In this document: piece by piece, positions 1-64,000 of the stretch
Layout of the letters: each line of letters begins with the position of its first letter
How positions within the stretch are numbered: the stretch's first letter is position 1
Origin: Minisyncoccota bacterium
GTDB lineage: Bacteria; Patescibacteriota; Minisyncoccia; Phycocordibacterales; UBA6065
NCBI GenBank assembly: GCA_035546035.1
Contig: DASZXC010000001.1
Span: 19,538-83,537, forward strand
Direction: 5' to 3'
Length of the DNA: 64,000 nucleotides
Program-made: the position numbers and the translations under genes
The notes under the pieces: model-generated
What the model was told of the DNA's origin: nothing
Database searches by the model: none
What the model saw: the letters and a program-made list of their open reading frames with translations, nothing else

Positions 1-253
1 GTCTGAAAACGGAAAGGCGACATTGGTCGGAACTAAGACCTTCGGCAAGGGCTCCGTCCAGGAATTGGTCAACCTCACCCCTGACACGTCGCTCAAGGTC
101 ACCATCGCTAAATGGCTTACCCCGAACGGCAATTCGATATCCAAGCTCGGCATCACCCCCGACTATGTCGTAGAGCTCACCGATGCCGATATCAAGGCCA
201 ACCGCGACCCGCAGATGGACAAAGCCGTCGAGTTGCTTTCGAAGGAGCCATAG
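1..253 (+). CDS. C-terminal fragment of S41 carboxyl-terminal processing protease (5' end lies outside the window)
   Basis: Translation GTKTFGKGSVQELVNL matches the S41 peptidase catalytic-region motif TFGKGxVQ. The ORF is open to the window edge. Confidence 0.6.
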   Translation, partial: SENGKATLVGTKTFGKGSVQELVNLTPDTSLKVTIAKWLTPNGNSISKLGITPDYVVELTDADIKANRDPQMDKAVELLSKEP

Positions 254-291
254 GCTAACATCAAAGACCTAATACCAAACACAGCACGCAT

Positions 292-735
292 ATGAAGATA
301 GTACTCACCAAAGACGTAAAGGGCGTAGGGAAGAAGCACGACGTGAAGACCGTCGCCGACGGCTTCGCGTTGAACAGCCTCATTCCGCAGGGCGTAGCAG
401 AAGTCGCGACTGCCGGCGTCATGAAGCGCGTCGAGCTCGTCAAAAAGCAGGAAGCAGCGGAGAAAAAGGTCAAGGAAGACCTTCTCGCCAAAAACCTCAA
501 GTCCATCCACGACCAGGTCGTCGAAGTCGCCCTCGAGGCGAACGACAAGGGCCATCTCTTCGCCGGCCTTCATGCCGCCGAGATCGCTCCTTTGGTCAAA
601 GAGAAGACCGGCGTAGATATCCTCCCTGAATTCATCGTCCTCGATAAGCCTATCAAGGCGGTAGGGGAGCACGCCGTAGACATCAAAGTGCAGGGCAAAT
701 CAGCGACGTTCACATTGAAGGTCAGCGCGAAATAG
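292..735 (+). CDS. rplI: 50S ribosomal protein L9
   Basis: MKIVLTKDVKGVGKKHDVKTVADGFALNSLIPQG is the canonical L9 N-terminal domain; 147 aa. Confidence 0.9.
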   Translation: MKIVLTKDVKGVGKKHDVKTVADGFALNSLIPQGVAEVATAGVMKRVELVKKQEAAEKKVKEDLLAKNLKSIHDQVVEVALEANDKGHLFAGLHAAEIAPLVKEKTGVDILPEFIVLDKPIKAVGEHAVDIKVQGKSATFTLKVSAK

Positions 736-736
736 G

Positions 737-798
737 CCCCCGCATACAAATAAAAACACCCCGCCAAGCCCTGGGGTGTTTTTATTTGTATGCGGGGG
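737..798. terminator. Bidirectional intrinsic terminator, a long hairpin between convergent rplI and rpmA
   Basis: Perfect inverted repeat cccccgcatacaaataaaaacacccc / ggggtgtttttatttgtatgcggggg around the loop gccaagccct. A-tract on one side and T-tract on the other. The 42-nt core is identical to the copy at 26642-26683. Confidence 0.7.
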
Positions 799-808
799 CC
801 TCTCCCGG

Positions 809-1081
809 CTACTGAACGTGAACGACGTTCTTAACCTTCGTCCTGCCGTTGAAGCCGAGCATGCGCTTCGTGGAGTTCTTGATCCTGCCTTCGGCGGTAG
901 CGTAGATAGTGTAGTCCTTGCCGAGGGCCGTATTCTTGCCCGGAAGGGTATTGAGGCCCTCCTGGCGGATGATGATAGAGCCTACTTTAGCGACTTCGCC
1001 CGCGTAGAGCTTCACGCCGAGGTAGCGCGGGTTTGAATCGCGCCCGTTTTTTGTCGTTCCGGCTGATTTCTTTGTTGCCAT
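809..1081 (-). CDS. rpmA: 50S ribosomal protein L27
   Basis: MATKKSAGTTKNGRDSNPRYLGVKLYAGE...GKDYTIYA matches the L27 signature; 90 aa. Confidence 0.9.
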   Translation of the reverse strand: MATKKSAGTTKNGRDSNPRYLGVKLYAGEVAKVGSIIIRQEGLNTLPGKNTALGKDYTIYATAEGRIKNSTKRMLGFNGRTKVKNVVHVQ

Positions 1082-1174
1082 GGCTAAACTGGGATGTATT
1101 TACTAAGGCCATAAATATAGCCCAAGACCCCTTTTTAGTCAATACTAGGCCTAAAACAGGCCCGTCTTTCATGC

Positions 1175-1203
1175 TTGACAATCAGGTTTAGAGGTGCTAT
1201 AAT
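1175..1203 (+). promoter_or_regulatory. Consensus sigma-70-type promoter, TTGACA-17-TATAAT
   Basis: ttgaca at 1175-1180, 17-nt spacer, tataat at 1198-1203. It is oriented toward the plus-strand ORF at 1309. Confidence 0.55.
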
Positions 1204-1211
1204 AGACCTAC

Positions 1212-1242
1212 ATCAGAGTTCACCTCTGGTGATTTGTTTTTA
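1212..1242 (+). terminator. Possible leader attenuator hairpin with U-tract just downstream of the promoter
   Basis: atcagag-ttcac-ctctggt forms a 7-bp stem and is followed by gatttgttttt. It lies about 10 nt after the predicted start site and about 65 nt before the ORF. Confidence 0.3.
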
Positions 1243-1308
1243 AGGCTCTGCTTTCAAAGGCGCAAGCCGATAAGGCACTGAATTAAAGACTTTGAACCTA
1301 AACAACTT

Positions 1309-1740
1309 ATGATCGAGCTTACGACCAGCCTCCTCATGCTCGCTACCGCTTTCGTCTCGACGGGCGGCACGGCACCGGAAGCAACTACGACCGCTTCGAT
1401 CGAACGACCTCTCTCTACGCTCTCTACCGAAGCCTACGTCCGCGATTACTTCAAGGATACGCCTATACTGGCCGAAGTCGCGCGCTGCGAATCGACCTTC
1501 AGGCAGTTCGGCTCGGACGGCAACGTCATCAGGGGTAAGGTGAACAAAGACGACGTCGGCGTGATGCAGATCAACACCTATTATCACGAAGACACCGCCG
1601 AATCCCTCGGCCTCGACATCTACACCATTGACGGCAACCTTGCCTACGGCAAGCACCTCTACGAGAAGTTCGGCCTCGATCCATGGAAGAGCTCCTCGAA
1701 GTGCTGGAAGAAGTACCAGAAGGAGATCGCTCGAAGCTAA
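1309..1740 (+). CDS. Small secreted lytic transglycosylase-like (SLT/lysozyme-like) protein
   Basis: N-terminal hydrophobic segment, then CESTFRQF...GVMQIN...Y, which resembles the SLT family-1 catalytic Glu-Ser and the GLMQ(I/V) motif. GC3-rich codons support the plus-strand frame. Confidence 0.5.
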   Translation: MIELTTSLLMLATAFVSTGGTAPEATTTASIERPLSTLSTEAYVRDYFKDTPILAEVARCESTFRQFGSDGNVIRGKVNKDDVGVMQINTYYHEDTAESLGLDIYTIDGNLAYGKHLYEKFGLDPWKSSSKCWKKYQKEIARS

Positions 1741-1752
1741 GCGGCAAAACAG

Positions 1753-1789
1753 AAGCCCGCATATCCGATAAAGGATGTGCGGGCTTTTG
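1753..1789. terminator. Hairpin terminator between the convergent SLT-like gene and the methyltransferase gene
   Basis: aagcccgca...tgcgggctt stem followed by tttgg; the reverse strand also has a U-rich tail. Confidence 0.45.
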
Positions 1790-1793
1790 GCTA

Positions 1794-2423
1794 TCAGGGC
1801 CTTGTCGCCATCACGATGAAGTGATTGACCAGGCCCTGGCATTCGTGAGCGTATTTCATCTCCCTCTGTTCGCGGACGTCGACGATACGGAGGCTCGCAA
1901 GCCGCCGCTCGACGTCCACTCTCGAAGAGAAGGCGAGGTCAGACCAGAATTTCTTCACGAAATGGTCCGTCCCGATGAAGGTCGCGGCGAATACGCCGCC
2001 TGGAGCCAACGATCCGATGATGCGCCCGACGAGACTATCGAAGCCTTCGGTTCCATGGTACTGGAGCGAATGCTGAGCGAAGATCAGGTCGTATGGGCCG
2101 TCATCGAAACCGAAATCGCGGAAGAGGACCGGCTGGAGCATGAATCGGCCGAGGAACTCGTTCGCTAGAGCGGACGCATACGGCCTTACGGCCGTAGACG
2201 CGTCTACGGCGGTGACCGTGTCGGCGCCGTTCTCGAGGAAGAACCGGGCATCGGCGCAGGATCCAGGACCCAGCTCCAGAACGTGCGGGCACGGGCGCGT
2301 CCGCTTCGACAGGGCGAGGGAAGACCTGGCCAGGTCGGACGGAGGCTTGTTCCTGGTATTCCGGCAGTAGAGATGCCAATCTATGGACTCCGTCGGAGCC
2401 TTAGGAGCGGTCAGAGTATTCAT
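1794..2423 (-). CDS. Class I SAM-dependent methyltransferase
   Basis: VLELGPGSCADARFFLENGA looks like motif I (GxGxG) of a Rossmann-fold methyltransferase; 209 aa. Confidence 0.65.
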   Translation of the reverse strand: MNTLTAPKAPTESIDWHLYCRNTRNKPPSDLARSSLALSKRTRPCPHVLELGPGSCADARFFLENGADTVTAVDASTAVRPYASALANEFLGRFMLQPVLFRDFGFDDGPYDLIFAQHSLQYHGTEGFDSLVGRIIGSLAPGGVFAATFIGTDHFVKKFWSDLAFSSRVDVERRLASLRIVDVREQREMKYAHECQGLVNHFIVMATRP

Positions 2424-2576
2424 AGGCAGAAGAGGTTGTGGGGAGCTTTGAGGTTTCTAGACAAACTCTACACGAAGCGTGCCTTTATACAAGGCAGGGG
2501 GAATCTATATAGCCATGTCGCACAATATATCTTTTCGGCAATATGTATACAAATAAAGGATTCTTCGAGAATCTCG

Positions 2577-3242
2577 CTATGAGAACTGAACGGGCCTCTT
2601 CCATGCCCTATAGAGTTCGTTTAGATAGCTAAAGTTGTCGCCCTGGTTTACAAAAGCAAAAAGAGCAAAAGCATTCTCCTCTATCGTCTCTACCATGAGG
2701 TTTTTAATCGACTCCATTGCGGCAATATCGCGAAGATTGTATGTGATGACGTTTATGGAGAATTCTTCTAATGCGTTAAGCAGCTCGAGCTGGTGCGAGG
2801 CAACCTCTCTGTATACGCTCCTTTCCTTTCTATAGTGCTCGTAAGCTGACATGAAAGCCGTGTCTGATCTCAAGGCGGCAAAACCCTCTACGCTAAAATC
2901 ATACGCCGTTTTGGGCGTTATGTTACAGATAAGCGTCCTGCCGCCGGTACGAAGGGCGACTTCGAGATCGTTTGAGGTCCCTATGACCACTTCTCGATAG
3001 AATCTGATTTGAGACATAGCCATCTCAATCGTCTCTCGCGCTTTCCTTTGGGCGATGTCTTTATGCGTCATGAATACCTGGCTGAGACCTATGACGGCGC
3101 TGATCGCGATGAACGCATGAGAAAGAGACGCTACGATTTCCCATTCGATGTGCGAGCTTATGGCCGCGCCAAGCAGGATACCCGCTATCAGGGTGCAAAA
3201 AAGTCCAATTATTGTCTGAATAGTCGGTTCGACGTTCTGCAT
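2577..3242 (-). CDS. Hypothetical protein with an N-terminal 2-TM segment and a helical cytoplasmic domain, in a low-GC islet
   Basis: Two hydrophobic helices (IIGLFCTLIAGILLGAAI and FIAISAVIGLSQVFM), then about 150 aa with no recognisable motif. Local GC is about 48%, versus about 60% in the flanks. Confidence 0.45.
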   Translation of the reverse strand: MQNVEPTIQTIIGLFCTLIAGILLGAAISSHIEWEIVASLSHAFIAISAVIGLSQVFMTHKDIAQRKARETIEMAMSQIRFYREVVIGTSNDLEVALRTGGRTLICNITPKTAYDFSVEGFAALRSDTAFMSAYEHYRKERSVYREVASHQLELLNALEEFSINVITYNLRDIAAMESIKNLMVETIEENAFALFAFVNQGDNFSYLNELYRAWKRPVQFS

Positions 3243-3253
3243 TTTTGTGAAAG

Positions 3254-3568
3254 TTACTGTCCCAACGGTTGATATCCCTGATCGCCTGCATTCATCAGAC
3301 GTTGTCCGGCGCTCTGCAATTCGGTCGGAGCGCCCGCGTCTATGCGGCCCAGGTTATGCAAAAAGGCCTGCCAGAGGATGCCGAGGAAGATGTTGTTATA
3401 AAGATACAGGAGCGGTCCCTTTATATAGTTCCAGACGGTCGTAATGCCGCCCCATGCGTAATGGAGGTTGTTCTGGGTCAGCGGAGCGTCGATGATAGCG
3501 CGCAGATCGTAGCCGAAAAAGCTCAAAACGATGATCACGATGAGCGCAAGGATGACGTACTTGATCAT
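3254..3568 (-). CDS. Hypothetical small membrane protein
   Basis: N-terminal TM helix (ILALIVIIVLSFFGY), 104 aa, co-directional with and adjacent to the 2-TM gene. Confidence 0.4.
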   Translation of the reverse strand: MIKYVILALIVIIVLSFFGYDLRAIIDAPLTQNNLHYAWGGITTVWNYIKGPLLYLYNNIFLGILWQAFLHNLGRIDAGAPTELQSAGQRLMNAGDQGYQPLGQ

Positions 3569-3594
3569 GGCTAAATTATATCACGCCCTGCGCC

Positions 3595-4905
3595 CTAGAG
3601 CTTCGGCAGATATGCCATCGGGTCCAGATATGCGTTCGTCGGCGCAGCGACGGTCTTTATGCCTGCGCAGGTCTTTGACCCGAGGGCCGACGAGTCCACG
3701 ACGCGGATGCCTTCGCTCGCGTATACGCCGAAATGTAGGTGCGGGCCGGTGGCATAGCCGGTGTCGCCGCTATACCCGATCACATCCCCTGTTATGACCG
3801 TATCCCCCGGCTTTACCGATACGACCGACAGGTGGCCGTATATGGTCGAAAGGCCGTTCGGATGCCTGATGAGCACATATTTGCCGTACTGACAGCCGCT
3901 CTTGTATTTCAGAGGCTCCGTATCGGCGACGGTGCCCGACAATGCGGCCTTTACCGGAGTTCCGATAGAGGCGGCTAGGTCTATGCCGCCATGGGTGCCG
4001 GACACGTAAAGGCGCTTGGCCGCGACGGTCTTGCCGAAGTACTGGGTGATGCGGATGCTGTCCAAAGGCCAGGTCAGGATGCCGGCCTTGGCGTCGGGAA
4101 CCGCATTCGGGTCGAGCGTCACCTTCAATTGCGACTCATAGCTGAAGAGCTCCTTTTCATACGTCTCGCGCTCGGCGATCTTGTCCGCCAGTATCTTCTT
4201 GTATTCCGCCTCTTTGCCCGCCGTCGCAGTCAAAAGCTTGGACTTCTCGTCCTTCGTCGCCAGCACCGTCTGCTGCTGGCCTGCCAGATCCTTCTGGTAT
4301 GACTTCAATTTCGACTGCTCGCCCAATGCTTCGTCCTGCTTGGCATTCAAGAGCTCGTTCAGGTCGCTCAAGTCGTCATAGCGGTCTTTGACCTTGGTCC
4401 GGAGGCTCTGGACGGCGTTCACGTAGTCCCAGGTCGCCGAGATGTTCTTGTTGTTGAGCAGGTTCTCGATCGGCGACTGCGATTCGGCGAACGCGGTGTC
4501 GCGGATGGATTCGGCGATGGCTTTCGATGTCGCGGCGATCTTGATCTCCGTGTCCTCGATATCGTCGTCGAGCTGCTTCAGGGTCAGGCTGGTCTTCGAT
4601 ATCTTCTGGCTCGTCAGGGCCAAGTTCGTCTCAAGCTTCTTCTGGGTCAATTCGAGCGTCTTAAGGGCGCTTGAGAGCGTCTGGGCTTCCTTGGATGTCG
4701 AATTGAGGAGCGTCGAGTACTGGTCTATCTGCTTCTGGAGGTCCTGGATCTTCTGATTGTTCTCGGTGATCTTCGCGCGTATGTCGTCGGCAGAATCGGC
4801 TGCGGACGCGGGCGAAGCCGTCTCTATGCATAAGAACAAAAACGCGGCGCAGAACGCCACGGCGATGCTCGCGGTTTTTATATTACGGAAGCTGTGTTTT
4901 GGCAT
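3595..4905 (-). CDS. M23 family peptidase (LytM domain) with N-terminal signal/TM and a long coiled-coil, EnvC-like
   Basis: C-terminal GTHGGIDLAASIGTPV...GYSGDTGYATGPHLHFGVY contains the M23 HxxxD and HLH motifs. The Q/K/L-rich middle looks coiled-coil. Start is ATG at 4905 or TTG at 4941; either overlaps the gltX stop by 22-58 nt. Confidence 0.8.
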   Translation of the reverse strand: MPKHSFRNIKTASIAVAFCAAFLFLCIETASPASAADSADDIRAKITENNQKIQDLQKQIDQYSTLLNSTSKEAQTLSSALKTLELTQKKLETNLALTSQKISKTSLTLKQLDDDIEDTEIKIAATSKAIAESIRDTAFAESQSPIENLLNNKNISATWDYVNAVQSLRTKVKDRYDDLSDLNELLNAKQDEALGEQSKLKSYQKDLAGQQQTVLATKDEKSKLLTATAGKEAEYKKILADKIAERETYEKELFSYESQLKVTLDPNAVPDAKAGILTWPLDSIRITQYFGKTVAAKRLYVSGTHGGIDLAASIGTPVKAALSGTVADTEPLKYKSGCQYGKYVLIRHPNGLSTIYGHLSVVSVKPGDTVITGDVIGYSGDTGYATGPHLHFGVYASEGIRVVDSSALGSKTCAGIKTVAAPTNAYLDPMAYLPKL

Positions 4906-6355
4906 CGGCGCTCTTGCGTATAAGCCCCAGCGCCTCTTCAATACGTTTGAGGACGGCTTGTTTGCCTAATATCGAAGCGAGGGTGAAGGGGTTGGGCGAT
5001 CGGTCTTTTCCGGAAAGGGCATAGCGGAAGGGCCAGAGGACATTGCCCCTGCCCTCTTTCTCCGCATACGGCCATATCGCGGCCTTGATCCCCTCCTCAT
5101 TCCATTTCTTGTCGGGCAGAGAGGTCAGGGCCGCTTTTATGTAGTCGAGGTGCCTTGTCGCCGGCGCCAGGTCGGCATCGTCTTTCCATTTCAGCGATAA
5201 TGCGTCATACGTCGGCTCGGCGAAATAGTAATCGAGGTCCTGCGCATTTATGGACGCGTCTATGTCGCTGAACGCGCTCGCGCGCTCCATGAGTACAGGC
5301 GCGATCTTCTCCGCCATGGACGCCGTGATGTTCCAATGCAGGTCTTTGGCCCGATCGGACGATTCGACGCGCCGCTTTATCTCCGCCGCGAAAGCCGCCG
5401 GCGCCATGCGCTTTATATGCTCTTTATTGACCCAGCGGAGCTTCTCTTCGTTGAAGATCGCGCCGCCTTTCTGGACTTTCGACAGATCGAATGCTTTGAC
5501 GAGGCCGGCGCGGTCGAATATCTCCTGCTCGGTGCCCGGATTCCAGCCGAGGAGCGCCATGTAATTGAGGAGCGCGTCCGGCAGGTATCCGAGGTCGCGG
5601 TAATAGGTGATCGGCTTCGCTCCGTGGCGCTTAGAAAGCTTCGATCGGTCGTGGGCGAGGACGAGCGGCAGGTGCGCATACGTCGGCACAGGCGCGCCGA
5701 GAGCTTCTATGAGCAAAATCTGCCGCGGCGTATTCGAAATGTGGTCCTCGCCGCGCACCACGTGCGTTATGCCCATCAGATAGTCGTCGAGTATGACCGC
5801 GAAATGAAAGATAGGCTCCGTGACGCTCTTGGCGATGACGAAATCGCCGAGGTCGGTCGTGTCGAATTCGATGTCGCCCCTGATCAGGTCGTGGAAGCGG
5901 ACTTTTTTGTTCGGGTTTTTGAAGCGGATCACTGCGTTGCGCGGGCCGGGATTCTCGCTCTTGGCGGCGCGGGCGGTTTCGTTCTCGGCGCTTGAAACAT
6001 ACGCCTTCCCCTCCGCGATCAGTTTCTCCAGGTATTCGCGGTACAGCTCTCCCCTCTCTGACTGGCGGTACGTCGCGTCGTATTCGAGGCCGAGCCATGC
6101 CAGGCTTTCGATGATATTGTCCTCGTATTGTTTTTTCGATCGGGCCGCGTCGGTATCTTCGATGCGGAGTATGAACTTGCCGCCGTTCTGGCGGGCATAG
6201 AGGTATGAAAAGACCGCCGTGCGATAGTTGCCTGCGTGGAGAAGCCCCGTCGGCGAAGGCGCGAAGCGAGTGACTATTTTGGAGCCGTTCTTTGACCCAA
6301 AGCCGCCCTTGCATCCGAAATTAGCTCTGAAAAAGGCTCTGATTCCTGAGATCAT
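4883..6355 (-). CDS. gltX: Glutamyl-tRNA synthetase
   Basis: RFAPSPTGLLHAGNYRTAVF is the HIGH region and KLSKRHG is the KMSKS motif of class I GluRS. The exact start is uncertain (ATG at 6355 or 6373). Confidence 0.9.
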   Translation of the reverse strand: MISGIRAFFRANFGCKGGFGSKNGSKIVTRFAPSPTGLLHAGNYRTAVFSYLYARQNGGKFILRIEDTDAARSKKQYEDNIIESLAWLGLEYDATYRQSERGELYREYLEKLIAEGKAYVSSAENETARAAKSENPGPRNAVIRFKNPNKKVRFHDLIRGDIEFDTTDLGDFVIAKSVTEPIFHFAVILDDYLMGITHVVRGEDHISNTPRQILLIEALGAPVPTYAHLPLVLAHDRSKLSKRHGAKPITYYRDLGYLPDALLNYMALLGWNPGTEQEIFDRAGLVKAFDLSKVQKGGAIFNEEKLRWVNKEHIKRMAPAAFAAEIKRRVESSDRAKDLHWNITASMAEKIAPVLMERASAFSDIDASINAQDLDYYFAEPTYDALSLKWKDDADLAPATRHLDYIKAALTSLPDKKWNEEGIKAAIWPYAEKEGRGNVLWPFRYALSGKDRSPNPFTLASILGKQAVLKRIEEALGLIRKSADAKTQLP

Positions 6356-6423
6356 AGGCACATTATAGCACACCGCGGTGTCCGATCTGAGCTATTTTGG
6401 ACTGCGAAAACCGCCTCGCGAAC

Positions 6424-7551
6424 TTATTTGGAGTGCGTCAAAGCGATATCTATGATCTCGCGGGCGATCTTATCGGCCGCGTCGCGATGGGCGAACGATT
6501 CGGCGCCGGCGCGCATGGCGTCAGCGACTTCGGGCTTGTCTATGATGCGCTCGATCTCTGCCGCCAATACGTGCGGCGTCAGGTTCACCTCTTCTATGAC
6601 CGAACATCCTCCCGCCGCAGCATAGGCGAACGCGTTCGACGTCTGGTCGTGGCTGATCTCTTCCGGGATCGGAATGATGATCGCCGGCGCTTTCCAAAGC
6701 GCGATCTCGAATATGGTCGAGCCTGCGCGCGAGATGATCAGCGACGAAGCGCCTGCGGCCATGCGCAGCGCCAGCGCGTTCAGGTACGCGAACGGCTTGT
6801 ATCGGTCGCGGTGGATGCTTTCGTTCAGAATGACGCGCGACGTGTTGGTCATCTCGTCTATGTTGTCTTTACCCGTCTGGTGGATGACGTAATATCTTTT
6901 GACCAGATCAGGGAGGATGCCGATGATGGCCTCGTTTATCCTCTGCGAGCCCTGCGAGCCGCCCAAGATCAAAATCGTCGGAATGGTATCCTCGAGCTTC
7001 AGATATTCGCGGGCGCCTTCGCGGATTGGCTCGGCGATCTCCTTTCGCACCGGATTCCCGGTGAAAGCGACCTTGTCCGCGGGAAAATATGCGGCGGCTT
7101 CCTTGTACGACAGGGCGATTCTTTTCGCGAACTTCCCTGCCCACAGATTCACGCGGCCGGGGTGCGAATCCGATTCATGGATGACGACGGGAATGCCCAA
7201 GACGCGCGCGGCGAAAAGCACCGGGAACGACACATAGCCGCCCTTGCCGAAGACAACGTCGGGATATATCTGCCAGACGCGGGCGACGGCTTTCATGACG
7301 CCGACGGCGGTCTTGAGCGCGTCGGTGATATTCCAGAGCGAGAAATAGCGGCGCACTTTGCCCGCATACGAGCGCTCGAATATGATGCCGTTCTCGAACA
7401 GGGCGCGCTCGTCGTACTGCGACGGCGCCATGTAATACAAAGAAGCGTCGATGAGCTTCTCCGTCTTCGCTATCGCCCTGATTGACTGCGCTATGGCGAT
7501 GATGGGATAGAAATGCCCTCCCGTGCCGCCTCCCGTAAGCAGGATTTTCAT
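6424..7551 (-). CDS. murG: UDP-GlcNAc:undecaprenyl-PP-MurNAc-pentapeptide GlcNAc transferase
   Basis: MKILLTGGGTGGHFYP is the MurG N-terminal G-loop signature; 375 aa. Confidence 0.9.
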   Translation of the reverse strand: MKILLTGGGTGGHFYPIIAIAQSIRAIAKTEKLIDASLYYMAPSQYDERALFENGIIFERSYAGKVRRYFSLWNITDALKTAVGVMKAVARVWQIYPDVVFGKGGYVSFPVLFAARVLGIPVVIHESDSHPGRVNLWAGKFAKRIALSYKEAAAYFPADKVAFTGNPVRKEIAEPIREGAREYLKLEDTIPTILILGGSQGSQRINEAIIGILPDLVKRYYVIHQTGKDNIDEMTNTSRVILNESIHRDRYKPFAYLNALALRMAAGASSLIISRAGSTIFEIALWKAPAIIIPIPEEISHDQTSNAFAYAAAGGCSVIEEVNLTPHVLAAEIERIIDKPEVADAMRAGAESFAHRDAADKIAREIIDIALTHSK

Positions 7552-7583
7552 GGTTTTAGAATTGCGGTTATTTTATCACAGCT

Positions 7584-8687
7584 TTAGCGCCTCAAACGTG
7601 CCGTTCTCGAAATATTCAAAAGAATGCCGGATTCCGCCAACACGAACAGCAATGCGGTACCGCCCTGCGATACGAACAGCAGCGGCACGCCGGAGAGCGG
7701 CAAGACGCCCGCCATCGCGCCTATGTTCGTGAACGACTGGACGATGATGAACGTCGCTATGCCGACCGCCAACAGCGTGCCGAACTGGTTCTCCGCGGTC
7801 AGGGCGACTTTCAGCGTGCGCAGCGCGAAGAACACATAGAGGCCGAGCAATACCAGCCCGCCAATCAGGCCGAATTCTTCCGCCGCCACGGCGAATATCG
7901 AATCCCCCACCGGTTCAGGAAGATAGTTGAATTTCTGGATGCTCTGGCCGAAGCCGCGGCCGGCGATGCCCCCCGATCCTATGGCGATGAGCGACTGGTT
8001 GATCTGATATCCCGCCGCCTGGGTCGCGCCGCTCGGATCGAAGAACGTCTGTATGCGCGCCATGACGTACGGCCGCGAGAACGCCAGCAATGTCAGACCG
8101 ATCGCTCCCGCGGCGCCGAGAGACGCGATGTGCCGCCACTTGCCCCCTGCGGCGATGAACATGGCGACCAATGCCGAAGCGATGATCAGATACGTGTCGG
8201 TATCGGGCTGGAGGAGGCACAGGACCCCCGTCACGAAGAGCATGAAGCAGAGCGGAATGAATCCTTTTTTAAAATCGGACGCCTTGTCTTTGACGAAGGA
8301 AAGCCATGCGGCGAAATACATGACGGCTGCGATCTTCAGGACCTCTGATACCTGGAGCGAAAACGGGCCGATGATAAGCCATCGGACCGCGCCGCCGTGC
8401 CTTAATCCCAGGCCCGGTATGAAGATGGCGACGTTAAGGACGATGGCGAACAGGAAGAGCCAGAACGAGACTTTCCTCCAATGCATATGGTCTATGCGCG
8501 AAAACGCATAGAGGGCAAGGAGGCCCGGCACGAGTCCGAAAAATATTTGTTTAAAAGCGATCGAACCAAAATGGGCCGAGTCGCGCGCGAGGAGCCCGAG
8601 CGAGGCCGATAAGAATATAAGAAACCCGGCGACGATGAGGAGCCCGATCGCTACGAGGAGCCGCGTATCCATCCGATTCTTGCGCAT
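7584..8687 (-). CDS. ftsW: SEDS-family peptidoglycan glycosyltransferase FtsW/RodA
   Basis: 367-aa polytopic membrane protein with FtsW/RodA-like conserved blocks. Adjacent to murG, as in dcw clusters. Confidence 0.85.
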   Translation of the reverse strand: MRKNRMDTRLLVAIGLLIVAGFLIFLSASLGLLARDSAHFGSIAFKQIFFGLVPGLLALYAFSRIDHMHWRKVSFWLFLFAIVLNVAIFIPGLGLRHGGAVRWLIIGPFSLQVSEVLKIAAVMYFAAWLSFVKDKASDFKKGFIPLCFMLFVTGVLCLLQPDTDTYLIIASALVAMFIAAGGKWRHIASLGAAGAIGLTLLAFSRPYVMARIQTFFDPSGATQAAGYQINQSLIAIGSGGIAGRGFGQSIQKFNYLPEPVGDSIFAVAAEEFGLIGGLVLLGLYVFFALRTLKVALTAENQFGTLLAVGIATFIIVQSFTNIGAMAGVLPLSGVPLLFVSQGGTALLFVLAESGILLNISRTARLRR

Positions 8688-8699
8688 CTGCTCATGATA

Positions 8700-8996
8700 T
8701 CACGCGTCTGTGCGCGGCCGGTCGCGCATGTGTGCAAAAAGAAAGCCTCCGGGATTAAGATCCAGGAGGCATAGTCTAGAAGGTTTGGCCGAGAAGGATA
8801 ACTCGGTTACTCGCTTCGGGCGCAGATTGGAGAGCGCGCGGCGGATGCCGGGAGCTCGATCGATCGGCGGGGCGTGTGACGCACCGGACTCTGGAGGCTT
8901 CGCGCTTGGCGCGGTCGCTACCACAGTAACCCGACTCGCTTATTGGGAGGGACGGCTCGGAATACGGAACGAAGACATGTCTCTGTCTCTTTTTGG
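8700..8996 (+). ncRNA. rnpB: Candidate RNase P RNA (bacterial type A-like, reduced)
   Basis: The 370-bp gap between two minus-strand genes has no credible ORF. The plus strand contains GAAAGCCUCCGGG (compare GGAAAGUCCGGG, P4 5' strand), GGAGGCAUAG (compare CUCCAUAGGGCA), a GCGUGUGACGCACC hairpin (compare GCGGUAAGAGCGCACC) and ACAGUAACCCGACUCGCUUAU (compare ACAGAACCCGGCUUAU, P4 3' strand). It ends with a hairpin (agaca-ugucuc-ugucu) plus a U-tract at 8974-8996. The 5' end is not defined. Confidence 0.45.
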
Positions 8997-9055
8997 CGTT
9001 CCGCGAGCGGCGTCTTCAAATAGCTTAGTCTGGTATAAGTATAGCACCCCCTGTT

Positions 9056-9997
9056 CTATTTGTCAAGCACTTTCGCGTTAAGATAAGAAATCGTTGATTT
9101 TACGAGGTTTTCCAGGTCTTTGAACCTGCCGTCATATGAGGATCCGAGAACCGATATAATGATCGGATGGTTCAGGCCCGCATTGAATGCCACGACCACG
9201 TTCCCGCCTGACAGATCGGTATAGCCGGTCTTCGATCCGATGAGATTCGGCACATTCGGTATAGCCAGGTCGGTGTTCACTGCGGCGTGAGGATAGTTCT
9301 CCGAGGATATCATCGTCTTTTGGAGCGCGGTCGCTTCGATCAGGTGCCGGTCCGTTTTCATGATGTGATCCACCAGGAGCGCGACGTCGCGGGCCGATCC
9401 GTATGCGCCCGACGTCGTCTTGTCTATGTCGAGGCCGGACTGATTAGAGAATCGCATGTCGGCGAGGCCGATCGATCGCGCGTTGGCATTCATCTGCGCT
9501 ACGAAAAGACCTATGGGGTCGGTGGCCGTGGCGGAAATCTGGGTTCCGGCCGTTCGTGCCACCGCCCGGATGCCGTCATTTGACGACGTGACGAGGCTGA
9601 AGTCCACGATGTCGCGGATATGCCATTCTTCGCCGACATAGAGGCCGCTGTCGCCCTCTTCCCTGATATCATCAGGCGTTATGCGCACCGAAACCGATTC
9701 AGGGACGATATTCGAAGCCGTCAGAGCCGACATCAGTTTCGTCAGTGATGCGAGGGGCCGCTCTCCGTCAGGGTCTTTGGCATAGAGAGCCTTGTCGTCG
9801 CGGGCGTCATAGACGAATGCCGAGGCCGCCTCGACCGGCGTATACGGGAACAAGAGCTCCTGGACCGTCGTCGTGGACGTGGCAATCAAGGGCTCTTTCG
9901 GGATCGGCAAGGGCGCCGGGTATATCCACCACAAAAACAGCGCCGCGACGAGCGCCAAAAGGCAGAGTTCGGATACGGCGGCGCGTTTAGGATTCAT
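9056..9997 (-). CDS. D-alanyl-D-alanine carboxypeptidase (S11, PBP5-like)
   Basis: All three serine-PBP motifs are present: SLTK (SxxK), SSN (SxN) and KTGYT (KTG). N-terminal TM/signal segment. Confidence 0.8.
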   Translation of the reverse strand: MNPKRAAVSELCLLALVAALFLWWIYPAPLPIPKEPLIATSTTTVQELLFPYTPVEAASAFVYDARDDKALYAKDPDGERPLASLTKLMSALTASNIVPESVSVRITPDDIREEGDSGLYVGEEWHIRDIVDFSLVTSSNDGIRAVARTAGTQISATATDPIGLFVAQMNANARSIGLADMRFSNQSGLDIDKTTSGAYGSARDVALLVDHIMKTDRHLIEATALQKTMISSENYPHAAVNTDLAIPNVPNLIGSKTGYTDLSGGNVVVAFNAGLNHPIIISVLGSSYDGRFKDLENLVKSTISYLNAKVLDK

Positions 9998-10604
9998 GCG
10001 ATGGGGCGGATTCGGCCGACGCTTTGTCAGCAGCAGCCTCTTCGTCGGCGAAAGCCTGGAGCTCGGCTTTTACTTTTGCGAAATCCGGGAGGTCTTCGAT
10101 TTTGGCGACGCCGAGGTGCGCGAGCAGGTCTATGGACGGCTTGTATGAATAGCCCCTGCCCTGGCCTGGTTGCCCGTTCCTGCCGCTGGTCTCGGCGATG
10201 CGCTCGATAAGGCCGCGGATGAGCAGGTTACGCAAGATGAACGAAGAGTTCACGCCGCGGATGTAATCGATCTCTGATCGCTTGACCGGGCCTTTGTACA
10301 GAATGATTGACAGCGTCTCGAGTCCGGCTTTGCCCAGGTCGCGCATGAGCTCGTCTTTGGTCAGCTTTTCGATGATCGTGCCGACTTCCGGAGCCGTGCG
10401 CATCTCTATTTCGTCGCCATTGCGGATGACTCGAAGTCCTCGCCCCGCGAGGCCGGTTTCCAAGGCCGTCAAAGCAGTTTCGAGCTCCTCAGGCGCGCAA
10501 TCGAGCATGGCCGCGGCCTTTTTTAGGATTATCGGCTCGCCTTTCCAGAAGAGCAGGGCTTCGAGCTTGGTCTCAAGTGTGAGCGGTGCGGGAGCGGATT
10601 CCAT
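9987..10604 (-). CDS. scpB: Segregation and condensation protein B
   Basis: LEALLFWKGEPI...GLRVIRNGDEIEMRT is the typical ScpB winged-helix N-terminus. Follows scpA directly. Confidence 0.85.
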   Translation of the reverse strand: MESAPAPLTLETKLEALLFWKGEPIILKKAAAMLDCAPEELETALTALETGLAGRGLRVIRNGDEIEMRTAPEVGTIIEKLTKDELMRDLGKAGLETLSIILYKGPVKRSEIDYIRGVNSSFILRNLLIRGLIERIAETSGRNGQPGQGRGYSYKPSIDLLAHLGVAKIEDLPDFAKVKAELQAFADEEAAADKASAESAPSHES

Positions 10605-10619
10605 AGGTAGAGTATATCG

Positions 10620-11360
10620 CTAGTATTTCGGCACGCCAACGCTCTGGCCGGTTTCCATCTGTATGTCGTCGAAATGGCGCTCCTGGGTGACGTTTATGAT
10701 GCCTTGCTTGACCAATTCGAGCATGGCGAGGAACGATACGATGACGTCGACTTTTTTGGCCTGATTCTCTGCGGTTTTGCCCGCATGCCCGCTGAATTCG
10801 CGGAAGCTCATGCGTAGGCTCTCGACCACGCGCTTGGTCAGGTTGCCGATCATCTCTTCGAGGCTGATGACCTTGTCCACGACGACTTTCGGCAGAAATT
10901 CGCGTTTCGGCAGGTTGGCGAGCACGCGACCGGCGGCGGCGAACAGGTTCGCGATAGTCATATCGGCGTCGGGCGAAAAAACAGCGTCTAACTTTCGTTC
11001 GCCTCGGGCAAAGAGCACGTTTTTGCCGAATATCGGCCGTAATTTGCCCGACACTTCGCGCATGCGCTCGTATATCTTCAGACGGCGGTTCAGGTCGTCT
11101 ATCGACGCCTGCTCCTCGGTCGTTAATGTCAGCTGCGGCAGGAGCGATTTCGATTTGATGAGCAGCAGTGTAGAAGCGACAAGGACAAATTGCGCGCCCT
11201 CGGCGACCGGGAATTCGCCCAGATCGTGCACGTATGCGATATAGTCGTCGGCGACTTTCGCGAGCGATACGTCGTTCACGAATAATTTGCGCTTCTCTAT
11301 CAGATCGAGGAGAAGCTCGAGCGGGCCTTCGAAATGCTGCTGTTTGACGGTGAAGGACAT
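10620..11360 (-). CDS. scpA: Segregation and condensation protein A
   Basis: FEGPLELLLDLIEKRKL is the ScpA signature; 246 aa. Confidence 0.85.
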   Translation of the reverse strand: MSFTVKQQHFEGPLELLLDLIEKRKLFVNDVSLAKVADDYIAYVHDLGEFPVAEGAQFVLVASTLLLIKSKSLLPQLTLTTEEQASIDDLNRRLKIYERMREVSGKLRPIFGKNVLFARGERKLDAVFSPDADMTIANLFAAAGRVLANLPKREFLPKVVVDKVISLEEMIGNLTKRVVESLRMSFREFSGHAGKTAENQAKKVDVIVSFLAMLELVKQGIINVTQERHFDDIQMETGQSVGVPKY

Positions 11361-11374
11361 ACGTCTCGGCGCGA

Positions 11375-12682
11375 TTATGGATTCAAGCGCTTCACGTCGC
11401 GCGGCAAATAGGTCGCTTCGCGAACGTTCGGAAGGTCGAGCATCTTCATGATGAGGCGCGCCGGGCCGATGCCTGCTCCGCCGTGCGGAGGACAGCCATA
11501 GCGGAAGAAATTGATGTAGTCTTTGAGCGCTTCGAGGCTCATGCCTTTGTCCAAAGCCTGCTTTTCGAGGATGTCTACGCGATGCTCGCGCTGGGCCAAT
11601 GTCGTTACCTCGATGCCGCGATACAAAAGATCCGCGCGCTTCGATCGGTCAGGGCCATGCTCGCTGCCCTCTTCGTGGCGCATGTGATAGAAGGCGCTCT
11701 TGGATTTGTGGTAGTCGGTGATGAATACGAAATCGTGGCCGTGCTTTTCCTTTACATAGTCGCAGATCGCGCGCTCTTCCTCCGGCGAAAGGTCATGCTC
11801 TTCGCCCGATTCGACGCCGCGCTCTTTGAGGATCTTTTTCGCCTCGACCATAGGAATGCGCGGGAATGGCGTGGTCGGGATTTCTATGGCCAGATTCGGG
11901 AATGCCTTTTTCACTGCCGTAAAGCCCGAAACGAGCATTTTTTCCTCCGTATCCATGAGGTCGTGATGCGACTCGATATATGCCATTTCAAAGTCCCAGC
12001 CGGTGAATTCGGTCAAGTGGCGCGTGGTGAACGATTCTTCGGCGCGGAATACCGGAGCGACCATGAAGACGCGCTCGAAACCGGATGCGATACCCATTTG
12101 CTTGTAGAACTGGGGCGACTGGGCGAGGTATGCCTTGCCCTTGAAGTACTTTACTTCGAAGACCTGCGCGCCTGTTTCCGACGGCGTGTTCATGAATGAC
12201 GGCGGATATATCTGGAGGAAATCGTTGTCGAGCCAATACTGCCTGAAGCCGCGCTCGAGCTCGGTCCAGACTTTGAATATCTGGGCCTTTTCCGGCTTGC
12301 GAAGATCGATCCAGCGATAGTCGAAGCGGATCGGCGCCTCGGTCTCTTCCCCGCCCTTTTTAGTGACGACAGGGATCGGCAGTTCGGGAGCGGCGGCTGA
12401 AAGGACGACGATATCTTTGACCTCGATCTCGACGCCGCCCGGAGCCTGGTCGGCTTTTTTGGCCAAGCCATGTATCTCGACGACCGATTCGACATTCAGA
12501 GATTTCGCCGTATCGAATGCAGGCGACTCTTTGCCTACGACGCCCTGGATGGTGCCGTTGATGTCGCGGATGACGATGAATGCGATCTTGGACTGCGCGC
12601 GGAGAGCGTGCACGAAGCCGCGGACCATGACGTCTTGGCCTGCATGCTCGATGACTTTGTTGGTTGGGATTGAGATTTTCAT
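11375..12682 (-). CDS. aspS: Aspartyl-tRNA synthetase (archaeal/eukaryotic-type class IIb, possibly non-discriminating)
   Basis: FRAEESFTTRHLTEFTGWDFEMAY is motif 2 and GGAGIGPARLIMKMLDLPNVREA is motif 3. A 435-aa length is typical of archaeal-type AspRS. Confidence 0.8.
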   Translation of the reverse strand: MKISIPTNKVIEHAGQDVMVRGFVHALRAQSKIAFIVIRDINGTIQGVVGKESPAFDTAKSLNVESVVEIHGLAKKADQAPGGVEIEVKDIVVLSAAAPELPIPVVTKKGGEETEAPIRFDYRWIDLRKPEKAQIFKVWTELERGFRQYWLDNDFLQIYPPSFMNTPSETGAQVFEVKYFKGKAYLAQSPQFYKQMGIASGFERVFMVAPVFRAEESFTTRHLTEFTGWDFEMAYIESHHDLMDTEEKMLVSGFTAVKKAFPNLAIEIPTTPFPRIPMVEAKKILKERGVESGEEHDLSPEEERAICDYVKEKHGHDFVFITDYHKSKSAFYHMRHEEGSEHGPDRSKRADLLYRGIEVTTLAQREHRVDILEKQALDKGMSLEALKDYINFFRYGCPPHGGAGIGPARLIMKMLDLPNVREATYLPRDVKRLNP

Positions 12683-12851
12683 ATAAAAATAAAAGACCCC
12701 TTCACGAATCTGATATCAGACTCGCAGGGGCGATTTCATGCCGTTTGGCGCGAATCTCGCGGTGCCACCCTGGTTTATAACTCTTCTCTTCTACCGCCTA
12801 TTCCTCGCCGGGTGTCAGCCGGGTCGTTGGTTAATTAGATAATATCTCTAA

Positions 12852-12872
12852 AATTATTGCAGGGCAATAATT
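12852..12872 (+). promoter_or_regulatory. Perfect palindrome (candidate operator) overlapping a TTGACT -35-like hexamer upstream of the 12918 ORF
   Basis: aattattgc-agg-gcaataatt has 9-bp arms and a 3-nt spacer, immediately followed by ttgact. It sits in a low-GC intergenic region. Confidence 0.3.
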
Positions 12873-12917
12873 GACTTTTCATCATAAATATGATAGAAGA
12901 AGCACAGAATTTGAACC

Positions 12918-13706
12918 ATGAAAAAACTACCTTCGATCGAAAGACTTGTTGTTGAAGAACCTAAAAAACCTTCTCTTGCCGGTCTATTTGCTCTTACGGG
13001 CGATCTATATGCGGCCGCAAAAATGGCAACTAAAGAAAAAGAACCCCTGTATTGTTGTCAGGTGCAGCTCTGCTTCCAAAGGCACTCTGATCTGGAGCGG
13101 ACCAGTCATGAAATCAAGAAGACCCTCTCCGATTCCGAGATCGACCCTCTTTGGAAAGCCGTATGCTGCATCGGCGCCAGCCAATGGGGAATTCTCGACG
13201 AGCTCATTGAGTACTCTAAAGACAAGCCGGATATTCTACGTTATCTCTGTGAAGATTTCGGCGGCAAGGAAGATCGGCATGTCTTTTCCCTAGGCATCGC
13301 TGCAGAGAATGAACAAATCGCTCAAACCGTCCTCGACCATCTTGTAGGGACCGGACACAGCTTTTTATCCCCCGAATTCATCGAGGCGATATTGAACAAG
13401 TATCCAACTCTGACACTCACAAAGCGTCAGAAAGATACTCTTATTCGCGAGGCGATCTCAGGCAGTCTATCGACCGAAGAAGTTGCCTTGTGTGAGAAAA
13501 TGGCAGGACGTAGCCTGACAAAAAGTCAACGGAAACGTTATGGTCAGAATCGTTTCCGGGATTTGGTCGATTGCGATGACGCTGTCGCGCCTGAATTCGT
13601 GTGGAACGAGCTCAAACGATCTCTTTCCCATCGCGAAAAGGGGCTGCTTCAAGTGGAACTCCAGAGAATGCTTGCGATCCTCGAGAGGAATCAGCCGCGA
13701 GTCTAG
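12918..13706 (+). CDS. Hypothetical helical protein in a low-GC plus-strand islet
   Basis: 262-aa ORF with its own terminator. AT-rich relative to its neighbours and on the opposite strand to every flanking gene. No recognisable motif. Confidence 0.5.
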   Translation: MKKLPSIERLVVEEPKKPSLAGLFALTGDLYAAAKMATKEKEPLYCCQVQLCFQRHSDLERTSHEIKKTLSDSEIDPLWKAVCCIGASQWGILDELIEYSKDKPDILRYLCEDFGGKEDRHVFSLGIAAENEQIAQTVLDHLVGTGHSFLSPEFIEAILNKYPTLTLTKRQKDTLIREAISGSLSTEEVALCEKMAGRSLTKSQRKRYGQNRFRDLVDCDDAVAPEFVWNELKRSLSHREKGLLQVELQRMLAILERNQPRV

Positions 13707-13714
13707 TTAATTCG

Positions 13715-13755
13715 AGCCGATAACTCTATTTTGCAGAGTTATCGGCTTTTTCTTG
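13715..13755 (+). terminator. Intrinsic terminator
   Basis: agccgataactct-attttgc-agagttatcggct (13-bp stem) followed by ttttcttg. Confidence 0.7.
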
Positions 13756-13801
13756 AATATTTTATATTTCCGCTAACCAAGTATCGACAGCTTTCTGGCC
13801 T

Positions 13802-14773
13802 TCAGAGTGTAACACCTACGCTCACCCTCACCCTCTCCATCATCCCCTCCGCCCTCTTCCTCGCCTGCTTTGCGCCCTTTTCCAAAATCTTCACAACCTT
13901 CTTGCGATTCTTCGCTATCTTCTCGCGGCGTTCGCGCATGGGCCTGATGAAATCCTGGAGGTCTTTGACCAGAGCGTCCTTGAGCGCCTTGTACTTGCCG
14001 GCATTGTCGCCATAGAGCTTGTCCAAATAGTCTTTATCGCGGATCAATTCGTGGATGGCGCGGACGTTCATGGGCACGCCGCCGGAAGAATCGGTGACAA
14101 TGGACATGACGGCTTTCTGTATCTCTTCATCCGTAGCGAACAGGCTGATGGTATTGCCGTATGACTTCGACATCTTGCGGCCGTCGGTGCCGGGAACGGT
14201 CTTTACGCTCTCGATGATCATGTCGGTCGGCAGTTTGAACGTCGGTTCTGCGCCCTGGCAGAAGATATTGTTGAATTTCTGGGCCGTATCGCGGGCATAT
14301 TCGACATGCTGCTTCTGGTCAGAGCCGACCGGAACGATGTCAGTGCCGTACAAAAGGATGTCCGCCGCCATGAGCATCGGATAGTTGAACGTGCCGACGG
14401 AGATCTCCTTGTCTTTCGCCTCGGCGTCCTTGAACGCATGCGCGCGCATGAGGTACGGCATGGTCGTTATGGTATCGAATATCCATGCGAGTTCGGTATG
14501 CGCCGAAACGTCCGACTGCTTGAACAAGACCGCCTTTTTCGGATCGAGGCCGATAGCGAGATAGTCTATGGCGAGCTCGATGATGTTCTCGCGCATAGTC
14601 GCGCCGTTCTGGATGAAGTTAAGCGCGTGATAGTCGGCGATCATGAAATAGCAGTCGTATTTTCCTGTATTCAAAAGATCCACGAACTGCTTCATCGCGC
14701 CGAAATAGTTGCCGATATGAGGCCTTCCGGTCGGCTTTACGCCCGAAAGGAGGGTTTTCTTAGGGAGAGACAT
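13802..14773 (-). CDS. trpS: Tryptophanyl-tRNA synthetase
   Basis: SGVKPTGRPHIGNYFGA is the HIGH-type region and KMSKSYGN is the KMSKS motif of class I TrpRS; 323 aa. Confidence 0.9.
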   Translation of the reverse strand: MSLPKKTLLSGVKPTGRPHIGNYFGAMKQFVDLLNTGKYDCYFMIADYHALNFIQNGATMRENIIELAIDYLAIGLDPKKAVLFKQSDVSAHTELAWIFDTITTMPYLMRAHAFKDAEAKDKEISVGTFNYPMLMAADILLYGTDIVPVGSDQKQHVEYARDTAQKFNNIFCQGAEPTFKLPTDMIIESVKTVPGTDGRKMSKSYGNTISLFATDEEIQKAVMSIVTDSSGGVPMNVRAIHELIRDKDYLDKLYGDNAGKYKALKDALVKDLQDFIRPMRERREKIAKNRKKVVKILEKGAKQARKRAEGMMERVRVSVGVTL

Positions 14774-14809
14774 GAGAAAATAGTAGCAAAAACGGCCGGG
14801 AAAAGCCCG

Positions 14810-15631
14810 TTAATCCGCCGGCGCGATCTCGCTCTTGATCTTATTGAATCCGAGCAATCCGCATGTCAGGAGGAATACCGCGACCGTAAATGCCAGGTCT
14901 CCGATATCGCCGTTATATGCCGTGCCCACGGTCGTTGTATAAGAGAATATCGAATCGGCGACGAACATGGCGGCGAGCCCGGCCAGGATGAGCACGACGT
15001 CGTATCTATAGCGCCCGCCCAGGTACTTGAACGAAAGCCCTGCGACCACGACGGACACCGAGAGGCTGACGATGTCTCCCAAAGGGTATGCTATATCGAG
15101 CAGGGTCTTTAATGCATTGTTGCTGTCCGATATCAGGAGCCCGCCCTTCCCTACGATGATCAGAATATAATACGCGATGGCGCCGATGATGAATGGCATG
15201 ATGATGGCGAATGCCCGACCCTTTTTGCTCTTGAGGCTCATACCGATGCCCGTCGTCACCGACAGATATATGGCGCCGAGGGTATAGAAAAAGACCGACG
15301 GAGCGAAGAATATGTCGGCAATGGACGGATACGGGATCTCTACCTGGAGAAATATGTTGTAGTACGCATAAGTGATCTCGCCGCAACCCCAGAGGAAGAG
15401 GCCGAAGCCGAGGAGCAGGATCGCTTTGCCGAGTATGGTCGAGAGGCCGCCCCACTTTCGGTATCCGGCGAGGGCGAATATGCCGCCGAAGAACGGGATG
15501 AGACCGTAGCAGAGGACGAAGATATTGCTTGCCGTCGTATCGCCCGCGCTGCCGAAGAAAAGCACTGCCCAGAACGCGAGAAGCGCGATGAAGAACGCTG
15601 CACAGGCCTTTTGATACCCGTTAAAGGACAT
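14810..15631 (-). CDS. Hypothetical polytopic membrane protein
   Basis: About 8 predicted TM helices and no catalytic motif recognised; 273 aa. Confidence 0.45.
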   Translation of the reverse strand: MSFNGYQKACAAFFIALLAFWAVLFFGSAGDTTASNIFVLCYGLIPFFGGIFALAGYRKWGGLSTILGKAILLLGFGLFLWGCGEITYAYYNIFLQVEIPYPSIADIFFAPSVFFYTLGAIYLSVTTGIGMSLKSKKGRAFAIIMPFIIGAIAYYILIIVGKGGLLISDSNNALKTLLDIAYPLGDIVSLSVSVVVAGLSFKYLGGRYRYDVVLILAGLAAMFVADSIFSYTTTVGTAYNGDIGDLAFTVAVFLLTCGLLGFNKIKSEIAPAD

Positions 15632-15651
15632 GGGTATAGTGTAGAACGCCC

Positions 15652-16950
15652 CTATTTTTTGAGCAAACGAACGACTTCGCCGAACGCGATCTTCTCCTGA
15701 CTCCCCTTCTCCAGATCTTTGATCACGATCTTGCCCTCCTTGGCCTCGTCAGAGCCGTATATGAGGGCGTATTTGATGCCCTTGTCGGACGCGTATGAAA
15801 GCTGCTTCTTCATGTCAGCGGTATCGAAATAGACGACGGTGTTCACGCCCGCCGCGCGGAGGTCGGATGCAAGGCGCAAATAGTCGGCTTGCAATGACTC
15901 GTCGAAATTGACGATGAGCGCCTTGGCGACGGTCTTTTCCGTCGCGACCAATTTCAATTCCTCGAGAGCCGCATAGAGGCGGTCGAGGCCGATCGATGCG
16001 CCCACTGCAGGCACAGGCTTGTTCGAGAACATGCCGATCAGGCCGTCATAGCGTCCGCCGGACAGGACGGAACCGAATTGCGGCGCATTGGCGAGCGTCG
16101 TCTCGAAAATGATGCCGGTGTAATAGTCCAGACCGCGTGCGATGGAGAAATCGATGACGAAGCGAGCCTTCGGAGCCAGTACCGATGCGCTTTCGATGAT
16201 GGAGATAAGCTCGGCGACCGCCGTTTTGATGGCCGGGAATCGTTCGGCGACCGCAGCGATGTCTACCCGAGCATTCATCGGATCAATGGACACCTGCGCA
16301 AAGCCGATGATCGCGTCCGCGTTGTTCGCGAGGCCCGTTCCGAGCTCTTTTTTGACGCCTTCGGCGCCGATCTTGTCCATTTTATCGACGGCGCGGATAG
16401 CGGCGGTCTTCGCTTCGGCCGAAAGGCCGAGAGAGTCATAAAAAGCATTGATGATGGCCCGGCTATTCACTCGCACGACGAAATCGGTCACACCGAGCTT
16501 TGCCAAAGTTCCTGCGGCAAGCGCCAAAATCTCCGCATCGGCGAGCGGCGAATCGGAACCGACGATGTCGGCATCGCACTGGTAGAACTCGCGGTAGCGG
16601 CCCTTCTGCGGATTGTCCGCACGCCAGACGGGCGAAACCTGATAGCGCTTCCACGGCCTTTTAAGGTCGCCGTTCTGCGCGACGAGGCGCGCCAGAGGGA
16701 TGGTCAGGTCGTATCGAAGGGCCACATCGCGGTCGCCGTTGTCTTTGAAGCGATACATGAGCTTGTCGCCCTCGTCGCCGTATTTGCCCGTGAGCGTTTC
16801 CAAATACTCCAAAGCCGGCGTCTCGATCGGTTCGAAGCCGAACGATTCGTATGACGCCTTAACGGTTTCGATCATGCGCTGCCTCCCTATCTGCTGCTCG
16901 GGCAGGAAATCTCGGAACCCTTTCAAAAGTTTTGGCTCTATTTTGGCCAT
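15652..16950 (-). CDS. hisS: Histidyl-tRNA synthetase
   Basis: GFRDFLPEQ, RYDLTIPLAR and GRYREFYQCD match class IIa HisRS motifs 1 and 2 and the His-binding block; 432 aa. Confidence 0.9.
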   Translation of the reverse strand: MAKIEPKLLKGFRDFLPEQQIGRQRMIETVKASYESFGFEPIETPALEYLETLTGKYGDEGDKLMYRFKDNGDRDVALRYDLTIPLARLVAQNGDLKRPWKRYQVSPVWRADNPQKGRYREFYQCDADIVGSDSPLADAEILALAAGTLAKLGVTDFVVRVNSRAIINAFYDSLGLSAEAKTAAIRAVDKMDKIGAEGVKKELGTGLANNADAIIGFAQVSIDPMNARVDIAAVAERFPAIKTAVAELISIIESASVLAPKARFVIDFSIARGLDYYTGIIFETTLANAPQFGSVLSGGRYDGLIGMFSNKPVPAVGASIGLDRLYAALEELKLVATEKTVAKALIVNFDESLQADYLRLASDLRAAGVNTVVYFDTADMKKQLSYASDKGIKYALIYGSDEAKEGKIVIKDLEKGSQEKIAFGEVVRLLKK

Positions 16951-16983
16951 GGATATAAGACTAGCAGAAGATACTGATGAGGG

Positions 16984-18618
16984 CTATTTAACCTCCGGCA
17001 ACTCCACGTAGAACTGGCTGCCCTTGCCCTCGCCTGCCGATTCGGCCCAGATACGACCGCCGTGGGCGTTCATGATCTCTTTGGCGATGAAGAGGCCGAG
17101 GCCGGTGCCGTGGATGTTGGCTTCCGATGCGTTCGGAGCGCGGGTGAATTTCTGGAAGAGCTTCGGCAGAACGTCCGGACGGATGCCTACGCCGGTGTCA
17201 GCGGCCTTGAACCTGATCTTGCCGTTCGCCTTTTCGAGCGACAGGGTGAGCGAGCCCTTTGGCGTATATTTCACGGAATTGTCCACGGTGTTCATGATGA
17301 CCTGTTTGAACTTGTCCAGATCAGCCTTGACGCGATACGTCTGCGAATCGTCTATGACGACGTTCAGCGCCAGGCCCTTCGCGTCTATGTTCGGTTTCTG
17401 CTCGTTCGCGACTTCCTGCACCATATCCTTGAAATCGAGCTCCTTCATATCGTATTTCATGGTGCCGAGCTCGATGCGCGATACGTTGAGGTAGTCTTCG
17501 ACGACATTGATCATCGTCTTGACCGAGGAATAGACGGTCTGGACGATGTTGCGGAGCGGCTCGGCTATAGGGCCGACATCGCCTTCGAGGATGAGCGACG
17601 TATTGCCCTTGATCGCCGTCAGAGGGCTGCGCAGCTGGTGCGTCGCGAACGAGATGAACTCGGTCTTCTGCTTGTCGAGCTCGACGAGGCGAGTGTTCGC
17701 CTTCTGGAGGTCGGCGGCGAGCTTTTCGATCTTGCGGCGGGCCTCGGCCTCTTTTTTCACATTCCTCAAGAGCGTAACGCCGAAGAAGAACGACAGGATG
17801 AACGTGATGATGGTCAATATCTGGTTCGTCGTGTTCTCGAGGAAGAAGAACTGCGAGCCGATCATGATCAGGAGGACATAGACGAGCAGTTGCGTGCCGA
17901 GGAGGCGCAACTGGAACATCTTGAGGTTCGTGATGGTATAGAGGATGAGCGCGAGGAACACCGGCAGGACGAAGAGGCTGTAGAGATTCAGCTCGTAATA
18001 TCCGGTCTGGCTCGATATGTATTCGGTTACGGAGAAGACCGCGAAGAACAGGATCAGGGCGATGCCGACCACCGATACCTGTATCTTTTTAGCACGATCG
18101 GAATTGCGGAGCGCGCCCATACCGGAGACCAGAATATAGATGCAGACGGCCCATTCGATGGCGAGCTTATAGTTCGTAAGGAATTCGCTATTGAAAGCCT
18201 CGCATACGGGCTGGTTAAAGCCCATGATGGACGCGCCCGTCACCGTTATCCACCAGGCCGGCACCGAAAGCCCGAGGAACGTCAGTTTGAGCCATGCGGG
18301 GATCTTGTTTCCGTTATTGACGAGAACGGCGAAGAAATAGGCGCCCGCGATATAGAAAACGGTGTTTATATAATCGAGAGGCGCCCAGAAGAACGTGACG
18401 AGATGATAGTCGGTCTGGGTCCAGACTATGACGTCGCCTATGAGCCAGAGACAGAATGTTCCCACGAATATGCTGAAGACTCTGGAGAGAAGCGAGAATC
18501 TCGAAGCGAAGAGGACGAAGACGCCCAGGAGAACCGCGATGAACACCGGAACGAGATGAGAATAGTATGCGATCGTGTGGTAGCTCTCCGTAGTGGCGAG
18601 GCAGGTGTTCAGGTCCAT
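16984..18618 (-). CDS. Membrane sensor histidine kinase (orphan; no adjacent response regulator)
   Basis: About 8 N-terminal TM helices, a coiled-coil, an H-box (FISFATHQLRSPL) and a C-terminal HATPase region with GTGLGL (G2 box). Confidence 0.8.
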   Translation of the reverse strand: MDLNTCLATTESYHTIAYYSHLVPVFIAVLLGVFVLFASRFSLLSRVFSIFVGTFCLWLIGDVIVWTQTDYHLVTFFWAPLDYINTVFYIAGAYFFAVLVNNGNKIPAWLKLTFLGLSVPAWWITVTGASIMGFNQPVCEAFNSEFLTNYKLAIEWAVCIYILVSGMGALRNSDRAKKIQVSVVGIALILFFAVFSVTEYISSQTGYYELNLYSLFVLPVFLALILYTITNLKMFQLRLLGTQLLVYVLLIMIGSQFFFLENTTNQILTIITFILSFFFGVTLLRNVKKEAEARRKIEKLAADLQKANTRLVELDKQKTEFISFATHQLRSPLTAIKGNTSLILEGDVGPIAEPLRNIVQTVYSSVKTMINVVEDYLNVSRIELGTMKYDMKELDFKDMVQEVANEQKPNIDAKGLALNVVIDDSQTYRVKADLDKFKQVIMNTVDNSVKYTPKGSLTLSLEKANGKIRFKAADTGVGIRPDVLPKLFQKFTRAPNASEANIHGTGLGLFIAKEIMNAHGGRIWAESAGEGKGSQFYVELPEVK

Positions 18619-18627
18619 GATCTCAGA

Positions 18628-19503
18628 TTATAGCAAGTCTGACTTCCCTTTTACATACTCGATCGAGGTGGATGGGTGGCACATCCAGAACTCCTCGCCT
18701 TCGATGTCCGTCGGCTCGAGTGCCACGATAAGCGGCTTTCTGCCGCTCGATCTCAGTATCTCTATGAACGCAGGCAGGAATACTTCCTTCGTGAACCCTA
18801 TCTCCTTCTCATCGAGCATGAAGTTTTCGAATAGGATAGCGTTTTTAAGGAAAAGCGTCAGGAAATTCCGATAATAGTCTTTGGCATTGCCGCCTGATCG
18901 AGAAAACCACTCCGATGCGTCGAAAAGGGTCGGCTTCAGGAAGAGAAAGCCCGAATAGGTCTTTTCGATGAGCTCGTGATGGAAATCTATGAGGCTCTGT
19001 CCCCAGAGCGTCTTCACCTCGTCGATCTTTTTGCCGTTATATGAATTGAAATCTATGACGTTGAATCGCGCGATCTTCGAGCCGCCTTTCTTGCCTTTGC
19101 CGAGATAGAACGACATCTTGCCCCAGGATTTTTTGCACTCGTTATTGGACGTGAATTTGTCCTGATGGTATTCCCAGAGCAGGGGCTCGAAATCGCCTAT
19201 AGCGTCTGCGATGCTTATGAACCTGCGGAATTCGTAGTTCGGAGTGGCGAGCTGACGAAAGAGGACGGCTTTCGGAGCCTTCGCCAGAGGCTCCGGCACG
19301 CCCGCCGGCAGTGTATCCGCCACGTATCGAGCGATGCCTGAATCCTCGTGTCGCGCGGCCAGCTCTTTCGCGGCGTCTTCAAGGGACGTATATATGAAAT
19401 CGTTGAAGGCCTGTCGGTCAGAGGTCAGCCTCTCTATAAGCGAAGAGAGTTCCGTATCGGTGGAAATCTGGACGTCGGAGGCTATTTTTTGCGCGGTCGC
19501 CAT
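18628..19503 (-). CDS. Hypothetical protein (291 aa)
   Basis: GC3-rich frame and no motif recognised. It lies directly upstream of the HK on the same strand. Confidence 0.45.
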   Translation of the reverse strand: MATAQKIASDVQISTDTELSSLIERLTSDRQAFNDFIYTSLEDAAKELAARHEDSGIARYVADTLPAGVPEPLAKAPKAVLFRQLATPNYEFRRFISIADAIGDFEPLLWEYHQDKFTSNNECKKSWGKMSFYLGKGKKGGSKIARFNVIDFNSYNGKKIDEVKTLWGQSLIDFHHELIEKTYSGFLFLKPTLFDASEWFSRSGGNAKDYYRNFLTLFLKNAILFENFMLDEKEIGFTKEVFLPAFIEILRSSGRKPLIVALEPTDIEGEEFWMCHPSTSIEYVKGKSDLL

Positions 19504-19513
19504 GAAAATTAGG

Positions 19514-19852
19514 TTACTCTGCGGACGAGCAGGCGTCGCCGGCGGCGGTATCGCATATCCTTTCCTCGCATGCCATCTTGCCCGATTCGCATTCGGCCGC
19601 GCACGTGTCGTCGGCGCATGATCCGAAATCGGCTGCCTTTACGTGGAACTCTCTGTAGGACGAGAGATCGTTCGGAGGGCAATCGCCGTCGTCGCATTCC
19701 CTTACGAAGCATGTATGCGCCGAAGCGTCGCACGGAGCCTCGACGAGAAAATCATAGTCTTTTTCGTAGTAGAAAGTATAAAAATTGGCGCCGATGGCCG
19801 ACAAGACCATTGCGGCGAGCACGAAGAAAAGCATCCTATTCATGTATGTCAT
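19514..19852 (-). CDS. Small secreted cysteine-rich acidic protein
   Basis: N-terminal signal/anchor (MLFFVLAAMVLSAIGA), then 12 Cys in about 80 acidic residues, including CxxC- and CDDGDC-like spacing. Confidence 0.45.
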   Translation of the reverse strand: MTYMNRMLFFVLAAMVLSAIGANFYTFYYEKDYDFLVEAPCDASAHTCFVRECDDGDCPPNDLSSYREFHVKAADFGSCADDTCAAECESGKMACEERICDTAAGDACSSAE

Positions 19853-19873
19853 TGTAGCACGCCCTTCCGGACC

Positions 19874-19907
19874 AAAAGAAAACGCGCAACCCTGTAAGGT
19901 TGCGCGT
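19874..19907 (-). terminator. Intrinsic terminator between the membrane-protein gene and the Cys-rich protein gene
   Basis: acgcgcaacc-ctgtaa-ggttgcgcgt forms a 10-bp stem. On the minus strand it is followed by ttttctttt. Confidence 0.5.
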
Positions 19908-20461
19908 CAGAAGCCGGTCGTTTTCAGCAAGATCTTTGCGAAAGCGAGCAAGCCTCCTACCAACAGAGTCCACGCGACGTTGCAGATGACGTGGCTCGTA
20001 ATGAACAATATCCAGACTTTCGCTTTTCGCAGATCGACTGATTTCCCGTACAAGTAGATGATCGCGGTGAACGAATCGAACTTGATCGAGAAAAAGGCGA
20101 ATCCGAGAGCCTTTCCGACAGCGAGGGGGCCGATTTTCCAGTCATAGACGGTGCGGACGACTGGAAGCTTCAGGATAGTATCCCTCAGCGTCCAGTCGGC
20201 CTCCGTCCTGCCGTTGATCACGAGGTAGAGAAGATTCCCGACCAGCGTAACGGCGAACATGACCGCAAAACCCCTGATCTCGCCGAGCCACCCGATCATG
20301 ACCGGATAGAGGGCGAGGTCGATCCAGTTGTCGAGAGCCTGCCACAGAACGAATCCCGCGACCGCGCTCGACTTCTGGGTCTTGCTTTTCCAAAAAGCGT
20401 TGAGAGCGAAACAGAGAAAGGCTGATCCCAGAGCGATGCTCCAGAGGATCTTGGGGTCCAT
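19907..20461 (-). CDS. Hypothetical membrane protein
   Basis: 184 aa with about 5 TM helices, preceded by a strong promoter and a perfect Shine-Dalgarno sequence. Confidence 0.45.
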   Translation of the reverse strand: MDPKILWSIALGSAFLCFALNAFWKSKTQKSSAVAGFVLWQALDNWIDLALYPVMIGWLGEIRGFAVMFAVTLVGNLLYLVINGRTEADWTLRDTILKLPVVRTVYDWKIGPLAVGKALGFAFFSIKFDSFTAIIYLYGKSVDLRKAKVWILFITSHVICNVAWTLLVGGLLAFAKILLKTTGF

Positions 20462-20512
20462 AGGACACCTCCTTCTTTGAAGTTAATGTGCGTACGGCGT
20501 CGTGCCGCGTTT

Positions 20513-20542
20513 ACGAATATATTATAGCACAATATATAGGCA
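20513..20542 (-). promoter_or_regulatory. Sigma-70-type promoter (TTGACT-18-TGcTATAAT) plus AAGGAGG ribosome-binding site for the 19907-20461 gene
   Basis: Minus strand reads ttgact-tttgcctatatattgtgc-tataat with TG at -15/-14, and aaggaggtg lies 6 nt before the ATG. Confidence 0.55.
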
Positions 20543-20557
20543 AAAGTCAATATCTCC

Positions 20558-20589
20558 CCCTCCGTCAATAAAAAGGAGCCCCTTTCAGG
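20558..20589 (-). terminator. Intrinsic terminator after the ABC transporter gene
   Basis: aggagccc-tgaaag-gggctcct followed by ttttatt on the minus strand. Confidence 0.6.
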
Positions 20590-20599
20590 GCTCCTTGCG

Positions 20600-22426
20600 C
20601 TATGCCGTCGCCTTCTCCGTCCCGCGGAGACCGGCCGACTGGCGCTCTGCTTCGCGCATGACGACCCGCAGCGTCCCTTCCTCCGAAGACCGGAGGATGA
20701 GATTGCAGTACATATCACACGCCTTCTTCTCGTCGAGGAGCTCGCTATGCGTGCCTGCCCCGACGATCCTGCCCTCTTCCATGACCACGATCTGATCGGC
20801 TTCGCGGGCTATATCCAGATTGTGAGTGCTCATGATGCACGTTCGGCCTCGCACCGCCGCTTTGATGGCGTCGTCGAGGAGCCTCCGGTTCATGGGGTCG
20901 AGAGCGCTCATTGGCTCGTCCATGAGAAGCACGTCCGGTCCGGGCACGATGGCCCGCCCGATCGCCAGGCGCTGGCGCTCGCCTCCGGAGAGGTTCGCGC
21001 CGTTCGAGGCGATCCGGAATTCGAGCGGATCGTCGGGGGACAGATGCGTCAGCCGCACGTTCCGGAGCGTGCCCATCAGGTATTCCCTGTCGAGCTTGTC
21101 CGGATCCGCTTCGCTATAGGCGAGGTTATATCCGAGGCTCGCCTGCCATATGCCGAAACGCTGTTCGACGATGCCGAGAGACCGGAGCCACGAATCATGG
21201 TCAATGTCCCGCAAGTCCAGTCCGCCGACGGTTATCCTCCCCTTTTCAGGTTCGATGATGCCGGCGATGAGAGCGATGAGCGTGGATTTTCCGGAACCTG
21301 AAGGACCGACGATGACCGTATTCTTGCCGTGAGGAATGATCAGGCAAAGGTTCTCGACCGTGTAATCCCTGTCTCCGCCCATGTCCGGATATCGGAAACT
21401 GACGTTCTCGAAGACGATGTCGCCTTCGGCCGGGATCGCGCGTATGCCCCTATCCCTCTCTGCCCGCTTTTTGGCGGACGGAGATTGATCGAGATACTCG
21501 AAGAACCGCGCGATCTGCTCCCGGGCCTGGAGGAGGTCCCGCTGGATCGATCCGATAGAGCCCATCGAAGCGAATCCGGCGAACGACCACGTCATGACGA
21601 CGAGGAACTGCCCTTTCGTCATGATCCCGCCATCCGCGAACACGAGCGACAGAAAGAAGAGCGTGGCGAGCGTCAGAAACGAGATCGGCTCCCGCGAAGC
21701 GTACGTTTCGCTGAAACTCTTGAGCCAGAGCTTTTTGCCCCGAGCCTCGAATTTCGCGAATTCCGCCCTGAAGGACGCCACCTCGTATCCCTGCTTGCCC
21801 GCAAGGACGACCTCGCGGGCATTGTCGAACCTTTCCCAGAAGCGCTGCTCGATCTCGTTGTTATGCCTCTCGAGCTCTTTGACGTCAGGGAGCATGCCTT
21901 TGCTTATGGCGAAGTTCCGCCGGACGTATCCGAGGAACCCTGCCAGGAGCACGAGGCCCAGGACGGGCTGTATCCAGGCTATGCCGATGACCGCTATGGC
22001 CATGCCGGATGCGATGGGCAGTATGTCGAACACGATCGTCTGTACCATTTTTGGGAATGCGGACGCGCCGCGGCGCACGGTCTCCCTGTCCTCCGCAAGC
22101 CGTTCGGCCATGAGAGACAGGGGTACGTCGAACGCTTTGGCGAAGGCTTCCGCATAGAGCGTCATCTCGAAAGGATAGGTCACTCTGCGGATGTTCTCGA
22201 CCCATTTCGACCAGTCGCAGAAATATCGGGCCGCGAGCACCGCCGAGAAGGCCGCGACGAGGGTGTATCGGCCTTCGGCCGTGCCCTGGTCTACGATCTT
22301 TCCAAAAAGCCAGAAACAGAGGAGGTTGAGCACTTGAACGCAGAAAACCGCCGTCGCTATCCAGAGCAGGGGCCCCTGGAACGGACGGCACAGCTTCCAC
22401 GCCCTGGCAATGAAACTTACTTTCAC
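20600..22426 (-). CDS. ABC exporter with fused permease and ATPase (MsbA/multidrug-like)
   Basis: Six N-terminal TM helices, then Walker A (GPSGSGKST), the ABC signature (LSGGERQRLAIGRA) and Walker B (LLMDEP); 608 aa. Confidence 0.85.
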   Translation of the reverse strand: MKVSFIARAWKLCRPFQGPLLWIATAVFCVQVLNLLCFWLFGKIVDQGTAEGRYTLVAAFSAVLAARYFCDWSKWVENIRRVTYPFEMTLYAEAFAKAFDVPLSLMAERLAEDRETVRRGASAFPKMVQTIVFDILPIASGMAIAVIGIAWIQPVLGLVLLAGFLGYVRRNFAISKGMLPDVKELERHNNEIEQRFWERFDNAREVVLAGKQGYEVASFRAEFAKFEARGKKLWLKSFSETYASREPISFLTLATLFFLSLVFADGGIMTKGQFLVVMTWSFAGFASMGSIGSIQRDLLQAREQIARFFEYLDQSPSAKKRAERDRGIRAIPAEGDIVFENVSFRYPDMGGDRDYTVENLCLIIPHGKNTVIVGPSGSGKSTLIALIAGIIEPEKGRITVGGLDLRDIDHDSWLRSLGIVEQRFGIWQASLGYNLAYSEADPDKLDREYLMGTLRNVRLTHLSPDDPLEFRIASNGANLSGGERQRLAIGRAIVPGPDVLLMDEPMSALDPMNRRLLDDAIKAAVRGRTCIMSTHNLDIAREADQIVVMEEGRIVGAGTHSELLDEKKACDMYCNLILRSSEEGTLRVVMREAERQSAGLRGTEKATA

Positions 22427-22469
22427 AGTGAAGTCCTTGGTTGAGGGTTGTTGAAGATGGAATATGAAA

Positions 22470-22515
22470 GATCAAAAATACTGGCGTATTTCTTTCCGCA
22501 AGTATTACGCCGCGG
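22470..22515 (-). terminator. Possible terminator after dnaJ
   Basis: ggcgta...tacgcc stem with a long loop, followed by agtatttttgatc on the minus strand. Confidence 0.3.
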
Positions 22516-22549
22516 CCGCTATATTTGTTCCCGCAGGATTCGGTCGAGC

Positions 22550-23677
22550 TTAGATTCCCTCTTTTTTCAGGTCTTCGACGGCCTTGCGCGCGTCTTTGGA
22601 GAGCTTCTTCGGCATCGTTACATGGACGACGACGAGAATGTCGCCGCGGTGGCCGTCCTTGCCCCGCGCGGTGGTCGGAGCACCCTTGCCTTTGACGCGA
22701 AGGATTTCGCCTTCGGATATGCCTTCAGGGATCTTAACGACGATGTCGCCGTCGAGCGTCTTGAGCGGTATTGACACGCCCAGGAGCGCGTCAGAGAGCT
22801 TTACGGCCGTCTCCGTGAGGAGATTGTTGCCTTCCTTGCGAAATGTCGGGTGTTTTTTCACGTGAAGGCGTAGATAGAGGTCGCCCGATTGGCCCCCGGC
22901 AACGGCTTCGCCTGCTCCGGTGAGACGCACCATTTCGCCGTTCTCGACGGATGCGGGGACTTTGACCTTTATCTCCTGATTGCGCTTGGTGACGCCCGCG
23001 CCGCGGCATACCGGGCATTTCTCTTCCGGTTCTTTACCCGCGCCGCGGCAGGTTTCGCACGTCCGGGTAGTCTGGAACGATCCCATGATGGATCGGCGGA
23101 CTTCGGTAACGCGGCCTTTGCCCGAGCAGGTGTGGCATGTCTTCATCTTGCTGCCTTTTTTGACGCCCGAACCTGCGCATTCGGCGCAAGCCGATACTTT
23201 ATTCAAGACGATCGTCTTTTCCGCTCCAAAAATCGATTCTTCGAAGGCGATATCGAGGTCTACCTGTATGTCGGCGCCGCGTTTTTGTTTCTGGCGACTG
23301 CCCCCCATTCCGCTGCCGAAAATATCTCCGAATATATCGCCGAGGTCGAATTCGACGCCGTTCGCGCCGTTGAAGCCGCCCTGGAATCCGGAGAAATCAA
23401 ATCCGCCGAAGTCATTCGGGTTGAAACCGCCGGCGCCCCCGAAGCCCGGCCCAGCCGAGCCGAACGTATCATATTGCTTTCGCTTGTTCTCGTCGCCGAG
23501 GACGGAGTATGCCTCGTTGGCTTCTTTGAACCTGTCGGCATTGCCGGTCTTCTTGTCCGGATGATGCTCATGCGCGAGCTTGCGGAACGCCTTTTTGATG
23601 TCGTCCTGCGATGCGCCCTTGTCTACTCCGAGTATCTTGTAATAGTCTTTTGACATTGCTTTGGTGAAAGTAGACAC
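22550..23677 (-). CDS. dnaJ: Chaperone DnaJ
   Basis: J-domain (YYKILGV...HPDK), a G/F-rich region and four CxxCxGxG zinc-finger repeats; 375 aa. Confidence 0.9.
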   Translation of the reverse strand: MSTFTKAMSKDYYKILGVDKGASQDDIKKAFRKLAHEHHPDKKTGNADRFKEANEAYSVLGDENKRKQYDTFGSAGPGFGGAGGFNPNDFGGFDFSGFQGGFNGANGVEFDLGDIFGDIFGSGMGGSRQKQKRGADIQVDLDIAFEESIFGAEKTIVLNKVSACAECAGSGVKKGSKMKTCHTCSGKGRVTEVRRSIMGSFQTTRTCETCRGAGKEPEEKCPVCRGAGVTKRNQEIKVKVPASVENGEMVRLTGAGEAVAGGQSGDLYLRLHVKKHPTFRKEGNNLLTETAVKLSDALLGVSIPLKTLDGDIVVKIPEGISEGEILRVKGKGAPTTARGKDGHRGDILVVVHVTMPKKLSKDARKAVEDLKKEGI

Positions 23678-23719
23678 CCTGTTTCCCGCGATCCATTCGC
23701 GGGAAACGAGTTGGCCGCT

Positions 23720-25606
23720 TTACTTATTTTCAGTATATTCCGCGTCTTTGACGCTATCGCCGCCCTCCTTCTTGCCTGCGCCGTCCGCGGCGCCTGCCGC
23801 CTGCTGGGCTTTCATCATCGCTTCGCCGATTTTCTGCATCGACGCGGACAATGCTTCACTCGCCTTTTTGACGGCGTCTGCGTCGCTGCCGTCTTTGACC
23901 TTCTTGAGGTCGGCGACCTTGGCTTCGACGTCGCCGCGAATATCGGCAGGAACCTTGTCGCCTGCATCCTTCAACGACTTTTCTGCAGTATATATCATCT
24001 GCTCGGCGATGTTCTTCGCTTCAGCTTCCGCGCGCTTCTTTTCGTCATCGGCCGCATTCATTTCAGCGTCCTTCTTCATGCGCTCGATGTCTTCCTTGGA
24101 CAAGCCCGACGAGCCCTGAATCTTGATCGACTGCTCTTTGCCGGTCGATTTCTCCTTAGCTTTGACGTTCAGGATGCCGTTCGCGTCGATGTCGAACGTG
24201 ACTTCGACCTGCGGGACGCCGCGAGGAGCCGGCGGGATGCCGTCGAGGATGAATTTGCCGAGCGATTTGTTGTCGCGAGCCATAGCGCGGTCGCCTTGGA
24301 CGACGTGTATCTCTACAGACGTCTGGTTATCGGCTGCGGTCGAGAATACCTGCGATCGCGATGCGGGGATCGTGGTGTTCTTTTCGATCAGTTTAGTCGC
24401 GACGCCGCCCATAGTCTCGATGCCGAACGACAATGGAATGACGTCGAGGAGAAGCACGTCTTTGACGTCGCCCTTGAGCACGCCGCCCTGGATGGCCGCG
24501 CCTAATGCGACGACTTCGTCAGGGTTCACGCCCATATGGGGCTTCTTCTTGAAAAAATCCTCCACTGCTTTCTGCATCGCAGGCATGCGGGTCTGGCCGC
24601 CGACGAGGATAACCTCATTGATATCAGCGACCTTGAACGGCGACGCTTCCATCGCGCGCTTGGTGATCTCCATGGCGCGGTCGATAAATTCGGCGCAAAG
24701 GCCTTCGAGCGTCGCTCGGGTCATCTTTTTGACCAAGTGGAGCGGCCCGTCCGAGCCTACCGATATGAACGGGATGTTGATCTCGGTCTCGACCGCCGTC
24801 GAAAGCTCGATCTTGGCCTTTTCGGCCGCATCGTCGAGGCGCTGCTTGGCGAGAGCGTCCTTGCGGAGGTCTATGCCGTTTTCCTTAGCGAATTCGTCCG
24901 CGAGCCAGTTGATGATCTTCTGGTCGATATCCTTGCCGCCGAGGTGCGCATCGCCGTCCGTAGAGCGGACTTCGACCACGCCTTCGCCCACTTCAAGGAC
25001 GGAGATATCGAACGTGCCGCCGCCGAAGTCGAATACGGCGATCTTCTCGTCCTTCTTCTTGTTAAAGCCGTATGCCAAGGCTGCGGCCGTAGGCTCATTG
25101 ATGATTCGCTTCACGTCGAGGCCGGCGATCTTGCCCGCGTCCTTCGTCGCCTGGCGCTGCGAGTCGTTGAAATATGCCGGAACGGTGATGACCGCTTCGG
25201 TCACAGGCTCGCCGAGGCGCGCTTCCGCGTCCGCCTTGAGCTTGGCGAGTATCATTGCCGATATCTCTTCGGGACGAGACCATTTCTCGCCCATCTTCAC
25301 TTCGACGCCGCCGTTATCGGATTTGCGGGTCTCGAAAGGAACGGCTTTCGCGTCCTTCTGTACCGAGTTCTCGTCGAAATTATGGCCGATGAAGCGTTTG
25401 ATCTGGAATACGGTGTTCTTCGGGTTCGTGACTGACTGGCGCTTGGCGACGACGCCGACGACGCGCTCTTTAGTCTTGGTCTCTGCGACGATGGAAGGCG
25501 TGGTGCGCATGCCTTCGGCGTTCTCGAGGATCTTGGGCTCGCCGCCTTCCATGACGGCGACGGCGGAATTAGTGGTACCAAGGTCGATACCTATGATCTT
25601 TGACAT
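23720..25606 (-). CDS. dnaK: Chaperone DnaK (Hsp70)
   Basis: [22 protein letters not shown] and the rest of the Hsp70 signature set; 628 aa. Confidence 0.95.
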
Positions 25607-25679
25607 AGTTTAGTGCTGCTAGGCCGCGCAAGGGACGGCAAGGTTGAATAATGGCAGAAATAAGAAGCTGCCAGACAGG

Positions 25680-25991
25680 CTAGCGAGCAGCCGACGGAGC
25701 GCGTGCGAGTTGATTGACGAGGAAGTCGAGCGAAAAGAACGGCGACGTGTATTCATACGTCGACGGGATGAAGAACTCGGCGAAGACAGGGGCCTTTGGA
25801 GCTTCCAGAGCGAGGGTAGACGCTACGGCGGACGCGCGGCGAGCCGCCTGATCGAGAGGCTTGGTACCGAGGAAACACACTTCGCGGGTGCCGTTATTTT
25901 CTATGACGGCGAAGAATGCGCGGACGGTCTCGCCCGTTGCGAGGGTCACCTCGCGGGAGACGATATGGAATTGTGGCCTCTTGGTCAGCAT
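25680..25991 (-). CDS. Hypothetical small protein between grpE and dnaK
   Basis: 103-aa ORF co-directional with the operon, with GC3 about 75% in its frame. The competing plus-strand ORF at 25644-26018 lacks that bias. No known motif. Confidence 0.4.
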   Translation of the reverse strand: MLTKRPQFHIVSREVTLATGETVRAFFAVIENNGTREVCFLGTKPLDQAARRASAVASTLALEAPKAPVFAEFFIPSTYEYTSPFFSLDFLVNQLARAPSAAR

Positions 25992-26026
25992 TATTTTAAG
26001 TATACCTTACAGATATAGTACGCAAG

Positions 26027-26509
26027 CTATTTCGCTTTTGGTTCAGCGACGACGACTTTCGCCGGGCGGATGAGCTTGGCGCCGAGCTTATAGCCCTTTT
26101 CGATGACAGAAATGATCGTATTGTCTTTTGCCGTATCATCGGTCGGCTCATATTTGACCGCTTCATGGAGATTCGGATCGAATGTCTCCCCTGCTGCGCC
26201 GACTTCTTTGAGACCGTTCTGATCGAGTACGCCTTTGAGCTGGCCATATATGTATTCGACGCCCGAACGCCAGTTCCTGTCGGCCTTTTCCCAGGCAGCC
26301 TTGTTCGCGAATGCCATTTCGAATGAAGAAAGCACGGGCAAAAGCTCCTCGACGAGGCCTTCGTTCGCCATCGTCCTGAATTCCTTCATCATGGCTTCGG
26401 TCTGCTTCTTGTGATTGGCGAAATCAGCCTTGGCGCGCTGCCAGCCCGCGAGATATTCGTCGCGTTCGGCCTTTATCTTGTCTATTTCAGTCTGCTCCAT
26501 TACGGACAT
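26027..26509 (-). CDS. grpE: Nucleotide exchange factor GrpE
   Basis: GrpE C-terminal block LEELLPVLSSFEMA...GVEYIYGQL. The ORF-track start at 26536 is a TTG. The first ATG is at 26509 and a second at 26500; a putative promoter overlaps both (see findings). Confidence 0.8.
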   Translation of the reverse strand: MSVMEQTEIDKIKAERDEYLAGWQRAKADFANHKKQTEAMMKEFRTMANEGLVEELLPVLSSFEMAFANKAAWEKADRNWRSGVEYIYGQLKGVLDQNGLKEVGAAGETFDPNLHEAVKYEPTDDTAKDNTIISVIEKGYKLGAKLIRPAKVVVAEPKAK

Positions 26510-26552
26510 ACTAATGAAATCAGCGCGCCCAGTCAATAAATTTGCAACAAAA

Positions 26553-26582
26553 AGCCGCCCGTGTTACGGGGCAGGCGTACCT
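26553..26582 (-). terminator. Second weaker hairpin with U-tract upstream of grpE
   Basis: Minus strand reads ccccgu-aac-acggg followed by cggcttttt. Confidence 0.3.
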
Positions 26583-26636
26583 GAAATCCTTTCTTGTTTA
26601 TTGTTGATGAACCGAGCGCAAGGCGTACCTTAACCT

Positions 26637-26688
26637 CCAAAGCAAATAAAAACACCCCGCCAAGCCCTGGGGTGTTTTTATTTGCTTT
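26637..26688. terminator. Bidirectional intrinsic terminator after rpsI, second copy of the 42-nt hairpin module
   Basis: gcaaataaaaacacccc-gccaagccct-ggggtgtttttatttgc abuts the rpsI stop codon. The core is identical to 747-788. Confidence 0.7.
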
Positions 26689-26689
26689 G

Positions 26690-27115
26690 CTAGCGCTTGC
26701 TCCACTGAGGAGACTTGCGGGCCTTCTTGAGACCGAACTTCCTGCGCTCCTTTGCGCGGGGGTCTCGCTTGAGGAAGCCGAGCTTCTTGAGCTTCTTGCG
26801 GAGCTCGAGGTCGTAATCGAGGAGGGCACGGGAGATCGCGTGGCGGAGAGCCTCTGCCTGCGAGTGGATGCCGCCGCCCGAAAGGATAGCGGTGACCTTG
26901 AACTTCTGGGCGATCTTCGATTCTACGAAAGCAGCCTCGCCGATAGCCTGCATCTCGGCCGTGGCAAAATAGCCGGCGAGATCTTTCGTGACGCCATCAG
27001 AATTGGTGAGCTCGAACGACTGCTTTGCGGCAGGCGTGATGCGGGCGCGGGCGACTGCCGTCTTGCGTCGGCCGACCGCTTCGAAATATTTGGTTTTAGT
27101 CTCGGTTGCGTTCAT
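26690..27115 (-). CDS. rpsI: 30S ribosomal protein S9
   Basis: YFEAVGRRKTAVARA...GGGIHSQAEALRHAISRAL and a C-terminal KR-rich tail; 141 aa. Confidence 0.9.
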   Translation of the reverse strand: MNATETKTKYFEAVGRRKTAVARARITPAAKQSFELTNSDGVTKDLAGYFATAEMQAIGEAAFVESKIAQKFKVTAILSGGGIHSQAEALRHAISRALLDYDLELRKKLKKLGFLKRDPRAKERRKFGLKKARKSPQWSKR

Positions 27116-27122
27116 AAAAGGT

Positions 27123-27473
27123 TTATTCGGTGATCGTGAGGTTCTTCATGATCCTCGGGGTGAGCTTGTTCTTCGGGAGCATGCCCTTGATCGCGATGCG
27201 GAAAACTTCGCTCGTACCCTTCTTTTCGATCATGCGCTTCATCGTAGTGTCTATGAGGCCGCCCGGATAGCCGGTATAGCGGCGGTAGACCTTCTCCTCC
27301 TTCTTCTTGGTCGAGATGTCGGCTTTCGAAGCGTTAACGATGCGGACTTCGACGTCGGCGATGACGTTCGGAGCGTACGCGGTCGTGTTCTTGCCCATGA
27401 GGATCTTGGCGGCTTCGGTGGCCACTCGTCCGATCTTCTTCGCCTGTGCGTCTATAGTGTGGGTAGTTCGCAT
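27123..27473 (-). CDS. rplM: 50S ribosomal protein L13
   Basis: L13-like sequence and the conserved rplM-rpsI operon order. Confidence 0.85.
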   Translation of the reverse strand: MRTTHTIDAQAKKIGRVATEAAKILMGKNTTAYAPNVIADVEVRIVNASKADISTKKKEEKVYRRYTGYPGGLIDTTMKRMIEKKGTSEVFRIAIKGMLPKNKLTPRIMKNLTITE

Positions 27474-27484
27474 GGGAGTAATGA

Positions 27485-27838
27485 TTATTTTACGAACTGG
27501 ATATGGGCCATCTTCGCGCCGTCAGACTTGCGGAGCGGGAGCTTGATGACGCGGGTATAGCCGCCCGTGCGCGCCTTGTGAGCAGGGGCGATAACTTCGA
27601 CGAGCTTCTTCGCAGCCTTTGCGTCGCCGATCCTCGAAACGAGGAGGCGGCGGCTGGCGAGGGTGCCGTTCTTGGCTTTGGTTACCATAGGCTCGATGAA
27701 CTTGCGGAGTTCTTTCGCCTTGGCCTCGGTCGTAGTGATGCCTTCGTGGATAATGAGCGAACGCACCAAAGAGCGGACGAGCGCGGCGCGCTGTCCTTTT
27801 TCCCTGCCCAGTATTCGAAATTTCTCGTGGTGTCGCAT
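27485..27838 (-). CDS. rplQ: 50S ribosomal protein L17
   Basis: MRHHEKFRILGREKGQRAALVRSLVRSLIIHEGITTT is the L17 signature. It follows rpoA as expected. Confidence 0.9.
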   Translation of the reverse strand: MRHHEKFRILGREKGQRAALVRSLVRSLIIHEGITTTEAKAKELRKFIEPMVTKAKNGTLASRRLLVSRIGDAKAAKKLVEVIAPAHKARTGGYTRVIKLPLRKSDGAKMAHIQFVK

Positions 27839-27881
27839 GGCGTGTTTAGAGGCTCAAGTTTACAGATTTTCTATGATTTGT

Positions 27882-28844
27882 CTACTTAAGGGTGATGCCG
27901 TACTCCGAAAGAGCCTTGCGGATCTCCTGGATGCCCTTCGGGCCGAGGCCTTCGATGTTCTCGATGTCCGCCTCTTTCTTGCGCGCGAGGCCTCCGACGG
28001 TGCGGATATTCGCATTCGCGAGAGCGTTGGTCGTCCTCTGCGAGAGGCCGAGGGTCTCGATCCTAGTCTTGAGGAATTCGGTGTCGAGCTCCCTCTTCGC
28101 GCCGCCAGCAGCTTCAGACTTCTCTTCCGATGCAGGGGCGACAGGCTCTTCCTCCTTGAAGCCGACGATGGCCTTGAGCTGGGTGATCATGATGCTGATC
28201 GACTTCTCGAGAGCCTCGTGAGGCGTGATGGTGCCGTCGGTCTCGACAGTGATCTTGAGGCGGTTGAAATCGGTTCGGTCTCCGACGCGCATGTTCTCTA
28301 CTTCGTAGTTGACGCGCTTGATCGGAGCGAAGGTCGCGTCGAGAGCGATGGTGCCGATATCTACGCGCTCCTTCTGGAGAACGTCCTTCGATACGTAGCC
28401 GAGGCCGTGGGCGACGGTGATCTCGATATCGAGCTCCGCGCTCTTATCAGTTACGGAGGCGATATGGAGCTCCGGATTGAGGATCTCTACCTGGCCGGGG
28501 ACCTTGATGTCGGCCGCGGCGACGTCCTTGACGCCCTTGACCTTGAGCGAAAGCGTCTGGGTCTCGGTCGTAGCGACCTTGATGCGGAGCTTCTTGAGGT
28601 TGAGGAGAAGGGTGATGACGTCTTCCTTCACGCCGTTGATAGTCGAGAATTCATGCGATACGCCCGCGATCTTCACATGAGTGACGGCCGTGCCCGGGAG
28701 AGACGAAAGGATGATGCGGCGGAGCGAGTTGCCGAGGGTATGGCCGTAGCCGGGATAGAGGCCGTCTATCTCGTACACGCCGAGATTGTCCTTTTCGAGG
28801 ACGATCTTTGGCTTCGAAGGGAGCACGATGTTGGTTTCGTTCAT
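27882..28844 (-). CDS. rpoA: DNA-directed RNA polymerase alpha subunit
   Basis: GYGHTLGNSLRRILLSS-type N-terminal domain and a C-terminal helix-hairpin-helix region; 320 aa. Confidence 0.9.
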   Translation of the reverse strand: MNETNIVLPSKPKIVLEKDNLGVYEIDGLYPGYGHTLGNSLRRIILSSLPGTAVTHVKIAGVSHEFSTINGVKEDVITLLLNLKKLRIKVATTETQTLSLKVKGVKDVAAADIKVPGQVEILNPELHIASVTDKSAELDIEITVAHGLGYVSKDVLQKERVDIGTIALDATFAPIKRVNYEVENMRVGDRTDFNRLKITVETDGTITPHEALEKSISIMITQLKAIVGFKEEEPVAPASEEKSEAAGGAKRELDTEFLKTRIETLGLSQRTTNALANANIRTVGGLARKKEADIENIEGLGPKGIQEIRKALSEYGITLK

Positions 28845-28866
28845 ACGTTTGTTATTACGAAATTGA

Positions 28867-29481
28867 TTAACGGCTATAGAACTCGATCACTTGCCCCAGA
28901 TTGAAGAGGACTTCCGTCTGGTTGAACTTCGGCGCGGCGGTCATCTCGGCCTCTTTCTTGTCGTTGTTATATGAAAGCCATGTCGGGGTCGCGACCTTCT
29001 TCATCTTCTCGTCGAGGTCCTTGAAGAGAGGCTTTTTGAGGCTCGCAGGTCGAATAGCGATCTTGTCGCCTACCTTGATGGCGTACGAAGGGCTGAAGGT
29101 GCGGGCACCGTTGACCATGATCTGGCCGTGGGCAACCATCTGGCGAGCGGCGAGGCGCGTAGGAGCGATGCCGAGGCGGTATATGACGTTGTCGCAGCGG
29201 GTCTCGAGGCGCTCGTAAAGGGCCTGGACGGTGTTGACGCCCTTCTTGGCGACCGACTCCTTGACGTATTTCTTGAACTGGCGCTCCATGACGCCGTAGG
29301 TATAGCGAACCTTCTGCTTCTCGAGCATCGCGGTCGCGAATTCGCCTTTAGGGCGATATCCACCCTTGCCTCCCTGTCCCCCTTTGCGCTCGGCGCGGAG
29401 GGCGAACTTGGCGGTCTGCGTCTTCTCGAAGATATTTGCTCCGAGGCGGCGCGCGATCTTATATTTTGGTCCGTTTATCAT
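28867..29481 (-). CDS. rpsD: 30S ribosomal protein S4
   Basis: KYKIARRLG...LETRLDNVIYRLG-type S4 domain; 204 aa. Confidence 0.9.
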   Translation of the reverse strand: MINGPKYKIARRLGANIFEKTQTAKFALRAERKGGQGGKGGYRPKGEFATAMLEKQKVRYTYGVMERQFKKYVKESVAKKGVNTVQALYERLETRCDNVIYRLGIAPTRLAARQMVAHGQIMVNGARTFSPSYAIKVGDKIAIRPASLKKPLFKDLDEKMKKVATPTWLSYNNDKKEAEMTAAPKFNQTEVLFNLGQVIEFYSR

Positions 29482-29496
29482 GTTCGATATTAAAAT

Positions 29497-29931
29497 TTAT
29501 ACGCGTCGAGGGCGTGGAGGACGCGGGCCGTTATGAGGCACAGGCGTGACGTCCTTCACCGACGAGATCGCGATACCCTTAGTGATGAAGCTTCGGACTG
29601 CGGACTCGCGACCCGATCCGACGCCCTTGATGACGACGGCGACCTCTTTCATGGCCATGAGCTTTGCCTTGTCGGCAAGGACTTCGCCCACCTTCGCGGC
29701 AGCAAAAGGAGTGCCTTTCTTAGCACCCTTGAATCCGAGGGCGCCGGCAGACGATTGCGCGAGCGCGTTGCCCGATGCGTCCGTGAGAAGGCAAAGGGTG
29801 TTGTTATAGGTAGACTGAACGAAGAGGACGCCGGTGTCCACCTTTTTCTTAGGAGCCTTCGCGACGGCCTCTTTCTTTGTTTCTGCCGCCGGCGCCTTCT
29901 TATCTTCGATCTTTTTCTTTGGTTCAGCCAT
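29497..29931 (-). CDS. rpsK: 30S ribosomal protein S11
   Basis: VLFVQSTYNNTLCLLTDASGNAL...VKGVGSGRESAVR matches S11, with a K-rich N-terminal extension. Confidence 0.9.
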   Translation of the reverse strand: MAEPKKKIEDKKAPAAETKKEAVAKAPKKKVDTGVLFVQSTYNNTLCLLTDASGNALAQSSAGALGFKGAKKGTPFAAAKVGEVLADKAKLMAMKEVAVVIKGVGSGRESAVRSFITKGIAISSVKDVTPVPHNGPRPPRPRRV

Positions 29932-29939
29932 GTTGGTGA

Positions 29940-30320
29940 TTATTTCTTTTCAGCTACCTTTCGTCCGGTGCCCATGGTCTTGCGTGTGTTGCCGCGGCGG
30001 GTTCGGGAGTTCGTCTTAGTCCTCTGGCCGTTGACCGGGAGCGAGCGCTGGTGGCGAACGCCGCGATACGCCTTGATATCCTTGAGGCGCTTCACGTTGG
30101 AAGCGACTTCGCGTTTGAGATCACCCTCGATCTTGAGGCCTTCCATCGCCTTCTTGATGGCATTCTCCTCGTCGGCGGTCACTTCCTTGGATTTCTTGCT
30201 CGGCTGGACCTTCGCTTCGGCGAGAATCTCGAGGGCACGCGAACGTCCGACGCCGTAGAGCGCCGTGAGGGCAATCTCTATGCGCTTTTCGTCTGGAAGG
30301 GTGATGCCGAGGATTCGCAT
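29940..30320 (-). CDS. rpsM: 30S ribosomal protein S13
   Basis: MRILGITLPDEKRIEIALTALYGVGRSRA is the S13 signature; 126 aa. Confidence 0.9.
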   Translation of the reverse strand: MRILGITLPDEKRIEIALTALYGVGRSRALEILAEAKVQPSKKSKEVTADEENAIKKAMEGLKIEGDLKREVASNVKRLKDIKAYRGVRHQRSLPVNGQRTKTNSRTRRGNTRKTMGTGRKVAEKK

Positions 30321-30439
30321 GAAGGCTGGGATTAAAAGTTTAGTTTGGGGGCTAAAATAAAAAATGAAAACGTCTGGAAACGGCGTTTTTATTCTGTAAG
30401 GGTCGGAGTTAGCATCCTAACATGTAGCCAAAAATAAGT

Positions 30440-30556
30440 CTAGCCCTGGCGCTGCTTATGGCGTGGATTCGACTTGCACACGACGTACACGTAGCCCTTT
30501 CGACGGACTACCTTGCAATTCGCGCACTTTTTCTTTACTGATGATTTTACTCGCAT
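30440..30556 (-). CDS. rpmJ: 50S ribosomal protein L36 (38 aa; missing from the ORF track)
   Basis: Minus-strand translation [38 protein letters not shown] has the C-x2-C-x12-C-x4-H zinc-ribbon pattern of L36, between infA and rpsM as in the standard operon. Confidence 0.85.
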
Positions 30557-30569
30557 TTTGTTCGCTTTT

Positions 30570-30782
30570 TTACATCCTCTGAACGATCCTGCCCTTTCCT
30601 CCGTAGGGTTCGAGCTCCACTTTAACCTTGTCTCCGACGAGAACCCTGATGCGGTTCATCCTCATCTTGCCGGCGAGATACGTGAGTATCTGGTTGCCGT
30701 CTTCGAGCTCTACCCTGAAAAAGGTGTTCGGAAGGGCTTCGGTGACGACGCCCAGGACGCTTGGTTTGTTTTGATCTGCCAT
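30570..30782 (-). CDS. infA: Translation initiation factor IF-1
   Basis: [33 protein letters not shown] is the IF-1 S1-like fold signature; 70 aa. Confidence 0.9.
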
Positions 30783-30835
30783 TGAGAACGTGAAAAGCAG
30801 TATAGACTAATAATAGAGCCTTGTAAAGGCGAGGC

Positions 30836-32320
30836 TTATATCGCCTCCTTGATCTCAATTTTATCGACGCCCTTCGGGAATGAACGCGACCAGAAGGGAC
30901 GGATAGAGATGTCGGCTTTCTCTATCATAGGGAATTGCTGGAGTATCGAAGCGGTCGAGGAGCGCGATTGGCCGGCGAGAGCCTGTTCGAGGGCATCCGC
31001 ATCATACACCCACTGGAACGTAGCGGCGCCGGAGATATGGAAGGAGACGCTGTCGGCATTCGGCTTGAAATCCTTCGGAGCAAAGGTCAGATTATCCGCA
31101 TTCGGGACGGTGATCGGATCGTCTTTGTAATTTTTGATATAGGTCCGAGCGAGCGCGGCGCCGAGGTCTTCGCGATTGAATACGACGGCCGAGATCGTTC
31201 CCTCTTCCTTGATCACGACTTGGTCGCCGTCCGCCTCGTCGGGCAAGGCAGTGAATGCAATAGCATACGCCTTGTCGTAGAGAACCTGATCGGTCGTTTT
31301 TTTGGCCTGAACGGCCTTGAGAAGGTCGTCGGTGATCTTTTCCTCTATATCGGACTTAGCTTTGACACGGTCAGCGTCGGCGACGATCTTCTGAATGCCG
31401 TTAAAACCGCCGGCGAGAGGCGTCTTCGATCGCGCATAGAAGGAATTATAGCGAGGATCGCCCTTGAATCCCGGAATGGTGAAGTCTTTGAGGCCGACGT
31501 TGTATTTTTCACCTGCTTCGTCAGCCATGACTACAGCCTCGACGCTGCCCGGCGTAGTTCCCTTCTTGCCGGGAACGGTGACAGAGTCAGAGATGCGGTA
31601 GATAAGCCCTTCCGGCGTCGCGAATCGGGTATTTTTGATGAGGCGCTGCGACGCGGTGCTGTAATTGTTATAGATGACGATGGTTCCAGAAGCACGGGTC
31701 GAGACCTGCTTCTGACCGTTCGCCTTTACGGTCGCCATTGATTGCGTCGTAGCGGTCAACGGAGTGAAGGCGAGCTCGCCCGCGGCGGGCGATTTCTTGG
31801 CGACAAGATCTGCATCGGCCGTGAACGCGAGCGTTCGAGGCGTCGCGGTTACCGTCGCGCTGTGGAATATGCTCGTGACGAGAACCGCAAGAGCGACGAC
31901 GATGAAGACGGCTCCGCCGAGGTACATAAGGCCGCGCTTGCTCGACGAGCGGCCGCGGCGCGACCTCTTGGCACGGCCCTGCTCGAATTCGTCGCGGGCC
32001 TTGCGGAGGCTTTCTTTCTCCTCTTCCTCGCGCTTCTTGTCTTCTTCGACTTCGCGTTCGGCCTCGCGCTCCCGTTCTTCATCCACGCTGCGCTTTTCAG
32101 CGGCCTCCTCGACGGCGCGCTGCTTTTCCCGAATCTCTTCCTGGGTTACCTCCTTCTTTCGGGCGATCCTTGGCGCGCGGGCAGGCTGCTTGGCGATCTT
32201 TATCTTTACGTTTTCTGCCCCATCGTCATCGATCGAGGCGACCCTATCTTCGCGCAAAGGGATATTCCGTATGGAACGGCTTCCCTTCGGTACGATATCT
32301 TGCATCGGTTTTCGTGCCAT
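30836..32320 (-). CDS. Hypothetical bitopic membrane protein with an RE/K-rich cytoplasmic N-terminus and an extracytoplasmic domain of about 340 aa
   Basis: About 130 N-terminal charged low-complexity residues (EEREREAEREVEEDKKREEEE), a single TM (LMYLGGAVFIVVALAVLVTSIF) and a large C-terminal domain with no recognisable motif. It lies directly downstream of the actin-like ATPase gene. Confidence 0.45.
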   Translation of the reverse strand: MARKPMQDIVPKGSRSIRNIPLREDRVASIDDDGAENVKIKIAKQPARAPRIARKKEVTQEEIREKQRAVEEAAEKRSVDEEREREAEREVEEDKKREEEEKESLRKARDEFEQGRAKRSRRGRSSSKRGLMYLGGAVFIVVALAVLVTSIFHSATVTATPRTLAFTADADLVAKKSPAAGELAFTPLTATTQSMATVKANGQKQVSTRASGTIVIYNNYSTASQRLIKNTRFATPEGLIYRISDSVTVPGKKGTTPGSVEAVVMADEAGEKYNVGLKDFTIPGFKGDPRYNSFYARSKTPLAGGFNGIQKIVADADRVKAKSDIEEKITDDLLKAVQAKKTTDQVLYDKAYAIAFTALPDEADGDQVVIKEEGTISAVVFNREDLGAALARTYIKNYKDDPITVPNADNLTFAPKDFKPNADSVSFHISGAATFQWVYDADALEQALAGQSRSSTASILQQFPMIEKADISIRPFWSRSFPKGVDKIEIKEAI

Positions 32321-32335
32321 AGAATGTTTGCCTGA

Positions 32336-33571
32336 TTATACACCATCGTGCACCCTCCCTGCGAATGCGGCGATAATCGCCATAAACGGATCCTTATCCG
32401 CACGTTTGCCGAACGTCACCAGCGGCTTCAATTTGTCGTGATTGACGAGCGTGACGAAGAACGGAGCCTCGCCGATGCCGAATTCGGAGACTTTTTCCGA
32501 CCGGAGCGCGCGCATGAAGAACTGCACGAGATCGTTATTGATGACGACGAATATCTTCGTCGGGAGCGAAGCGCCGCTCGATGCCTTTTCGAGCACGTCT
32601 CTGAAGCCTTTCATCCATTCGTCGCCGGCCGTTTCCATGATCGGACGGAGCTTGCCCTCGACGGATTTGTCGGCGCGGCCTTCTTCGACCAGACGGACCA
32701 AGGACGTGGCTTCGGCCGCCGAACCGCCAAGAGCTTTTCGTATGCGGCGGATGATGAAATGGCGGCCCAGCGGAAAGCTCGCGGTTTCGGATATAAGCCC
32801 GTTCTGGACGATGGTCACGTCAGATATCTCCCCGCCTATATCGAGGAACATGAAATCGCTCTCTTCGTGGAATGCGTCGCGGATAACGGAAAACGAAGAG
32901 AGAGCGAACGAAAAAGCCTTGGTGTCTTTCGGATGATACGCTTTCACTGACACTTCGTTCACCTTTTGATACAGAGAGGCGGGAATGAGGCTCGTGAGAA
33001 ACGATATGTCCGCGCTATGGGCCTTCTTTCCATACGGATCGCTGACCTGATATCCGTTCAGCCGTATGTCTATGACCTTATGCTCGATGACTTTCAATCC
33101 CTTGAGAGCATTTTCATTGTCGCCGACCATTTCGGTCTCGAACATCTTTTCGTGGGTCGCGACGACCTTGTCTACCTGCTCTTTGGTCAGGGCAAACGGC
33201 TCGCTTTCGCGGAGCGTGACGACCTTGGTCTCCGTGACGGTCCACGGCGACGAGAACACGTATACGACGTGGCGGATGCGCCGGGCCGATGCAAGCCCGC
33301 CGAGCTCGGTGAATTTGAGATGCGCGAGGCCTTCTTTCGAAAGCCTCTCGTTTACGAGCTTCAATGCATCGAGCATTTCGTTCATGAAGCGCTCGGGATC
33401 CACGTCTCCCCGGTACGGGATCGGTTCGCGGAGCGTGTATACGACGTGAGGCGTTTTACCGTGCTCGAACCTGACGAGACCCGCGCCCACGGACGCGGTC
33501 CCGATGTGGAATACGATGCCAAGCTCGGCGTGAGGACGGAATAGGGAGAACATGGTCTTATTATAGACCAA
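32336..33571 (-). CDS. Actin-fold ATPase of the FtsA/PilM family
   Basis: GIVFHIGTASVGAGLV (phosphate-1 like), MFLDIGGEISDVTIV (phosphate-2 like, compare DIGGGTTD) and a PLGRHFIIRRI adenosine-motif-like block; 411 aa. Confidence 0.5.
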   Translation of the reverse strand: MVYNKTMFSLFRPHAELGIVFHIGTASVGAGLVRFEHGKTPHVVYTLREPIPYRGDVDPERFMNEMLDALKLVNERLSKEGLAHLKFTELGGLASARRIRHVVYVFSSPWTVTETKVVTLRESEPFALTKEQVDKVVATHEKMFETEMVGDNENALKGLKVIEHKVIDIRLNGYQVSDPYGKKAHSADISFLTSLIPASLYQKVNEVSVKAYHPKDTKAFSFALSSFSVIRDAFHEESDFMFLDIGGEISDVTIVQNGLISETASFPLGRHFIIRRIRKALGGSAAEATSLVRLVEEGRADKSVEGKLRPIMETAGDEWMKGFRDVLEKASSGASLPTKIFVVINNDLVQFFMRALRSEKVSEFGIGEAPFFVTLVNHDKLKPLVTFGKRADKDPFMAIIAAFAGRVHDGV

Positions 33572-33590
33572 AAAGAGGTACGAGCTAAGG

Positions 33591-35384
33591 CTAGCTCAAC
33601 ACCGCTTTGATGCGGCGGACACCCGCAGAAACTGCTTCTTCTTTCTGGATCTTGAACGTGCCGAGCTCTTTGGTGTTCATGACGTGCGGACCGCCGCAGA
33701 ATTCCTTGGAATATGCGCCCGCGAGATCGTCGCCGATGTAATAGACAGACACGACATCGCCGTATTTGTCGCCGAAGAAATGATATGCGCCCGTCTTGAG
33801 AGCTTCCTCTTTTGGAAGCTCTACCTTATTGACCGGGAGCGCTGCCTTGATTTTTGCATTCACGATGTCTTCAACGCGCTTTTTCTCGTCATCGGTCATC
33901 TTCGCCGTATGGGTAAAGTCGAAACGCAAACGTTCAGGCGTGATATTCGAACCCTTCTGCATAACATGGTCGCCAAGCACTTCGTGGAGCGCCTTGTGGA
34001 GCAAATGGGTCGCCGTGTGATAGCGGAGCGACATATCGGATGTGTCGCCGAGACCGCCTTTGAATTTCTGCTCCGCGCCGGCGCGGGAGAGGTCTTGGTG
34101 CTTTTTGAATTCGATCTCGTAAGCGCCGCGGTCTACGACGAGGTCCTTGCCCCGCGCAAGCTCGATGGTCATGTCTATAGGAAATCCATAGCTCGAAAAG
34201 AGCGTGAATGCGTCGGTAGCGGTTACTTTTCCTGTCTTAGCAAGCTTTTCGAATTCTTTAACGCCCTGATCGAGAGTCTTCGCGAACTTATCAGCCTCTT
34301 TCGATATCTCATCGATGATCGTTGCCTCGCCCGATTCGATATTCGGATAGAAAGCGCTGAACTGCTCGACGAGGATGCCGATCAGCGTCTCGACGGACGA
34401 TCGGTCGAGCTTCTTGGCATCGGTATTGAATACCATGCGGCGAATGATGCGGCGCAGAACATAGCCCTGATCGGTATTCGCAGGGACGACCCCGTCGGCG
34501 ATCATGAATGTCGCGGTACGGATGTGGTCTGAAATGATGCGCTGGCGACGGATATCGCCTGCCAACGTTTTTGCGATAGCCATGATAGGCGCGAATATAT
34601 CGGTCTCGAACACATTCGATTTCTTCTGGAGCACCGTACAGACGCGCTCGAAGCCCGAACCCGTATCCACGTTCTTTTTGGCGAGCCTGCCGACGATCTT
34701 TCCGTCCTTTTTCTCGTACTCCATGAATACGTCGTTCCAGATCTCGACGACTTTCTGCGCTTCGTCGGCGGCGTCATATTGTTCAGGCGTCAGATCGCCC
34801 AATCCTTCGGGAGTAAGGTCATAGAACATCTCGGAGCACGGGCCGGTCGGGCCGGTCCACGTGTCTTTGCCCGGTTCTTTACTCTTGACCGCGGGCCACC
34901 AGTTCGCCGATGCGCCCTTGAAATAGATGCGATGCTTTGGCATGCCGACCGATTCCCAGATACGCGCAGCCTCGTCGTCGCGCGGGGCATTCTCATCGCC
35001 GGCGAATACTGTCACGTAGAGGCGCTTCGGGTCGAGACCGAATCCTTCGGTTTTCGACGTGAGCAATTCATAGCTCCATGCGATCGCCTCTTCCTTGAAA
35101 TACGAGCCGAGCGACCAGTTGCCCATCATCTCGAAGAACGTCAGGTGCGTATTGTCGCCGATATCGTCTATATCGCCCGTGCGGACGCATTTTTGAAAAT
35201 CAGCGAGCCTGTCGCCCTGCGGGTGCGCCCTGCCCATGAGATACGGGACCAAAGGCTGCATGCCCGCGGTATTGAAAAGCACCGTCGGGTCGTTTTCAGG
35301 CACGAGAGAGGCCGAAGGTATGATGGCATGCCCCCTCTTTTCGAAAAAGGCCAGGAATCGTTTGCGGACTTCGGCTGATGTCAT
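33591..35384 (-). CDS. alaS: Alanyl-tRNA synthetase, short form (catalytic and editing domains, no C-Ala domain)
   Basis: FTNAGM-like block, RTGDIDDIGDNTHLTFFEMMGNWSLG and the editing HTATHLLH...CGGPHV motifs. At 597 aa it is far shorter than the usual ~870 aa. Confidence 0.85.
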   Translation of the reverse strand: MTSAEVRKRFLAFFEKRGHAIIPSASLVPENDPTVLFNTAGMQPLVPYLMGRAHPQGDRLADFQKCVRTGDIDDIGDNTHLTFFEMMGNWSLGSYFKEEAIAWSYELLTSKTEGFGLDPKRLYVTVFAGDENAPRDDEAARIWESVGMPKHRIYFKGASANWWPAVKSKEPGKDTWTGPTGPCSEMFYDLTPEGLGDLTPEQYDAADEAQKVVEIWNDVFMEYEKKDGKIVGRLAKKNVDTGSGFERVCTVLQKKSNVFETDIFAPIMAIAKTLAGDIRRQRIISDHIRTATFMIADGVVPANTDQGYVLRRIIRRMVFNTDAKKLDRSSVETLIGILVEQFSAFYPNIESGEATIIDEISKEADKFAKTLDQGVKEFEKLAKTGKVTATDAFTLFSSYGFPIDMTIELARGKDLVVDRGAYEIEFKKHQDLSRAGAEQKFKGGLGDTSDMSLRYHTATHLLHKALHEVLGDHVMQKGSNITPERLRFDFTHTAKMTDDEKKRVEDIVNAKIKAALPVNKVELPKEEALKTGAYHFFGDKYGDVVSVYYIGDDLAGAYSKEFCGGPHVMNTKELGTFKIQKEEAVSAGVRRIKAVLS

Positions 35385-35399
35385 AGGGCTAATCTAGCA

Positions 35400-37208
35400 T
35401 TATTCGGCCTTATCATTCAACGAACGCAGCCATGCGCGGTATTTAGCGTCCATCGCTTCGAATCCTTTGGAATTGTCGGCGACTTTCTTTTTGCCGTGGA
35501 CGAGAGATATCTTAGCGTCGAGGCCTATCCTCCCTTTCTGCTTCGGCACCGATTCGAGGCGTTCGATCTTGCGTCGCGCCTCGGCGACGACCGTATCGAG
35601 CGGGCGCGTCACCTCATGAAGGAACGCGGCGGGGCTGAACGCCTTGCCCGTCGCCATTTTGATGAATCTCTTTGACGGATATTTTGCGGCGAACTTCCAG
35701 ACTTTTTTCATCTCCTTTCCGACGTTCGGGTTATCCACGATGTATCCGTATTTCTTGAAAAAGTATTCGCGCCACTGGAATACGCCGAGCTCGGCCAATG
35801 CATAGCCGTGATAGTAGGCGGAACTTTCCCATGAATATATATGGGGGATATTGAGCGCCATGATCGAATCTTCGGCGCGATCGAAATATTTTCGGAACAT
35901 GTCGCGGGCTGTCTTGAGGACGAAATCCCTGGTCGGGTTTTTCGCCTCATATACACGCTTTTCATATTCAGAGACGAACATGATGCTCATAAGGCCGAGC
36001 GGCATCAGAGGATAGACTTTGCGAATCTTCCGCTCGTAAAGATCGAACGGATAGGCTTTGCCGTCCTTGGTACGGGCATAGCGCATCTTCCATTCGACGG
36101 ATGACGATATCGAATCCATGAACATGCTCTGAGTCTCTGCCCATGAAACCGACTGCGGCGGATATTCGGTATTTATGCAGACCTGCCGTTCGGTCGAATT
36201 CAAGAGATGCGCCGCATGGCCGCCTTCATGAAAAAGCGTATGCAGGCCTTCGATGCCTGAGCCGATCTGCCCCGGTATGGCATTGCAGGTGAAATCGCTC
36301 CGACCCGGAACGCGCTTTGAACCCTCATACCCGACCAGCTTCGGCCAATGGCAGAAGCCGTTATTGTATTTTCCTTTGCGATCGAGGAGATCGAGACGTA
36401 TCTCGCCGCCCGCGAAATCGACGCCGAGGCCTTGAAACGTCCTGCCCCAGTACATGAGAGCCTCTTCGAAGCCGAAATACGGATCTTCTTCCTTGATGAA
36501 ACTGCCGGCCATCATGTGATTCATGTTCCAGGGCTTTCGGAGGCCGGGCATGGCCTTTTCGAGCTCGCGGATACTCTTGAACGCATATTTCGTCTTCTTA
36601 TATATAGAGTCGAATATAGAAAAGAGCTCCTTCATCGTCATATCCTCGTCTTGCTTGAGCTTGTAGGCATAGAAATCGCCATAGCCGAGCTCGCGCGCGA
36701 ACCGATTGCGCTTTGCGACTAATTCCACATAGAGATCGAGCGTCGTGAGCGGCAATTTTTGGATCGCATCGAAGCACGCCTTTCGGACGGCCTCGTCGGG
36801 ATTGGTCGAGATGATACTTCCCATCTTATTACTCGACGCTTCGACGAACGCCCCCGTCTTCGGATCAGTATAGCCTTCGGTCCTCGTGGTCTGGATCTTG
36901 TGGATCTTCGCTTCGATCTCGGCGATCTCCTTGCGGAGAGGCGCGAGCTTCGCCGGCGTCTGATAGAGGCTGAAGAATCGCTTCCATTCCATTAAAGCCG
37001 CGCGGGTCGGGCCTTTCGCCTTGGCGAGATATGCGCCGGTCTTTTTAGCGAGGCCGGCGTTTGCCCTGAACGCATCGCGTGCCGCCTGGGCGTCGAGCAT
37101 TTTCGCGTTCATCGCATGGTCGCCCATATGGAATCTCCAAAAAGCCTCTTCGTATGCCGTATGAAGCTTGGCATAGGTCTCGTTCAAATATTTCAGGAAT
37201 TCGTTCAT
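35400..37208 (-). CDS. pepF: M3B oligoendopeptidase F-like zinc metallopeptidase
   Basis: HTLFHEGGHAAH contains the HExxH zinc site. A ~600-aa length is typical of PepF. Confidence 0.75.
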   Translation of the reverse strand: MNEFLKYLNETYAKLHTAYEEAFWRFHMGDHAMNAKMLDAQAARDAFRANAGLAKKTGAYLAKAKGPTRAALMEWKRFFSLYQTPAKLAPLRKEIAEIEAKIHKIQTTRTEGYTDPKTGAFVEASSNKMGSIISTNPDEAVRKACFDAIQKLPLTTLDLYVELVAKRNRFARELGYGDFYAYKLKQDEDMTMKELFSIFDSIYKKTKYAFKSIRELEKAMPGLRKPWNMNHMMAGSFIKEEDPYFGFEEALMYWGRTFQGLGVDFAGGEIRLDLLDRKGKYNNGFCHWPKLVGYEGSKRVPGRSDFTCNAIPGQIGSGIEGLHTLFHEGGHAAHLLNSTERQVCINTEYPPQSVSWAETQSMFMDSISSSVEWKMRYARTKDGKAYPFDLYERKIRKVYPLMPLGLMSIMFVSEYEKRVYEAKNPTRDFVLKTARDMFRKYFDRAEDSIMALNIPHIYSWESSAYYHGYALAELGVFQWREYFFKKYGYIVDNPNVGKEMKKVWKFAAKYPSKRFIKMATGKAFSPAAFLHEVTRPLDTVVAEARRKIERLESVPKQKGRIGLDAKISLVHGKKKVADNSKGFEAMDAKYRAWLRSLNDKAE

Positions 37209-37224
37209 AAGCGTCTGTGCCAGG

Positions 37225-37851
37225 TTATATGTATTTCTTAAGGACTTTGAAATCTTCGAGGAGCTGGCCTTTCATCCCGCCGTTATAGAGCGCGACCGCG
37301 GGATGGTACAAGGCCACGACGGTCACTTCGCCGTATGATGCCGTGCCCTTGAACTCCATGCCGTGGATTTTCGAGACGCTCTGCAGGACGGAGCCGAGGC
37401 CGTATCTCTCGAATATATATTTCATAGAATGGCGGCCGAGCGTCGCGATGACGCGGGGCTTCATTATTTCGATCTGCCGCTCGAGGAACGGCCCGTAGAG
37501 AGCGATCTCTGCGGGTTCAGGGTCGCGATTGCCCGGCGGGCGGTCTTTCACCAGATTGGTGACATAGACTTTGGCGCGGTCCATGCCGATAGACGCGAGC
37601 AATTCGTCGAGGAGCTTGCCCGACCTGCCGCAGAAAGGCTTGGCTGTCTTCGCTTCATTCTCGCCGGGAGCCTCGCCGACGAACATGAGGTGCGCCTCGT
37701 GGCTCCCCTCGCCTATCACGGGGAAATATTTGTTCTGGGTGCGATATGCATAGAGCGGCGACTTTTTGAGGCTCACGACATCGTCGCGGATCTTGCGGAG
37801 CTCGTCGGTATTGGACATAGGATTAGTATAAACGGAGAAAGAAAACTGCAC
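37225..37851 (-). CDS. Uracil-DNA glycosylase, family 4
   Basis: GEGSHEAHLMFVGEAPGENEAKTAKPFCGRSGKLL (motif A, GEAPG) and VYVTNLVKDRPPGNRDP...YHPAV match the family-4 UDG blocks. Confidence 0.8.
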   Translation of the reverse strand: MQFSFSVYTNPMSNTDELRKIRDDVVSLKKSPLYAYRTQNKYFPVIGEGSHEAHLMFVGEAPGENEAKTAKPFCGRSGKLLDELLASIGMDRAKVYVTNLVKDRPPGNRDPEPAEIALYGPFLERQIEIMKPRVIATLGRHSMKYIFERYGLGSVLQSVSKIHGMEFKGTASYGEVTVVALYHPAVALYNGGMKGQLLEDFKVLKKYI

Positions 37852-37880
37852 ACCCTAGCTCGGGGTGTGCAGGAAATCTT
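37842..37880 (-). terminator. Intrinsic terminator between the small ORF and the UDG gene
   Basis: ctgcacacccc-gagcta-ggggtgtgcag followed by ttttctttct on the minus strand. The hairpin loop contains the upstream stop codon. Confidence 0.5.
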
Positions 37881-38118
37881 TGGCATGATGATCGACGAAG
37901 TGGAGAATGAGCTCTTGCTTCGTCGGTTCATGCCCGAGGTCCCGGCGCGCTTCTTCGATATGTTCGGGAGACAAGGCCTGCAGCGTCTGCAGTATATTGT
38001 CTCTCATGATCTCGAGCTCTTGCCGTACATGGCTCGTGATATTCGCGTTCGCGAGCCTCTTCATGCATTCGGCCAGGCCCATACGGAGCCGCGCCTGAGG
38101 AGACGCTAGGTTTTCCAT
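37855..38118 (-). CDS. Hypothetical small helical protein (87 aa)
   Basis: GC3-rich frame starting at MENLASPQ. The longer ORF-track version, extended to 38295, would overlap ogt and is rejected. Confidence 0.45.
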   Translation of the reverse strand: MENLASPQARLRMGLAECMKRLANANITSHVRQELEIMRDNILQTLQALSPEHIEEARRDLGHEPTKQELILHFVDHHAKDFLHTPS

Positions 38119-38161
38119 AGATCGAGGGGTTGGGGTTGAGGTGTAGGGTTTCCGTCTCTTT

Positions 38162-38446
38162 CTAGTATACACCTTCCGCGCGGAGCAAGGCGGCCTTGGC
38201 TTCGGAGCCTTTCGCGCCGCCTCGAATGCCGTTATATCCGCCGATCTTGCCGTCGGATCGCACGACGCGGTGGCACGGGACCGACGTGTCGGCATTGTTC
38301 GCCATGATCATGCCCACGGCGCGGGCCGCGTTGGGATTACCGGCACGCAAGGCGACTTCTTTATACGAAAGCGTCTTGCCCTTCGGTATGTCGCGAACGA
38401 CCTTCTCCACCCGCTCCTTAAAGGAGCCTGTCTGATTTGTTATCAT
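38162..38446 (-). CDS. ogt: Methylated-DNA-protein-cysteine methyltransferase, minimal form with only the C-terminal DNA-binding/active-site domain
   Basis: LSYKEVALRAGNPNAARAVGMIMANN...VPCHRVV carries the PCHR active-site motif and the HTH of MGMT; 94 aa. Confidence 0.75.
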   Translation of the reverse strand: MITNQTGSFKERVEKVVRDIPKGKTLSYKEVALRAGNPNAARAVGMIMANNADTSVPCHRVVRSDGKIGGYNGIRGGAKGSEAKAALLRAEGVY

Positions 38447-39215
38447 CGTTTTTTAATTTAAGTTGGACGTCACGGGCGAATTTTCGGTACATGCAGTGCT
38501 CGCAATTGGAGGACGGCGATGGCAGCTTCTCGGCGTCGAGGCACTTCTTGGCCTTCATGATAGCATCCTCGACCCAAGAATCGTCGCCGACGTGCTCGAT
38601 GAGCGTGACGTCGAATTCGAGCTTCGCGTCGAAGGCTTTTTTGTCCTTGCGGCCGTTCACGTATACGAAGTAGCCCGTGTCGGAGACCTTGAATCCCTTG
38701 CGGCGGAGAAGCCATTGGTATACCTCCATCTGCCGCTTGTACTGGCGGTCCCAGCCGGAATCAGAGAGCGTCTCTATCTTTCCGTCCTTAGACGTCGCTT
38801 TGTAGTCCACGACAATGAGCTCCTCTTTCGGATTGATCCAGACGTCGTCGATCGCGCCGCTGATCGTCAGTCCCGAATTCGGGTCTCCGTACTGGATGCC
38901 GGTGAAATTCGTTCGCCAGTCTTCCAGGTCCTTGTGAGCGAACGGAACGGCCTTCACGCCGTATCTTTCCATGAGCGGATGCGCCGTCTTGCCGGCGCGA
39001 TGTATATCGAATTCTTTTTTAAGGAGCTCGTCGACGGCGATGTTCAGCGTGAACGACGGCCCGCGCGGGCGCGACACGCCGAGCTTGTTGTCTAGGTAGA
39101 AACAGAGCGGGCATTCCATGAAAAGGTCCAGCTTCGAACGCGAAAGCTTCCACTTCGGCCCTCCGTAGTTCCAGTCTTTGCTCCGTATCTGCAGTTTTTT
39201 GACGTATTCGGCCAT
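38418..39215 (-). CDS. Cas4-like PD-(D/E)xK nuclease with Fe-S cysteines (DUF83/RecB-family fold)
   Basis: N-terminal LSRSKLDLFMECPLCFYL (Cas4-type first Cys), catalytic-type D...EELIVVDYK (DxK) and a C-terminal CLDAEKLPSPSSNCEHC cluster. The 3' end overlaps the ogt start by about 28 nt. Confidence 0.6.
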   Translation of the reverse strand: MAEYVKKLQIRSKDWNYGGPKWKLSRSKLDLFMECPLCFYLDNKLGVSRPRGPSFTLNIAVDELLKKEFDIHRAGKTAHPLMERYGVKAVPFAHKDLEDWRTNFTGIQYGDPNSGLTISGAIDDVWINPKEELIVVDYKATSKDGKIETLSDSGWDRQYKRQMEVYQWLLRRKGFKVSDTGYFVYVNGRKDKKAFDAKLEFDVTLIEHVGDDSWVEDAIMKAKKCLDAEKLPSPSSNCEHCMYRKFARDVQLKLKNDDNKSDRLL

Positions 39216-39241
39216 CTTGCTTGGAAATTCTTTAGAAAATC

Positions 39242-40075
39242 TTACGCGCACAGATGCTCGATCTCGAGCAGGACCTGCTTCACCTTTTCCCGCGGGATGC
39301 CATAGCTTACCAGATTGCCGCCGTGGGCCGCTACCTGCTTGCAGAGCACCATGCCCGCATCCAGAAGCGTCCGCTTTTCGGTCTGGGATAGGCTCGTCAG
39401 AGACGTGAGCGGATGCAAGCCTGATTCCTGGATGAGGTCTTCGAGATTACCTTTAGCCGGATAATTCCAGCCGACGAGCGACAGCCCCTTGCATTCAGCG
39501 TAGTGGATGGCCGTATCGGTGAATTTGGTATTAGTGAAGAGCTGGAACGAAGATATCTTACGCTTCACGCCGCCGAAATCGTATTCGCCGTCCTTGAGGT
39601 CGTCCCAGCGCGCCTTCACATAGAGCGCTACCTTCAGATCGGATTTGACGCCGTATTCGTTATGGAATTTCGCTTCGACCATGGCGAGCCCCTTTCCCTT
39701 CCACGCGACGACGTCCACTTCGTGCGGAACGCACGAGCCATAGACGATCTGATCGGTGAGGGCTTCGTACCCTTCTGATTTGAATATCTCGGCGATGAAT
39801 TTCTCGAACGGGAAGCCGTTCGGGCCGAGGTCGGCGATGGCGCGCTTCATGGAATATCGCGCGGCGACCGGCTGGGCATGTTTGCGGAGCATTTCGAACG
39901 CATGGCGGTAGAGCTCTGCCGTGGTCGTCCCGGCGACGAGGTCGCGCTCGACGTGGCGGAGCACGTTTTCAGCCTGGTCTTTCGACGCGCCGGCCTTGCG
40001 GAGAGAGTTGACGAGCTTGGCCGGGTCGAAAGCCTCCTGTTCTCCCGTTGCTTTAACGATCAAAAGGGGGGACAT
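39242..40075 (-). CDS. ATP-cone domain protein fused to a restriction-endonuclease-like (Mrr-like PD-(D/E)xK) domain
   Basis: The N-terminal 85 aa (LLIVKATGEQEAFDPAKLVNSLRKAG...ELYRHAFEMLRK) fit the ATP-cone consensus. The C-terminal domain has HEVDVVAW...LAMVEAKF (D/ExK core). It overlaps the Cas4-like gene by 10 nt. Confidence 0.6.
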   Translation of the reverse strand: MSPLLIVKATGEQEAFDPAKLVNSLRKAGASKDQAENVLRHVERDLVAGTTTAELYRHAFEMLRKHAQPVAARYSMKRAIADLGPNGFPFEKFIAEIFKSEGYEALTDQIVYGSCVPHEVDVVAWKGKGLAMVEAKFHNEYGVKSDLKVALYVKARWDDLKDGEYDFGGVKRKISSFQLFTNTKFTDTAIHYAECKGLSLVGWNYPAKGNLEDLIQESGLHPLTSLTSLSQTEKRTLLDAGMVLCKQVAAHGGNLVSYGIPREKVKQVLLEIEHLCA

Positions 40076-40082
40076 GCCCTGA

Positions 40083-41174
40083 TTATAGCACTATGCCGCC
40101 GCCGAGACAGACATCGTTTTCATAGACGACGATAGATTGGCCGGAAGCGACGATAAGAGGCGCTTCGAATATGATCTTCGAGCCTTGGACCCTGCAGGGC
40201 ATGCGTTCGCCGAGATGGCGGATGCGGGCTGCGTACTTCTTCCCCGCTTCGGGTCTAACCGAGATCCAATTGATAGAGCCGAGCGCGAATTCTCCTTTCT
40301 CAATGGGCAAAGCGCCCGAGGGCGATCGGTGAGAGACGGTAACGATATTTTTTGCAAGATCGCGGGCGATGACATAATACGGCTCGTCATTCGGAGTCGT
40401 CGTCACGACGCTGAATCCGTGGCGTTCGCCGAGGGTCAGGAACATCGCGCCATCGTGCGAACCGATGACACATTCCTTCTCGTCGATAACGTTCCCGCGC
40501 TTCGGCGCGATGTAATGTGAGAGGAATTCCTTGATATCGACTTTTCCTATGAAGCAGAGGCCCTGGCTGTCCCTTTTTTCCGCTACAGGCAGGCCAAATC
40601 TACGCGCGAGACGGCGCGTCTCCGATTTTTCCATGCCGCCGACGGGAAAAAGGGCCTTTGATAGCTCGCGGCGCGTCAGAGTCCACAGAAAATACGACTG
40701 ATCTTTGCCCTGGTCCTTTCCGGCGACGAGTTCGTAGCGGTTTTCCTCGCCTTCCGCGAGACGAACCTGCACATAATGCCCCGTCGCAACCCAGACATCT
40801 TCGCCTGCGGCGCGCTGTCTCATCGCCCAGTCGAAGAATCCGCCGAATTTCACGTGACGATTGCACATGATATCGGGATTCGGCGTCCTTCCCGCCCGAT
40901 ATTCGAAGATCATGTGGTCCACGACTTCCTTTTTATATTCTTTTTCCAGATCGAGCGTCACGAACGGGATGCCGAGATGCGCGCATACGCGCATGGCGTC
41001 GAGGCGGTCTTCGCGCCAGGAACATTCCATCCAGTCGGGCTGCCAGACTTTGATGAAAACGCCCGTCACGTCAAAGCCGCGCTCTTTTAACAGGGCGGCG
41101 GATACCGACGAATCCACGCCGCCTGACATGCCGACGAAAACCCTTCTTTTTGGCGCGCTTGGTTGACTAACCAT
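40083..41174 (-). CDS. mnmA: tRNA-specific 2-thiouridylase
   Basis: VFVGMSGGVDSSVSA is the PP-loop, with NPDIMCN and the other MnmA blocks; 363 aa. Confidence 0.9.
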   Translation of the reverse strand: MVSQPSAPKRRVFVGMSGGVDSSVSAALLKERGFDVTGVFIKVWQPDWMECSWREDRLDAMRVCAHLGIPFVTLDLEKEYKKEVVDHMIFEYRAGRTPNPDIMCNRHVKFGGFFDWAMRQRAAGEDVWVATGHYVQVRLAEGEENRYELVAGKDQGKDQSYFLWTLTRRELSKALFPVGGMEKSETRRLARRFGLPVAEKRDSQGLCFIGKVDIKEFLSHYIAPKRGNVIDEKECVIGSHDGAMFLTLGERHGFSVVTTTPNDEPYYVIARDLAKNIVTVSHRSPSGALPIEKGEFALGSINWISVRPEAGKKYAARIRHLGERMPCRVQGSKIIFEAPLIVASGQSIVVYENDVCLGGGIVL

Positions 41175-41238
41175 GCCTCATAAGTACCATTAATCGAAAC
41201 GTTCTTCAACCTAAACAATAAAAGAAAGGCTACGCCTC

Positions 41239-41787
41239 ATGAGTGTCAGATGTTTACCGATAGAGCACGGCCGACCGGGATTCCGAACGGTCGGAGAGCC
41301 GATTCCCGAACCAAGCAAGGTCATCGTCGGCGATCCGCCGGCCCTCGCGCCGTTCAAGGTCACGTTCGAGCTTTATGGCGGCGAGGATGAGAAAAAGGAT
41401 CCTACCAAGACCTCGCCGGAGCATATCAAGCGATCGATGGAGAAAGCCTATAACCAGAATCTCTGCGGCGAATTCTGGATCAGGCCTGACGGATCGCTCG
41501 TCCGGAGCATGTTCTGGCGGGACATCATGCAGAAGACGATCCTGCAGAAGCCCGTCGTGAGCCTTCGGATCGACTGCTCGGACCTCATCACGGCGCTCAT
41601 GCTCACGAGGCTCGCCGCGTATTCCGGACCGGTGAACCGCATCGATTCGGGATTCAGCTGCGAATCCTGGCGCCTCCTCCTTTCCTGCAAGGAAAGCCCG
41701 GAATGGAACGACCTTCTCCTCTTCTTCGACGGCAGGTTCGTCCTCAAGAGCGTCCTCCTCGAAGCAGTGAAAGGAAAAGCCTGCTGA
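41239..41787 (+). CDS. Hypothetical protein (182 aa) on the plus strand with its own terminator
   Basis: GC3-rich plus-strand frame and no motif recognised. A hairpin terminator follows immediately downstream. Confidence 0.45.
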   Translation: MSVRCLPIEHGRPGFRTVGEPIPEPSKVIVGDPPALAPFKVTFELYGGEDEKKDPTKTSPEHIKRSMEKAYNQNLCGEFWIRPDGSLVRSMFWRDIMQKTILQKPVVSLRIDCSDLITALMLTRLAAYSGPVNRIDSGFSCESWRLLLSCKESPEWNDLLLFFDGRFVLKSVLLEAVKGKAC

Positions 41788-41805
41788 TCGTATATGCCGG
41801 ATGCG

Positions 41806-41835
41806 AGCCGCGCGTCATCGCGCGGCTTTTTTATG
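41806..41835 (+). terminator. Intrinsic terminator
   Basis: agccgcgcg-tcat-cgcgcggct followed by ttttttat. Confidence 0.65.
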
Positions 41836-41852
41836 CGGCTCCCTATCCAAAA

Positions 41853-42908
41853 CTAAAAATCCAGATACTTCGCCTTGTTCAGGACGTGCTCGTCGAGGGT
41901 GACCGCATAGTGCATGTTGCCCTGGTCATCGGAGAGATAGAAATAATATTTCGTCGCTATCGGGTGGATAGTCGCATAGATAGCGTCGAGACCAGGATTG
42001 GCGATGGCCGTCGGCGGCAGGCCTTTGTGTATATAGGTGTTATACGGAGATTCGATGGCAAGGTCGGCGGCCGAAAGGTCGCGGCTGTCCTTCTCGCCGT
42101 TCACAAACGCGAACGCAGAATCCACCTGCAGAGGCATCCCTTCATCGAGGCGCTTCCAGAGGATACCGGCGATCGTCCTGCGCGTCTCGGCCGTTCTCGC
42201 TTCTTCCTCGATGATGGAAGCCATCTTTATGACGTCAGCGGCAGGCCTGCCGAACGCCTGCATGTCTTCGTCGAGCGTCTTGATGCGGTCCTGGTAATTC
42301 GCGAGCATGGCGTCGACGATATCTTGCGCCGTCACGTTCGGCATAAGGAAATACGTGTCGGGAAAGAGATGCCCTTCGTGCCCGGCGGCGATCTTCATGA
42401 AATCGGACCTATCGAATCTGATGAATCTCTTTTCGGCCGCGAAGATGTCGGCGATCTCTTTGGAATTGAGCCCTTCCGGCACGGTCACGCGGATATTGAC
42501 GAATTCAGAGACGCTGTGCGTGAGCCTCCAGGCGATCCATACGGCGTTCTCGGGACGGGAGAAATAATAATCGCCTGCTTGTATACCCTTCGACCCGCCG
42601 AAAAGCACGACGAGGGATTTAAATGCGAATTCAGAGCGTATCGCTCCCCTCTTTCCCAATATCTCGGCCGTTCCCGAAAGGCTTTCCCCGCGGGATATCG
42701 TGACGGTTGCATCGGTCACGGCTTCGGCCTGAATACCGGAAGTCGGCGCAAGGAATCGATGGTATCCGAGCGTCAGGATGATAACAAAAAGAGCTCCGGC
42801 AATGACGAGGTTCTTTCGAGACACATTCCGGGAGAAGCGTCGCTCGGGAGCCGGGAGAAGCTCCTCGCGCGGAGGCTCCGGGATGTATTTAAGCGATCCT
42901 GAATCCAT
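41853..42908 (-). CDS. mltG: Endolytic murein transglycosylase MltG (YceG family)
   Basis: N-terminal TM, then the YceG-like domain with LQVDSAFAFV and SPYNTYIHKGLPPTAIANPG blocks. The start is probably MDSGSLKY at 42908 rather than the overlapping 43010. Confidence 0.75.
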   Translation of the reverse strand: MDSGSLKYIPEPPREELLPAPERRFSRNVSRKNLVIAGALFVIILTLGYHRFLAPTSGIQAEAVTDATVTISRGESLSGTAEILGKRGAIRSEFAFKSLVVLFGGSKGIQAGDYYFSRPENAVWIAWRLTHSVSEFVNIRVTVPEGLNSKEIADIFAAEKRFIRFDRSDFMKIAAGHEGHLFPDTYFLMPNVTAQDIVDAMLANYQDRIKTLDEDMQAFGRPAADVIKMASIIEEEARTAETRRTIAGILWKRLDEGMPLQVDSAFAFVNGEKDSRDLSAADLAIESPYNTYIHKGLPPTAIANPGLDAIYATIHPIATKYYFYLSDDQGNMHYAVTLDEHVLNKAKYLDF

Positions 42909-42909
42909 G

Positions 42910-44223
42910 CTATACGGGAAGATTGTGAGGAGCGTCCGCGCGCTTCGACGGTATGCGATGGAGGCCCGGCGTCTTGACCGCGCTTCCGGGGAAATGATAG
43001 AGAGTGGCAAGCTCTTCGGTGTTAAGGATCATCGGCTTCTGTTTCGGGAATTCGGCGCCCGTATACGGCGGATGAAAGAACGATCGCGCGCAATACATGT
43101 CGAATATGCCCTTTTTCCATTCCGCGAGCTTTTTCCCGTCCTTGTCCTGCCATGGATACGGGAATTCAGCGGCCATCGGCATGAGTCCGTTCAGGTTGTT
43201 CGACCCGAACGGGCGGAACGAGCCTTTGATGATGCCTACGGACAGGCCGCCGCGGCCTTTCGGGATGACGTTTATGCCGCGCACGCCGACGTCGAGGCCG
43301 TATTTGCCGATCGACCGCTCGATCGCCTTGACCGCCTCCTTCTGGGATTCGGTGAGGCGCTCCATATGCACGACCTTCTTGCCGTCCTTCTCTTCGGTGA
43401 CGTCCTTGGCGATCTTGGCGATCTCTTCTTTCGCCGCGACGATCCACGGATCAGGCTGCCGCTTGTTGAAATGGTTCTTCTCGGCCACGTGCGCCCGGGC
43501 GATGAACTGGAACCACACCTGGTCTTCTTTTTTGATCGAAGCCATGACTTCGATGAGGGCCGCGAGAGGATCGACCTTAAACTCCTCTTTCGGATCGTCT
43601 GAGAGGCCGTAATCCACGTACGTCTTTATCGGGTACGGATCAGGCTTGGTCGCCTTGTATTCGCAGCAGTATATGTCGTATTTGTCGAGATTGAGGGCGA
43701 CCTTTTCGGTATAATCCTCGACCTCATGGATGGCGACGTCGGGATACGAGGCGTATATATTGGCCACGAGGAAATTCTTCTGGCCGTCGAAGCACCAGAT
43801 AAAGAACCTGATCTCCCCGTCTATCGAGCAGAGCTCGAGCGAGCACCACGGACGAGCCTTGCCTTCCCAATATCGCTCGATGACCGTTCCCTCGCCGCCG
43901 GTCTGGATGAGGGAATTCAACACGAGCTCCATAGCGGCAGGAGACTTGTACGTCTCCTGCGGAAGCTTGATCTCGAGCACGGTCTTCTTCTGCTTGAGCA
44001 CCCAGGCGAGACGCACATAGGCGACCCAGACATTCCAGGCGTATTCGATGAGGAGCGCAGGCACCCAGAAGACGGCGAAATACGCAACCCATCGGAACGT
44101 CTCCGGAAGAGCGGTCTGAAGCGTAAAATCGAGAAGGGACTGATAGATAGTCACCTCTGGATTATAACAGAAAAGACAGCTTCCTCGAAAAGTCCGCGTC
44201 GCGCGCGGAGAGCCCTTTCTCAA
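42910..44223 (-). CDS. Hypothetical protein (about 437 aa) with an N-terminal hydrophobic segment
   Basis: Long GC3-rich ORF with a possible TM near the N-terminus and no motif recognised. The start codon is uncertain. Confidence 0.4.
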   Translation of the reverse strand: MRKGSPRATRTFRGSCLFCYNPEVTIYQSLLDFTLQTALPETFRWVAYFAVFWVPALLIEYAWNVWVAYVRLAWVLKQKKTVLEIKLPQETYKSPAAMELVLNSLIQTGGEGTVIERYWEGKARPWCSLELCSIDGEIRFFIWCFDGQKNFLVANIYASYPDVAIHEVEDYTEKVALNLDKYDIYCCEYKATKPDPYPIKTYVDYGLSDDPKEEFKVDPLAALIEVMASIKKEDQVWFQFIARAHVAEKNHFNKRQPDPWIVAAKEEIAKIAKDVTEEKDGKKVVHMERLTESQKEAVKAIERSIGKYGLDVGVRGINVIPKGRGGLSVGIIKGSFRPFGSNNLNGLMPMAAEFPYPWQDKDGKKLAEWKKGIFDMYCARSFFHPPYTGAEFPKQKPMILNTEELATLYHFPGSAVKTPGLHRIPSKRADAPHNLPV

Positions 44224-44240
44224 AAGCTGTCTTTTGTGCC

Positions 44241-45317
44241 CTAAGCTACCGCTGAATACCTGCCCTCCTTATCCTTCTTGAAATACTTCGGGTTCTGGAG
44301 ATTCACAAGGATCGTATTCTCCTTCACGTACCGCTCCTTCATGACCTTCTCGACGATCTCTTTTTTAGTGAGGGGACCGTTCTTGTCTATGATCTTCTTG
44401 ATGACATCCTTCACCACACCCGACATATAGCCCCATTCAGAGAGCGCGTAGAGCCCGCGGCCGACGAGGACGAAGCGAGGGTCCTTGATAAGCTCGTTGT
44501 GAGTGGTCGCGACATGAGCCTTCTTGTCGAACATCTTTTCGATCTGCTTCGCCACCTCGCGAAAGTGAATCGGCGAGCCGTGCTTCCTGATCACGAGAAA
44601 CGCGTAATCGCGCATGCCCTTTGCCTTGATGTTCGGAGAGTGAGATACGCCCCATTCGCCGAGAGGGTTCTTGCCCACCTTTTTAGAGAGAGAAAGCCAT
44701 CGCTTGAGGATCTCTTCGTTCCGGTACTGGTCGTTGAGACCTTCGATGTGGTTGAGGAAGGTGTCGATCATCTCCGATTCGGGGATGATGTCGTCATCTT
44801 TGAGGTTCTTGTAGAGCTTCTTGAGGGCATCTTCGACTTTCTTCGAAGTATCCTCGTCTACATGCCATCGGTGCTTGAAATGGTCGTCCTCTTTCTGCCA
44901 CTTGAACGCGCGGCCGAGCACGAGGAGGAAATATATATGGTTCTGGATAGAGGCGTCCTTGGAAACAGAATCGAGAAGGTCCTCTTCGGCCATGACGCCG
45001 CCCAATTCCCGCATCATGCCTTCGAGCTCCTTGAAAGCCGCGGCCTGGGCTTCGTATTCCTTCGATTTCTGGATGTTCGAGATAGCGTAGTTCTCGATCT
45101 GCCGGACACGCTCGCGGGTGATGCCGTATGTCTTGCCTATGGCCTCGAGCGTCATCTTCTTGGCGTCCTTGCCGAGGCCGTAGCGCTTCACGATGACCTC
45201 CTGGGCGCGGTCAGGGAGGCTCTTGAGGAGCGCTTTGACGACCTGCTTTGGCTTGAGGGTGAGGCTCGTGGTCATAATCGTTACTTTGTTTGTATCATTG
45301 GTTTGATAGTAAGTCAA
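44241..45317 (-). CDS. Sigma-70 region 4 (HTH) domain protein fused to an unknown C-terminal domain of about 270 aa
   Basis: The N-terminal LPDRAQEVIVKRYGLGKDAKKMTLEAIGKTYGITRERVRQIENYAISNIQ fits sigma-70 region 4 / LuxR-like HTH. No regions 2 or 3 are detectable. Confidence 0.55.
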   Translation of the reverse strand: MTYYQTNDTNKVTIMTTSLTLKPKQVVKALLKSLPDRAQEVIVKRYGLGKDAKKMTLEAIGKTYGITRERVRQIENYAISNIQKSKEYEAQAAAFKELEGMMRELGGVMAEEDLLDSVSKDASIQNHIYFLLVLGRAFKWQKEDDHFKHRWHVDEDTSKKVEDALKKLYKNLKDDDIIPESEMIDTFLNHIEGLNDQYRNEEILKRWLSLSKKVGKNPLGEWGVSHSPNIKAKGMRDYAFLVIRKHGSPIHFREVAKQIEKMFDKKAHVATTHNELIKDPRFVLVGRGLYALSEWGYMSGVVKDVIKKIIDKNGPLTKKEIVEKVMKERYVKENTILVNLQNPKYFKKDKEGRYSAVA

Positions 45318-45362
45318 GATTAAGGCGCTGTCAATGGGCCTGTCAAGAGCCCCTCGCCGATC

Positions 45363-48203
45363 CTACTTAACGACGATCGACACAAGCTTGTCCTGAACGA
45401 CGATCACCTTCTCCGGCTTCTTGTCCCCTACCCATTTCTTCACGTCGTCGAGAGCGAGAGCGGCCTTTTCGAGCGCGGCCTTTTCGGCGCCGCGCGGCGC
45501 AACGAAATCACCGCGCACCTTGCCATTCACCTGGACGACGATCTTCGCCGATTCGTCGGCGATCTTTGATTCGTCGGCGACAGGCCACGGCGCGACATTG
45601 ACCAATTTTCTATTGCCGAGATCCGCCCATAATTCATCGGCGACATGGGGAGCGAACGGAGCAAGGAGCCTGACGAATATGCCGAAATCGTCAGCCGAAA
45701 GGGCCGGCTCTTTTTCAAGCGCATTCAAGAGGATCATGAGGGACGAGACGGCCGTGTTGAATCCCATGGCTTCGATATCGGTAGAGACCTTTTTAACGGT
45801 CTTATGGAGGAGCGTCTCGGCTTCCCTTGAAACCTTCGCGCCCTTGGTTATTTTTTCGGCGAGAGCGTATGCTCTTTCGACGAATCGGCGCGGTCCGATG
45901 ATGCTCTTGGTGTCCCACGCGATGGCCTGATCGAAGGGCCCCATGAACATCTCATAGAGGCGGAGCGAATCGGCGCCATAGGTCGCCACGAGGTCGTCAG
46001 GATTGACGACGTTACCGAGCGATTTGGACATTTTGACGCCTCCTTCGGCGAGTATGAGGCCGTGCGACGTGCGCTTCATGTACGGCTCGTCCGTATTTAC
46101 CGCCCCGATGTCGAAAAGGAATTTATGCCAGAAGCGCGAATACAAGAGATGCAGCGTCGTGTGCTCCATGCCGCCGTTATACCAATCTACGGGCGCCCAA
46201 TACGCGATCTTGTCCTGCGCGGCGAATGCTTCTTTATTCTTCGGATCTATATAGCGGAGATAGTACCAAGAAGAACCTGCCCAATTTGGCATTGTATCGG
46301 TCTCTCGGCGCGCAGGGCCTTTGCATTTCGGGCATGTGACGCTCACCCAGTCCGTAATGACGGAAAGCGGAGATTCGCCCGTATCGGTCGGCTCGTATTT
46401 TTTCACCTTGGGCAATTCGACGGGCAAGTCTTTTTCAGGAACGGGAACCCAGCCGCACGATTCGCAATGGATCATCGGTATAGGCTCGCCCCAGTAGCGC
46501 TGGCGCGAGAATATCCAGTCGCGGAGCTTGTACTTCACGACCCAAGCGCCGCCCACGGCTTCAGTGATCTTCTTGCGGGCTTCAACGGATTCCATGTCAT
46601 CGAAATCATTGGAATTGAAAAGGATACCGTCATCGGCATAGACATAGTCATCGTTATCAAGGATATTCAAGATGAAATCGCCCTCGAATACGGTGAAGAA
46701 ATTCTTGAGCTCGTTTCTCTTCTTCCAGACGACCTCGTGGAGAGCAGACTCTCTTTCATCGACGGCCGCGCGTTCGTCATTCTCCAGATCGAAGAATACG
46801 AAACTGAAATGAGCGTGGCGATTTTGCTTTTTGACGCGGTGATAGAAGAACGTGTTTATCTTTATATCCGACGTCCTCATGTGCTTTAGGTTTTTGTAGC
46901 CAGTCTCTTCGAGGACCTCGCGGCGGGCCGCTTCGACGAGGTCTTCGCCTTTTTCCACGCCGCCTGTGAAGAGGCCGTGCATATGGATTCCCTTCCAGCT
47001 ATTGCAGAGGTACGTGCCGTCCTCCGGATTTCGCACGACGATACAAACCGCGTCGCGCTTTACGAACGGCAAATCGGGCCTAATCGCTCCTTCGCCGGAG
47101 AGACCTTTGAATGCAGGCTCGATGACGCGACGGATCGGCAATCCGAACTTCTTGGCGAACGCATGGTCGCGCTCGTCGTGGGCAGGTACGGCCATGACCG
47201 CGCCAGTTCCATACGTCGCGAGCACGTAATCGGAAATGAATACGGGAATCTCTTCGCCATTCGCCGGATTTATCGCCACAACACCATCGAGCTTTACGCC
47301 GGTCTTTTCTTTCTGGGCGTCGGTGCGGGCGATCTCGTCCATTTTCTTGGCAGCCGAAACGTATCTTTCGACTTCCGTCTTGTTTTTATATGAAAGCCTG
47401 GAAACAAGCTCATGCTCCGGCGCCAGAACGAGGTATGTCACGCCGAAGAGCGTGTCGGGACGGGTCGTAAACACGCGGACTTTTTCATTCGCGCCTTTGA
47501 CTGCGAAATCAAGCTCCGCGCCTTCGCTCCGGCCGATCCAATTCCTCTGCTGGATCTTTATCTTCTCCAGATAATCTACTTTGCCGAGGTCGTCATAGAG
47601 CCTGTCGGCGTATTTAGTGATAGCGAGCATCCATTGCTCTTTGACGCGCTTCTCCACCGGAGTACCGCAGCGCTCGCAGCAGCCGTTCACGACTTCCTCG
47701 TTCGCCAGTCCGATCTTGTCCTTGGGACACCAGTTGATCTCGGTCTTGGCTTTGTATGCGAGGCCCTTTTTATACATCTCTATGAATATCCACTGGGTCC
47801 AGCGGAAATACGCCGGATCGCTCGTATTCACTTCGCGCGACCAATCGAACGATAGGCCGAGGGATTTGAGCTGCCTTCGGAAGTTATCGGTATTCTCTTC
47901 CGTCACATCCTTCGGCTGGCGGCCGGTCTTGATGGCGTAGTTTTCCGTAGGCAGTCCGAAAGCGTCCCAGCCTATGGGATACAAGACGTTCTCGCCCTGC
48001 ATGCGGCGCTTCCTCGCGACGATATCCATCGCGGTGTAGCTCCTGATATGGCCGGTATGGAGGCCAGAACCCGACGGGAACGGAAATTCGACGAGAGGAT
48101 AGAATTTCTTCTTCGCGCTCTTATCGTCCGCCTCGTATATGCCCCGCTTCTCCCACTCTTTCTGCCACTTCTTCTCTATTTTCGAGTGATCGTACTTTTT
48201 CAT
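45363..48203 (-). CDS. leuS: Leucyl-tRNA synthetase with a Nudix hydrolase domain embedded in the CP1/editing region
   Basis: HIGH region (PSGSGLHTGHIRSY), editing-site blocks TTRPDT and GAVMAVPAHDERD, KMSKS (VKMSKSLGN), and a Nudix box GGVEKGEDLVEAARREVLEETGY (Gx5Ex7REUxEExGU) at about aa 414-436; 946 aa. Confidence 0.9.
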   Translation of the reverse strand: MKKYDHSKIEKKWQKEWEKRGIYEADDKSAKKKFYPLVEFPFPSGSGLHTGHIRSYTAMDIVARKRRMQGENVLYPIGWDAFGLPTENYAIKTGRQPKDVTEENTDNFRRQLKSLGLSFDWSREVNTSDPAYFRWTQWIFIEMYKKGLAYKAKTEINWCPKDKIGLANEEVVNGCCERCGTPVEKRVKEQWMLAITKYADRLYDDLGKVDYLEKIKIQQRNWIGRSEGAELDFAVKGANEKVRVFTTRPDTLFGVTYLVLAPEHELVSRLSYKNKTEVERYVSAAKKMDEIARTDAQKEKTGVKLDGVVAINPANGEEIPVFISDYVLATYGTGAVMAVPAHDERDHAFAKKFGLPIRRVIEPAFKGLSGEGAIRPDLPFVKRDAVCIVVRNPEDGTYLCNSWKGIHMHGLFTGGVEKGEDLVEAARREVLEETGYKNLKHMRTSDIKINTFFYHRVKKQNRHAHFSFVFFDLENDERAAVDERESALHEVVWKKRNELKNFFTVFEGDFILNILDNDDYVYADDGILFNSNDFDDMESVEARKKITEAVGGAWVVKYKLRDWIFSRQRYWGEPIPMIHCESCGWVPVPEKDLPVELPKVKKYEPTDTGESPLSVITDWVSVTCPKCKGPARRETDTMPNWAGSSWYYLRYIDPKNKEAFAAQDKIAYWAPVDWYNGGMEHTTLHLLYSRFWHKFLFDIGAVNTDEPYMKRTSHGLILAEGGVKMSKSLGNVVNPDDLVATYGADSLRLYEMFMGPFDQAIAWDTKSIIGPRRFVERAYALAEKITKGAKVSREAETLLHKTVKKVSTDIEAMGFNTAVSSLMILLNALEKEPALSADDFGIFVRLLAPFAPHVADELWADLGNRKLVNVAPWPVADESKIADESAKIVVQVNGKVRGDFVAPRGAEKAALEKAALALDDVKKWVGDKKPEKVIVVQDKLVSIVVK

Positions 48204-48206
48204 CTG

Positions 48207-49163
48207 CTAGATAGCGCCCTTCGCCCTCACCGGATAGAGGTCGGGATCGATGTTTCGGTCGAAACAGGCCGTGCCCATGCCGTGCGCCCAGTTATTAGAG
48301 CCGGAAGCCGCGGCCGACATGCCGTAATCGGCCGCGTATTTATTTATGCTCGCGGCGCCGGATTTAAGGTTGAAGTCGGCGCAGACCTTGAACGACACCG
48401 CGCCGGTCTTCTGATATCCGTATGCCGTGCCCGTTTCAGGGTCGACAGGGACCATGAAGCTCGATATCGGGTCGTTGAGGCTCGCGATATCGGTCGGCAA
48501 CGCTCCCTTCTGCTGCCAGTAATTGACGATCTGCCACTGGATCGACGTGAGGTCGTTCACGCGCCTTTCGTCGAAGCGCGCGGCACGAGCCTGCATCGGC
48601 GAGCCGACGAGCACGAAGCCGGTCACGAGAGATCCGAAGACGAGGAGCGACGCCAGGGATATGATGAGAAGCGTCTTCTTCGGAGCGTCGGCGGCGAAGG
48701 TCTTCTTGAGGTCATAAAAGTAATAGCTGAAGACCGCCCCGGAAACCACGAGCACGGAGACGATCTTCCAGATGAAGCGCGACGTGATCTCGCCTCCGAG
48801 GAACGTGTTCACGAGAACGACCAGATCTATGACAACCGCAACGCCCGTGATGAAGAGCGTCAGATATGTAAGCCACTTCCTCACCGCGATGTCCTTCTTC
48901 TCAGGATTAGCGCGGACGTACTTGTCTATATAAGACGCGATGACGAGATAGAGCGGGAATACGATGAGAAGGCATGCGATTGCCGCGCGGATCGGGCCGG
49001 AATAGAAATCAGTCGCGTAATAATAGGAATTGAGCATATCCGGGAACGCGCGGTTGATGATGGCGAAGAGGAGGCTGACGAGCGATACGACGCTCACATA
49101 GAGACCCGCGAAGCTCGCGAGATATATGAAGAAATCCTTGGCTGTGGTTTTGTTTGGCATATG
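48207..49163 (-). CDS. Hypothetical membrane protein (4-5 TM helices plus a C-terminal extracytoplasmic domain)
   Basis: Start set at MPNKTTAKDFF, because the longer ORF would run through the upstream terminator and the DUF378 gene. Confidence 0.45.
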   Translation of the reverse strand, partial: HMPNKTTAKDFFIYLASFAGLYVSVVSLVSLLFAIINRAFPDMLNSYYYATDFYSGPIRAAIACLLIVFPLYLVIASYIDKYVRANPEKKDIAVRKWLTYLTLFITGVAVVIDLVVLVNTFLGGEITSRFIWKIVSVLVVSGAVFSYYFYDLKKTFAADAPKKTLLIISLASLLVFGSLVTGFVLVGSPMQARAARFDERRVNDLTSIQWQIVNYWQQKGALPTDIASLNDPISSFMVPVDPETGTAYGYQKTGAVSFKVCADFNLKSGAASINKYAADYGMSAAASGSNNWAHGMGTACFDRNIDPDLYPVRAKGAI

Positions 49164-49185
49164 CTCAATGATAATGAACCGGGCA

Positions 49186-49212
49186 TGAAAAAGCCAGGCT
49201 GCAGAGCCTGGC
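49186..49212 (-). terminator. Intrinsic terminator after the DUF378 gene
   Basis: agccaggct-ctgc-agcctggct flanked by an A-tract and a T-tract. Confidence 0.6.
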
Positions 49213-49219
49213 TTTTTCG

Positions 49220-49444
49220 CTACATCGTCGCAGGAGCCGACGACGACATGCATGCCTTGCAGTCCTTCTTGTGGGTGAAGAGGACGAGAAGGCCGGAGAG
49301 GCCTACAAGTATGTAGACGATCTTCTCAACGGCAGGCCAGCTGCCGAGGATCATGTTCACGAGGTTCCATCCGAGCGCGGTCAAGCCCCAGTTTACGGCG
49401 CCGACGACGACGAGGATGAAGGCGATCATGTGAAGTGCTTTCAT
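49220..49444 (-). CDS. DUF378-family small integral membrane protein
   Basis: AFILVVVGAVNWGLTALGWNLV matches the DUF378 GAxNWGLxG motif; 74 aa with 2 TM helices. Confidence 0.6.
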   Translation of the reverse strand: MKALHMIAFILVVVGAVNWGLTALGWNLVNMILGSWPAVEKIVYILVGLSGLLVLFTHKKDCKACMSSSAPATM

Positions 49445-49636
49445 GGTCTCAAAAGATATGTTGATAAAAATCCGCTGCGACTTTTACTCATCAATTATAT
49501 CAACTTGGCAAGAGTTTGGCGCGATAGAGTTATGCACAGAGTCTCGTCCTCCGTTCCCGCGCCCTAAACCATGAATCTTAGAGGACCGACGGCCTATAAA
49601 GCTAAGCCCCATATCCTTTTTGACAAGAAGATGGGG

Positions 49637-49846
49637 TTAGAGGCTTTTCTTTTTCGCTTTTTCTGTATCCTTGATCTGTCTGATCTTGGATCGATTCACG
49701 GCGATGATCTCTTTGAGCCGTGCGGCCCCGAGCTCTCGTCGCATGCCTTGAGCGACGAGAGATAGCTCGTATCTACAATCGGCGATCTCTTGTCGGAGGC
49801 TCCTGATCTGTCCATACGGGCCGGTACCCGATACTCCAAGTGCCAT
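49637..49846 (-). CDS. Hypothetical small protein (69 aa)
   Basis: Short ORF with plausible codon usage and coiled-coil character. Confidence 0.3.
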   Translation of the reverse strand: MALGVSGTGPYGQIRSLRQEIADCRYELSLVAQGMRRELGAARLKEIIAVNRSKIRQIKDTEKAKKKSL

Positions 49847-49886
49847 AAAGCACCTCCTTTCTAGAGTCAGCCTAGCATAGATCTGC

Positions 49887-50981
49887 CTAGACCATGAATT
49901 CTATGACGTCTCCGTCCTTCACGATATAGTCTTTGCCTTCGGTCCTGACCTGCCCTTTTTCGCGCGCAGCGGCATAGGAGCCTGCGGCGAGCAATTTGTC
50001 CCATTCGATGACCTGCGCGCGGACGAATTTGGCGATGAAGTCGGTATGAATGACGCCCGCGGCGGTCGGCGCATTCCAGCCTTTTTGTATGGTCCAGCCG
50101 CGAGTCTCGTCTTCGCCCGTCGTGAAATAGGTGATAAGGCCGAGGAGCTCGTACGATTTTTTGATAAGCGCGTCGATACCGTTGTCTGCCCCGAGGCCCT
50201 GGCGCATCTCGGCCTTCTCGGCTTCGGTCATGTCTTTGAGGTCGTGCTCGATTCCGGCGTCTACGACGACGTACCCTGCCCCGCTCTTCTGGATGAAATC
50301 GATTAATTTGATAAAGCGCTCGTCTCTCATCTCGTCCAAGTTTTTACCGCCCGACTTCTTATTCAACACATAGAGGATCTTCTTCGACGTCAGAAGATGG
50401 AGCTGCTTGTAGAGCGGCGTTTCGAACTCGTCAGGCATAACGGACGATGCGAGCCTACCCTCTTCAAGAGCGGGTTTAAGGCGCTCGAGCAATCTCATCT
50501 CGATGATCGCTTCTTTTTTGTTTCCTTTCACATCCTTGGCGACGTTCTGCATGCGCTTGGTCACGGTATCGAGATCGGCGAATATGAGCTCCATATTGAT
50601 GACCTCTATGTCGTGGAGCGGGTCTATCTTGTTCGCAACGTGGATGATGTCGTCGTCTTCGAATATGCGGACGACTTCGGCGATGGCGTCGGTCTCGCGG
50701 ATGTTCGAGAGGAATTTATTGCCGAGGCCTTCGCCCTGAGCGGCGCCTTTCACGAGGCCGGCGATATCCACGAATTCGACAGCGGCCGGAACGGTCTTCT
50801 TGGATTTCGAGAGATCGGAGAGCTTCCAGAGGCGCTCGTCGGGCACGGCGACGACGCCGACCGACGGGTCGATCGTGGCGAACGGATAGTTGGCGACAAG
50901 GACGCTCTTCTTGGTGAGAGCGTTGAAAAGCGTCGATTTGCCGACGTTCGGAAGCCCGACGATGCCGATAGAGAGGGACAT
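49887..50981 (-). CDS. ychF: Ribosome-binding ATPase YchF (Obg-family GTPase)
   Basis: [19 protein letters not shown]-loop and a TGS domain at the C-terminus; 364 aa. Confidence 0.9.
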
Positions 50982-50997
50982 AGGGCTTTACCTTATA

Positions 50998-51582
50998 CTA
51001 TTTTGCCTTCCTGCCAAGCTTCTCGACGACCGAAAGGAGCCTCTGCGACTTTTCAAGCGGCATCTTCTTCATGCCTGAGAACCAGGTCTTCCTCACCGGA
51101 GCGAAGCCGGAGAATCGGAGGACGCCGCGGACCCAGCTGTTTATATTGCCACCGAACAATGCCCAGAGGATAAGGGGATGCGTATCCGACGTGACGATGA
51201 CGCGCGCCGAACGCCCCTTCAATCGGCGATACCAGCCCGGCACCAGGCCTTTCCTGAAATTGAACGCGAAGCCCGGCATCCAGACGCGGTCTACGAGACC
51301 CTTCATGAGAGCGGGGATGTCAGACCACCAAATCGGGAATACCGATACGAAATGCTCCGACCATTTGACGTTCTCCTGGAATCGCACGAGGTCGGGCTCG
51401 AACTGCTGTATGACCTTGTATCCCCTATGGAGGATCGGGTCGAATCTCATGTCCGCGATATGCATGATTCGGACTTCGTGCCCCGCCGACTGCGCGCCCT
51501 TGGCATACGATTCGGCAAGTGCCGTCGAAAAAGAATCGTGGTCAGGATTGCCTATGAAAATGAATACTCTCTTTGAGCGCAT
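50998..51582 (-). CDS. Flavodoxin-like fold NAD(P)H-dependent oxidoreductase (NAD(P)H dehydrogenase (quinone)-like)
   Basis: RVFIFIGNPDHDSFSTALAESYAKGAQSAGHEVRIMHI resembles Flavodoxin_2 family N-termini; 194 aa. Confidence 0.6.
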   Translation of the reverse strand: MRSKRVFIFIGNPDHDSFSTALAESYAKGAQSAGHEVRIMHIADMRFDPILHRGYKVIQQFEPDLVRFQENVKWSEHFVSVFPIWWSDIPALMKGLVDRVWMPGFAFNFRKGLVPGWYRRLKGRSARVIVTSDTHPLILWALFGGNINSWVRGVLRFSGFAPVRKTWFSGMKKMPLEKSQRLLSVVEKLGRKAK

Positions 51583-51583
51583 A

Positions 51584-51811
51584 TTATTTCTGTATGAGCT
51601 TTCCGAGCTCGTCGCGGTGCTTTCCCATGAGCTCCATCATGACCGTCTGTTGGTCTTTGCCCGATTTGAGGCCTTCCTGCAATTCTTTCGCGAGGCTCTC
51701 GAAGAATGCCGGATTCTTTTCGACGAGGTCGAGGAGCGCTTCCTGATCGGCTTCAGGCACGCCTTTTAGCTGGGACTTCATGGCTTGCTTCATCAAAAAT
51801 CGTTTGAGCAT
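51584..51811 (-). CDS. Hypothetical small protein
   Basis: Start placed at MLKRFLMKQ to avoid overlap with the zwf 3' end. No known motif. Confidence 0.3.
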   Translation of the reverse strand: MLKRFLMKQAMKSQLKGVPEADQEALLDLVEKNPAFFESLAKELQEGLKSGKDQQTVMMELMGKHRDELGKLIQK

Positions 51812-51816
51812 AGTCG

Positions 51817-53070
51817 TTACTCTACCAAAAAAGGCTTGCCCGGGCCATATCGCTCGAGCGGGACCTTGTTCCAGCATGCCACGACGCGGTCGGCATATGC
51901 CCAGAGGGCGCGGACTTCGTCGGAGCCAGCAAAGGCTCTCTCTGTGCCGCGGGTAGCGGCGAGAATGACGTTTCCGTACGCATCGCGGGTTCTAGGTATG
52001 TCGAACGACTCCCTGCTTCCGTCGCAGCTCTCTATGACGATCTCCTGCTCCGGCTGGATCCTAAAGACCATCTTTCGAGGAATGCCGGATATTTCCTTGA
52101 ACGATATCTCGGCGAACGAGCCTGAAGACGGCATCCGCTTTCCGGAAACGAGCGTAACAGGCACTCCCTTCAGCTTTCCCGAACGGAAACAGGTCACGAC
52201 TTCGAAAGCGGTTTCGGTTTCTGAGCCCGGATCCACGCCCTTCTCATTCCCATATCCCTCGTACTGGCCGCGGCGGGAAAGCTCGCATGTCTTGGCAGGG
52301 GGCGCGAGGCGTTTCAGAGCTTTTGCTCTCGCAGACTGCCACGATGCGGCACGGACGCTCGGCTCTGCCGCAATGACCGCCAATGCTTCGAGGATATGGT
52401 TCTGTCCCACGTCACGGAACGCTCCCATACCGTCATATGACGCCCCGCGGCCGTCGATCCCCTTTTCCTCGAACAAGGCTACGCGGATCGATTCGACGCT
52501 CTCGTTCGAAATGAGGCGTGCAAGCTCCGGCGTGCTCTCGTGAAGATCCATAACTGCCCGAAGTGTGTCTTTGCCGAGATAATGGTCTACGCGAAAGATC
52601 TGACCTTCATCGAGAAATCCTTCGAGGACGCGATCCAAGGACTTGGCGCTCTTTTCATCCGTGCCGAAAGGCTTCTCTATGAGGAGCTTGCCCCTTCCGC
52701 GCGATATAAGGCCGACATCGTGAAGCCCTTGCGCGACCGGAGCGTGGAAATTCGGAGCGAGCGATGAATAGAAGATGGCCCCTTCGGCATTTCCCGCGAT
52801 CTTGTCGGCGAGCTCCGCGTACCCCGTTCCCGCATCGACGTCGATCTTGACGTAAGAGACCTTCGAAACGAATCCGTCGTCGAACGTTCCGCCCTGCCGG
52901 AGGAAAGAGGCAAAACCCTCGTCGTTCCAATCCCGCCTTCCCGTCGCGATGATGCGCGGATCGCCGCCCAGAGCGCCTTCGCGGCAAAGGGCCTGGAGCG
53001 CCGGAAATATCTTTTTGACCGCAAGATCCCCCGTGGCGCCGAACAATACGAAGACGAAAGGCTTGTCCAT
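51817..53070 (-). CDS. zwf: Glucose-6-phosphate 1-dehydrogenase
   Basis: FVLFGATGDLAVKKIFPAL (NADP-binding), EKPFGTD and RVDHYLGKD (the RIDHYLGKE active-site block). Start set at MDKPF (53070), because the hairpin terminator at 53096-53128 lies inside the longer ORF. Confidence 0.85.
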   Translation of the reverse strand: MDKPFVFVLFGATGDLAVKKIFPALQALCREGALGGDPRIIATGRRDWNDEGFASFLRQGGTFDDGFVSKVSYVKIDVDAGTGYAELADKIAGNAEGAIFYSSLAPNFHAPVAQGLHDVGLISRGRGKLLIEKPFGTDEKSAKSLDRVLEGFLDEGQIFRVDHYLGKDTLRAVMDLHESTPELARLISNESVESIRVALFEEKGIDGRGASYDGMGAFRDVGQNHILEALAVIAAEPSVRAASWQSARAKALKRLAPPAKTCELSRRGQYEGYGNEKGVDPGSETETAFEVVTCFRSGKLKGVPVTLVSGKRMPSSGSFAEISFKEISGIPRKMVFRIQPEQEIVIESCDGSRESFDIPRTRDAYGNVILAATRGTERAFAGSDEVRALWAYADRVVACWNKVPLERYGPGKPFLVE

Positions 53071-53095
53071 GAAAAAAGTATACAGGAAAGCATGG

Positions 53096-53128
53096 AAAAA
53101 GCCCCGCGCACGTATGTGCGCGGGGCTT
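53096..53128 (-). terminator. Intrinsic terminator (12-bp GC-rich stem) upstream of zwf
   Basis: agccccgcgcac-gtat-gtgcgcggggct, followed on the minus strand by tttttcc. Confidence 0.65.
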
Positions 53129-53139
53129 TGAGACAACCG

Positions 53140-53538
53140 TCATCTCGGAGCGAAGAGGATCCGGAGAGGGGCGACGATCGCCTCCCCGACGAGGCCGCCG
53201 AAGGTCTTCGGCCATCGCTTCGGCTCGTATCTGTATACGAGCTTCGAGGAACGGATAGAGATGCTCTTCTCGCCGTCGAGATGCCAGCGAAAGTCGGGCC
53301 TGCCGTCTTTCATGGCGAAGGTGTCCCGAAGGAACGGGATGCCGACGGAAGCCCTGTCTTTGGCGGCGATGTCTTCTTTCTGGAAGTATGCTTCGAGCTC
53401 GCGCTCGAGCCGGAGCGAGAGAGCATGCTGGGGAGCGATCTCCCGCGGCGGCTGCCACGCAATGACGGCCTGTGCCCGAAGATACGAAGGCGCGAATACG
53501 GATACCGCGCCGATGAGGAGGATTCGAAGGACATTCAT
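53140..53538 (-). CDS. Hypothetical small secreted protein
   Basis: Signal-peptide-like N-terminus (MNVLRILLIGAVSVFAPSYLRAQA); 132 aa. Confidence 0.4.
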   Translation of the reverse strand: MNVLRILLIGAVSVFAPSYLRAQAVIAWQPPREIAPQHALSLRLERELEAYFQKEDIAAKDRASVGIPFLRDTFAMKDGRPDFRWHLDGEKSISIRSSKLVYRYEPKRWPKTFGGLVGEAIVAPLRILFAPR

Positions 53539-53569
53539 GGGGTAATGGATCTAGGTCCATATATACCAG

Positions 53570-53604
53570 AAATAAAGGCCCGGCGCACGCGCGTGCGCCG
53601 GGCC
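53570..53604 (-). terminator. Perfect palindromic hairpin terminator after tRNA-Ala(GGC)
   Basis: ggcccggcgcacgcgcgtgcgccgggcc is a 28-nt perfect palindrome, with tttattt downstream on the minus strand. Confidence 0.6.
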
Positions 53605-53609
53605 TTCTG

Positions 53610-53680
53610 TGGACCTACGGGGAATCGAACCCCGCACTCATCCATGCCATGGATGCGTATTACCGATATACTATAGGCCC
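53610..53680 (-). tRNA. tRNA-Ala (anticodon GGC)
   Basis: The minus strand folds as a cloverleaf: acceptor GGGCCUA/UAGGUCC with a G3:U70 pair (the Ala identity element), anticodon loop AUGGCAU, T-loop UUCGAUU. No encoded CCA. Confidence 0.85.
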
Positions 53681-54297
53681 AATTCTCTGTCCTTCCTGAA
53701 AATCTGCTCGGCGATACCATATATAGCATAGGTTATGAAGAATGCCGAGAAGACGTCGATTGAATAATGAAGGTGCCCGATGAGCACGACGACGGCGAAT
53801 ACGCCCGAGAGCACCATGAAGCTTATGCGGACCCTCTTGTTATCCCAGAATACGAGAGCCATCAGGAACGGCAGGCCGGTATGGCCCGAAAAGAAAAGCT
53901 GGCCGTCGAAATTGAAGAACCTGCTGAATCCGGTCGGGTCTATGATGATATGGGACGGAAACGGCGCGATATGGGTGAGGCTCGCGAAGATGGCGCGGGT
54001 AACGTAAAAGAGGGCGATGGTCTTGACGATGAACGGCCCGCGGTTCGGCTTCTGAAGCCCTGCCAGGACGATGCAGGCGATCAGGGCATAGCCGCCATAG
54101 ATGAATATGCCGTCGACGTCCACGACAGGCACGTTATCGAGGATGATATCCGTCACCGAGTTGCTCGCTACTCTATCCGCGTATATGCCCGCGCAATAAT
54201 TGACGACGAGGGCGACCAGGAGGAGAAGCCACGCCAAGAGGAAGCGTCTGGTATACGCCTTGTCTTTGAACGAGCGGATGAATTCGAGTCCGATCAT
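53671..54297 (-). CDS. PAP2-superfamily membrane phosphatase-like protein
   Basis: FFSGHTG (PSGH motif) and LIGHLHYSIDV (SRx5Hx3D-like) on a 5-6 TM scaffold. Its stop codon overlaps the tRNA 5' end by about 10 nt. Confidence 0.6.
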   Translation of the reverse strand: MIGLEFIRSFKDKAYTRRFLLAWLLLLVALVVNYCAGIYADRVASNSVTDIILDNVPVVDVDGIFIYGGYALIACIVLAGLQKPNRGPFIVKTIALFYVTRAIFASLTHIAPFPSHIIIDPTGFSRFFNFDGQLFFSGHTGLPFLMALVFWDNKRVRISFMVLSGVFAVVVLIGHLHYSIDVFSAFFITYAIYGIAEQIFRKDRELGL

Positions 54298-56225
54298 GCT
54301 TTTTTCTTCCTGCCGCCCATTAAGATTACCCTAAAGAAATGGAAAAGGTAGAGAGCGGAGATCTTCATCGCGCCCTCGGCCTTGAAACGGCGGGCCGAGG
54401 TCTTTTGGACGAGCTTGGAATCGAATGCAACCCTGCCCTGCCTCGCCACCCTTTTAGCCGTATCGGTATCTTCGCCATAGAATGCGATCGACGTATCATA
54501 TCCGCCCGCTTTTTCCAGAGCCGAGGCGCGAATGAAGCTGTTACCGCCGATCAGGACCGCGCCTTTGTCAAAGAGCTGGAGGAAGCGGCTCATGCCCTTG
54601 TACACGTATTTTTGAGACACGAGGGATACGAACCGGAGCAGAGGGCCGCCGTCATAGTAATCGTACGGACCCGTGACTCCTGTGACGGAAAGATCCGCGA
54701 AATGGGATACGCCGCGTGCGAGCCAGCCGGAATCAGGCAGGCAGTCGGCGTCCATCTGGACGATGATGTCGCCCTGGGCGGACAGGCGGCCGCGCTCGCG
54801 CGCATGGAGGAGGCCTTTCCTCGCCTCGCGGACGACTTTCACGTTGAACGATCCCGCGACTTCGGCCGTGCCGTCGGTCGAGGCGTTATCCACGACTATC
54901 ACCTCATAGTCAGGATAGTCTTGGACGGAGACGGCGCGGAGCGTGGCTGCGATGCTCTCCCTCTCGTTATGCGCAGGGATGACGACGGATACTTTCGGCA
55001 TCTTGATATATTTTCGGGCGGCGACGGCATAGGCTTCGACCCATGCGCGGCCGAGGGAATCTTCGGAGAACTTCTTTACATATTCGCGGGCCGCGCTCCC
55101 CATCTCTCTTGCGGCCGTCTGGTCGCCCAACACCTTCTCTAGAGACCTGGCCAAAGCGACGTGATCGCCGTCGGGAACGGTCGAGCCGAATTCGGGCTTG
55201 ATATGGTCGCCCACGGCTCCCGCTTTGGCGCCGACGGCGGGAATGCCCGATGCGAATGCCTGCATCAATGCGAGGCACTGCGTCTCGATCGGGCACATGA
55301 CGACGAACGCATCAGACGCTTTGTACCATCGAGCCAATTCGTCATGGGAGAGAAAGCCGGTGAATATGACGCTCTCGCCTACGCCCAGGGCTTCGGCGTA
55401 TGAGCGCATCTCTTTTTCGACGGGCCCGTTGCCCGCGATCACGAGCTCGGCATACTGCATGGTCTTTTTCAGTTCGGCGAACGCGCGCAGGACGACGTCC
55501 AATCTCTTTTCAGGGGCGACGCGGCCTGCAGATATGACCGTCGGCCCGACAAGGTTGAACTCCTTTCTCAATCCCGCCTTTTCCCCTGCCGTCGCGGGCG
55601 CGAAGGTCGAAAGCGACAGCGGATTGGCGATGACGTCAGCCGATCTCTTGAATCCGAAGGCTCTCATGCTCTCCAGCACCTCCGGTCCGACGACGGAGAC
55701 GAAGCGGCAGCGGTTGTAATACCAGACGAAGAACCTCTCCATCAGATCTTCTGCCCACTTCGCCCTGATCGGCCCATATACGCGGACGAATTCGCGTATC
55801 AAGGTATGATTCGTGCCCACGAGCGGCACGCGGAGAAGCCGCGAGGCCAAAAGAGCCTCGAAACCCACGCCGAAAGGAGACTGGGAATGTATCGCATCGG
55901 GTTTGAATCGGCGGGCGAACGGAAGGCTCCAGCCGAAGGGTACGGCATTCCTTCCCTGCCCTGATCCAGAATTAGAGAACGGAAGCGACGGGATACGGCA
56001 GACCTGGAATCCTTCTTTTTCAAGATATTCGTCACGCGTCTTTCCTATCGACGCATAATCGGCATCGGAATATCGGGCGGCGACGAAACCGACGCTGTGC
56101 CCAAGCGCCTTCAATCCCCGCGCGACCGCTATGACCGAGTCGGATATGCCGCTCGTTTCGGGATAGAAATTGTCTGAATAGAAAAGTATGCGCATAGATC
56201 TCTGAAAAGGCTGATTATGGCTCAT
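54294..56225 (-). CDS. Bifunctional glycosyltransferase: GT4 (group 1) N-terminal domain fused to a GT2 (family 2) C-terminal domain
   Basis: N-terminal MRILFYSDNFYPETSGISDSV and the EX7E region are GT4-like. The C-terminal KVSVVIPAHNERESIAATLRAVSVQDYPDYEVIVVDNASTDGT contains a DxD-type GT2 motif; 643 aa. Confidence 0.8.
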   Translation of the reverse strand: MSHNQPFQRSMRILFYSDNFYPETSGISDSVIAVARGLKALGHSVGFVAARYSDADYASIGKTRDEYLEKEGFQVCRIPSLPFSNSGSGQGRNAVPFGWSLPFARRFKPDAIHSQSPFGVGFEALLASRLLRVPLVGTNHTLIREFVRVYGPIRAKWAEDLMERFFVWYYNRCRFVSVVGPEVLESMRAFGFKRSADVIANPLSLSTFAPATAGEKAGLRKEFNLVGPTVISAGRVAPEKRLDVVLRAFAELKKTMQYAELVIAGNGPVEKEMRSYAEALGVGESVIFTGFLSHDELARWYKASDAFVVMCPIETQCLALMQAFASGIPAVGAKAGAVGDHIKPEFGSTVPDGDHVALARSLEKVLGDQTAAREMGSAAREYVKKFSEDSLGRAWVEAYAVAARKYIKMPKVSVVIPAHNERESIAATLRAVSVQDYPDYEVIVVDNASTDGTAEVAGSFNVKVVREARKGLLHARERGRLSAQGDIIVQMDADCLPDSGWLARGVSHFADLSVTGVTGPYDYYDGGPLLRFVSLVSQKYVYKGMSRFLQLFDKGAVLIGGNSFIRASALEKAGGYDTSIAFYGEDTDTAKRVARQGRVAFDSKLVQKTSARRFKAEGAMKISALYLFHFFRVILMGGRKKKA

Positions 56226-56793
56226 CCGCTTCTTCGAGCACCGCTGCCAAAGCCTTTTTATATATTACGTAGCAGCCGATGATGAATGCCGGTACCAGGA
56301 TCCAGCCAAGGATATCGTAATAATGGAAGAATTTCACGTAAAAGTCGCCGAACCAGTAGCCAAGGATCATGAACAAGGCGTATTTCGGCACTGCCAGAAC
56401 GAGCGACACCCATATCAGAGTCCAGAACGATACGCGCAATGCCCCTGCGGCTATGAGGACCGGCCCGGGGATAGCCGGAGCGAGCTTGGCGATGACGAGC
56501 GACTTGATCTCGTGCTTGCGGAATGCGCGGTCGAATCTGGCGAGGCTGTCCTGATTCAGCCCGAACTTATGGCCATGCCTGTCTATGAGCGTCTTTCGAG
56601 AGCCCCGGCCGATCGCATAATAGATAATGTCGCCGGCGAGGTCGCCGAGGACGGAGAGCATGAAGACCATCGGCAGGCTGAAGAACCCGAACGTCGCCGC
56701 GAACGCCGCCGCCGACGTCACGATCGGGCCTTCGATGACCATGATGACGAACAGAGCAAGGTATGAAAGATGGCTCAAGATATCCAGCGGCAT
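56215..56793 (-). CDS. DedA/VTT-family membrane protein
   Basis: LALFVIMVIEGPIVTSAAAFAA...GRGSRKTLIDRHG resembles the DedA (SNARE-associated) conserved core; 192 aa. Confidence 0.75.
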   Translation of the reverse strand: MPLDILSHLSYLALFVIMVIEGPIVTSAAAFAATFGFFSLPMVFMLSVLGDLAGDIIYYAIGRGSRKTLIDRHGHKFGLNQDSLARFDRAFRKHEIKSLVIAKLAPAIPGPVLIAAGALRVSFWTLIWVSLVLAVPKYALFMILGYWFGDFYVKFFHYYDILGWILVPAFIIGCYVIYKKALAAVLEEADEP

Positions 56794-56794
56794 A

Positions 56795-56823
56795 TTGATA
56801 GTTTAAGGCTTTTAGGCTATATT
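56795..56823 (+). promoter_or_regulatory. Sigma-70-type promoter (TTGATA-17-TATATT) for tRNA-Ala(UGC)
   Basis: ttgata at 56795-56800, 17-nt spacer, tatatt at 56818-56823, about 25 nt upstream of the tRNA 5' end. Confidence 0.5.
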
Positions 56824-56848
56824 GTCTCGGTCTCTGTGCCGTAAATAC

Positions 56849-56921
56849 GGGCCCGTAGCTCAGTTGGTAGAGCAGCGCTTTTGCAAAGCGAAGGTCAGGA
56901 GTTCGAATCTCCTCGGGTCCA
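56849..56921 (+). tRNA. tRNA-Ala (anticodon UGC)
   Basis: GGGCCCGUAGCUCAGUUGGUAGAGC... has a G3:U70 pair, anticodon loop UUUGCAA and a TPsiC arm with GGAGUUCGAAUCUCC; 73 nt. No encoded CCA. Confidence 0.9.
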
Positions 56922-56937
56922 CAGCATCTCTTCCGTA

Positions 56938-56965
56938 TTGACTTCCGCCCTCTAAAAGCTAGAGT
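56938..56965 (+). promoter_or_regulatory. Putative promoter (TTGACT-16-TAGAGT) that would give a leaderless or near-leaderless mRNA for the 56975 ORF
   Basis: The -10 element ends 9 nt before the ATG at 56975. Confidence 0.4.
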
Positions 56966-56974
56966 TTGGCGAGA

Positions 56975-57418
56975 ATGAAACTATCTGATCTTATATTCAA
57001 AATCGGCGCCCTATTCAATAGCTGGACGGAGAAAAGGTTTTTCGAGCAGTATATAGGATTCGGCTTCATCGACCAGGAGAAGTTCGGCCGGGACCGCAAG
57101 AGCCGGCTCGCCTATTTCGACGCGAAGCTCGCCGAGAAATACAGGCTTCTCCTCGGCAAAAGCCTCGCTATCCTGCGAAAGGAAGCTGACCCCGACATGG
57201 CCGAATGGGCGGACGATCTCCAAGCCGAGCTCTCTGAAAACCTCGAATGTTTCAGGAGGACCGGCATAATGGATCCCGGCCTTTTCCTGGAGATGCGGGA
57301 TTACCTGTCCTCGGAGCGGAGCAGCGAAAGACATGAATGCTATCGGGAATGGATATGCTTTATCCGGGCGCGGGCATTTCTGGACAGCCTCAACCGCTCT
57401 GCCAAAGCAGTCTCGTAA
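56975..57418 (+). CDS. Hypothetical protein (about 148 aa)
   Basis: Plus-strand ORF starting at MKLSDLIF (ATG at 56975; the ORF-track TTG start is at 56966), with a terminator right after the stop. Confidence 0.45.
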   Translation: MKLSDLIFKIGALFNSWTEKRFFEQYIGFGFIDQEKFGRDRKSRLAYFDAKLAEKYRLLLGKSLAILRKEADPDMAEWADDLQAELSENLECFRRTGIMDPGLFLEMRDYLSSERSSERHECYREWICFIRARAFLDSLNRSAKAVS

Positions 57419-57440
57419 TAGAGACTGCTTTTATTATTAT
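57403..57440 (+). terminator. Intrinsic terminator
   Basis: aaagcagtctc-gtaata-gagactgcttt followed by tattattat. The loop contains the stop codon. Confidence 0.6.
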
Positions 57441-57472
57441 GCGTAGACTGCGAGGTATCTTTATTTCCGCCC

Positions 57473-58453
57473 CTATCGTTCCCTCGCGAGGGTTATGACG
57501 TGATCGAGGAATTGCGGCAGGTCGCTCCCTATCGCTTTGACGGATTTAGGCAAAAGAGATTCGGACGTGAGCCCCGGCAAGGTATTGGCTTCAAGGAAAT
57601 AGACGCCTCGTTTCGGATGCACGATGAAATCGGATCGCGAATAGTGGCGGAGGCCGAGCTCACGATGGATGGCCGCGGCGGCCTCCTGGATGGAGCGCTT
57701 GGTCGCTTCGTCGAAATTGCCCGGACAGATCTCGAGCGATGCGCCGCCGTATTTGGCGTCGTAATCGAAGAACGCCGATCTTTCCGGCGGGACTATCTCG
57801 ACGGGCAAGAGCGCATAGTGGCGTTCGCCGCGGAATCCGTCGAGGATGCCGCAGGTCGCCTCCCTGCCCTGGATGAATTCCTCTATGATGACGGAATCGG
57901 AATGCTCGAGCGCTTTCGCCAGGGCGCTTTCCAGATCGAAATAGCTTTTTACGATAGAGACGCCGACGGACGAGCCTGCGGACGCCGGTTTGACGACCGA
58001 AGGCAGGATGATCTCGCGGAAAATGGCGTGCGGGCCTTTTTCATAGACCTCTTCGCGCGAGAGTAATTTATGGGCGGCGAATTTCACCTTGCCTTGCAGA
58101 TTGGCGAGAGCCCTTTTGGCAAGGTGCTTGTTCATGGCGACCGCTGACGGGAACGAAGCCGATCCCGTGAACGGAACGCCGAGATGTTCCAGCACGCGCT
58201 GTATCTTTCCGTCCTCGCCGTATTGGCCATGAAGGGCGATGAATGCGACGTCTACGCCTTTCAACGCGTCAGCAGGGCTCTTTTCGATCCCATGGACGTG
58301 CCAGACGCCGTCTTTGGATATAAAGACATCAAGGCCCTCGTATTTGTCAGGCAGGTGCTTCAGGACCGTATCGCCCGATCTGAGAGAGACGTCGTATTCG
58401 GACGAAGGGCCGCCGCGAAGGACAGCGACCCTGATCTTGTGCGCGAATGGCAT
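57473..58453 (-). CDS. ddl: D-alanine--D-alanine ligase
   Basis: ATP-grasp enzyme with VAVLRGGPSSEYDVSL, HGQYGEDGKIQ and a C-terminal Ddl block; 326 aa. Confidence 0.9.
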   Translation of the reverse strand: MPFAHKIRVAVLRGGPSSEYDVSLRSGDTVLKHLPDKYEGLDVFISKDGVWHVHGIEKSPADALKGVDVAFIALHGQYGEDGKIQRVLEHLGVPFTGSASFPSAVAMNKHLAKRALANLQGKVKFAAHKLLSREEVYEKGPHAIFREIILPSVVKPASAGSSVGVSIVKSYFDLESALAKALEHSDSVIIEEFIQGREATCGILDGFRGERHYALLPVEIVPPERSAFFDYDAKYGGASLEICPGNFDEATKRSIQEAAAAIHRELGLRHYSRSDFIVHPKRGVYFLEANTLPGLTSESLLPKSVKAIGSDLPQFLDHVITLARER

Positions 58454-58471
58454 ACCGGAAGTATACCAAAA

Positions 58472-59728
58472 TTACAGCTTGCCGCGGCGGGGATTCCTCA
58501 TGCGGCGGAGCTTTCGGTGATATGCAATGGCGAATCGATGGGCTTCGCTGTTAGCGAGCAGTATGGCTTTTTTATGCTTTCTGACAAGGGCAATGTCTCC
58601 CATGATGTCCCGCGGTTTATGACGCTCGTCCTTGACTACGGACACGACGGGCGCGACGATGCCGCGCTCGCGGAGCGTCTTTTCGGCCAGGTTCAATTGC
58701 GCTTGCCCGCCGTCTATAACCACGAGGTCCGGCATGCGCCATTCAGGATGCTTTAGGCGTCGCTCGATGATTTCGCGGAGATTTTTCGTATCGTTATTTC
58801 CCGTCTCCGGATTCAATTTGAACCTGCGATATTCGTTTTTAGCGATCTCATTGTCGGAGACGACCGTCATGACGCCGACCGATTCCTTGCCTGACATGTG
58901 CGCGACATCGTACGCCTCGATGCGGAACGACGCGGCGGACATCTGCGCGTCGGGAGCGTTCTCTATCAGCGAAATATCCTCTTTTATCAGGGCGATGTCC
59001 TGTATGTGATCGAGGGCGAACAGCCTTCGCTTGGCTTCGTCGGCCTTTTCGAATTCCAGATTCTTGGCATACATATCCATCTCCCTCTCGAGCATGCGGC
59101 AGAGTTTCTTTTTCTTACCTTCGAAGAAGAGAATGATATGGTCGATATTCTTCTTATACTCCGCGACCTGATCGGCCGTGGCGGTTTCGGGATTCAGACC
59201 GATCTGACGATAGAAATGAGCGGTATATTTCGACGAAGAATTCCCATCAATGAATGGAAACATGCGCCGTATGATCTTCAGCGCTTCGCGAAGCGCCGAG
59301 CCGGACGTGAAAGGTCCGAACGACTTCCGCACCTTGAGCAGCTTCTTCTGCTTCTCGACTTCGAGCGTCCTGCCGCGGATGGTCATGATGCGCGGCAGCG
59401 TCTCGCGGGTGACGACGACATAATTCCAGCTCTTATCGTCCTTCTCTTTGACGTTATAGTCCGGCCAGTGCTTTTTGATGAGGTTCGCTTCGGCGATCAT
59501 GGCCTCGAGCACCGAATCGGTCTCCTGCCATTCGATCGAATCGGACTTGAACACCATGTCCACCATGCGCGGGCCTCGCGTCGAGATGAGGTCGGATGAA
59601 AAGTACGAGCGCACGCGATCCCGCAAAGACGTAGCTTTGCCTATATAGAGGATCACGCTCCCCTTTTTCCAAAAATAGACGCCCGGAACGTCCGGAAGCT
59701 CCAGTTTCTCGAAATCTTCGATAATCAC
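58472..59728 (-). CDS. uvrC: Excinuclease ABC subunit C, short form
   Basis: GIY-YIG domain (GVYFWK...ILYIGKATSLRDRVRSYF) and the UvrC endonuclease/RNase-H-like domain. At 418 aa it apparently lacks the C-terminal (HhH)2 domain. Confidence 0.8.
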   Translation of the reverse strand: MIIEDFEKLELPDVPGVYFWKKGSVILYIGKATSLRDRVRSYFSSDLISTRGPRMVDMVFKSDSIEWQETDSVLEAMIAEANLIKKHWPDYNVKEKDDKSWNYVVVTRETLPRIMTIRGRTLEVEKQKKLLKVRKSFGPFTSGSALREALKIIRRMFPFIDGNSSSKYTAHFYRQIGLNPETATADQVAEYKKNIDHIILFFEGKKKKLCRMLEREMDMYAKNLEFEKADEAKRRLFALDHIQDIALIKEDISLIENAPDAQMSAASFRIEAYDVAHMSGKESVGVMTVVSDNEIAKNEYRRFKLNPETGNNDTKNLREIIERRLKHPEWRMPDLVVIDGGQAQLNLAEKTLRERGIVAPVVSVVKDERHKPRDIMGDIALVRKHKKAILLANSEAHRFAIAYHRKLRRMRNPRRGKL

Positions 59729-59818
59729 AGGCCTATATTGACCTATAGCGCGGACGGAGTAAAGTAAAAAGGAAGACCGATCCGCCCCGGATCGTCAGCA
59801 CAAAACACATATCCCATT

Positions 59819-60178
59819 ATGATTCGCTGTAAAGTGTATCGTACCGGAAGCAAGAAACCGACCGAAATCCGCCTGCCGGACAGCTCTCGGCAAGCGCCTT
59901 TCCTCGCAGAGGTGAAGCGTCAGCTCCGTCTCCGCGGCGAACATGCCCTCGCCGACCCCGACAATTTCGGCGATGCCGGCTATGACCGCATCACCGACAT
60001 GAAGGGCCGCACCCTTTTCCCGCTCGAAGAGCACCGGAAAAGCAAGGTGTGCCATCGCCATGGCGAGGGGCGAAGGCACGTTCCCCAGCACATCGTGAGC
60101 CGGCACGGCTTTAACCGGGCCCGCGACCATGCCGGGTTCCGGCCGATCGCGGTGATGACCTGCGCCGCAGGCGCCTAA
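59819..60178 (+). CDS. Hypothetical small basic Cys/His-containing protein (119 aa)
   Basis: The plus-strand frame has strongly GC3-biased codons like the genome, and a hairpin terminator follows. The competing minus-strand ORF at 59795-60130 is rejected. Confidence 0.4.
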   Translation: MIRCKVYRTGSKKPTEIRLPDSSRQAPFLAEVKRQLRLRGEHALADPDNFGDAGYDRITDMKGRTLFPLEEHRKSKVCHRHGEGRRHVPQHIVSRHGFNRARDHAGFRPIAVMTCAAGA

Positions 60179-60200
60179 GCCTCGAAAACATAGCTTACCC

Positions 60201-60230
60201 AGCCCTGACTTCGGTCGGGGCTTTCATTTG
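60201..60230 (+). terminator. Intrinsic terminator (UUCG tetraloop hairpin plus U-tract)
   Basis: agccctgac-ttcg-gtcggggct followed by ttcatttg. Confidence 0.5.
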
Positions 60231-60242
60231 GCGGGCTCGCCC

Positions 60243-62873
60243 TTATTTCTTCTTCAGGATCTTCTTGAGATACCTGCCCGTGTGGCTCTTCTCGTTCGCC
60301 GCGACGTCTTCGGGCGTGCCTTTTGCGACGACATGGCCGCCGCCCTGCCCGCCTTCGGGACCCATGTCCACGATATAGTCGGCGCATTTGATGAGATCGA
60401 GGTTATGCTCGATCACAATGACGGTATTGCCGTGATCCACGAGCTTCTGGAGTATTTCGATCAGCTTGCGCACGTCTTCGTAGTGAAGGCCGACCGTCGG
60501 CTCGTCGAGAAGGTATACCGTGCGGTGCGTGTCCGGCCTGTAGAGCTCGGCAGAGATTTTGACGCGCTGCGCTTCGCCGCCGGAAAGCGTCGTCGCCGAC
60601 TGGCCCAACTCGAGGTATCCGAGGCCTACGTCAGAGAGCGTGCGAAGCCTGTCGTAAATTGCAGGGATGTCTTCGAAGAATTTAAGGCCCTCTTCTATCG
60701 TCATCTGGAGGATGTCATAGACGTTCTTGCCCTTGTATTCGACTTCGAGGGTCTCTTTCTGGAATCGCTTGCCCTGGCAGACCTCGCACGGCACGTACAC
60801 CGTCGGAAGGAAATGCATTTCCACGGCTATCTCCCCGTTACCCTGGCAAGCTTCGCAGCGGCCGCCCTTTACGTTGAACGAGAATCGGTTGGATTTCCAG
60901 CCGCGCGCCCGGGCTTCGGCGGTCTCGGCGAAGAGATCGCGGATAAAGGTCCACGCGCCCGTGTATGTCGCCGGGTTCGAACGCGGCGTGCGACCGATCG
61001 GCGACTGATCGATCAAAATAGTGCGCGAAACGTATTCGGTGCCCGTGAACGACGCGCAATTGAAGACTTCGTTCGTGCGTTTCCGCTTTTCGAGGCGCGC
61101 TTCGAGGTTCTTGTGGATGATCTCGTACAGGAACGAAGACTTGCCTGAGCCGGATACACCCGTGATGGCGACGAGCTTGCCCAACGGAATATCGGCATTG
61201 AGATTCTTGATATTGAATATGTTGCCGCCCTTGATGGATATCTTGCCTTTGTCTATGTTCCGGCGCGCATCGGGCAGATCCACCTGCATTTCGCCGCGAA
61301 GGTACGCGAGCGTGAGAGAGTTCGACTTGTTCTCTTTGGCCGTGAGGAGCGGCTCGAGATAGCCTGCGACGACGACATTTCCGCCGTGAACGCCTGCGCC
61401 CGGACCGATGTCTACGATGTAATCAGAAGCGAAGATGGTGTCTTCATCGTGCTCGACGACGAGGATCGTGTTGCCTAGATCGCGCAGATTCAAAAGCGTC
61501 TTGATCAAGCGGTCGTTATCGCGCTGATGAAGGCCGATCGTCGGTTCGTCGAGCACGTACAACGCGCCAACGAGACCGGAGCCGAGCTGGGATGCGAGCC
61601 TGATGCGCTGCGCTTCCCCGCCCGACAGGGTATGCGCGCGGCGGTCGAGCGTCAGGTATTCGATACCGACGTCGAGCATGAATTTGATGCGGCTCTCGAT
61701 CTCGCGCAGGACGACTTTGGCTATGTTCTTCTCTTTCTCCGAAAGCTCTATGTCGGAAAAATATTCGAATGCGTCGTTTATGGACATCCTCGTCACGTCG
61801 ACGATCGATTTGCCGCCGATGAGTACGTGAAGAGCCTCTTCGCGGAGGCGCGCGCCCTTGCAGGTCTCGCACGGGTCGTCGCCGAATATGTATTTGGTGC
61901 CGAGGCCGTTGCAGGTCGGGCATGCGCCATACGGCGAGTTGAACGAGAACAGGCGCGGCTCGATCTCCGGATACGCGTATCCGTCATACGGGCACATGAA
62001 TTTGACCGACATCAATCGCTCGCCCTTCGGTTCGTCTATTTTGAGCAAGCCGCCCGACTCGTGGATGGCGCGCTCGACGGCTTCCGAGAGGCGTTCGCGC
62101 ACGGCCTTCGGATCCGACTTGAATTCGCTTACATAGAATTCGTCGATAAGAATGTCTATATCGTGCTTCTTGTTCTTTTCGAGCTCGACGCGCTCGCGGA
62201 GGCGCTTCAGGTGGCCGTCGATCTTCGCCATCTCGTAGCCTTTGCCCAGATAGTCGTAGAGCATCTGGTAGTACTCGCCCTTTCGGCCGACGACGACGGG
62301 CGCGAAAATGCGGACTTTGTCCTTGTCTACGGAGACGCCCATAACTTTGACGCCTTTCTCACCTGCCTTTTCGGCTTTCGCATGCGTAACGCTCTCTATG
62401 ATCGTCTCTAAAATCTCTTCATTCGAAAGGCGTTTGATCTCGCGGTTACAAATGAGGCAGTGAGGATGGCCGACGCGGGCAAAAAGTACGCGGAGATAGT
62501 CGTAGATTTCGGTAATGGTCGCGACGGTCGAGCGCGGATTGTTCGAGCGCGACTTCTGGTCGATCGATATGGCCGGAGAAAGGCCCGCGATCTCGTCCAC
62601 GTCAGGCTTCTGCATCTGGCGAAGGAACTGGCGCGCATATGACGACAGCGATTCGACATAGCGGCGCTGGCCTTCGGCGAAGATCGTGTCGAATGCGAGC
62701 GACGATTTGCCCGACCCGGAGAGGCCCGTGAACACCACCATCTTATTGCGCGGCATCTCTACCGTGATGTTCTTCAGGTTATGCGTTCGCGCGCCTTTGA
62801 CGACCAGCTTCTCCGCGCCGGGATTGAAATCGGTCTTGGCGGCATGCGTGGCTTGATTTGTTTTCCTGTTCAT
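60243..62873 (-). CDS. uvrA: Excinuclease ABC subunit A
   Basis: Two ABC ATPase modules ([12 protein letters not shown] and [12 protein letters not shown] Walker A motifs) with zinc-finger CxxC insertions; 876 aa. Confidence 0.9.
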
Positions 62874-62959
62874 ATAACCGATGGAGCCTATACGAGGCCG
62901 TGCCCCAGGATGGAGCCTGGGGTTATTGCACGCAGTCTAGCATATATCCGGGAGAGCCG

Positions 62960-63955
62960 CTATTTCTCCAGAGCGTTATGATCCGAATCGAATCCGGCAA
63001 AAGAGGTCTCCAACGGATACGCGCGGATCGAGAGGTAATAGTTAGCCAGAGCGAGAGCACCGATCATCGCAAGGACGAGGATGCCGTTCGTGAGGAGATC
63101 ATAGTGATCGAGCTTGCCTCGGAATGCCTGGACGGCGACAGTCGCGATCATGACCAGGGCGACCAGGATGCCGACGGCGAGGAACAGAGCGTTCGCTGCA
63201 TGCCTCGGCGAGGCGGCTGCCTTCTGGAAGAACGTGGGCTTTGCGACAGGCGCAGGGACGGATGATACGGACGCGCCGAGGACGTTATCATCGCCGGCGG
63301 AAGCCGCGGAATCAGAAGAGACCTCTTGAGGCTGTGCAGACGCCTCGGCCGGCACCGGAACAACAGCGTCAGATACAGGAGCCTCATGATGCGCCGGGCG
63401 CGCATAGACCTGGGCGACGAATACGGTCGGAACGCCTTCGTATATGCCCTCGGCGACTCCCGTGCCGACCTCGGTATATTGGGCCTTCTCTATGTTTGCG
63501 CGGTGCGTCGGCGAATCCATCCACGCCCTGGTCACGTCTTCGGAATCGGAAAAATTGATAGCGAGGTTCTCGCCCGCATATTCATAGTCATAGCCGACCT
63601 GATCGAGCCAGTACCACGGAGTCTTCCCTTCGGGACTGACATGAGCGAAATATCCCTTAGCGGCCATATCTTCGGCCTTGAGCTGGGCAGACCTGTCGAG
63701 GACCGGATTATCGGCCAGAGCGCCGAGAGATTCCTTGGCCCGCTCTGCATTCGTGAGATCGCCAAGAACCGCCGGAAGGACCGCGGCCGTGCCCTGGTAT
63801 CCGCCCATGAAGTTCGAAGTCATGCCGAAGAACGCGAGCGCTTCGCCCAAGAGGAGGAAAAGGACGACGTAACGGGCGGCTTCGCCATGCAAAAGATGCG
63901 GGCGATGGCCGTTGCCGCGGTGCGGGACAAGATGGTTTTTTAGCCAAGAAAACAT
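62960..63955 (-). CDS. CAP/SCP (PR-1-like) domain protein with an N-terminal TM and a C-terminal membrane anchor
   Basis: The middle domain (YFAHVSPEGKTPWYWLDQVGYDYEYAGENLAINFSD...AWMDSPTHRANI) matches the CAP/YkwD-like signature. A Pro/Ala/Ser-rich linker and two C-terminal TM helices follow. Confidence 0.7.
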   Translation of the reverse strand: MFSWLKNHLVPHRGNGHRPHLLHGEAARYVVLFLLLGEALAFFGMTSNFMGGYQGTAAVLPAVLGDLTNAERAKESLGALADNPVLDRSAQLKAEDMAAKGYFAHVSPEGKTPWYWLDQVGYDYEYAGENLAINFSDSEDVTRAWMDSPTHRANIEKAQYTEVGTGVAEGIYEGVPTVFVAQVYARPAHHEAPVSDAVVPVPAEASAQPQEVSSDSAASAGDDNVLGASVSSVPAPVAKPTFFQKAAASPRHAANALFLAVGILVALVMIATVAVQAFRGKLDHYDLLTNGILVLAMIGALALANYYLSIRAYPLETSFAGFDSDHNALEK

Positions 63956-64000
63956 AATCGGTACGATGTCAATATCGTACTCTGTATGGAGGCTTCGGTC

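Follow-up and report, generated by a model that had tools for sequence, protein, structure and literature searches.

An identical hairpin of two-way terminator type at two ribosomal-protein gene ends in a Paceibacterota genome

An exact 42-nt hairpin sequence, CAAATAAAAACACCCCGCCAAGCCCTGGGGTGTTTTTATTTG (the module), was found twice in the 64-kb stretch of DNA analysed here (the window), at 747-788 (locus 1) and at 26643-26684 (locus 2), both on the + strand. The two copies are probably two-way intrinsic terminators that owe their identity to a recent short-patch copy within the genome, and that belong to no dispersed family; termination, the direction of copying and the copying mechanism are all points that we infer from the sequence. 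The host is an uncultured soil bacterium of the Candidatus Paceibacterota (CPR), known as a metagenome-assembled genome (MAG), and the source contig, of 97,320 bp, carries the proteins HVU06183.1 and HVU06210.1. A previous sequence-only reading of this DNA had located the first copy correctly and the second 1 nt off, at 26642-26683, and the rplI, rpmA and rpsI context that it gave was confirmed by Pfam. The features considered are as follows.

292..735, + strand: rplI (ribosomal protein L9; Pfam PF01281, PF03948), entering locus 1 from the left
734..801: full perfect palindrome of locus 1, arms 734-762 and 773-801, 29 bp, 10-nt loop
747..788, + strand: module copy 1, with a 16-nt arm CAAATAAAAACACCCC, a 10-nt loop GCCAAGCCCT and a 16-nt arm GGGGTGTTTTTATTTG
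809..1081, - strand: rpmA (ribosomal protein L27; Pfam PF01016), entering locus 1 from the right
26027..26500, - strand: grpE (Pfam PF01025), the next gene downstream of locus 2
26554..26576, - strand: second hairpin, of canonical terminator form, about 60 nt beyond the module and followed by TTTTTG (discriminant d = 7.5)
26572..26631, - strand: leader remnant, flanked by the module and the second terminator
26638..26689: full perfect palindrome of locus 2, arms 26638-26658 and 26669-26689, 21 bp
26643..26684, + strand: module copy 2, in the same orientation as copy 1; identical sequence in a second assembly (L001)
26690..27115, - strand: rpsI (ribosomal protein S9; Pfam PF00380), reading into locus 2

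The core stem of the module comprises 16 Watson-Crick pairs around a 10-nt loop, and a 17th pair, G-U, can form in the + strand RNA only; the stem had been counted as 17 bp before. Folded alone, the module yielded a single hairpin on either strand (-22.4 and -21.3 kcal/mol). It was noted that pairing continues into the flanks further than the sequence-only reading had claimed, by 13 bp at locus 1 (AGGCCCCCGCATA/TATGCGGGGGCCT) and by 5 bp at locus 2 (CAAAG/CTTTG), where a single g/c pair had been described. The locus 1 palindrome starts inside the rplI stop codon, ends 7 nt short of the rpmA stop and nearly fills the 73-nt intergenic region, with whole-structure energies of -60.4 and -62.7 kcal/mol (z about -9 to -10). 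The locus 2 palindrome directly adjoins the rpsI stop codon (26690-26692), and its whole-structure energies are -32.5 and -35.7 kcal/mol. In a census of perfect stems of at least 10 bp across 742 kb of Paceibacterota DNA (n = 98), the two module hairpins were the longest, at 29 and 21 bp, and most of the others measured 10-14 bp.

Recurrence of the 42-mer, with 3 mismatches allowed, was seen in 0 of 100 dinucleotide-preserving shuffles. Because both palindromes are perfect, identity between the copies must stop at mirror-image positions of the two arms, and the independent information that they share is therefore about 26 nt, or one arm plus the loop. This is still far beyond chance, and the earlier view that the identity is not chance convergence stands for the arm and loop together; convergence is accepted for the arm alone. 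A shared arm and a shared 10-nt loop in one genome point to a recent copy event.

The arm design itself was encountered widely. The pattern ATAAAAACACCCC-N6-14-GGGGTGTTTTTAT was present in at least 120 JGI metagenome contigs of 24-63% G+C, and a shorter version was present in 84 viral contigs. Among the matches listed, the loops were unrelated to that of the module, the closest 10-nt loop differing at 5 of 10 positions. This recurrence of the 13-bp arm with unrelated loops indicates that the arm design arises convergently. The flanks behave in the same manner: among the 110 distinct metagenome matches listed, pairing extended beyond the 13-bp arm by at least 3 bp in 39 (1.7 expected at random) and by at least 5 bp in 16 (0.1 expected at random). 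Site-specific stem extension is thus generic for terminators with an A-tract and a U-tract and carries no information on mobility, and the co-varying flanks that had been taken as a sign of propagation lose that meaning, with the same extension in 16 of 110 unrelated hairpins listed. Terminators in hundreds of unrelated genomes have converged on identical arms and on flanks of the "compensatory" kind, and homology or mobility should not be argued from either feature by itself.

We assessed the module for the anatomy of an intrinsic terminator. An A-tract, AAATAAAAA, precedes the stem CACCCC/GGGGTG, which is followed directly by TTTTTATTT. The A-tract AAAUAAAAA mirrors the U-tract UUUUUAUUU, so that the opposite strand reads as the same terminator and either strand scores as one; on both strands of both loci, UUUUUAUUU lies directly 3' of GGGGUG. 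The upper stem, CACCCC(G)/(U)GGGGUG, is rather weak, with a predicted energy of -10.3 kcal/mol on the + strand and -9.2 kcal/mol on the - strand, and the U-tail score (T = 4.76-4.78) is the highest among the terminators of the window. The d'Aubenton-Carafa discriminant, computed on the upper hairpin only and not on the full stem, exceeded zero for each strand of each locus (d = 10-15). This lies within the range of seven other terminator scores in the window (d = 7.5-47), and canonical terminators are clearly in use elsewhere in the genome. An automated terminator scan of the window listed neither module site; we suspect that its rule wants a T-run after the full stem, whereas the T-run of the module falls inside the stem. 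A search of the whole window against Rfam 15 returned two tRNAs only, with no family at either module site.

The position of the module relative to the genes was also in keeping with termination. The G+C stem begins 15-28 nt past the three stop codons. A terminator only a few base pairs after a gene can be blocked by the terminating ribosome, as PMC4824070 indicates; with the spacing seen here, the terminating ribosome should not block the G+C stem. By every sequence-level criterion examined, the module reads as an intrinsic terminator, and the full anatomy with passing scores on both strands agrees with the two-way terminator proposed earlier. With a loop of 8-10 nt and a G+C stem of 6-7 bp, the hairpin is nevertheless weaker than typical; terminators have on average 7-9 bp in the stem and 3-5 nt in the loop (PMC10325885). 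The module would be redundant at locus 2, given the canonical terminator 60 nt downstream, and termination does not account for the outer 13 bp at locus 1, since the 3' outer arm lies beyond the end of any transcript that stops in the U-tract.

At locus 1 the flanking genes rplI (+) and rpmA (-) are convergent, and rpmA has its own promoter-like site at 1142-1114. At locus 2 the flanking genes rpsI and grpE are co-oriented, not convergent; rpsI is the last gene of an rpoA-rplQ-rplM-rpsI run (gene table of L001, with rplM identified by Pfam), and a promoter-like TTGACT-17-TAGTAT lies ahead of grpE-dnaK at 26536-26508. The locus 1 module would accordingly be expected to stop both convergent transcripts, and the locus 2 module would stop the rpoA-rplQ-rplM-rpsI transcript ahead of grpE.

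We then compared the same two sites among related Paceibacterota loci. Downstream of rpsI, almost every relative possessed its own hairpin with an A-tract, a GC stem and a T-tract (for instance GAAGCCCCGGAAGGGGGTTTTTG in L002, GAAAACACCCGATGCGATCGGGTGTTTTTC in L005 and GACAAAAAAACAACCACCCCGAAGGTGGTTGTTTTTTTGTC in L011), and hairpins of different sequence were likewise found at the rplI-rpmA site in L083, L085, L086, L291, L292 and L294. The closest relative, one MAG that contributes both L002 and L083, shares 78-84% nucleotide identity with the window over syntenic blocks and has the module at neither site. The sequence-only reading had proposed this comparison of intergenic sites; relatives have a terminator-type hairpin at the same two positions, but with other sequences.

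The relatives also show what locus 2 may have looked like. In L002, rpsI is followed by a terminator, a promoter (TTGACA-17-TAGTCT) and a leader; next come a gene of 198 aa, a second terminator and grpE. In the window the 198-aa gene has been deleted (no tblastn match) and the leader is fused to the terminator of that gene. The leader and the right arm of this terminator survive, and the module stands in place of about 95 nt that hold the first terminator and the promoter in L002. The terminator at 26554-26576 is orthologous to that of the L002 198-aa gene, with GGGCGGCTTTTTGTTG of L002 conserved. It was noted that CTTTGG beside the module is common to L004 and looks ancestral, and that CAAAG beside the stop codon is new; a simple copy leaves this 5-bp CAAAG/CTTTG flank pairing unexplained. 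The 198-aa gene of L002 and L004 had no Pfam match.

Within the leader remnant, two UNCG-tetraloop hairpins, AAGG-UACG-CCUU and CAGG-UACG-CCUG, flank a Shine-Dalgarno-like AAAGGA, and no Rfam match was obtained for the motif at 26572-26631. The same leader motif was observed upstream of the 198-aa gene in L002 (about 4528-4598) and in L004 (about 3850-3940), where the hairpins are kept with different stems and CUCG loops.

Locus 1 without the 42-mer reads GGCCCCCGCATATATGCGGGGGCC, a G+C-rich hairpin with an AT loop and without good U-tracts. It resembles the rpmA-side terminators of L085 (CCCCGC-TAAAT-GCGGGG) and L292 (CCCCCGG-TAAA-CCGGGGG), and the outer part of the palindrome, GGCCCCCGC...GCGGGGGCC, may represent a hairpin that predates the module and took it up at its apex. 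Several other observations were made around the rplI-rpmA site and its tail. At 8265-8300 of L083, and also in L082 and L084, the left arm of the rplI-rpmA terminator is tandemly duplicated (AAAAAACCGCCCTT AAAAACCGCCCTT GAGGCGGTTTTTTT), a further sign of slippage or template switching at terminator hairpins. Downstream of rpmA in L086, genes for DNA methylases and for a terminase-like GpA_ATPase lie within positions 5700-13300; this region beside the conserved rplI-rpmA site is probably a mobile island, for example a prophage. In the window itself, a terminator-like tail, TTTATTTGTATAC, at 2545-2557 (- strand, past the stop of ORF 2577-3242) matches the locus 1 tail TTTATTTGTATGC at 12 of 13 positions, with an 11-nt exact match at 2547-2557; it is preceded by a weak AT-rich hairpin, GATTCT-CGA-AGAATC, and is probably a convergent U-tract.

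We sought similar hairpin pairs elsewhere in the clade by comparing hairpins with arms of at least 12 nt across the 742 kb of Paceibacterota loci and the window. Arm identity of at least 85% was found in 4 of 31 same-source pairs and in 1 of 1097 different-source pairs (Fisher's exact test; p = 2e-6, or 7e-5 without the focal pair), and the sole different-source pair, from L011 and L014, is orthologous. One of the same-source pairs lies in the window on the - strand, where AAGGCCCGGCGCACGCGCGTGCGCCGGGCCTT at 53575-53606 and AAAGCCCCGCGCACATACGTGCGCGGGGCTTT at 53098-53129 are identical at 25 of 32 positions with two compensated pairs. These hairpins bracket a 132-aa ORF (53140-53538; no Pfam match) between tRNA-Ala(GGC) and a zwf-like gene, and the pair looks like an older hairpin duplication tied to a small gene insertion. 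In L014 (Taylorbacteria), the hairpins at 4442-4469 and 4867-4894, CCATATCTCAGC-TATA-GCTGAGATATGG and CCACATCTCAGC-CATA-GCTGAGATGTGG, agree at 25 of 28 positions, and one of their base pairs is compensated; between them, shortly after rpsI, lies a stand-alone Cas2-like gene (PF20803, PF09827). In L020, a 45-nt direct repeat at 3432-3476 and 3568-3612, consisting of the whole rpsI terminator plus 13 nt (AAAAAGCCCCCGTTTGGGGGCTTTTTTATACGCGGAGACG), brackets about 91 nt of non-coding DNA and may have arisen by local duplication or by insertion at a terminator.

These three pairs are local and bracket inserts, whereas the members of the focal pair are 25.9 kb apart; with this distance and ancestral junctions on both sides, the focal pair is not an insertion boundary. 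The comparison hints that hairpin copying within one genome is recurrent in Paceibacterota, often beside newly inserted small genes. A bolder version, in which a process in this phylum copies ready-made terminator hairpins to new sites, including the inside of existing hairpins, and leaves pairs that bracket inserts, is in our judgement quite unlikely. If such copying does recur, it would bear on how streamlined genomes obtain regulatory punctuation for new genes.

An alternative to the preferred reading is that the 42-mer is a miniature palindromic mobile element of a REP-, MITE- or PATE-like kind that targets hairpin apexes and acts as a terminator only incidentally. The flanks form an inverted repeat centred exactly on each copy (13 bp at locus 1, 5 bp at locus 2), locus 1 without the module is a plausible older hairpin, and the enrichment of similar within-genome hairpins in the clade would also be expected from such an element. 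Locus 2 without the module, however, leaves only CAAAGCTTTG, which is not a hairpin, and the pairing of the flanks is generic for terminators of this type. At locus 1 the core has a TA dinucleotide on either side, which could recall a target-site duplication, but the signal is ambiguous because TA is its own complement; at locus 2 the flanks are G and C with no direct repeat, and no target motif is common to the two sites. Together with the replacement, rather than clean insertion, of the 95 nt at locus 2, this argues against classical transposition. The arms are inverted repeats trivially, which is all that the module offers of a MITE terminal inverted repeat, and the head motif of REP/BIME elements was not seen, the palindrome being perfect, its flanks differing (CGCATA and CCAAAG) and GTAG being absent. 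No transposase or RAYT was detected by Pfam among nine ORFs near the two loci or in ORF 53140-53538. No third copy or near-copy was found by blastn-short in the window or in the 742 kb of related loci, the 32-mer was absent from 185,579 GTDB species representatives, a 22-mer (loop plus upper stem) was absent from JGI metagenomes and IMG/VR, and a 68-mer had no blastn match among plasmids and phages; the count of two is a lower bound, from about 64 kb of the source genome. The lack of further copies and of a target-site duplication at locus 2, and the presence of other hairpins in relatives, leave a REP- or MITE-like family unsupported, and we consider a mobile element unlikely. Of the earlier proposals, the small mobile or REP-like element is therefore not upheld, and the propagated cassette survives as one copy event but not as a dispersed family, there being no copies in the relatives or collections scanned. 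Also rejected were attL/attR sites or an insertion of the intervening 25.9 kb (rplI|rpmA and rpsI|grpE are ancestral adjacencies and the interior consists of syntenic core genes) and an integron attC site (by eye, no R''/R' core sites, no extrahelical bases and perfect pairing).

Selection could instead have kept the hairpin as a sequence-specific 3'-UTR element of ribosomal-protein transcripts, a site for a protein or a double-strand RNase. It is consistent with this that rpmA and rpsI both lie on the - strand, so that their mRNAs would end in an identical hairpin with the loop AGGGCUUGGC, that the stems, at 21-29 bp, have the length that a double-strand-specific RNase needs, and that a similar proposal was made for the sequence-conserved mycobacterial TRIT terminators (PMC3152330). 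The shared orientation nevertheless has a prior of 50%, no Rfam family covers either site, and the unrelated hairpins and loops at both sites in relatives of 80-84% nucleotide identity mean that no sequence is conserved. Nor was the loop enriched as a pairing partner elsewhere in the window, with 7 matches at up to 1 mismatch against 3.4 expected (5 of 100 shuffles reached 7), and we give this explanation a very low probability. That one copy was created by the assembly is extremely improbable, even though the source is a short-read MAG and the locus 1 sequence is present in the window, and so in this contig, only. Locus 2 recurs without a single difference in a second assembly, on the 2.9-kb contig L001 of another bin (100% over 2896 bp), and a 42-bp repeat is far below the final assembly k-mer that the contig names of sister MAGs (k141) imply. 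Each copy also runs on into its own perfect palindrome. These unique flanks, the gene order on both sides of both loci, which is as in relatives, and the second assembly of locus 2 speak against an artefact and answer the concern, raised in the sequence-only reading, that the motif might be a collapsed repeat. It was noted that L001 (GCA_035548285.1, DASZTH010000377.1), which matches window positions 26191-29086, comes from a bin in which the S9 protein bears the label Thermodesulfobacteriota; the contig probably belongs to Paceibacterota and was mis-binned.

For the preferred reading, a two-way terminator copied once within the genome, the following history appears the most parsimonious. The locus 2 hairpin would be the native terminator, since beyond CACCCC/GGGGTG its arms consist only of 15 nt rich in A on one side and in T on the other. 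From locus 2, 42 nt would then have been copied into the apex of the older G+C-rich hairpin at locus 1, which would have had no good U-tract, and the copy would have supplied strong U-tracts in both directions. The plain A/T tracts of the locus 2 arms and the plausible hairpin that remains at locus 1 favour this direction of copying, from locus 2 to locus 1. As to mechanism, our guess is that replication or repair switched template from one hairpin-forming site to another, after which the palindrome may have been corrected to perfection; a tiny element that targets hairpin apexes would be the alternative. If the main reading is true, it has little importance alone, the exact repeat marking one recent copy event, but it suggests that a genome may acquire a terminator as a copy of one that it already has, instead of evolving it in place.

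Among known systems, the module resembles intrinsic and two-way terminators in its G+C hairpin, direct U-tract and mirror A-tract just past stop codons. The likeness to two-way terminators between convergent genes holds at locus 1, where one hairpin would serve both genes, and two-way terminators are under a stronger constraint that favours stems of Watson-Crick pairs only (PMC5381666). It differs from typical terminators in its perfect 21- and 29-bp stems, its 8-10 nt loop and the occurrence of the exact sequence at two sites of this genome. For reuse of a terminator at the sequence level within a genome, the closest precedent is TRIT of Mycobacterium, which is palindromic, mostly two-way, recurrent as a sequence and located at or over stop codons (PMC3152330). 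TRIT comprises 147 copies conserved across Mycobacterium species (RNIE paper, PMC3152330), whereas the module, which is unrelated in sequence, was found in two copies here and in no relative and has a canonical U-tract.

The REP/BIME and other stem-loop families share with the module the form of short extragenic palindromes at gene ends, and they can affect termination or mRNA stability (PMC2267715, PMC12306157). REP/BIME elements are, however, imperfect palindromes in tens to hundreds of copies, often with a head motif and a RAYT transposase (PMC2267715, PMC12306157), and none of these features was seen in the 64 kb of this genome or, for the transposase, in the ORFs screened. TerR of plasmid pLS20 is similar in its long stem with a G+C-rich top and an A/U-rich lower part, and in its A-tract and U-tract. 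Its 15-bp stem resists processive antitermination, as shown experimentally in a conjugation operon (PMC10325885). The stems at the two module loci, at 21-29 bp, are longer than the 15 bp of TerR; by analogy, resistance to antitermination is a possible benefit of such long stems. Quasi-palindrome correction by template switching (the Ripley model) is a mutational mechanism and not an element family. It would account for the perfection of both palindromes over 21-29 bp, without a G-T pair, and for a flank (CAAAG) that has become the complement of the ancestral CTTTG.

What the first reader, a model, noticed from the sequence alone, without database searches (positions are those of the whole stretch)
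2577..3568. Low-GC two-gene islet encoding a 2-TM helical protein and a small membrane protein
Local GC drops to about 48% against about 60% in the flanks. The first gene (221 aa) has two N-terminal TM helices and a helical cytoplasmic domain of about 150 aa with no recognisable motif. That architecture is seen in membrane-disrupting effectors of abortive-infection or conflict systems, for example SLATT-like 2TM proteins. The second gene (104 aa) encodes one TM helix. The pair sits between a methyltransferase and an M23 peptidase gene and is unrelated to either. The compositional anomaly and the effector-like architecture suggest a horizontally acquired toxin/immunity or Abi-type pair.
Basis: inference. 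Interest (0 to 1): 0.5.

Follow-up and report, generated by a model that had tools for sequence, protein, structure and literature searches.

The report
Accessory membrane gene beside chromosomal dif site
The supposed two-gene islet is really one conserved core gene plus one foreign-looking membrane-protein gene of an uncharacterised family (DUF4760-like), wedged between that core gene and what looks like the chromosome's dimer-resolution (dif) site, so it is an ordinary accessory gene in a recombination hotspot and not a toxin/immunity pair.

Summary
Both ORFs exist exactly as described (221 aa, 2577-3242; 104 aa, 3254-3568; minus strand), but they are not a unit.

The 104-aa gene is a conserved gene of this Paceibacterota lineage. 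It has 54 homologs at 55-79% identity and follows the M23 peptidase gene in all nine fetched relative loci (about six assemblies), in the block FtsW-MurG-GltX-M23-104aa. Its GC3 is typical of the host.

The 221-aa gene is the only anomalous one. It has the lowest GC of 63 genes in the window (47.7%, z -2.9) and is absent from all nine relative loci. The closest relative has the same arrangement without it.

It is a real protein: 44 distant homologs, and an AlphaFold model at pLDDT 90.6. It has a 1-2 TM N-terminal anchor plus an all-helical domain, and is a divergent relative of Pfam DUF4760 (hhalign 99.5%). It is not SLATT, has no PADLOC hit, has no conserved partner gene and has no solved structural relative. 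Its function remains inferred.

It abuts a 28-bp imperfect palindrome (2515-2542). The 19-nt core of that palindrome occurs in at least 120 CPR genome stretches, at the point where gene orientation and GC skew switch. Phage-like and inovirus-like elements are integrated there. This is most likely the dif site, which explains why this slot varies between genomes.

The parts
2577..3242 (-). 221-aa accessory gene. It encodes an N-terminal membrane anchor (hydrophobic segments 10-28 and 36-54), a long stalk helix and a C-terminal helical bundle. It is a divergent DUF4760-superfamily member. Conserved core: LLNxLEEFS (N156 and E159 invariant), VExNA (E188) and LYxxWK (L210, Y211, W214).
   Evidence: ORF. 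Only itself found in the word-indexed search. 44 distant homologs by exhaustive phmmer. Alignment A1. AlphaFold pLDDT 90.6. hhalign to the DUF4760-like subgroup: 99.5%, E 1.9e-22, query residues 33-220. Lowest GC of 63 genes. Absent from L001-L009.
3254..3568 (-). 104-aa conserved small membrane protein of unknown function. It is a core gene of this Paceibacterota lineage, syntenic with and probably co-transcribed with the upstream M23 peptidase gene. It is not part of an islet.
   Evidence: 54 homologs at 55-79% identity. 16 invariant residues in 31 sequences. Always downstream of the M23 gene in L001-L009. GC3 z +0.2. TM segment 1-19. AlphaFold pLDDT 73.
3243..3253 (-). 11-nt spacer between the 104-aa stop and the 221-aa start. 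It has no terminator or promoter-like site. In the closest relative, L007, a strong intrinsic terminator follows the 104-aa gene instead.
   Evidence: Read-through transcription of the 221-aa gene is inferred, not shown.
2515..2542 (-). 28-bp imperfect palindrome ATTGCCGAAAA-GATATA-TTGTGCGACAT (11+6+11). It is a putative dif (Xer) chromosome-dimer resolution site and integration hotspot, 35 nt downstream of the 221-aa stop.
   Evidence: Unique in the window. Conserved in relatives. The 19-nt core is found in at least 120 CPR genome stretches, with consensus ATGTCGYAAAA GATATA TTGTGCGACAT. Gene orientation and GC skew switch at the site. The L006/L007 insertion junction lies at the site. Zot-encoding viral contigs carry the site.
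1794..2423 (-). Neighbouring class-I SAM methyltransferase gene (209 aa), on the other side of the dif-like site. It is present in L007 (67% identity) but absent from L001-L004 and L008, so it is a semi-conserved neighbour and not linked to the 221-aa gene.
3595..4941 (-). M23 peptidase gene with an N-terminal coiled-coil region (EnvC-like architecture, inferred). It is the last large gene of the conserved FtsW-MurG-GltX-M23 block and the constant upstream partner of the 104-aa gene.
   Evidence: Pfam Peptidase_M23, E 9.9e-29. Synteny.

Best explanation
The region is not a two-gene islet.

The 104-aa gene is a vertically inherited, strongly conserved small membrane-protein gene. It belongs with the upstream M23 (EnvC-like) peptidase gene at the end of the cell-wall/division block FtsW-MurG-GltX-M23.

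The 221-aa gene alone is accessory. It encodes a protein anchored in the membrane by one or two N-terminal helices. Its roughly 165-residue all-helical domain probably faces the cytoplasm; this is inferred from the K/R-rich stretch after TM2. It is a divergent member of the uncharacterised DUF4760 superfamily.

The gene lies in the short slot between the last core gene and a 28-bp dif-like recombination site, at the point where the two replichores' genes converge. In other genomes this slot is empty or holds unrelated genes, and whole phage-like or inovirus-like elements are integrated at the site.

The most likely history (inferred) is that the gene is leftover cargo of an element that integrated at dif. 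It now rides on read-through transcription from the 104-aa gene, whose terminator it replaced.

The most likely function (inferred, about 0.3) is a stand-alone membrane-associated conflict or exclusion protein, rather than housekeeping. It acts without a dedicated partner gene.
For: Shown:
- ORFs and composition.
- The 104-aa family is conserved and syntenic with M23 in L001-L009.
- L007 has 104aa-terminator-site-methyltransferase-151aa-L27, which is the window's arrangement minus the 221-aa gene.
- Slot occupants differ and are unrelated. L001 has a 212-aa gene followed by the site. L003 and L008 have none. L004 has a tyrosine recombinase.
- The 221-aa family is real but patchy: 44 hits at 22-36% identity among 1.84 billion representatives, and it is always solitary in eight different contexts.
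- Link to DUF4760: P0085 scores 29 bits against a 25-bit cut-off over profile positions 2-138 of 141, and hhalign gives 99.5%.
- Confident helical model with no solved or viral structural relative.
- The dif-like site has 11+6+11 architecture and its 19-nt core is found in at least 120 CPR genome stretches.
- Oriented by the motif, coding is 89% on the forward strand to the left and 15% to the right (p 1.4e-9). GC skew is +0.050 to the left and -0.088 to the right (p 1e-12).
- L006 and L007 are identical for 6,437 nt and then diverge at the site into phage-like genes.
- 16 of 46 site-bearing viral contigs encode a Zot-like ATPase.
- There is no terminator or promoter between the two genes.
Against: - No second (pseudo-)dif copy flanks the 221-aa gene, so the claim that it is a remnant of a dif-integrating element is unproven.
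- The family is absent from all 166 other site-bearing loci, 1.23 Mb in total, so it is not recurrent dif cargo.
- One homolog (P0061, 28% identity) sits in the same FtsW-MurG-GltX-M23 block in a distant lineage, which also fits old vertical descent with losses.
- GC3 deviates only moderately (z -1.5). Part of the low GC may reflect amino-acid composition.
- No defence-database hit for the query. Only two isolated weak hits among 40 members.
- Defence-type neighbours (EVE, TIR/caspase, an R-M-like module) occur in 3 of 8 contexts and were not tested statistically.
- No Xer gene lies in the 64-kb window. Site function and single-copy status per genome could not be tested.
- GC skew in this particular window is weak and of opposite sign to the usual pattern.
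Confidence: 0.6

Rival explanations
1. One reading: a horizontally acquired two-gene toxin/immunity or Abi pair. The 221-aa protein would be a SLATT-like 2TM membrane-disrupting effector and the 104-aa protein its partner.
For: The genes are adjacent, co-oriented and only 11 nt apart. The 221-aa protein has a 2-TM N-terminus. There is a sub-threshold DUF4231 hit at E 0.71 over the TM region. One family member has a weak PADLOC 2TM_IV hit at E 0.0024.
Against: The 104-aa gene is conserved and syntenic without the 221-aa gene in all nine relative loci. The 221-aa family occurs without it in eight contexts. The 104-aa gene's GC3 is host-typical. No SLATT family hit in 40 members, and no PADLOC hit for either protein. 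The second TM is not conserved in the family.
Confidence: 0.04
2. The 221-aa gene is an old, vertically inherited but fast-evolving envelope-associated gene of the FtsW-MurG-GltX-M23 neighbourhood. It has been lost in most relatives and has a housekeeping or cell-envelope role, not a conflict role.
For: Homolog P0061 lies downstream of M23 in the same block in a distant lineage, where core proteins are 38-49% identical and the homolog is 28% identical. The protein is membrane-anchored, beside cell-wall genes, and apparently co-transcribed with the 104-aa gene. There are no defence-database hits.
Against: It is absent from all nine relative loci that share 70-80% nucleotide identity in the flanks. 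It has the lowest GC in the window, and P0061 is also low against its own locus, 40% versus 48%. The other six contexts are unrelated: after dnaN, beside an R-M-like module, and among hypothetical genes. Distribution across 1.84 billion representatives is very patchy.
Confidence: 0.15
3. The 221-aa protein is a stand-alone anti-phage or anti-element effector, of the abortive-infection or superinfection-exclusion type. It would act at the membrane, independently of how it reached the dif-adjacent slot.
For: The gene is solitary, fast-diverging and patchily distributed. It sits at an integration hotspot. Homologs occur near an EVE protein, near ThsB-TIR plus caspase, and beside an N6_N4 methyltransferase with nucleases. 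A DUF4760 protein is listed on a Serratia genomic island beside integrases (PMC9964261). There is a weak PHROG hit at E 0.0067. Roux et al. 2019 report that inovirus hypothetical proteins can give superinfection exclusion (PMC6813254).
Against: No experimental data exist for any DUF4760 member in the searchable literature. No PADLOC hit. No phage or plasmid relatives. The neighbourhood evidence is anecdotal.
Confidence: 0.3
4. The 221-aa ORF is not a real gene, only a chance ORF in AT-rich spacer DNA.
For: It is an orphan in the word-indexed search. Its composition is atypical. There is no obvious Shine-Dalgarno sequence upstream.
Against: 44 full-length homologs down to E 8.8e-18 share conserved motifs. 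The AlphaFold model has pLDDT 90.6. It is annotated in the source MAG as VHE10_00085.
Confidence: 0.01

Closest known systems
Pfam DUF4760 (PF15956), an uncharacterised family
   Same: It shares an N-terminal TM helix followed by a roughly 140-residue helical domain. A member of the homolog set (P0085) passes the Pfam threshold over profile positions 2-138 of 141. The query's subgroup aligns to that subgroup at 99.5% hhalign probability over residues 33-220.
   Different: The query itself does not hit the Pfam model. It has an extra N-terminal TM helix and an inserted variable loop at about residues 100-117. The family has no known function, so membership gives no mechanism.
   Same: Two N-terminal TM helices followed by a helical cytoplasmic region. 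What defines SLATT, and DUF4231's place in that clan, is my recollection and was not tested here.
   Different: There is no significant HMM match (DUF4231 at E 0.71, and none in 40 relatives). No nucleotide-signalling or other partner gene is adjacent. The 2TM feature is not conserved in the family.
dif/XerCD chromosome-dimer resolution sites and the IMEX elements that integrate there (for example CTX-phi at Vibrio dif; single-recombinase difSL/XerS and difH/XerH)
   Same: For the neighbouring 28-bp element: 11-6-11 imperfect palindrome, an AT-rich centre, one copy per contig, location where gene orientation and GC skew switch, and integrated inovirus-like (Zot) and phage-like elements abutting it. 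The comparison with canonical dif sequences rests on established knowledge.
   Different: The sequence differs from proteobacterial and firmicute dif. The recombinase was not identified and is not site-adjacent. Activity is untested. The 221-aa gene is next to the site but is not flanked by two sites.
Membrane-anchored prophage exclusion or abortive-infection proteins such as SieB
   Same: A small N-terminally membrane-anchored helical protein, encoded singly in an accessory or mobile-element context. This is a resemblance from memory only.
   Different: No sequence or profile similarity was detected. This is an analogy of architecture and context, not membership.

Membership tests
DUF4760 (PF15956) | The protein matches the Pfam HMM at or above the gathering score (25 bits) | tested here: not met
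   The query has no DUF4760 hit at E <= 1. Two of 40 homologs hit it; P0085 scores 29 bits, above the cut-off, and P0069 scores 17.8 bits.
DUF4760 (PF15956) | Homology to bona fide members over the whole domain (superfamily level) | tested here: met
   hhalign of A3 (query subgroup) against A4 (the subgroup containing P0085): probability 99.5%, E 1.9e-22, 186 columns, query residues 33-220. phmmer of the query against P0085 gives E 2e-4.
DUF4760 (PF15956) | Architecture: an N-terminal TM helix followed by a helical domain of about 140 residues | tested here: met
   Hydropathy, AlphaFold model, and the P0085 match, which starts in the TM helix.
SLATT / DUF4231 2TM effectors | Significant match to a SLATT-clan profile | tested here: not met
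   DUF4231 at E 0.71 and 10.8 bits against a 24.7-bit cut-off, over the TM region only. No SLATT family appears among the families hit by 40 members at E <= 0.1.
SLATT / DUF4231 2TM effectors | Fusion to, or operon with, a signal-generating or sensor partner (SMODS, SLOG, TIR, reverse transcriptase and the like) | tested here: not met
   The window's neighbours are core genes and a SAM methyltransferase. The homologs are solitary; a TIR gene in L012 is 6 kb away and not adjacent.
Two-gene toxin/immunity or Abi pair | The two genes co-occur across genomes | tested here: not met
   The 104-aa gene is present without a 221-aa homolog in L001-L009. The 221-aa family is present without the 104-aa gene in L010-L014 and L181-L184.
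Known or candidate anti-phage defence proteins (PADLOC-DB v2) | Match to a defence-system protein model | tested here: not met
   No hit for either protein at E <= 10. Among 40 family members there is one hit each to PDC-M02B (4.6e-4) and 2TM_IV (2.4e-3), and none in 10 re-tested members.
dif (Xer) site, for the neighbouring 28-bp element | About 28 bp, with two roughly 11-bp inverted arms around a 6-8-bp centre | tested here: met
   Consensus ATGTCGYAAAA GATATA TTGTGCGACAT from 120 genome stretches. The window version is ATTGCCGAAAA GATATA TTGTGCGACAT.
dif (Xer) site, for the neighbouring 28-bp element | Located at the replication terminus (skew and gene-orientation switch) | tested here: met
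   In 50 loci, coding on the forward strand is 89% to the left and 15% to the right (p 1.4e-9). GC skew changes from + to - in 33 of 50 (p 1e-12). Position relative to oriC in complete genomes could not be measured.
dif (Xer) site, for the neighbouring 28-bp element | Single copy per chromosome | tested here: inconclusive
   Unique in the 64-kb window, and one exact 19-mer match in each of the 80 stretches listed. Whole genomes were not available to the tools.
dif (Xer) site, for the neighbouring 28-bp element | Bound and recombined by Xer tyrosine recombinase(s) | not testable with these tools
   No Xer-like ORF in the window. Only 4 of 120 loci have a tyrosine recombinase within the 8-kb piece.
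IMEX-type integration at dif | Mobile elements integrated exactly at the site, with presence/absence polymorphism | tested here: met
   L006 and L007 are identical for 6,437 nt and diverge at the end of the site into genes with Collar/Gp10_C and Amidase_2 domains. 15 of 45 viral contigs carry the full site, and 16 of 46 encode a Zot-like ATPase.

The most novel reading that the evidence does not exclude
The DUF4760-like family may be a previously unrecognised class of stand-alone, membrane-anchored exclusion or abortive-infection proteins used by ultra-small CPR bacteria. The copy here would have been delivered by an element that integrates at a CPR-wide dif site. That 28-bp site has a 19-nt core found across the superphylum. 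It would then be the landing pad for the inovirus-like and phage-like elements of these organisms, and a marker for finding their termini and mobile cargo in fragmented MAGs.
Probability: 0.2. Interest if true: 0.55.

Novelty: new member of a known kind. Interest (0 to 1): 0.3.

Why it matters
For the finding itself, little changes. It adds a divergent, CPR-associated branch to an uncharacterised family (DUF4760) and removes a false toxin/immunity call.

The context is more useful. A 28-bp dif-like site has a 19-nt core that recurs across Paceibacterota, Saccharibacteria and other CPR groups. It gives a simple marker for the replication terminus and for integrated elements in fragmented MAGs. 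It also explains why the gene content right next to it varies.

I found no description of a dif site for CPR/Patescibacteria in the searchable literature. Inoviruses in CPR have already been reported (PMC6813254).

Tried and rejected
- Word-indexed homology search for the 221-aa protein found only itself. With the family alignment it found only 3 proteins because the candidate list saturated.
- The search for related loci with the family alignment failed because no stretch was conserved enough.
- The AFDB50 fold library was not available.
- A profile search of PDB sequences gave only chance-level hits.
- tblastn of the query and of P0085 against the phage and plasmid collections found no match.
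- An Rfam scan of 1-9000 and tRNA scans were negative, so the conserved element is not a known RNA or a tRNA attachment site.
- A promoter reading of the conserved element was considered and dropped. The hexamer spacing does not fit, conservation is palindromic, and conservation does not extend downstream.
- A HEPN reading was considered because one member has a weak HEPN hit at E 0.024. It was dropped because no conserved Rx4-6H motif exists, and the semi-conserved His is Ile in the query.
- A PWM search for a second, degenerate dif copy flanking the 221-aa gene found none.
- A test for a site-adjacent Xer gene, as in XerS or XerH systems, was negative.
- An HMM search for the 221-aa family in 166 site-bearing loci found none.
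- The 104-aa AlphaFold model was too uncertain (pTM 0.33) to justify a fold search.
- Literature searches for DUF4760 and PF15956 gave only one incidental table entry.
Full report
**Observation**

They are flanked by a class-I SAM methyltransferase gene (1794-2423) and an M23 peptidase gene (3595-4941).

The GC dip is real. It is 0.43-0.50 over about 2400-3300, against 0.57-0.64 in the immediate flanks and 0.559 for the window. Gene by gene, it belongs to one gene only.
- The 221-aa gene has the lowest GC of 63 genes in the window: 47.7%, z -2.9, GC3 0.57, z -1.5.
- The 104-aa gene is host-like in GC3: 0.70, z +0.2.

**The 104-aa gene is a core gene**

It has 54 homologs at 55-79% identity in Paceibacterota, Taylorbacteria and related MAGs, with 16 invariant residues among 31 aligned sequences.

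In all nine fetched relative loci (about six distinct assemblies) it lies directly downstream of the M23 peptidase gene, at the end of the block S11 peptidase-FtsW-MurG-GltX-M23-104aa. In L006 and L007 an extra 88-aa gene sits between M23 and the 104-aa gene. On the far side come a conserved roughly 145-aa protein, L27, L9, an S41 peptidase, CorA and CysS.

Its function is unknown. It has one N-terminal TM segment and a three-helix model of moderate confidence (pLDDT 73, pTM 0.33).

**The 221-aa gene is accessory**

None of the relative loci has a homolog. The closest relative, L007, has flanks 78-80% identical at the nucleotide level and core proteins 80-91% identical. It shows 104aa, an intrinsic terminator, a conserved element, the methyltransferase, a 151-aa gene and L27. 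That is the window's arrangement minus the 221-aa gene.

In the window the gene starts 11 nt after the 104-aa stop. No terminator or promoter-like site lies between them. It has therefore replaced the terminator and is probably read through from upstream; this is inferred.

The same slot differs between genomes. It holds an unrelated 212-aa gene in L001 and a tyrosine recombinase in L004, and it has no gene in L003 and L008.

**What the 221-aa protein is**

The word-indexed search found only itself, a hypothetical protein of a Candidatus Paceibacterota MAG. The exhaustive HMMER search of 1.84 billion representatives found 44 relatives at 22-36% identity and similar length.

The alignment shows a conserved C-terminal core:
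- LLNxLEEFS, with N156 and E159 invariant;
- VExNA, with E188;
- LYxxWK.

AlphaFold with this alignment gives a confident all-helical model (pLDDT 90.6, pTM 0.79). It has a TM hairpin (7-29, 34-58), with the second helix continuing as a long stalk to residue 99. A variable loop follows, then a helical bundle at 118-218. The K/R-rich stretch after TM2 suggests that the domain is cytoplasmic; this is inferred.

About half of the relatives have only one hydrophobic segment, so 2TM is not a family trait.

Two relatives hit Pfam DUF4760, one of them above the gathering score and over nearly the whole profile. A profile of the query's subgroup aligns to a profile of that subgroup with 99.5% probability (E 1.9e-22, query residues 33-220). 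The protein is therefore a divergent DUF4760-superfamily member that lies outside the current Pfam model.

Everything else was negative or marginal.
- The query matches no family in Pfam, NCBIfam or PADLOC, nor any PHROG, at a curated cut-off or a convincing E-value. The only SLATT-related signal is DUF4231 at E 0.71.
- There are no phage or plasmid relatives.
- The literature holds essentially nothing on DUF4760. The single mention is a gene on a Serratia genomic island near integrases.

**Contexts of the family**

Eight contexts were read:
- this window;
- beside an EVE-domain gene;
- after dnaA-dnaN;
- among small hypothetical genes, 6 kb from a ThsB-TIR plus caspase pair;
- among hypothetical genes (two contexts);
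- beside an N6_N4 methyltransferase with nucleases;
- downstream of M23 in the same FtsW-MurG-GltX-M23 block of a distant lineage. Core proteins there are 38-49% identical, and the homolog is 28% identical and again low in GC, 40% against 48%.

There is no conserved partner and no paralog in the window. This pattern fits an accessory, probably conflict-related gene, but it does not prove one. The recurrence next to M23 keeps a vertical, fast-evolving reading alive at about 0.15.

**The neighbouring element**

Thirty-five nucleotides downstream of the 221-aa stop lies a sequence that is conserved in the relatives' intergenic DNA. It is unique in the window and is neither a tRNA nor a known RNA.

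Every stretch listed had one match. They include Paceibacterota, Saccharibacteria, Moranbacteria, Nomurabacteria, Kaiserbacteria, Zambryskibacteria, Campbellbacteria, Harrisonbacteria and Minisyncoccia.

The extended consensus is ATGTCGYAAAA-GATATA-TTGTGCGACAT, a 28-bp imperfect palindrome of 11+6+11. This is the architecture of dif/Xer sites as known from established work. The window's copy (2515-2542) has a variant left arm, which its closer relatives share.

In 50 loci with at least 2.5 kb on each side, oriented by the motif:
- coding is 89% on the forward strand to the left and 15% to the right (p 1.4e-9);
- the nearest genes converge in 35 of 50;
- GC skew changes from + to - in 33 of 50 (p 1e-12).

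This is terminus behaviour.

L006 and L007 are 100% identical for 6,437 nt and then diverge exactly at the end of the site. L006 continues into genes with tail-fibre and amidase domains.

Of 46 IMG/VR contigs with the 16-mer, 15 of the 45 that could be scored carry the full left arm. Sixteen of the 46 encode a homolog of a Zot-type assembly ATPase (Pfam Zot, 23 bits against a 20.3-bit cut-off). In L020 a host-like gene is followed by the site and then the element.

This is the IMEX pattern. Inoviruses in CPR are already reported (PMC6813254). I found no description of the CPR dif site.

Points that could not be settled:
- recombinase identity (none in the window; rarely site-adjacent);
- copy number per genome;
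- distance from oriC.

In this particular window the GC skew is weak and of the opposite sign, although the gene-orientation switch is as expected.

**Synthesis**

The 221-aa gene lies on the left-arm side of the single functional-looking site. That is where remnants of an integrated element would be left if the outer hybrid site decayed. L001 shows the same geometry with an unrelated gene.

Two results argue against calling it dif cargo. There is no second site around the 221-aa gene, and the family is absent from 166 other site-bearing loci. Delivery by a dif-integrating element is therefore a reasonable inference, at about 0.4, and not a result.

**Verdict**

- The pair, toxin-immunity and SLATT interpretations are not supported.
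- The horizontal-acquisition idea is supported for the 221-aa gene only.
- The gene is a new, divergent member of a known but uncharacterised family.
- Its mechanism is unknown. My best guess, at about 0.3, is a stand-alone membrane-anchored exclusion or Abi-like protein.
- The more interesting by-product is the CPR-wide dif-like site and the elements integrated at it.

Noticed in passing
window 2515-2542 (- strand); also L001 7042-7075, L003 6548-6581, L007 6408-6441, L008 6572-6605, L061-L180: A 28-bp imperfect palindrome, consensus ATGTCGYAAAA GATATA TTGTGCGACAT. Its 19-nt core is found in at least 120 CPR/Patescibacteria genome stretches, one match in each listed stretch. It sits where gene orientation and GC skew switch, so it is a putative dif site for the whole superphylum. 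I found no description in the searchable literature.
   Followed up: partly
L006 6438-12315 versus L007 (same 104-aa protein, two sequencing runs): The two contigs are 100% identical for 6,437 nt and then diverge exactly at the end of the dif-like site. L006 continues with phage-like genes (Collar/Gp10_C tail fibre, Amidase_2, several unknown). This is a presence/absence polymorphism of an element integrated at the site. The far junction lies beyond the contig end.
   Followed up: partly
L016-L059 (IMG/VR contigs, mostly 4-11 kb), for example L020 1246-1261 and 3824-4639: Fifteen of 45 viral contigs that carry the 16-mer also have the complete left arm. Sixteen of 46 encode a Zot-like assembly ATPase (Pfam Zot above threshold) with small hydrophobic proteins. 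These are inovirus-like elements at, or carrying, the CPR dif-like site (IMEX-type). Some contigs have two copies (L049, L056).
   Followed up: partly
L001 6392-7030 (+): An unrelated 212-aa gene with no Pfam hit occupies the same slot as the 221-aa gene in another Paceibacterota genome, between the 104-aa gene and the dif-like site and in the same orientation. Its nature was not determined.
   Followed up: partly
L004 6387-7364 (+): A 325-aa tyrosine recombinase (Phage_int_SAM_1/4 plus Phage_integrase, Xer-like architecture) sits in the same slot in another relative. No dif-like site was detected anywhere in that 12-kb locus.
   Followed up: partly
L181 6001-6747 and L182 3494-4240: A 28%-identical homolog of the 221-aa protein (P0061) lies downstream of the same FtsW-MurG-GltX-M23 block in a distant lineage, after two pilin-like (N_methyl) genes. 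It is again lower in GC than its surroundings. This could be coincidence, a shared hotspot or old vertical descent; it is unresolved.
   Followed up: partly
window 3254-3568 (-) and homologs P0002-P0055: The 104-aa small membrane protein is unusually well conserved for its size (16 invariant residues, 63-79% identity for all but one homolog) and always follows the EnvC-like M23 peptidase gene. It has no family assignment. It may be a partner or regulator of that peptidase in Paceibacterota.
   Followed up: partly
L006 and L007 5682-5948 (+): An 88-aa gene with an RNA_pol_A_CTD hit is inserted between the M23 gene and the 104-aa gene in these relatives. It is absent from the window.
   Followed up: no
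window 1794-2423 (-): The SAM methyltransferase next to the dif-like site is present in L007 (67% identity, lower than the 80-91% of core neighbours) but absent from L001-L004 and L008. The other side of the site is therefore also variable.
   Followed up: partly
window 12918-13706 (+), 30513-30785 (+), 49271-49567 (+), 26533-26829 (-): Other genes in the window have low GC and especially low GC3 (0.50-0.54 against a mean of 0.69). They are candidate further accessory genes and were not examined.
   Followed up: no
window 1-64000: About three quarters of genes are on the minus strand, and orientation switches near 1.8-2.5 kb as expected for a terminus. GC skew on the plus strand is weakly positive to the right of the site, however, which is opposite to the pattern in most other CPR loci. 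In this 56%-GC genome the skew seems dominated by coding-strand composition.
   Followed up: partly
window 1309-1740 (+): A conserved 143-aa protein (57-61% identical in L001, L002 and L004; 86% in L007) has an N-terminal hydrophobic segment and a sub-threshold SLT lytic transglycosylase hit (E 0.094). It is the first core gene on the far side of the variable slot.
   Followed up: no

Follow-up and report, generated by a model that had tools for sequence, protein, structure and literature searches.

Organisation of the locus

The window (the whole 64-kb stretch of DNA that was analysed) comes from a contig of Candidatus Paceibacterota (Patescibacteria/CPR). Five co-directional genes lie on its minus strand at 37225-40075, as the first-pass annotation had proposed (Table 1). 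They encode a nuclease with an ATP-cone (G1), a second, stand-alone nuclease (Cas4L), an alkyltransferase (MGMT), a small protein (ORF4) and a family-4 uracil-DNA glycosylase (UDG). The gene and domain identifications of that annotation were right: every Pfam call equals or exceeds its gathering score, and the profile searches put no domain call below the curated threshold. The five-gene operon that it described is partly confirmed, and its interpretation of the locus partly supported. As a unit the interval has arbitrary boundaries, since 7 nt separate mnmA from G1 and, beyond UDG, the tightly packed co-directional array continues with genes for a PepF-like peptidase and AlaRS, after gaps of 16 and 15 nt, respectively.

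Table 1. Genes and features of the locus, with context genes on either side
Feature	Position	Strand	Support
mnmA (tRNA 2-thiouridylase), context gene	40083..41174	-	Pfam tRNA_Me_trans 244.8 bits
G1, 277 aa, ATP-cone + PD-(D/E)xK nuclease + (HhH)2-like	39242..40075	-	
Cas4L, 265 aa, stand-alone RecB/Cas4/Dna2-superfamily nuclease	38418..39215	-	
MGMT, 94 aa, single-domain O6-alkylguanine-DNA alkyltransferase	38162..38446	-	Pfam DNA_binding_1 (PF01035) 98.7 bits, gathering score 27; NCBIfam ogt TIGR00589 76.5 vs 46.4
ORF4, 87 aa, lineage-restricted small protein	37855..38118	-	small homologues; same slot in L089/L090
Intrinsic-terminator-like hairpin + T-run	37836..37872	-	scan + folding
UDG, 197 aa, family-4 uracil-DNA glycosylase	37225..37818	-	Pfam UDG 108.3, gathering score 24.3; NCBIfam UDG_fam4 TIGR00758 187.4 vs 125.3
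PepF-like M3 peptidase, context gene	35400-37208	-	
AlaRS, context gene	33591-35384	-	

Overlaps between the reading frames had been taken as a sign of translational coupling among the first three genes, and this stands for one of the two pairs. The 10-nt overlap of G1 and Cas4L is an artefact of the longest ORF, which begins at GTG 39251. We place the start of Cas4L at ATG 39215, because homologues conserve the N-terminus MAEY..., the NCBI model has 265 aa and the start expected in related loci coincides with an ATG; this leaves a gap of 26 nt after the G1 stop codon. The overlap of about 28 nt between Cas4L and MGMT is real (29 nt, 38418-38446) and recurs elsewhere: of 13 related loci that hold both genes, 11 show an overlap, which ranges from 1 to 32 nt. 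This pair is probably translationally coupled.

The 87-aa ORF4 is a real gene, as had been supposed, and a search of 1.8 billion representatives returned five small homologues. It is preferred over the longest ORF (146 aa, 37855-38295) because the latter runs into MGMT and is longer than the homologues (87-109 aa). One homologue sits between MGMT and UDG in the related loci L089/L090, and weakly similar ORFs of 95 and 125 aa fill the same slot in L085 and L088. ORF4 and its homologues have the C-terminal motif LGhxPTxxE..HF in common; Pfam, PADLOC, NCBIfam and PHROG searches gave no match for ORF4.

The terminator that had been placed after ORF4 was recovered by a scan, as a hairpin (37872-37846) followed by a T-run. 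It has a 10-bp stem, holds the ORF4 stop codon within its loop and folds at -21.4 kcal/mol (z = -5.2), and none of 200 shuffled sequences was as stable. L090 has a hairpin at the equivalent position, in which the differences in the stem preserve the pairing. A GTG start of UDG at 37851 was rejected because it lies inside the terminator; the start is ATG 37818. An Rfam scan of the window returned only two distant tRNAs.

Domain architecture and conserved residues

In G1 an ATP-cone (aa 5-79, about 39839-40063; PF03477, 26.9 against a gathering score of 25.8) is followed by a PD-(D/E)xK nuclease domain of the AF1548/Mrr type (aa ~88-205), which contains E119, D121, E134 and K136, and by a C-terminal (HhH)2-like domain (aa ~206-277). 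The Pfam match to Mrr_cat is marginal (22.1, gathering score 21). The ATP-cone is identified by profile score and fold, the relationship to AF1548 by sequence and fold over the nuclease and C-terminal domains together with the D...ExK triad. The four nuclease residues are invariant in an alignment of Paceibacteria with Archaea, and so are K8, G11, E14 and K20 of the ATP-cone. Along its full length G1 belongs to the AF1548 family (PDB 1Y88), which also occurs in Archaea; the conservation of this family spans Paceibacteria, DPANN archaea and Archaeoglobi. Inspection of the neighbourhoods of three archaeal homologues gave no context clue. AF1548 is restriction-endonuclease-like by prediction only (PMC1821046, the 2007 GOS study), and this prediction was all that a literature search on AF1548 returned; no characterised ATP-cone nuclease emerged from the literature searched.

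Cas4L scores well above threshold with Pfam PDDEXK_1 (64.8, gathering score 22) and closer to it with Cas_Cas4 (28.4 against 22.7, over aa 135-258 only); with NCBIfam cas4 (TIGR00372) it stays below the cut-off (36.5 against 65). The motifs that had been read from its sequence are present (CPLCFY, aa 35-40; DYK, 137-139; CEHCMY, 238-243). They belong to a larger set of CxxC (aa 35-38), D124, D137-x-K139, Q162...Y166 and CxxC (aa 238-241), and the nuclease and cysteine motifs are invariant in the alignment of homologues. The motifs D, D/ExK and QhxxY, together with the fold, identify Cas4L as a member of the RecB-family (PD-(D/E)xK) exonucleases, and its four invariant cysteines, arranged CxxC...CxxC, are putative ligands of a metal cluster, with Fe-S and Zn as the candidates. 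A Lys-rich tail comes after the second CxxC. Among homologues this tail often ends in xLF, which resembles a sliding-clamp motif only, the customary leading Q-L being missing.

Cas4L is indeed stand-alone, as first described: the window holds no CRISPR-like repeat array in its 64 kb (only chance two-copy repeats) and none of the ten flanking proteins is a Cas protein. A role as a CRISPR-located Cas4 was rejected on the lack of an array and on the housekeeping neighbours, which are likewise found in related loci with called genes.

The active site PCHRV of MGMT was confirmed at aa 57-61, and its acceptor cysteine together with the DNA-binding domain identifies the protein as an alkyltransferase. 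UDG is assigned to family 4 by its curated score and by motifs A and B (GEAPG, HPAVAL).

Conservation of gene order

Presence and absence of genes were scored within 5-10 kb of an anchor gene, for the best 80 loci per scan. The gene order does recur in other genomes: the full order G1-Cas4L-MGMT-small ORF-UDG is found in L085, L088 and L089/L090, and G1...Cas4L-MGMT...UDG in L054, L076, L080 and L086. Contrary to the earlier suggestion of a module, the cluster does not stand alone but is part of a much longer housekeeping synteny block that runs from LeuRS to AlaRS across the Paceibacteria. Its backbone reads LeuRS, sigma factor, DUF8128, YceG, MnmA, G1, [Cas4L-MGMT], [small ORF], UDG, peptidases and AlaRS, with unrelated genes interspersed (MgtC, HD hydrolase, PCMT, peptidases); the flanks of the present locus are likewise of a housekeeping nature (YchF, LeuRS, a sigma factor, YceG, S4). 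In 72 of 73 informative loci MnmA precedes G1 on the same strand, in 46 of them at a distance of at most 150 nt. Downstream of G1 (64 informative loci) AlaRS is found in 53, UDG in 38, Cas4L in 18 and MGMT in 14. Within the backbone Cas4L, MGMT and UDG, like the unrelated genes, are gained or lost independently.

Functional interpretation

We consider it rather probable that the locus is a housekeeping region of the Paceibacteria chromosome, inherited vertically and themed on DNA maintenance, in which each DNA enzyme performs its own standard reaction. MnmA, G1, Cas4L, MGMT and ORF4 would then probably be expressed from a single transcript terminating at the hairpin 37846-37872, and UDG-PepF-AlaRS would come after it. 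We infer the functions of G1, Cas4L and ORF4 from folds and motifs only. G1 would be a DNA nuclease that is anchored to its predicted substrate via the HhH domain, and ATP or dATP at the ATP-cone may set its activity or oligomeric state, by analogy with NrdR and the ribonucleotide reductases. Cas4L would be a metal-cluster-stapled exo/endonuclease of the RecB type, with DNA ends or flaps as its presumed substrates. From its sequence, the one-domain MGMT is expected to accept O6-alkyl groups of guanine on Cys58 in a suicide reaction, and the family-4 UDG would excise uracil, with which base-excision repair starts. In a streamlined genome, such co-location may allow genes for genome maintenance to be expressed together.

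The succession of four DNA-metabolism genes, of which two overlap, is more thematic than chance neighbours would be, and together with the tie between MGMT and Cas4L this makes some direct functional coupling conceivable. It could go as far as a dedicated multi-enzyme DNA-damage module, in which Cas4L and MGMT, perhaps joined by G1 and ORF4, cooperate physically; for example, the nuclease might process DNA next to alkylated sites or to sites with bound MGMT, or remove alkylated MGMT-DNA complexes. We regard this as unlikely. The overlap of the two frames here and in related loci argues for it, as do the position of MGMT immediately 3' of Cas4L in 19 of 70 Cas4L-anchored loci and the terminator-like hairpins that flank G1-Cas4L-MGMT-ORF4 on both sides in L090. 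In G1-anchored loci MGMT accompanies Cas4L in 11 of 18 cases and is rare where Cas4L is missing (3 of 46; Fisher p = 1e-5, ignoring phylogeny), yet 7 of the 18 loci with Cas4L have no MGMT. Every Cas4L-MGMT pair that was seen lies, moreover, within the MnmA...AlaRS backbone, for which a single arrangement in an ancestor could account, and about half of the Cas4L homologues occur in unrelated contexts without MGMT; a search for recurrent neighbours in 39 Cas4L loci without any gene of the window found none. Fusion proteins are absent among the best 120 matches of either nuclease family. A more specific form, in which G1-Cas4L-MGMT-ORF4 is a dedicated repair operon of an ATP/dATP-gated AF1548-family nuclease, a possibly clamp-tethered RecB-type exonuclease and a minimal alkyltransferase coupled by translation, seems doubtful to us; if true, it would be a compact lesion-processing pathway that replaces larger canonical machineries in ultra-small genomes.

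Nucleotide salvage is a further and rather improbable explanation: in an organism with poor de novo deoxynucleotide synthesis, G1 would sense the ATP/dATP pool and, with Cas4L, degrade imported or damaged DNA for its deoxynucleotides. The conserved ATP-cone residues and the abundance of the G1 family in small-genome CPR and DPANN lineages agree with it, and so does the proximity of the two nuclease genes (of 57 informative loci, 13 have them adjacent and 14 others no more than about 1.5 kb apart). However, Cas4L is absent within 10 kb of G1 in 46 of 64 loci, no locus examined links them to uptake or salvage genes, and the G1 family also occurs, beside unrelated genes, in free-living Archaeoglobi (Ferroglobus, Geoglobus).

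The first-pass annotation also suggested defence or anti-defence against invading DNA modified by alkylation or by uracil. In its favour, defence systems often contain nucleases with Mrr-type or Cas4-type folds, the nuclease domain of G1 is similar to Mrr-type restriction enzymes and to CRISPR ancillary nucleases, and Cas4L matches the phage protein family phrog_31195 (E = 1e-23). Nevertheless PADLOC, run on the five proteins and ten flanking ones, detected no defence system; it returned generic Cas4 profiles for Cas4L, one weak ZorD nuclease-domain match for G1 (E = 0.008) and nothing for MGMT, ORF4, UDG or nine of the ten flanking proteins. For the five proteins, NCBIfam and PHROGs yielded generic family matches only. 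A nuclease-alignment scan of 2.9 million viral contigs (IMG/VR) found no relatives of G1 and one weak relative of Cas4L, and a tblastn search of 50,697 INPHARED phage genomes matched neither. No methyltransferase, cas gene or CRISPR lies nearby, and signals of mobility are lacking. The window is uniform in base composition, with flat GC, and G1 is fixed beside mnmA. The three archaeal G1 homologues inspected lie outside defence islands. Thousands of homologues of the two nucleases, almost all from Patescibacteria, are 55-80% identical throughout a whole class, a high conservation that looks vertical. The defence reading is already largely refuted, and we consider it highly improbable.

In itself the locus adds little, being one more copy of an arrangement of annotated families that numerous public genomes of Paceibacteria share. 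The claim that it would be undescribed was overstated, as NCBI annotates each gene, the nuclease core of G1 has a crystal structure (1Y88) and Hudaiberdiev et al. (2017, PMC5704561) have discussed solo Cas4 as frequent in CPR and passed on vertically. The locus does draw attention to two nuclease families that are large and highly conserved but have no experimentally characterised function, one combining ATP-cone, AF1548-type nuclease and HhH (> 5,000 relatives), the other a solo RecB-type nuclease with CxxC...CxxC (at least 8,000 relatives). Each of them has the look of a core factor of genome maintenance in CPR bacteria, and the first in several archaeal lineages as well. If the ATP/dATP pool does gate a nuclease here, this would be a new use of the ATP-cone, and characterising the nuclease would help explain how genome integrity is kept with minimal repair repertoires.

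Comparison with known systems

The Pfam architecture of the AF1548 family combines ATP-cone (PF03477), Mrr_cat (PF04471) and AF1548-like_C (PF22357). Unlike G1, the crystallised AF1548 (1Y88) has no ATP-cone, and whereas the bacterial branch is fixed beside mnmA, the archaeal genes have unrelated neighbours. NrdR and ribonucleotide reductases also carry ATP-cones, but G1 has neither the zinc ribbon nor a reductase and its output is a nuclease with HhH, so that an assignment as NrdR was rejected. Can2/Card1-type ligand-gated PD-(D/E)xK nucleases have CARF as their sensor, where G1 has the ATP-cone. Mrr-type restriction enzymes contain an Mrr_N DNA-recognition domain that G1 lacks; since only Mrr_cat is matched, the N-terminus is an ATP-cone and the context is housekeeping, G1 was also rejected as an Mrr type IV restriction endonuclease. 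Unlike the Can2/Card1 and Mrr systems, G1 has no type III CRISPR and no restriction-modification genes in its context.

In Cas4 and AddB the cysteines follow a 1+3 pattern, whereas those of Cas4L are arranged 2+2. In fold, Cas4L resembles Cas4 no more than it does Dna2, RecE, AdnAB, MGME1 or EXO5. Like the Solo-Cas4 / PDDEXK_1 nucleases (PMC5704561; M. mazei Solo-Cas4, PMC12501428), Cas4L is stand-alone, apparently inherited vertically and common in CPR genomes without CRISPR, and has RecB nuclease motifs with four cysteines that bridge the N- and C-termini; unlike the Solo-Cas4 reference families it scores higher with PDDEXK_1 than with Cas_Cas4 and carries the Lys-rich tail.

UDG matches the enzyme of Sulfolobus tokodaii (4ZBX) at E = 3.7e-51, and the motifs GEAPG and HPA(V/A)AL are common to UDG and the family-4 enzymes 4ZBX, 1UI0 (T. 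thermophilus) and 1VK2 (T. maritima). All four [4Fe-4S] cysteines of archaeal UDG4 are replaced (L/F, S, D, Y) both in UDG and in 42 Paceibacteria homologues. Finally, MGMT shares the C-terminal DNA-binding/active-site domain with PCHRV with canonical Ogt, Ada-C and MGMT, but lacks their N-terminal domain and aligns to the C-terminal halves only (M. tuberculosis Ogt, Ada-C, human MGMT). In size it is akin to the single-domain ATL proteins (3GVA, 116 aa; 2KIF, 108 aa), which lack the acceptor cysteine that the 94-aa MGMT keeps.

Gene content and reading frames

The minus-strand genes are packed tightly from mnmA through AlaRS (see the table). In the NCBI annotation G1, which joins an ATP-cone to an Mrr/AF1548-type nuclease and a C-terminal (HhH)2-like domain, is named "ATP cone domain-containing protein", and Cas4L, a stand-alone nuclease of the RecB/Cas4 superfamily, "PD-(D/E)XK nuclease family protein". 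All domain calls of the first-pass annotation score above the curated thresholds and the motifs it quoted are present; taken as a whole, that description was largely right.

Features of the locus and its upstream flank (a negative value in the last column is an overlap)
Feature	Position	Strand	Length	Distance to next gene (nt)
LeuRS	45363-48203		946 aa	
Sigma-70 region 4 + HARE-HTH protein	44241-45317			
Strong terminator-like hairpin after the 182-aa ORF	41805-41828			
Unannotated ORF	41239-41787	+	182 aa	
mnmA	40083-41174	-	363 aa	+7
G1	39242-40075	-	277 aa	+26
G1 linker, aa 83-91	39803-39829			
Cas4L	38418-39215	-	265 aa	-29
Cas4L C-terminal tail	38418-38490			
MGMT	38162-38446	-	94 aa	+43
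ORF4	37855-38118	-	87 aa	+36
Hairpin across the ORF4 stop codon	37836-37872			
UDG	37225-37818	-	197 aa	+16
PepF-like M3 peptidase	35400-37208	-	602 aa	+15
AlaRS	33591-35384	-	597 aa	

It had been proposed that the first three genes, G1, Cas4L and MGMT, have overlapping starts and stops. This holds for Cas4L and MGMT; an overlap of G1 with Cas4L would require a start at GTG 39251, which was rejected, as an alignment of 18 homologues places the family N-terminus (MAEY.K...RS.DWNYGG) at ATG 39215. The NCBI model likewise has 265 aa. Where Cas4L adjoins G1 in other loci, the aligned start is, with one exception, an ATG between 17 nt inside G1 and 42 nt past its stop. The Cas4L/MGMT overlap recurs: it measures 29 nt in L043, L061 and L069, 32 nt in L076, 16 nt in L054, 8 nt in L072 and L078, 6 nt in L047 and 1 nt in L080 (all loci from other genomes). 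The start of UDG is ATG 37818.

The 87-aa ORF4, which public data also list as a called protein, is a genuine gene with five homologues of 87-109 aa (30-48% identity); no family was detected in Pfam, PADLOC, NCBIfam and PHROG scans. Its last codons form part of a hairpin whose loop contains the stop codon, CUGCACACCC-N7-GGGUGUGCAG followed by UUUUCUUUCU (folding energy -21.4 kcal/mol, z = -5.2). This terminator is conserved: at the corresponding position in the related locus L090 a terminator-like hairpin (4265-4288 of that locus) covers the stop codon of the ORF4 homologue, its stem changed in sequence with the pairing retained (CTGCACACCC/GGGTGTGCAG in the window, GCGCTCACCC/GGGTGGGCGC in L090). 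L090 has a second such hairpin immediately upstream of G1, so that G1-Cas4L-MGMT-ORF4, with a hairpin at either end, seems to form a bounded unit there. In L085 a terminator lies between mnmA and G1, and none was found after the small ORF.

Gene order in other genomes

The eight genes were sought by tblastn in the best-scoring 80 of at least 597 G1 matches, loci of species-representative genomes; in this and in the Cas4L scan, a gene counted as present if it lay within 5-10 kb of the anchor, and the best-scoring 80 loci were covered. Among these 80, mnmA lies upstream of G1 on the same strand in 72 of 73 informative loci (within 150 nt in 46). Downstream, 64 loci were informative, with AlaRS in 53, UDG4 in 38, Cas4L in 18 (directly adjacent in 11), MGMT in 14 and PepF in 12, and a divergent M3 peptidase in a further 15 loci. 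The interval from G1 to AlaRS is a mosaic, which also holds MgtC, an HD hydrolase, a PCMT methyltransferase, M29/M32 peptidases, EamA and others. In some of the genomes (G1-anchored loci L012, L059) AlaRS follows G1 almost directly and no repair gene separates them, which shows that the intervening genes can be dispensed with at that position.

The gene order of the window does recur, as had been asked: the closest relatives (L085, L088, L089/L090) carry the full series G1-Cas4L-MGMT-smallORF-UDG-PepF-AlaRS, and L086 carries G1-Cas4L-MGMT-UDG, as do L054, L076 and L080 with or without insertions. L083 reads MnmA-Cas4L-MGMT-UDG-PepF-AlaRS, without G1. According to the called-gene tables of long contigs, the upstream backbone extends over LeuRS, a sigma factor, DUF8128, YceG and MnmA in exactly the order of the window. 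The sigma-70 region 4 + HARE-HTH protein is kept in L083, L085 and L088. LeuRS carries a NUDIX domain inserted at aa 382-499 (55.9 bits), a combination also listed for its homologues in L083 and L085. The 182-aa ORF between YceG and mnmA has no match in Pfam or PADLOC; L088 has an unannotated 184-aa gene in the same place on the opposite strand.

Anchoring on Cas4L instead (best-scoring 80 metagenome loci), MGMT was found directly downstream in 19 of 70 informative loci and G1 upstream in 27 of 57, 13 of them adjacent. In 39 of the 80 loci no other gene of the window is present, and these 39 share no recurrent neighbour. Among the loci examined, the Cas4L-MGMT pair is confined to the MnmA...AlaRS backbone. 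In the best 80 G1-anchored loci MGMT is present in 11 of 18 with Cas4L vs 3 of 46 without it (Fisher p = 1e-5, kinship ignored); since the loci are phylogenetically related, the association may reflect one ancestral arrangement.

Housekeeping or defence

The first-pass annotation read the locus as an undescribed damage-processing module, or as one for defence or anti-defence. This is mostly unsupported. A repeat search confirmed that the 64 kb contain no CRISPR array, as had been noted, and the ten flanking proteins scanned lack any cas or defence-system match; they are housekeeping or unannotated (YchF, DUF5671, LeuRS, the sigma-70 region 4/HARE-HTH protein, YceG, ribosomal protein S4 and others, including a weak FtsA-like match). 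Against a defence or mobile module stand these flanks, the fixed chromosomal position and a homologue identity of 55-80% over a whole class. GC content is flat over the window (0.51-0.59), without a step at the locus. PADLOC returned only generic Cas4 profiles, besides a partial MzaA match to the HTH of the sigma-70 region 4/HARE-HTH protein, which is no sign of a defence system. Viral scans based on short peptide patterns gave no IMG/VR relatives for G1, a single one for Cas4L (45% identical) and none for either among INPHARED phages. The sole viral hint is that Cas4L matches phrog_31195 (E = 1e-23), a family without characterisation.

With moderate confidence, we regard the locus as an ordinary operon of Paceibacteria, conserved and serving the housekeeping maintenance of DNA. 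A closer functional partnership of Cas4L with MGMT, or of G1 with Cas4L, is possible, as is a role in nucleotide salvage; the data require neither.

Protein families

The best profile for Cas4L is PDDEXK_1 (64.8 bits); it passes Cas_Cas4 and misses the cut-off of the NCBIfam cas4 equivalog. The homologue alignment shows invariant RecB-family motifs and, towards either end of the protein, an invariant CxxC pair. The tail after the second pair is Lys-rich, variable in length and probably disordered, and the MGMT start codon falls within its coding sequence. About two thirds of 119 homologues (P0121-P0240) end in xLF or xLL (e.g. TSLF, TASLL, KLF; DRLL in the window), an ending reminiscent of peptides that dock onto a partner, for instance sliding-clamp motifs. 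Solo-Cas4 genes often occur in genomes of CPR and DPANN lineages without CRISPR, evolve mainly vertically and have been suggested to have possible, uncharacterised roles in repair or defence (Hudaiberdiev et al., PMC5704561). The Solo-Cas4 of M. mazei is a DNA nuclease with a [4Fe-4S] cluster (PMC12501428).

A profile of 17 G1 homologues matches Archaeoglobus fulgidus AF1548 (PDB 1Y88; E = 7.6e-41, aa 92-276). A search with AF1548 retrieved relatives of 260-280 aa from Archaeoglobi, Nanoarchaeota, Aenigmarchaeota and Hadesarchaea with ATP-cone, Mrr_cat and AF1548-like_C domains; around three archaeal homologues the neighbours are unrelated housekeeping genes (CorA, amino-acid permease, glutamate-synthase-like). 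The gene model of the crystallised protein (199 aa) appears to lack its N-terminal part (P0248 comparison), since a 99%-identical protein has 265 aa and, like nearly all archaeal relatives, an ATP-cone. In the joint alignment Paceibacteria and Archaea share 34-40% identity, and K8, G11, E14 and K20 of the ATP-cone and E119, D121, E134, K136 and H138 of the nuclease are invariant across both domains of life. Because of the profile match and these residues, we place G1 by sequence as a bona fide member of the AF1548 family, which is old and annotated, and without functional characterisation; the sole functional statement that we found in the literature is a 2007 prediction of a restriction-endonuclease-like protein (PMC1821046). 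Equally invariant are the linker LGPxGFxFE between ATP-cone and nuclease and the nuclease-domain cysteines C115 and C195, which could together form an element coupling sensor and nuclease.

MGMT has an intact PCHRV and aligns with the active-site domain at the C-terminus of Ogt, Ada-C and human MGMT; their N-terminal domain is missing from it. UDG clearly belongs to family 4 (E = 3.7e-51 to 4ZBX, from S. tokodaii). The four [4Fe-4S]-ligating cysteines of 4ZBX are all substituted (by L/F, S, D and Y), both in the window protein and in 42 of 42 Paceibacteria homologues examined (from L002-L080). These proteins look like a cluster-free UDG4 lineage.

Proposed roles

The chief interest of the locus lies in two abundant nuclease families, those of G1 and Cas4L, which are without experimental characterisation. 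We propose that the repair genes represent co-expressed genome-maintenance functions, each acting in its standard reaction: UDG would excise uracil, MGMT would directly reverse O6-alkylguanine, and Cas4L would process ends or flaps as a RecB-type nuclease. G1 may be a nuclease anchored by its HhH domain, with ATP/dATP acting through the ATP-cone to alter its activity or oligomerisation; the structural inferences draw on AF2 models built from alignments of 17-18 sequences, which are shallow. Such a nucleotide response is suggested by analogy to NrdR and the ribonucleotide reductases, and in architecture G1 is analogous to the CARF-nuclease effectors.
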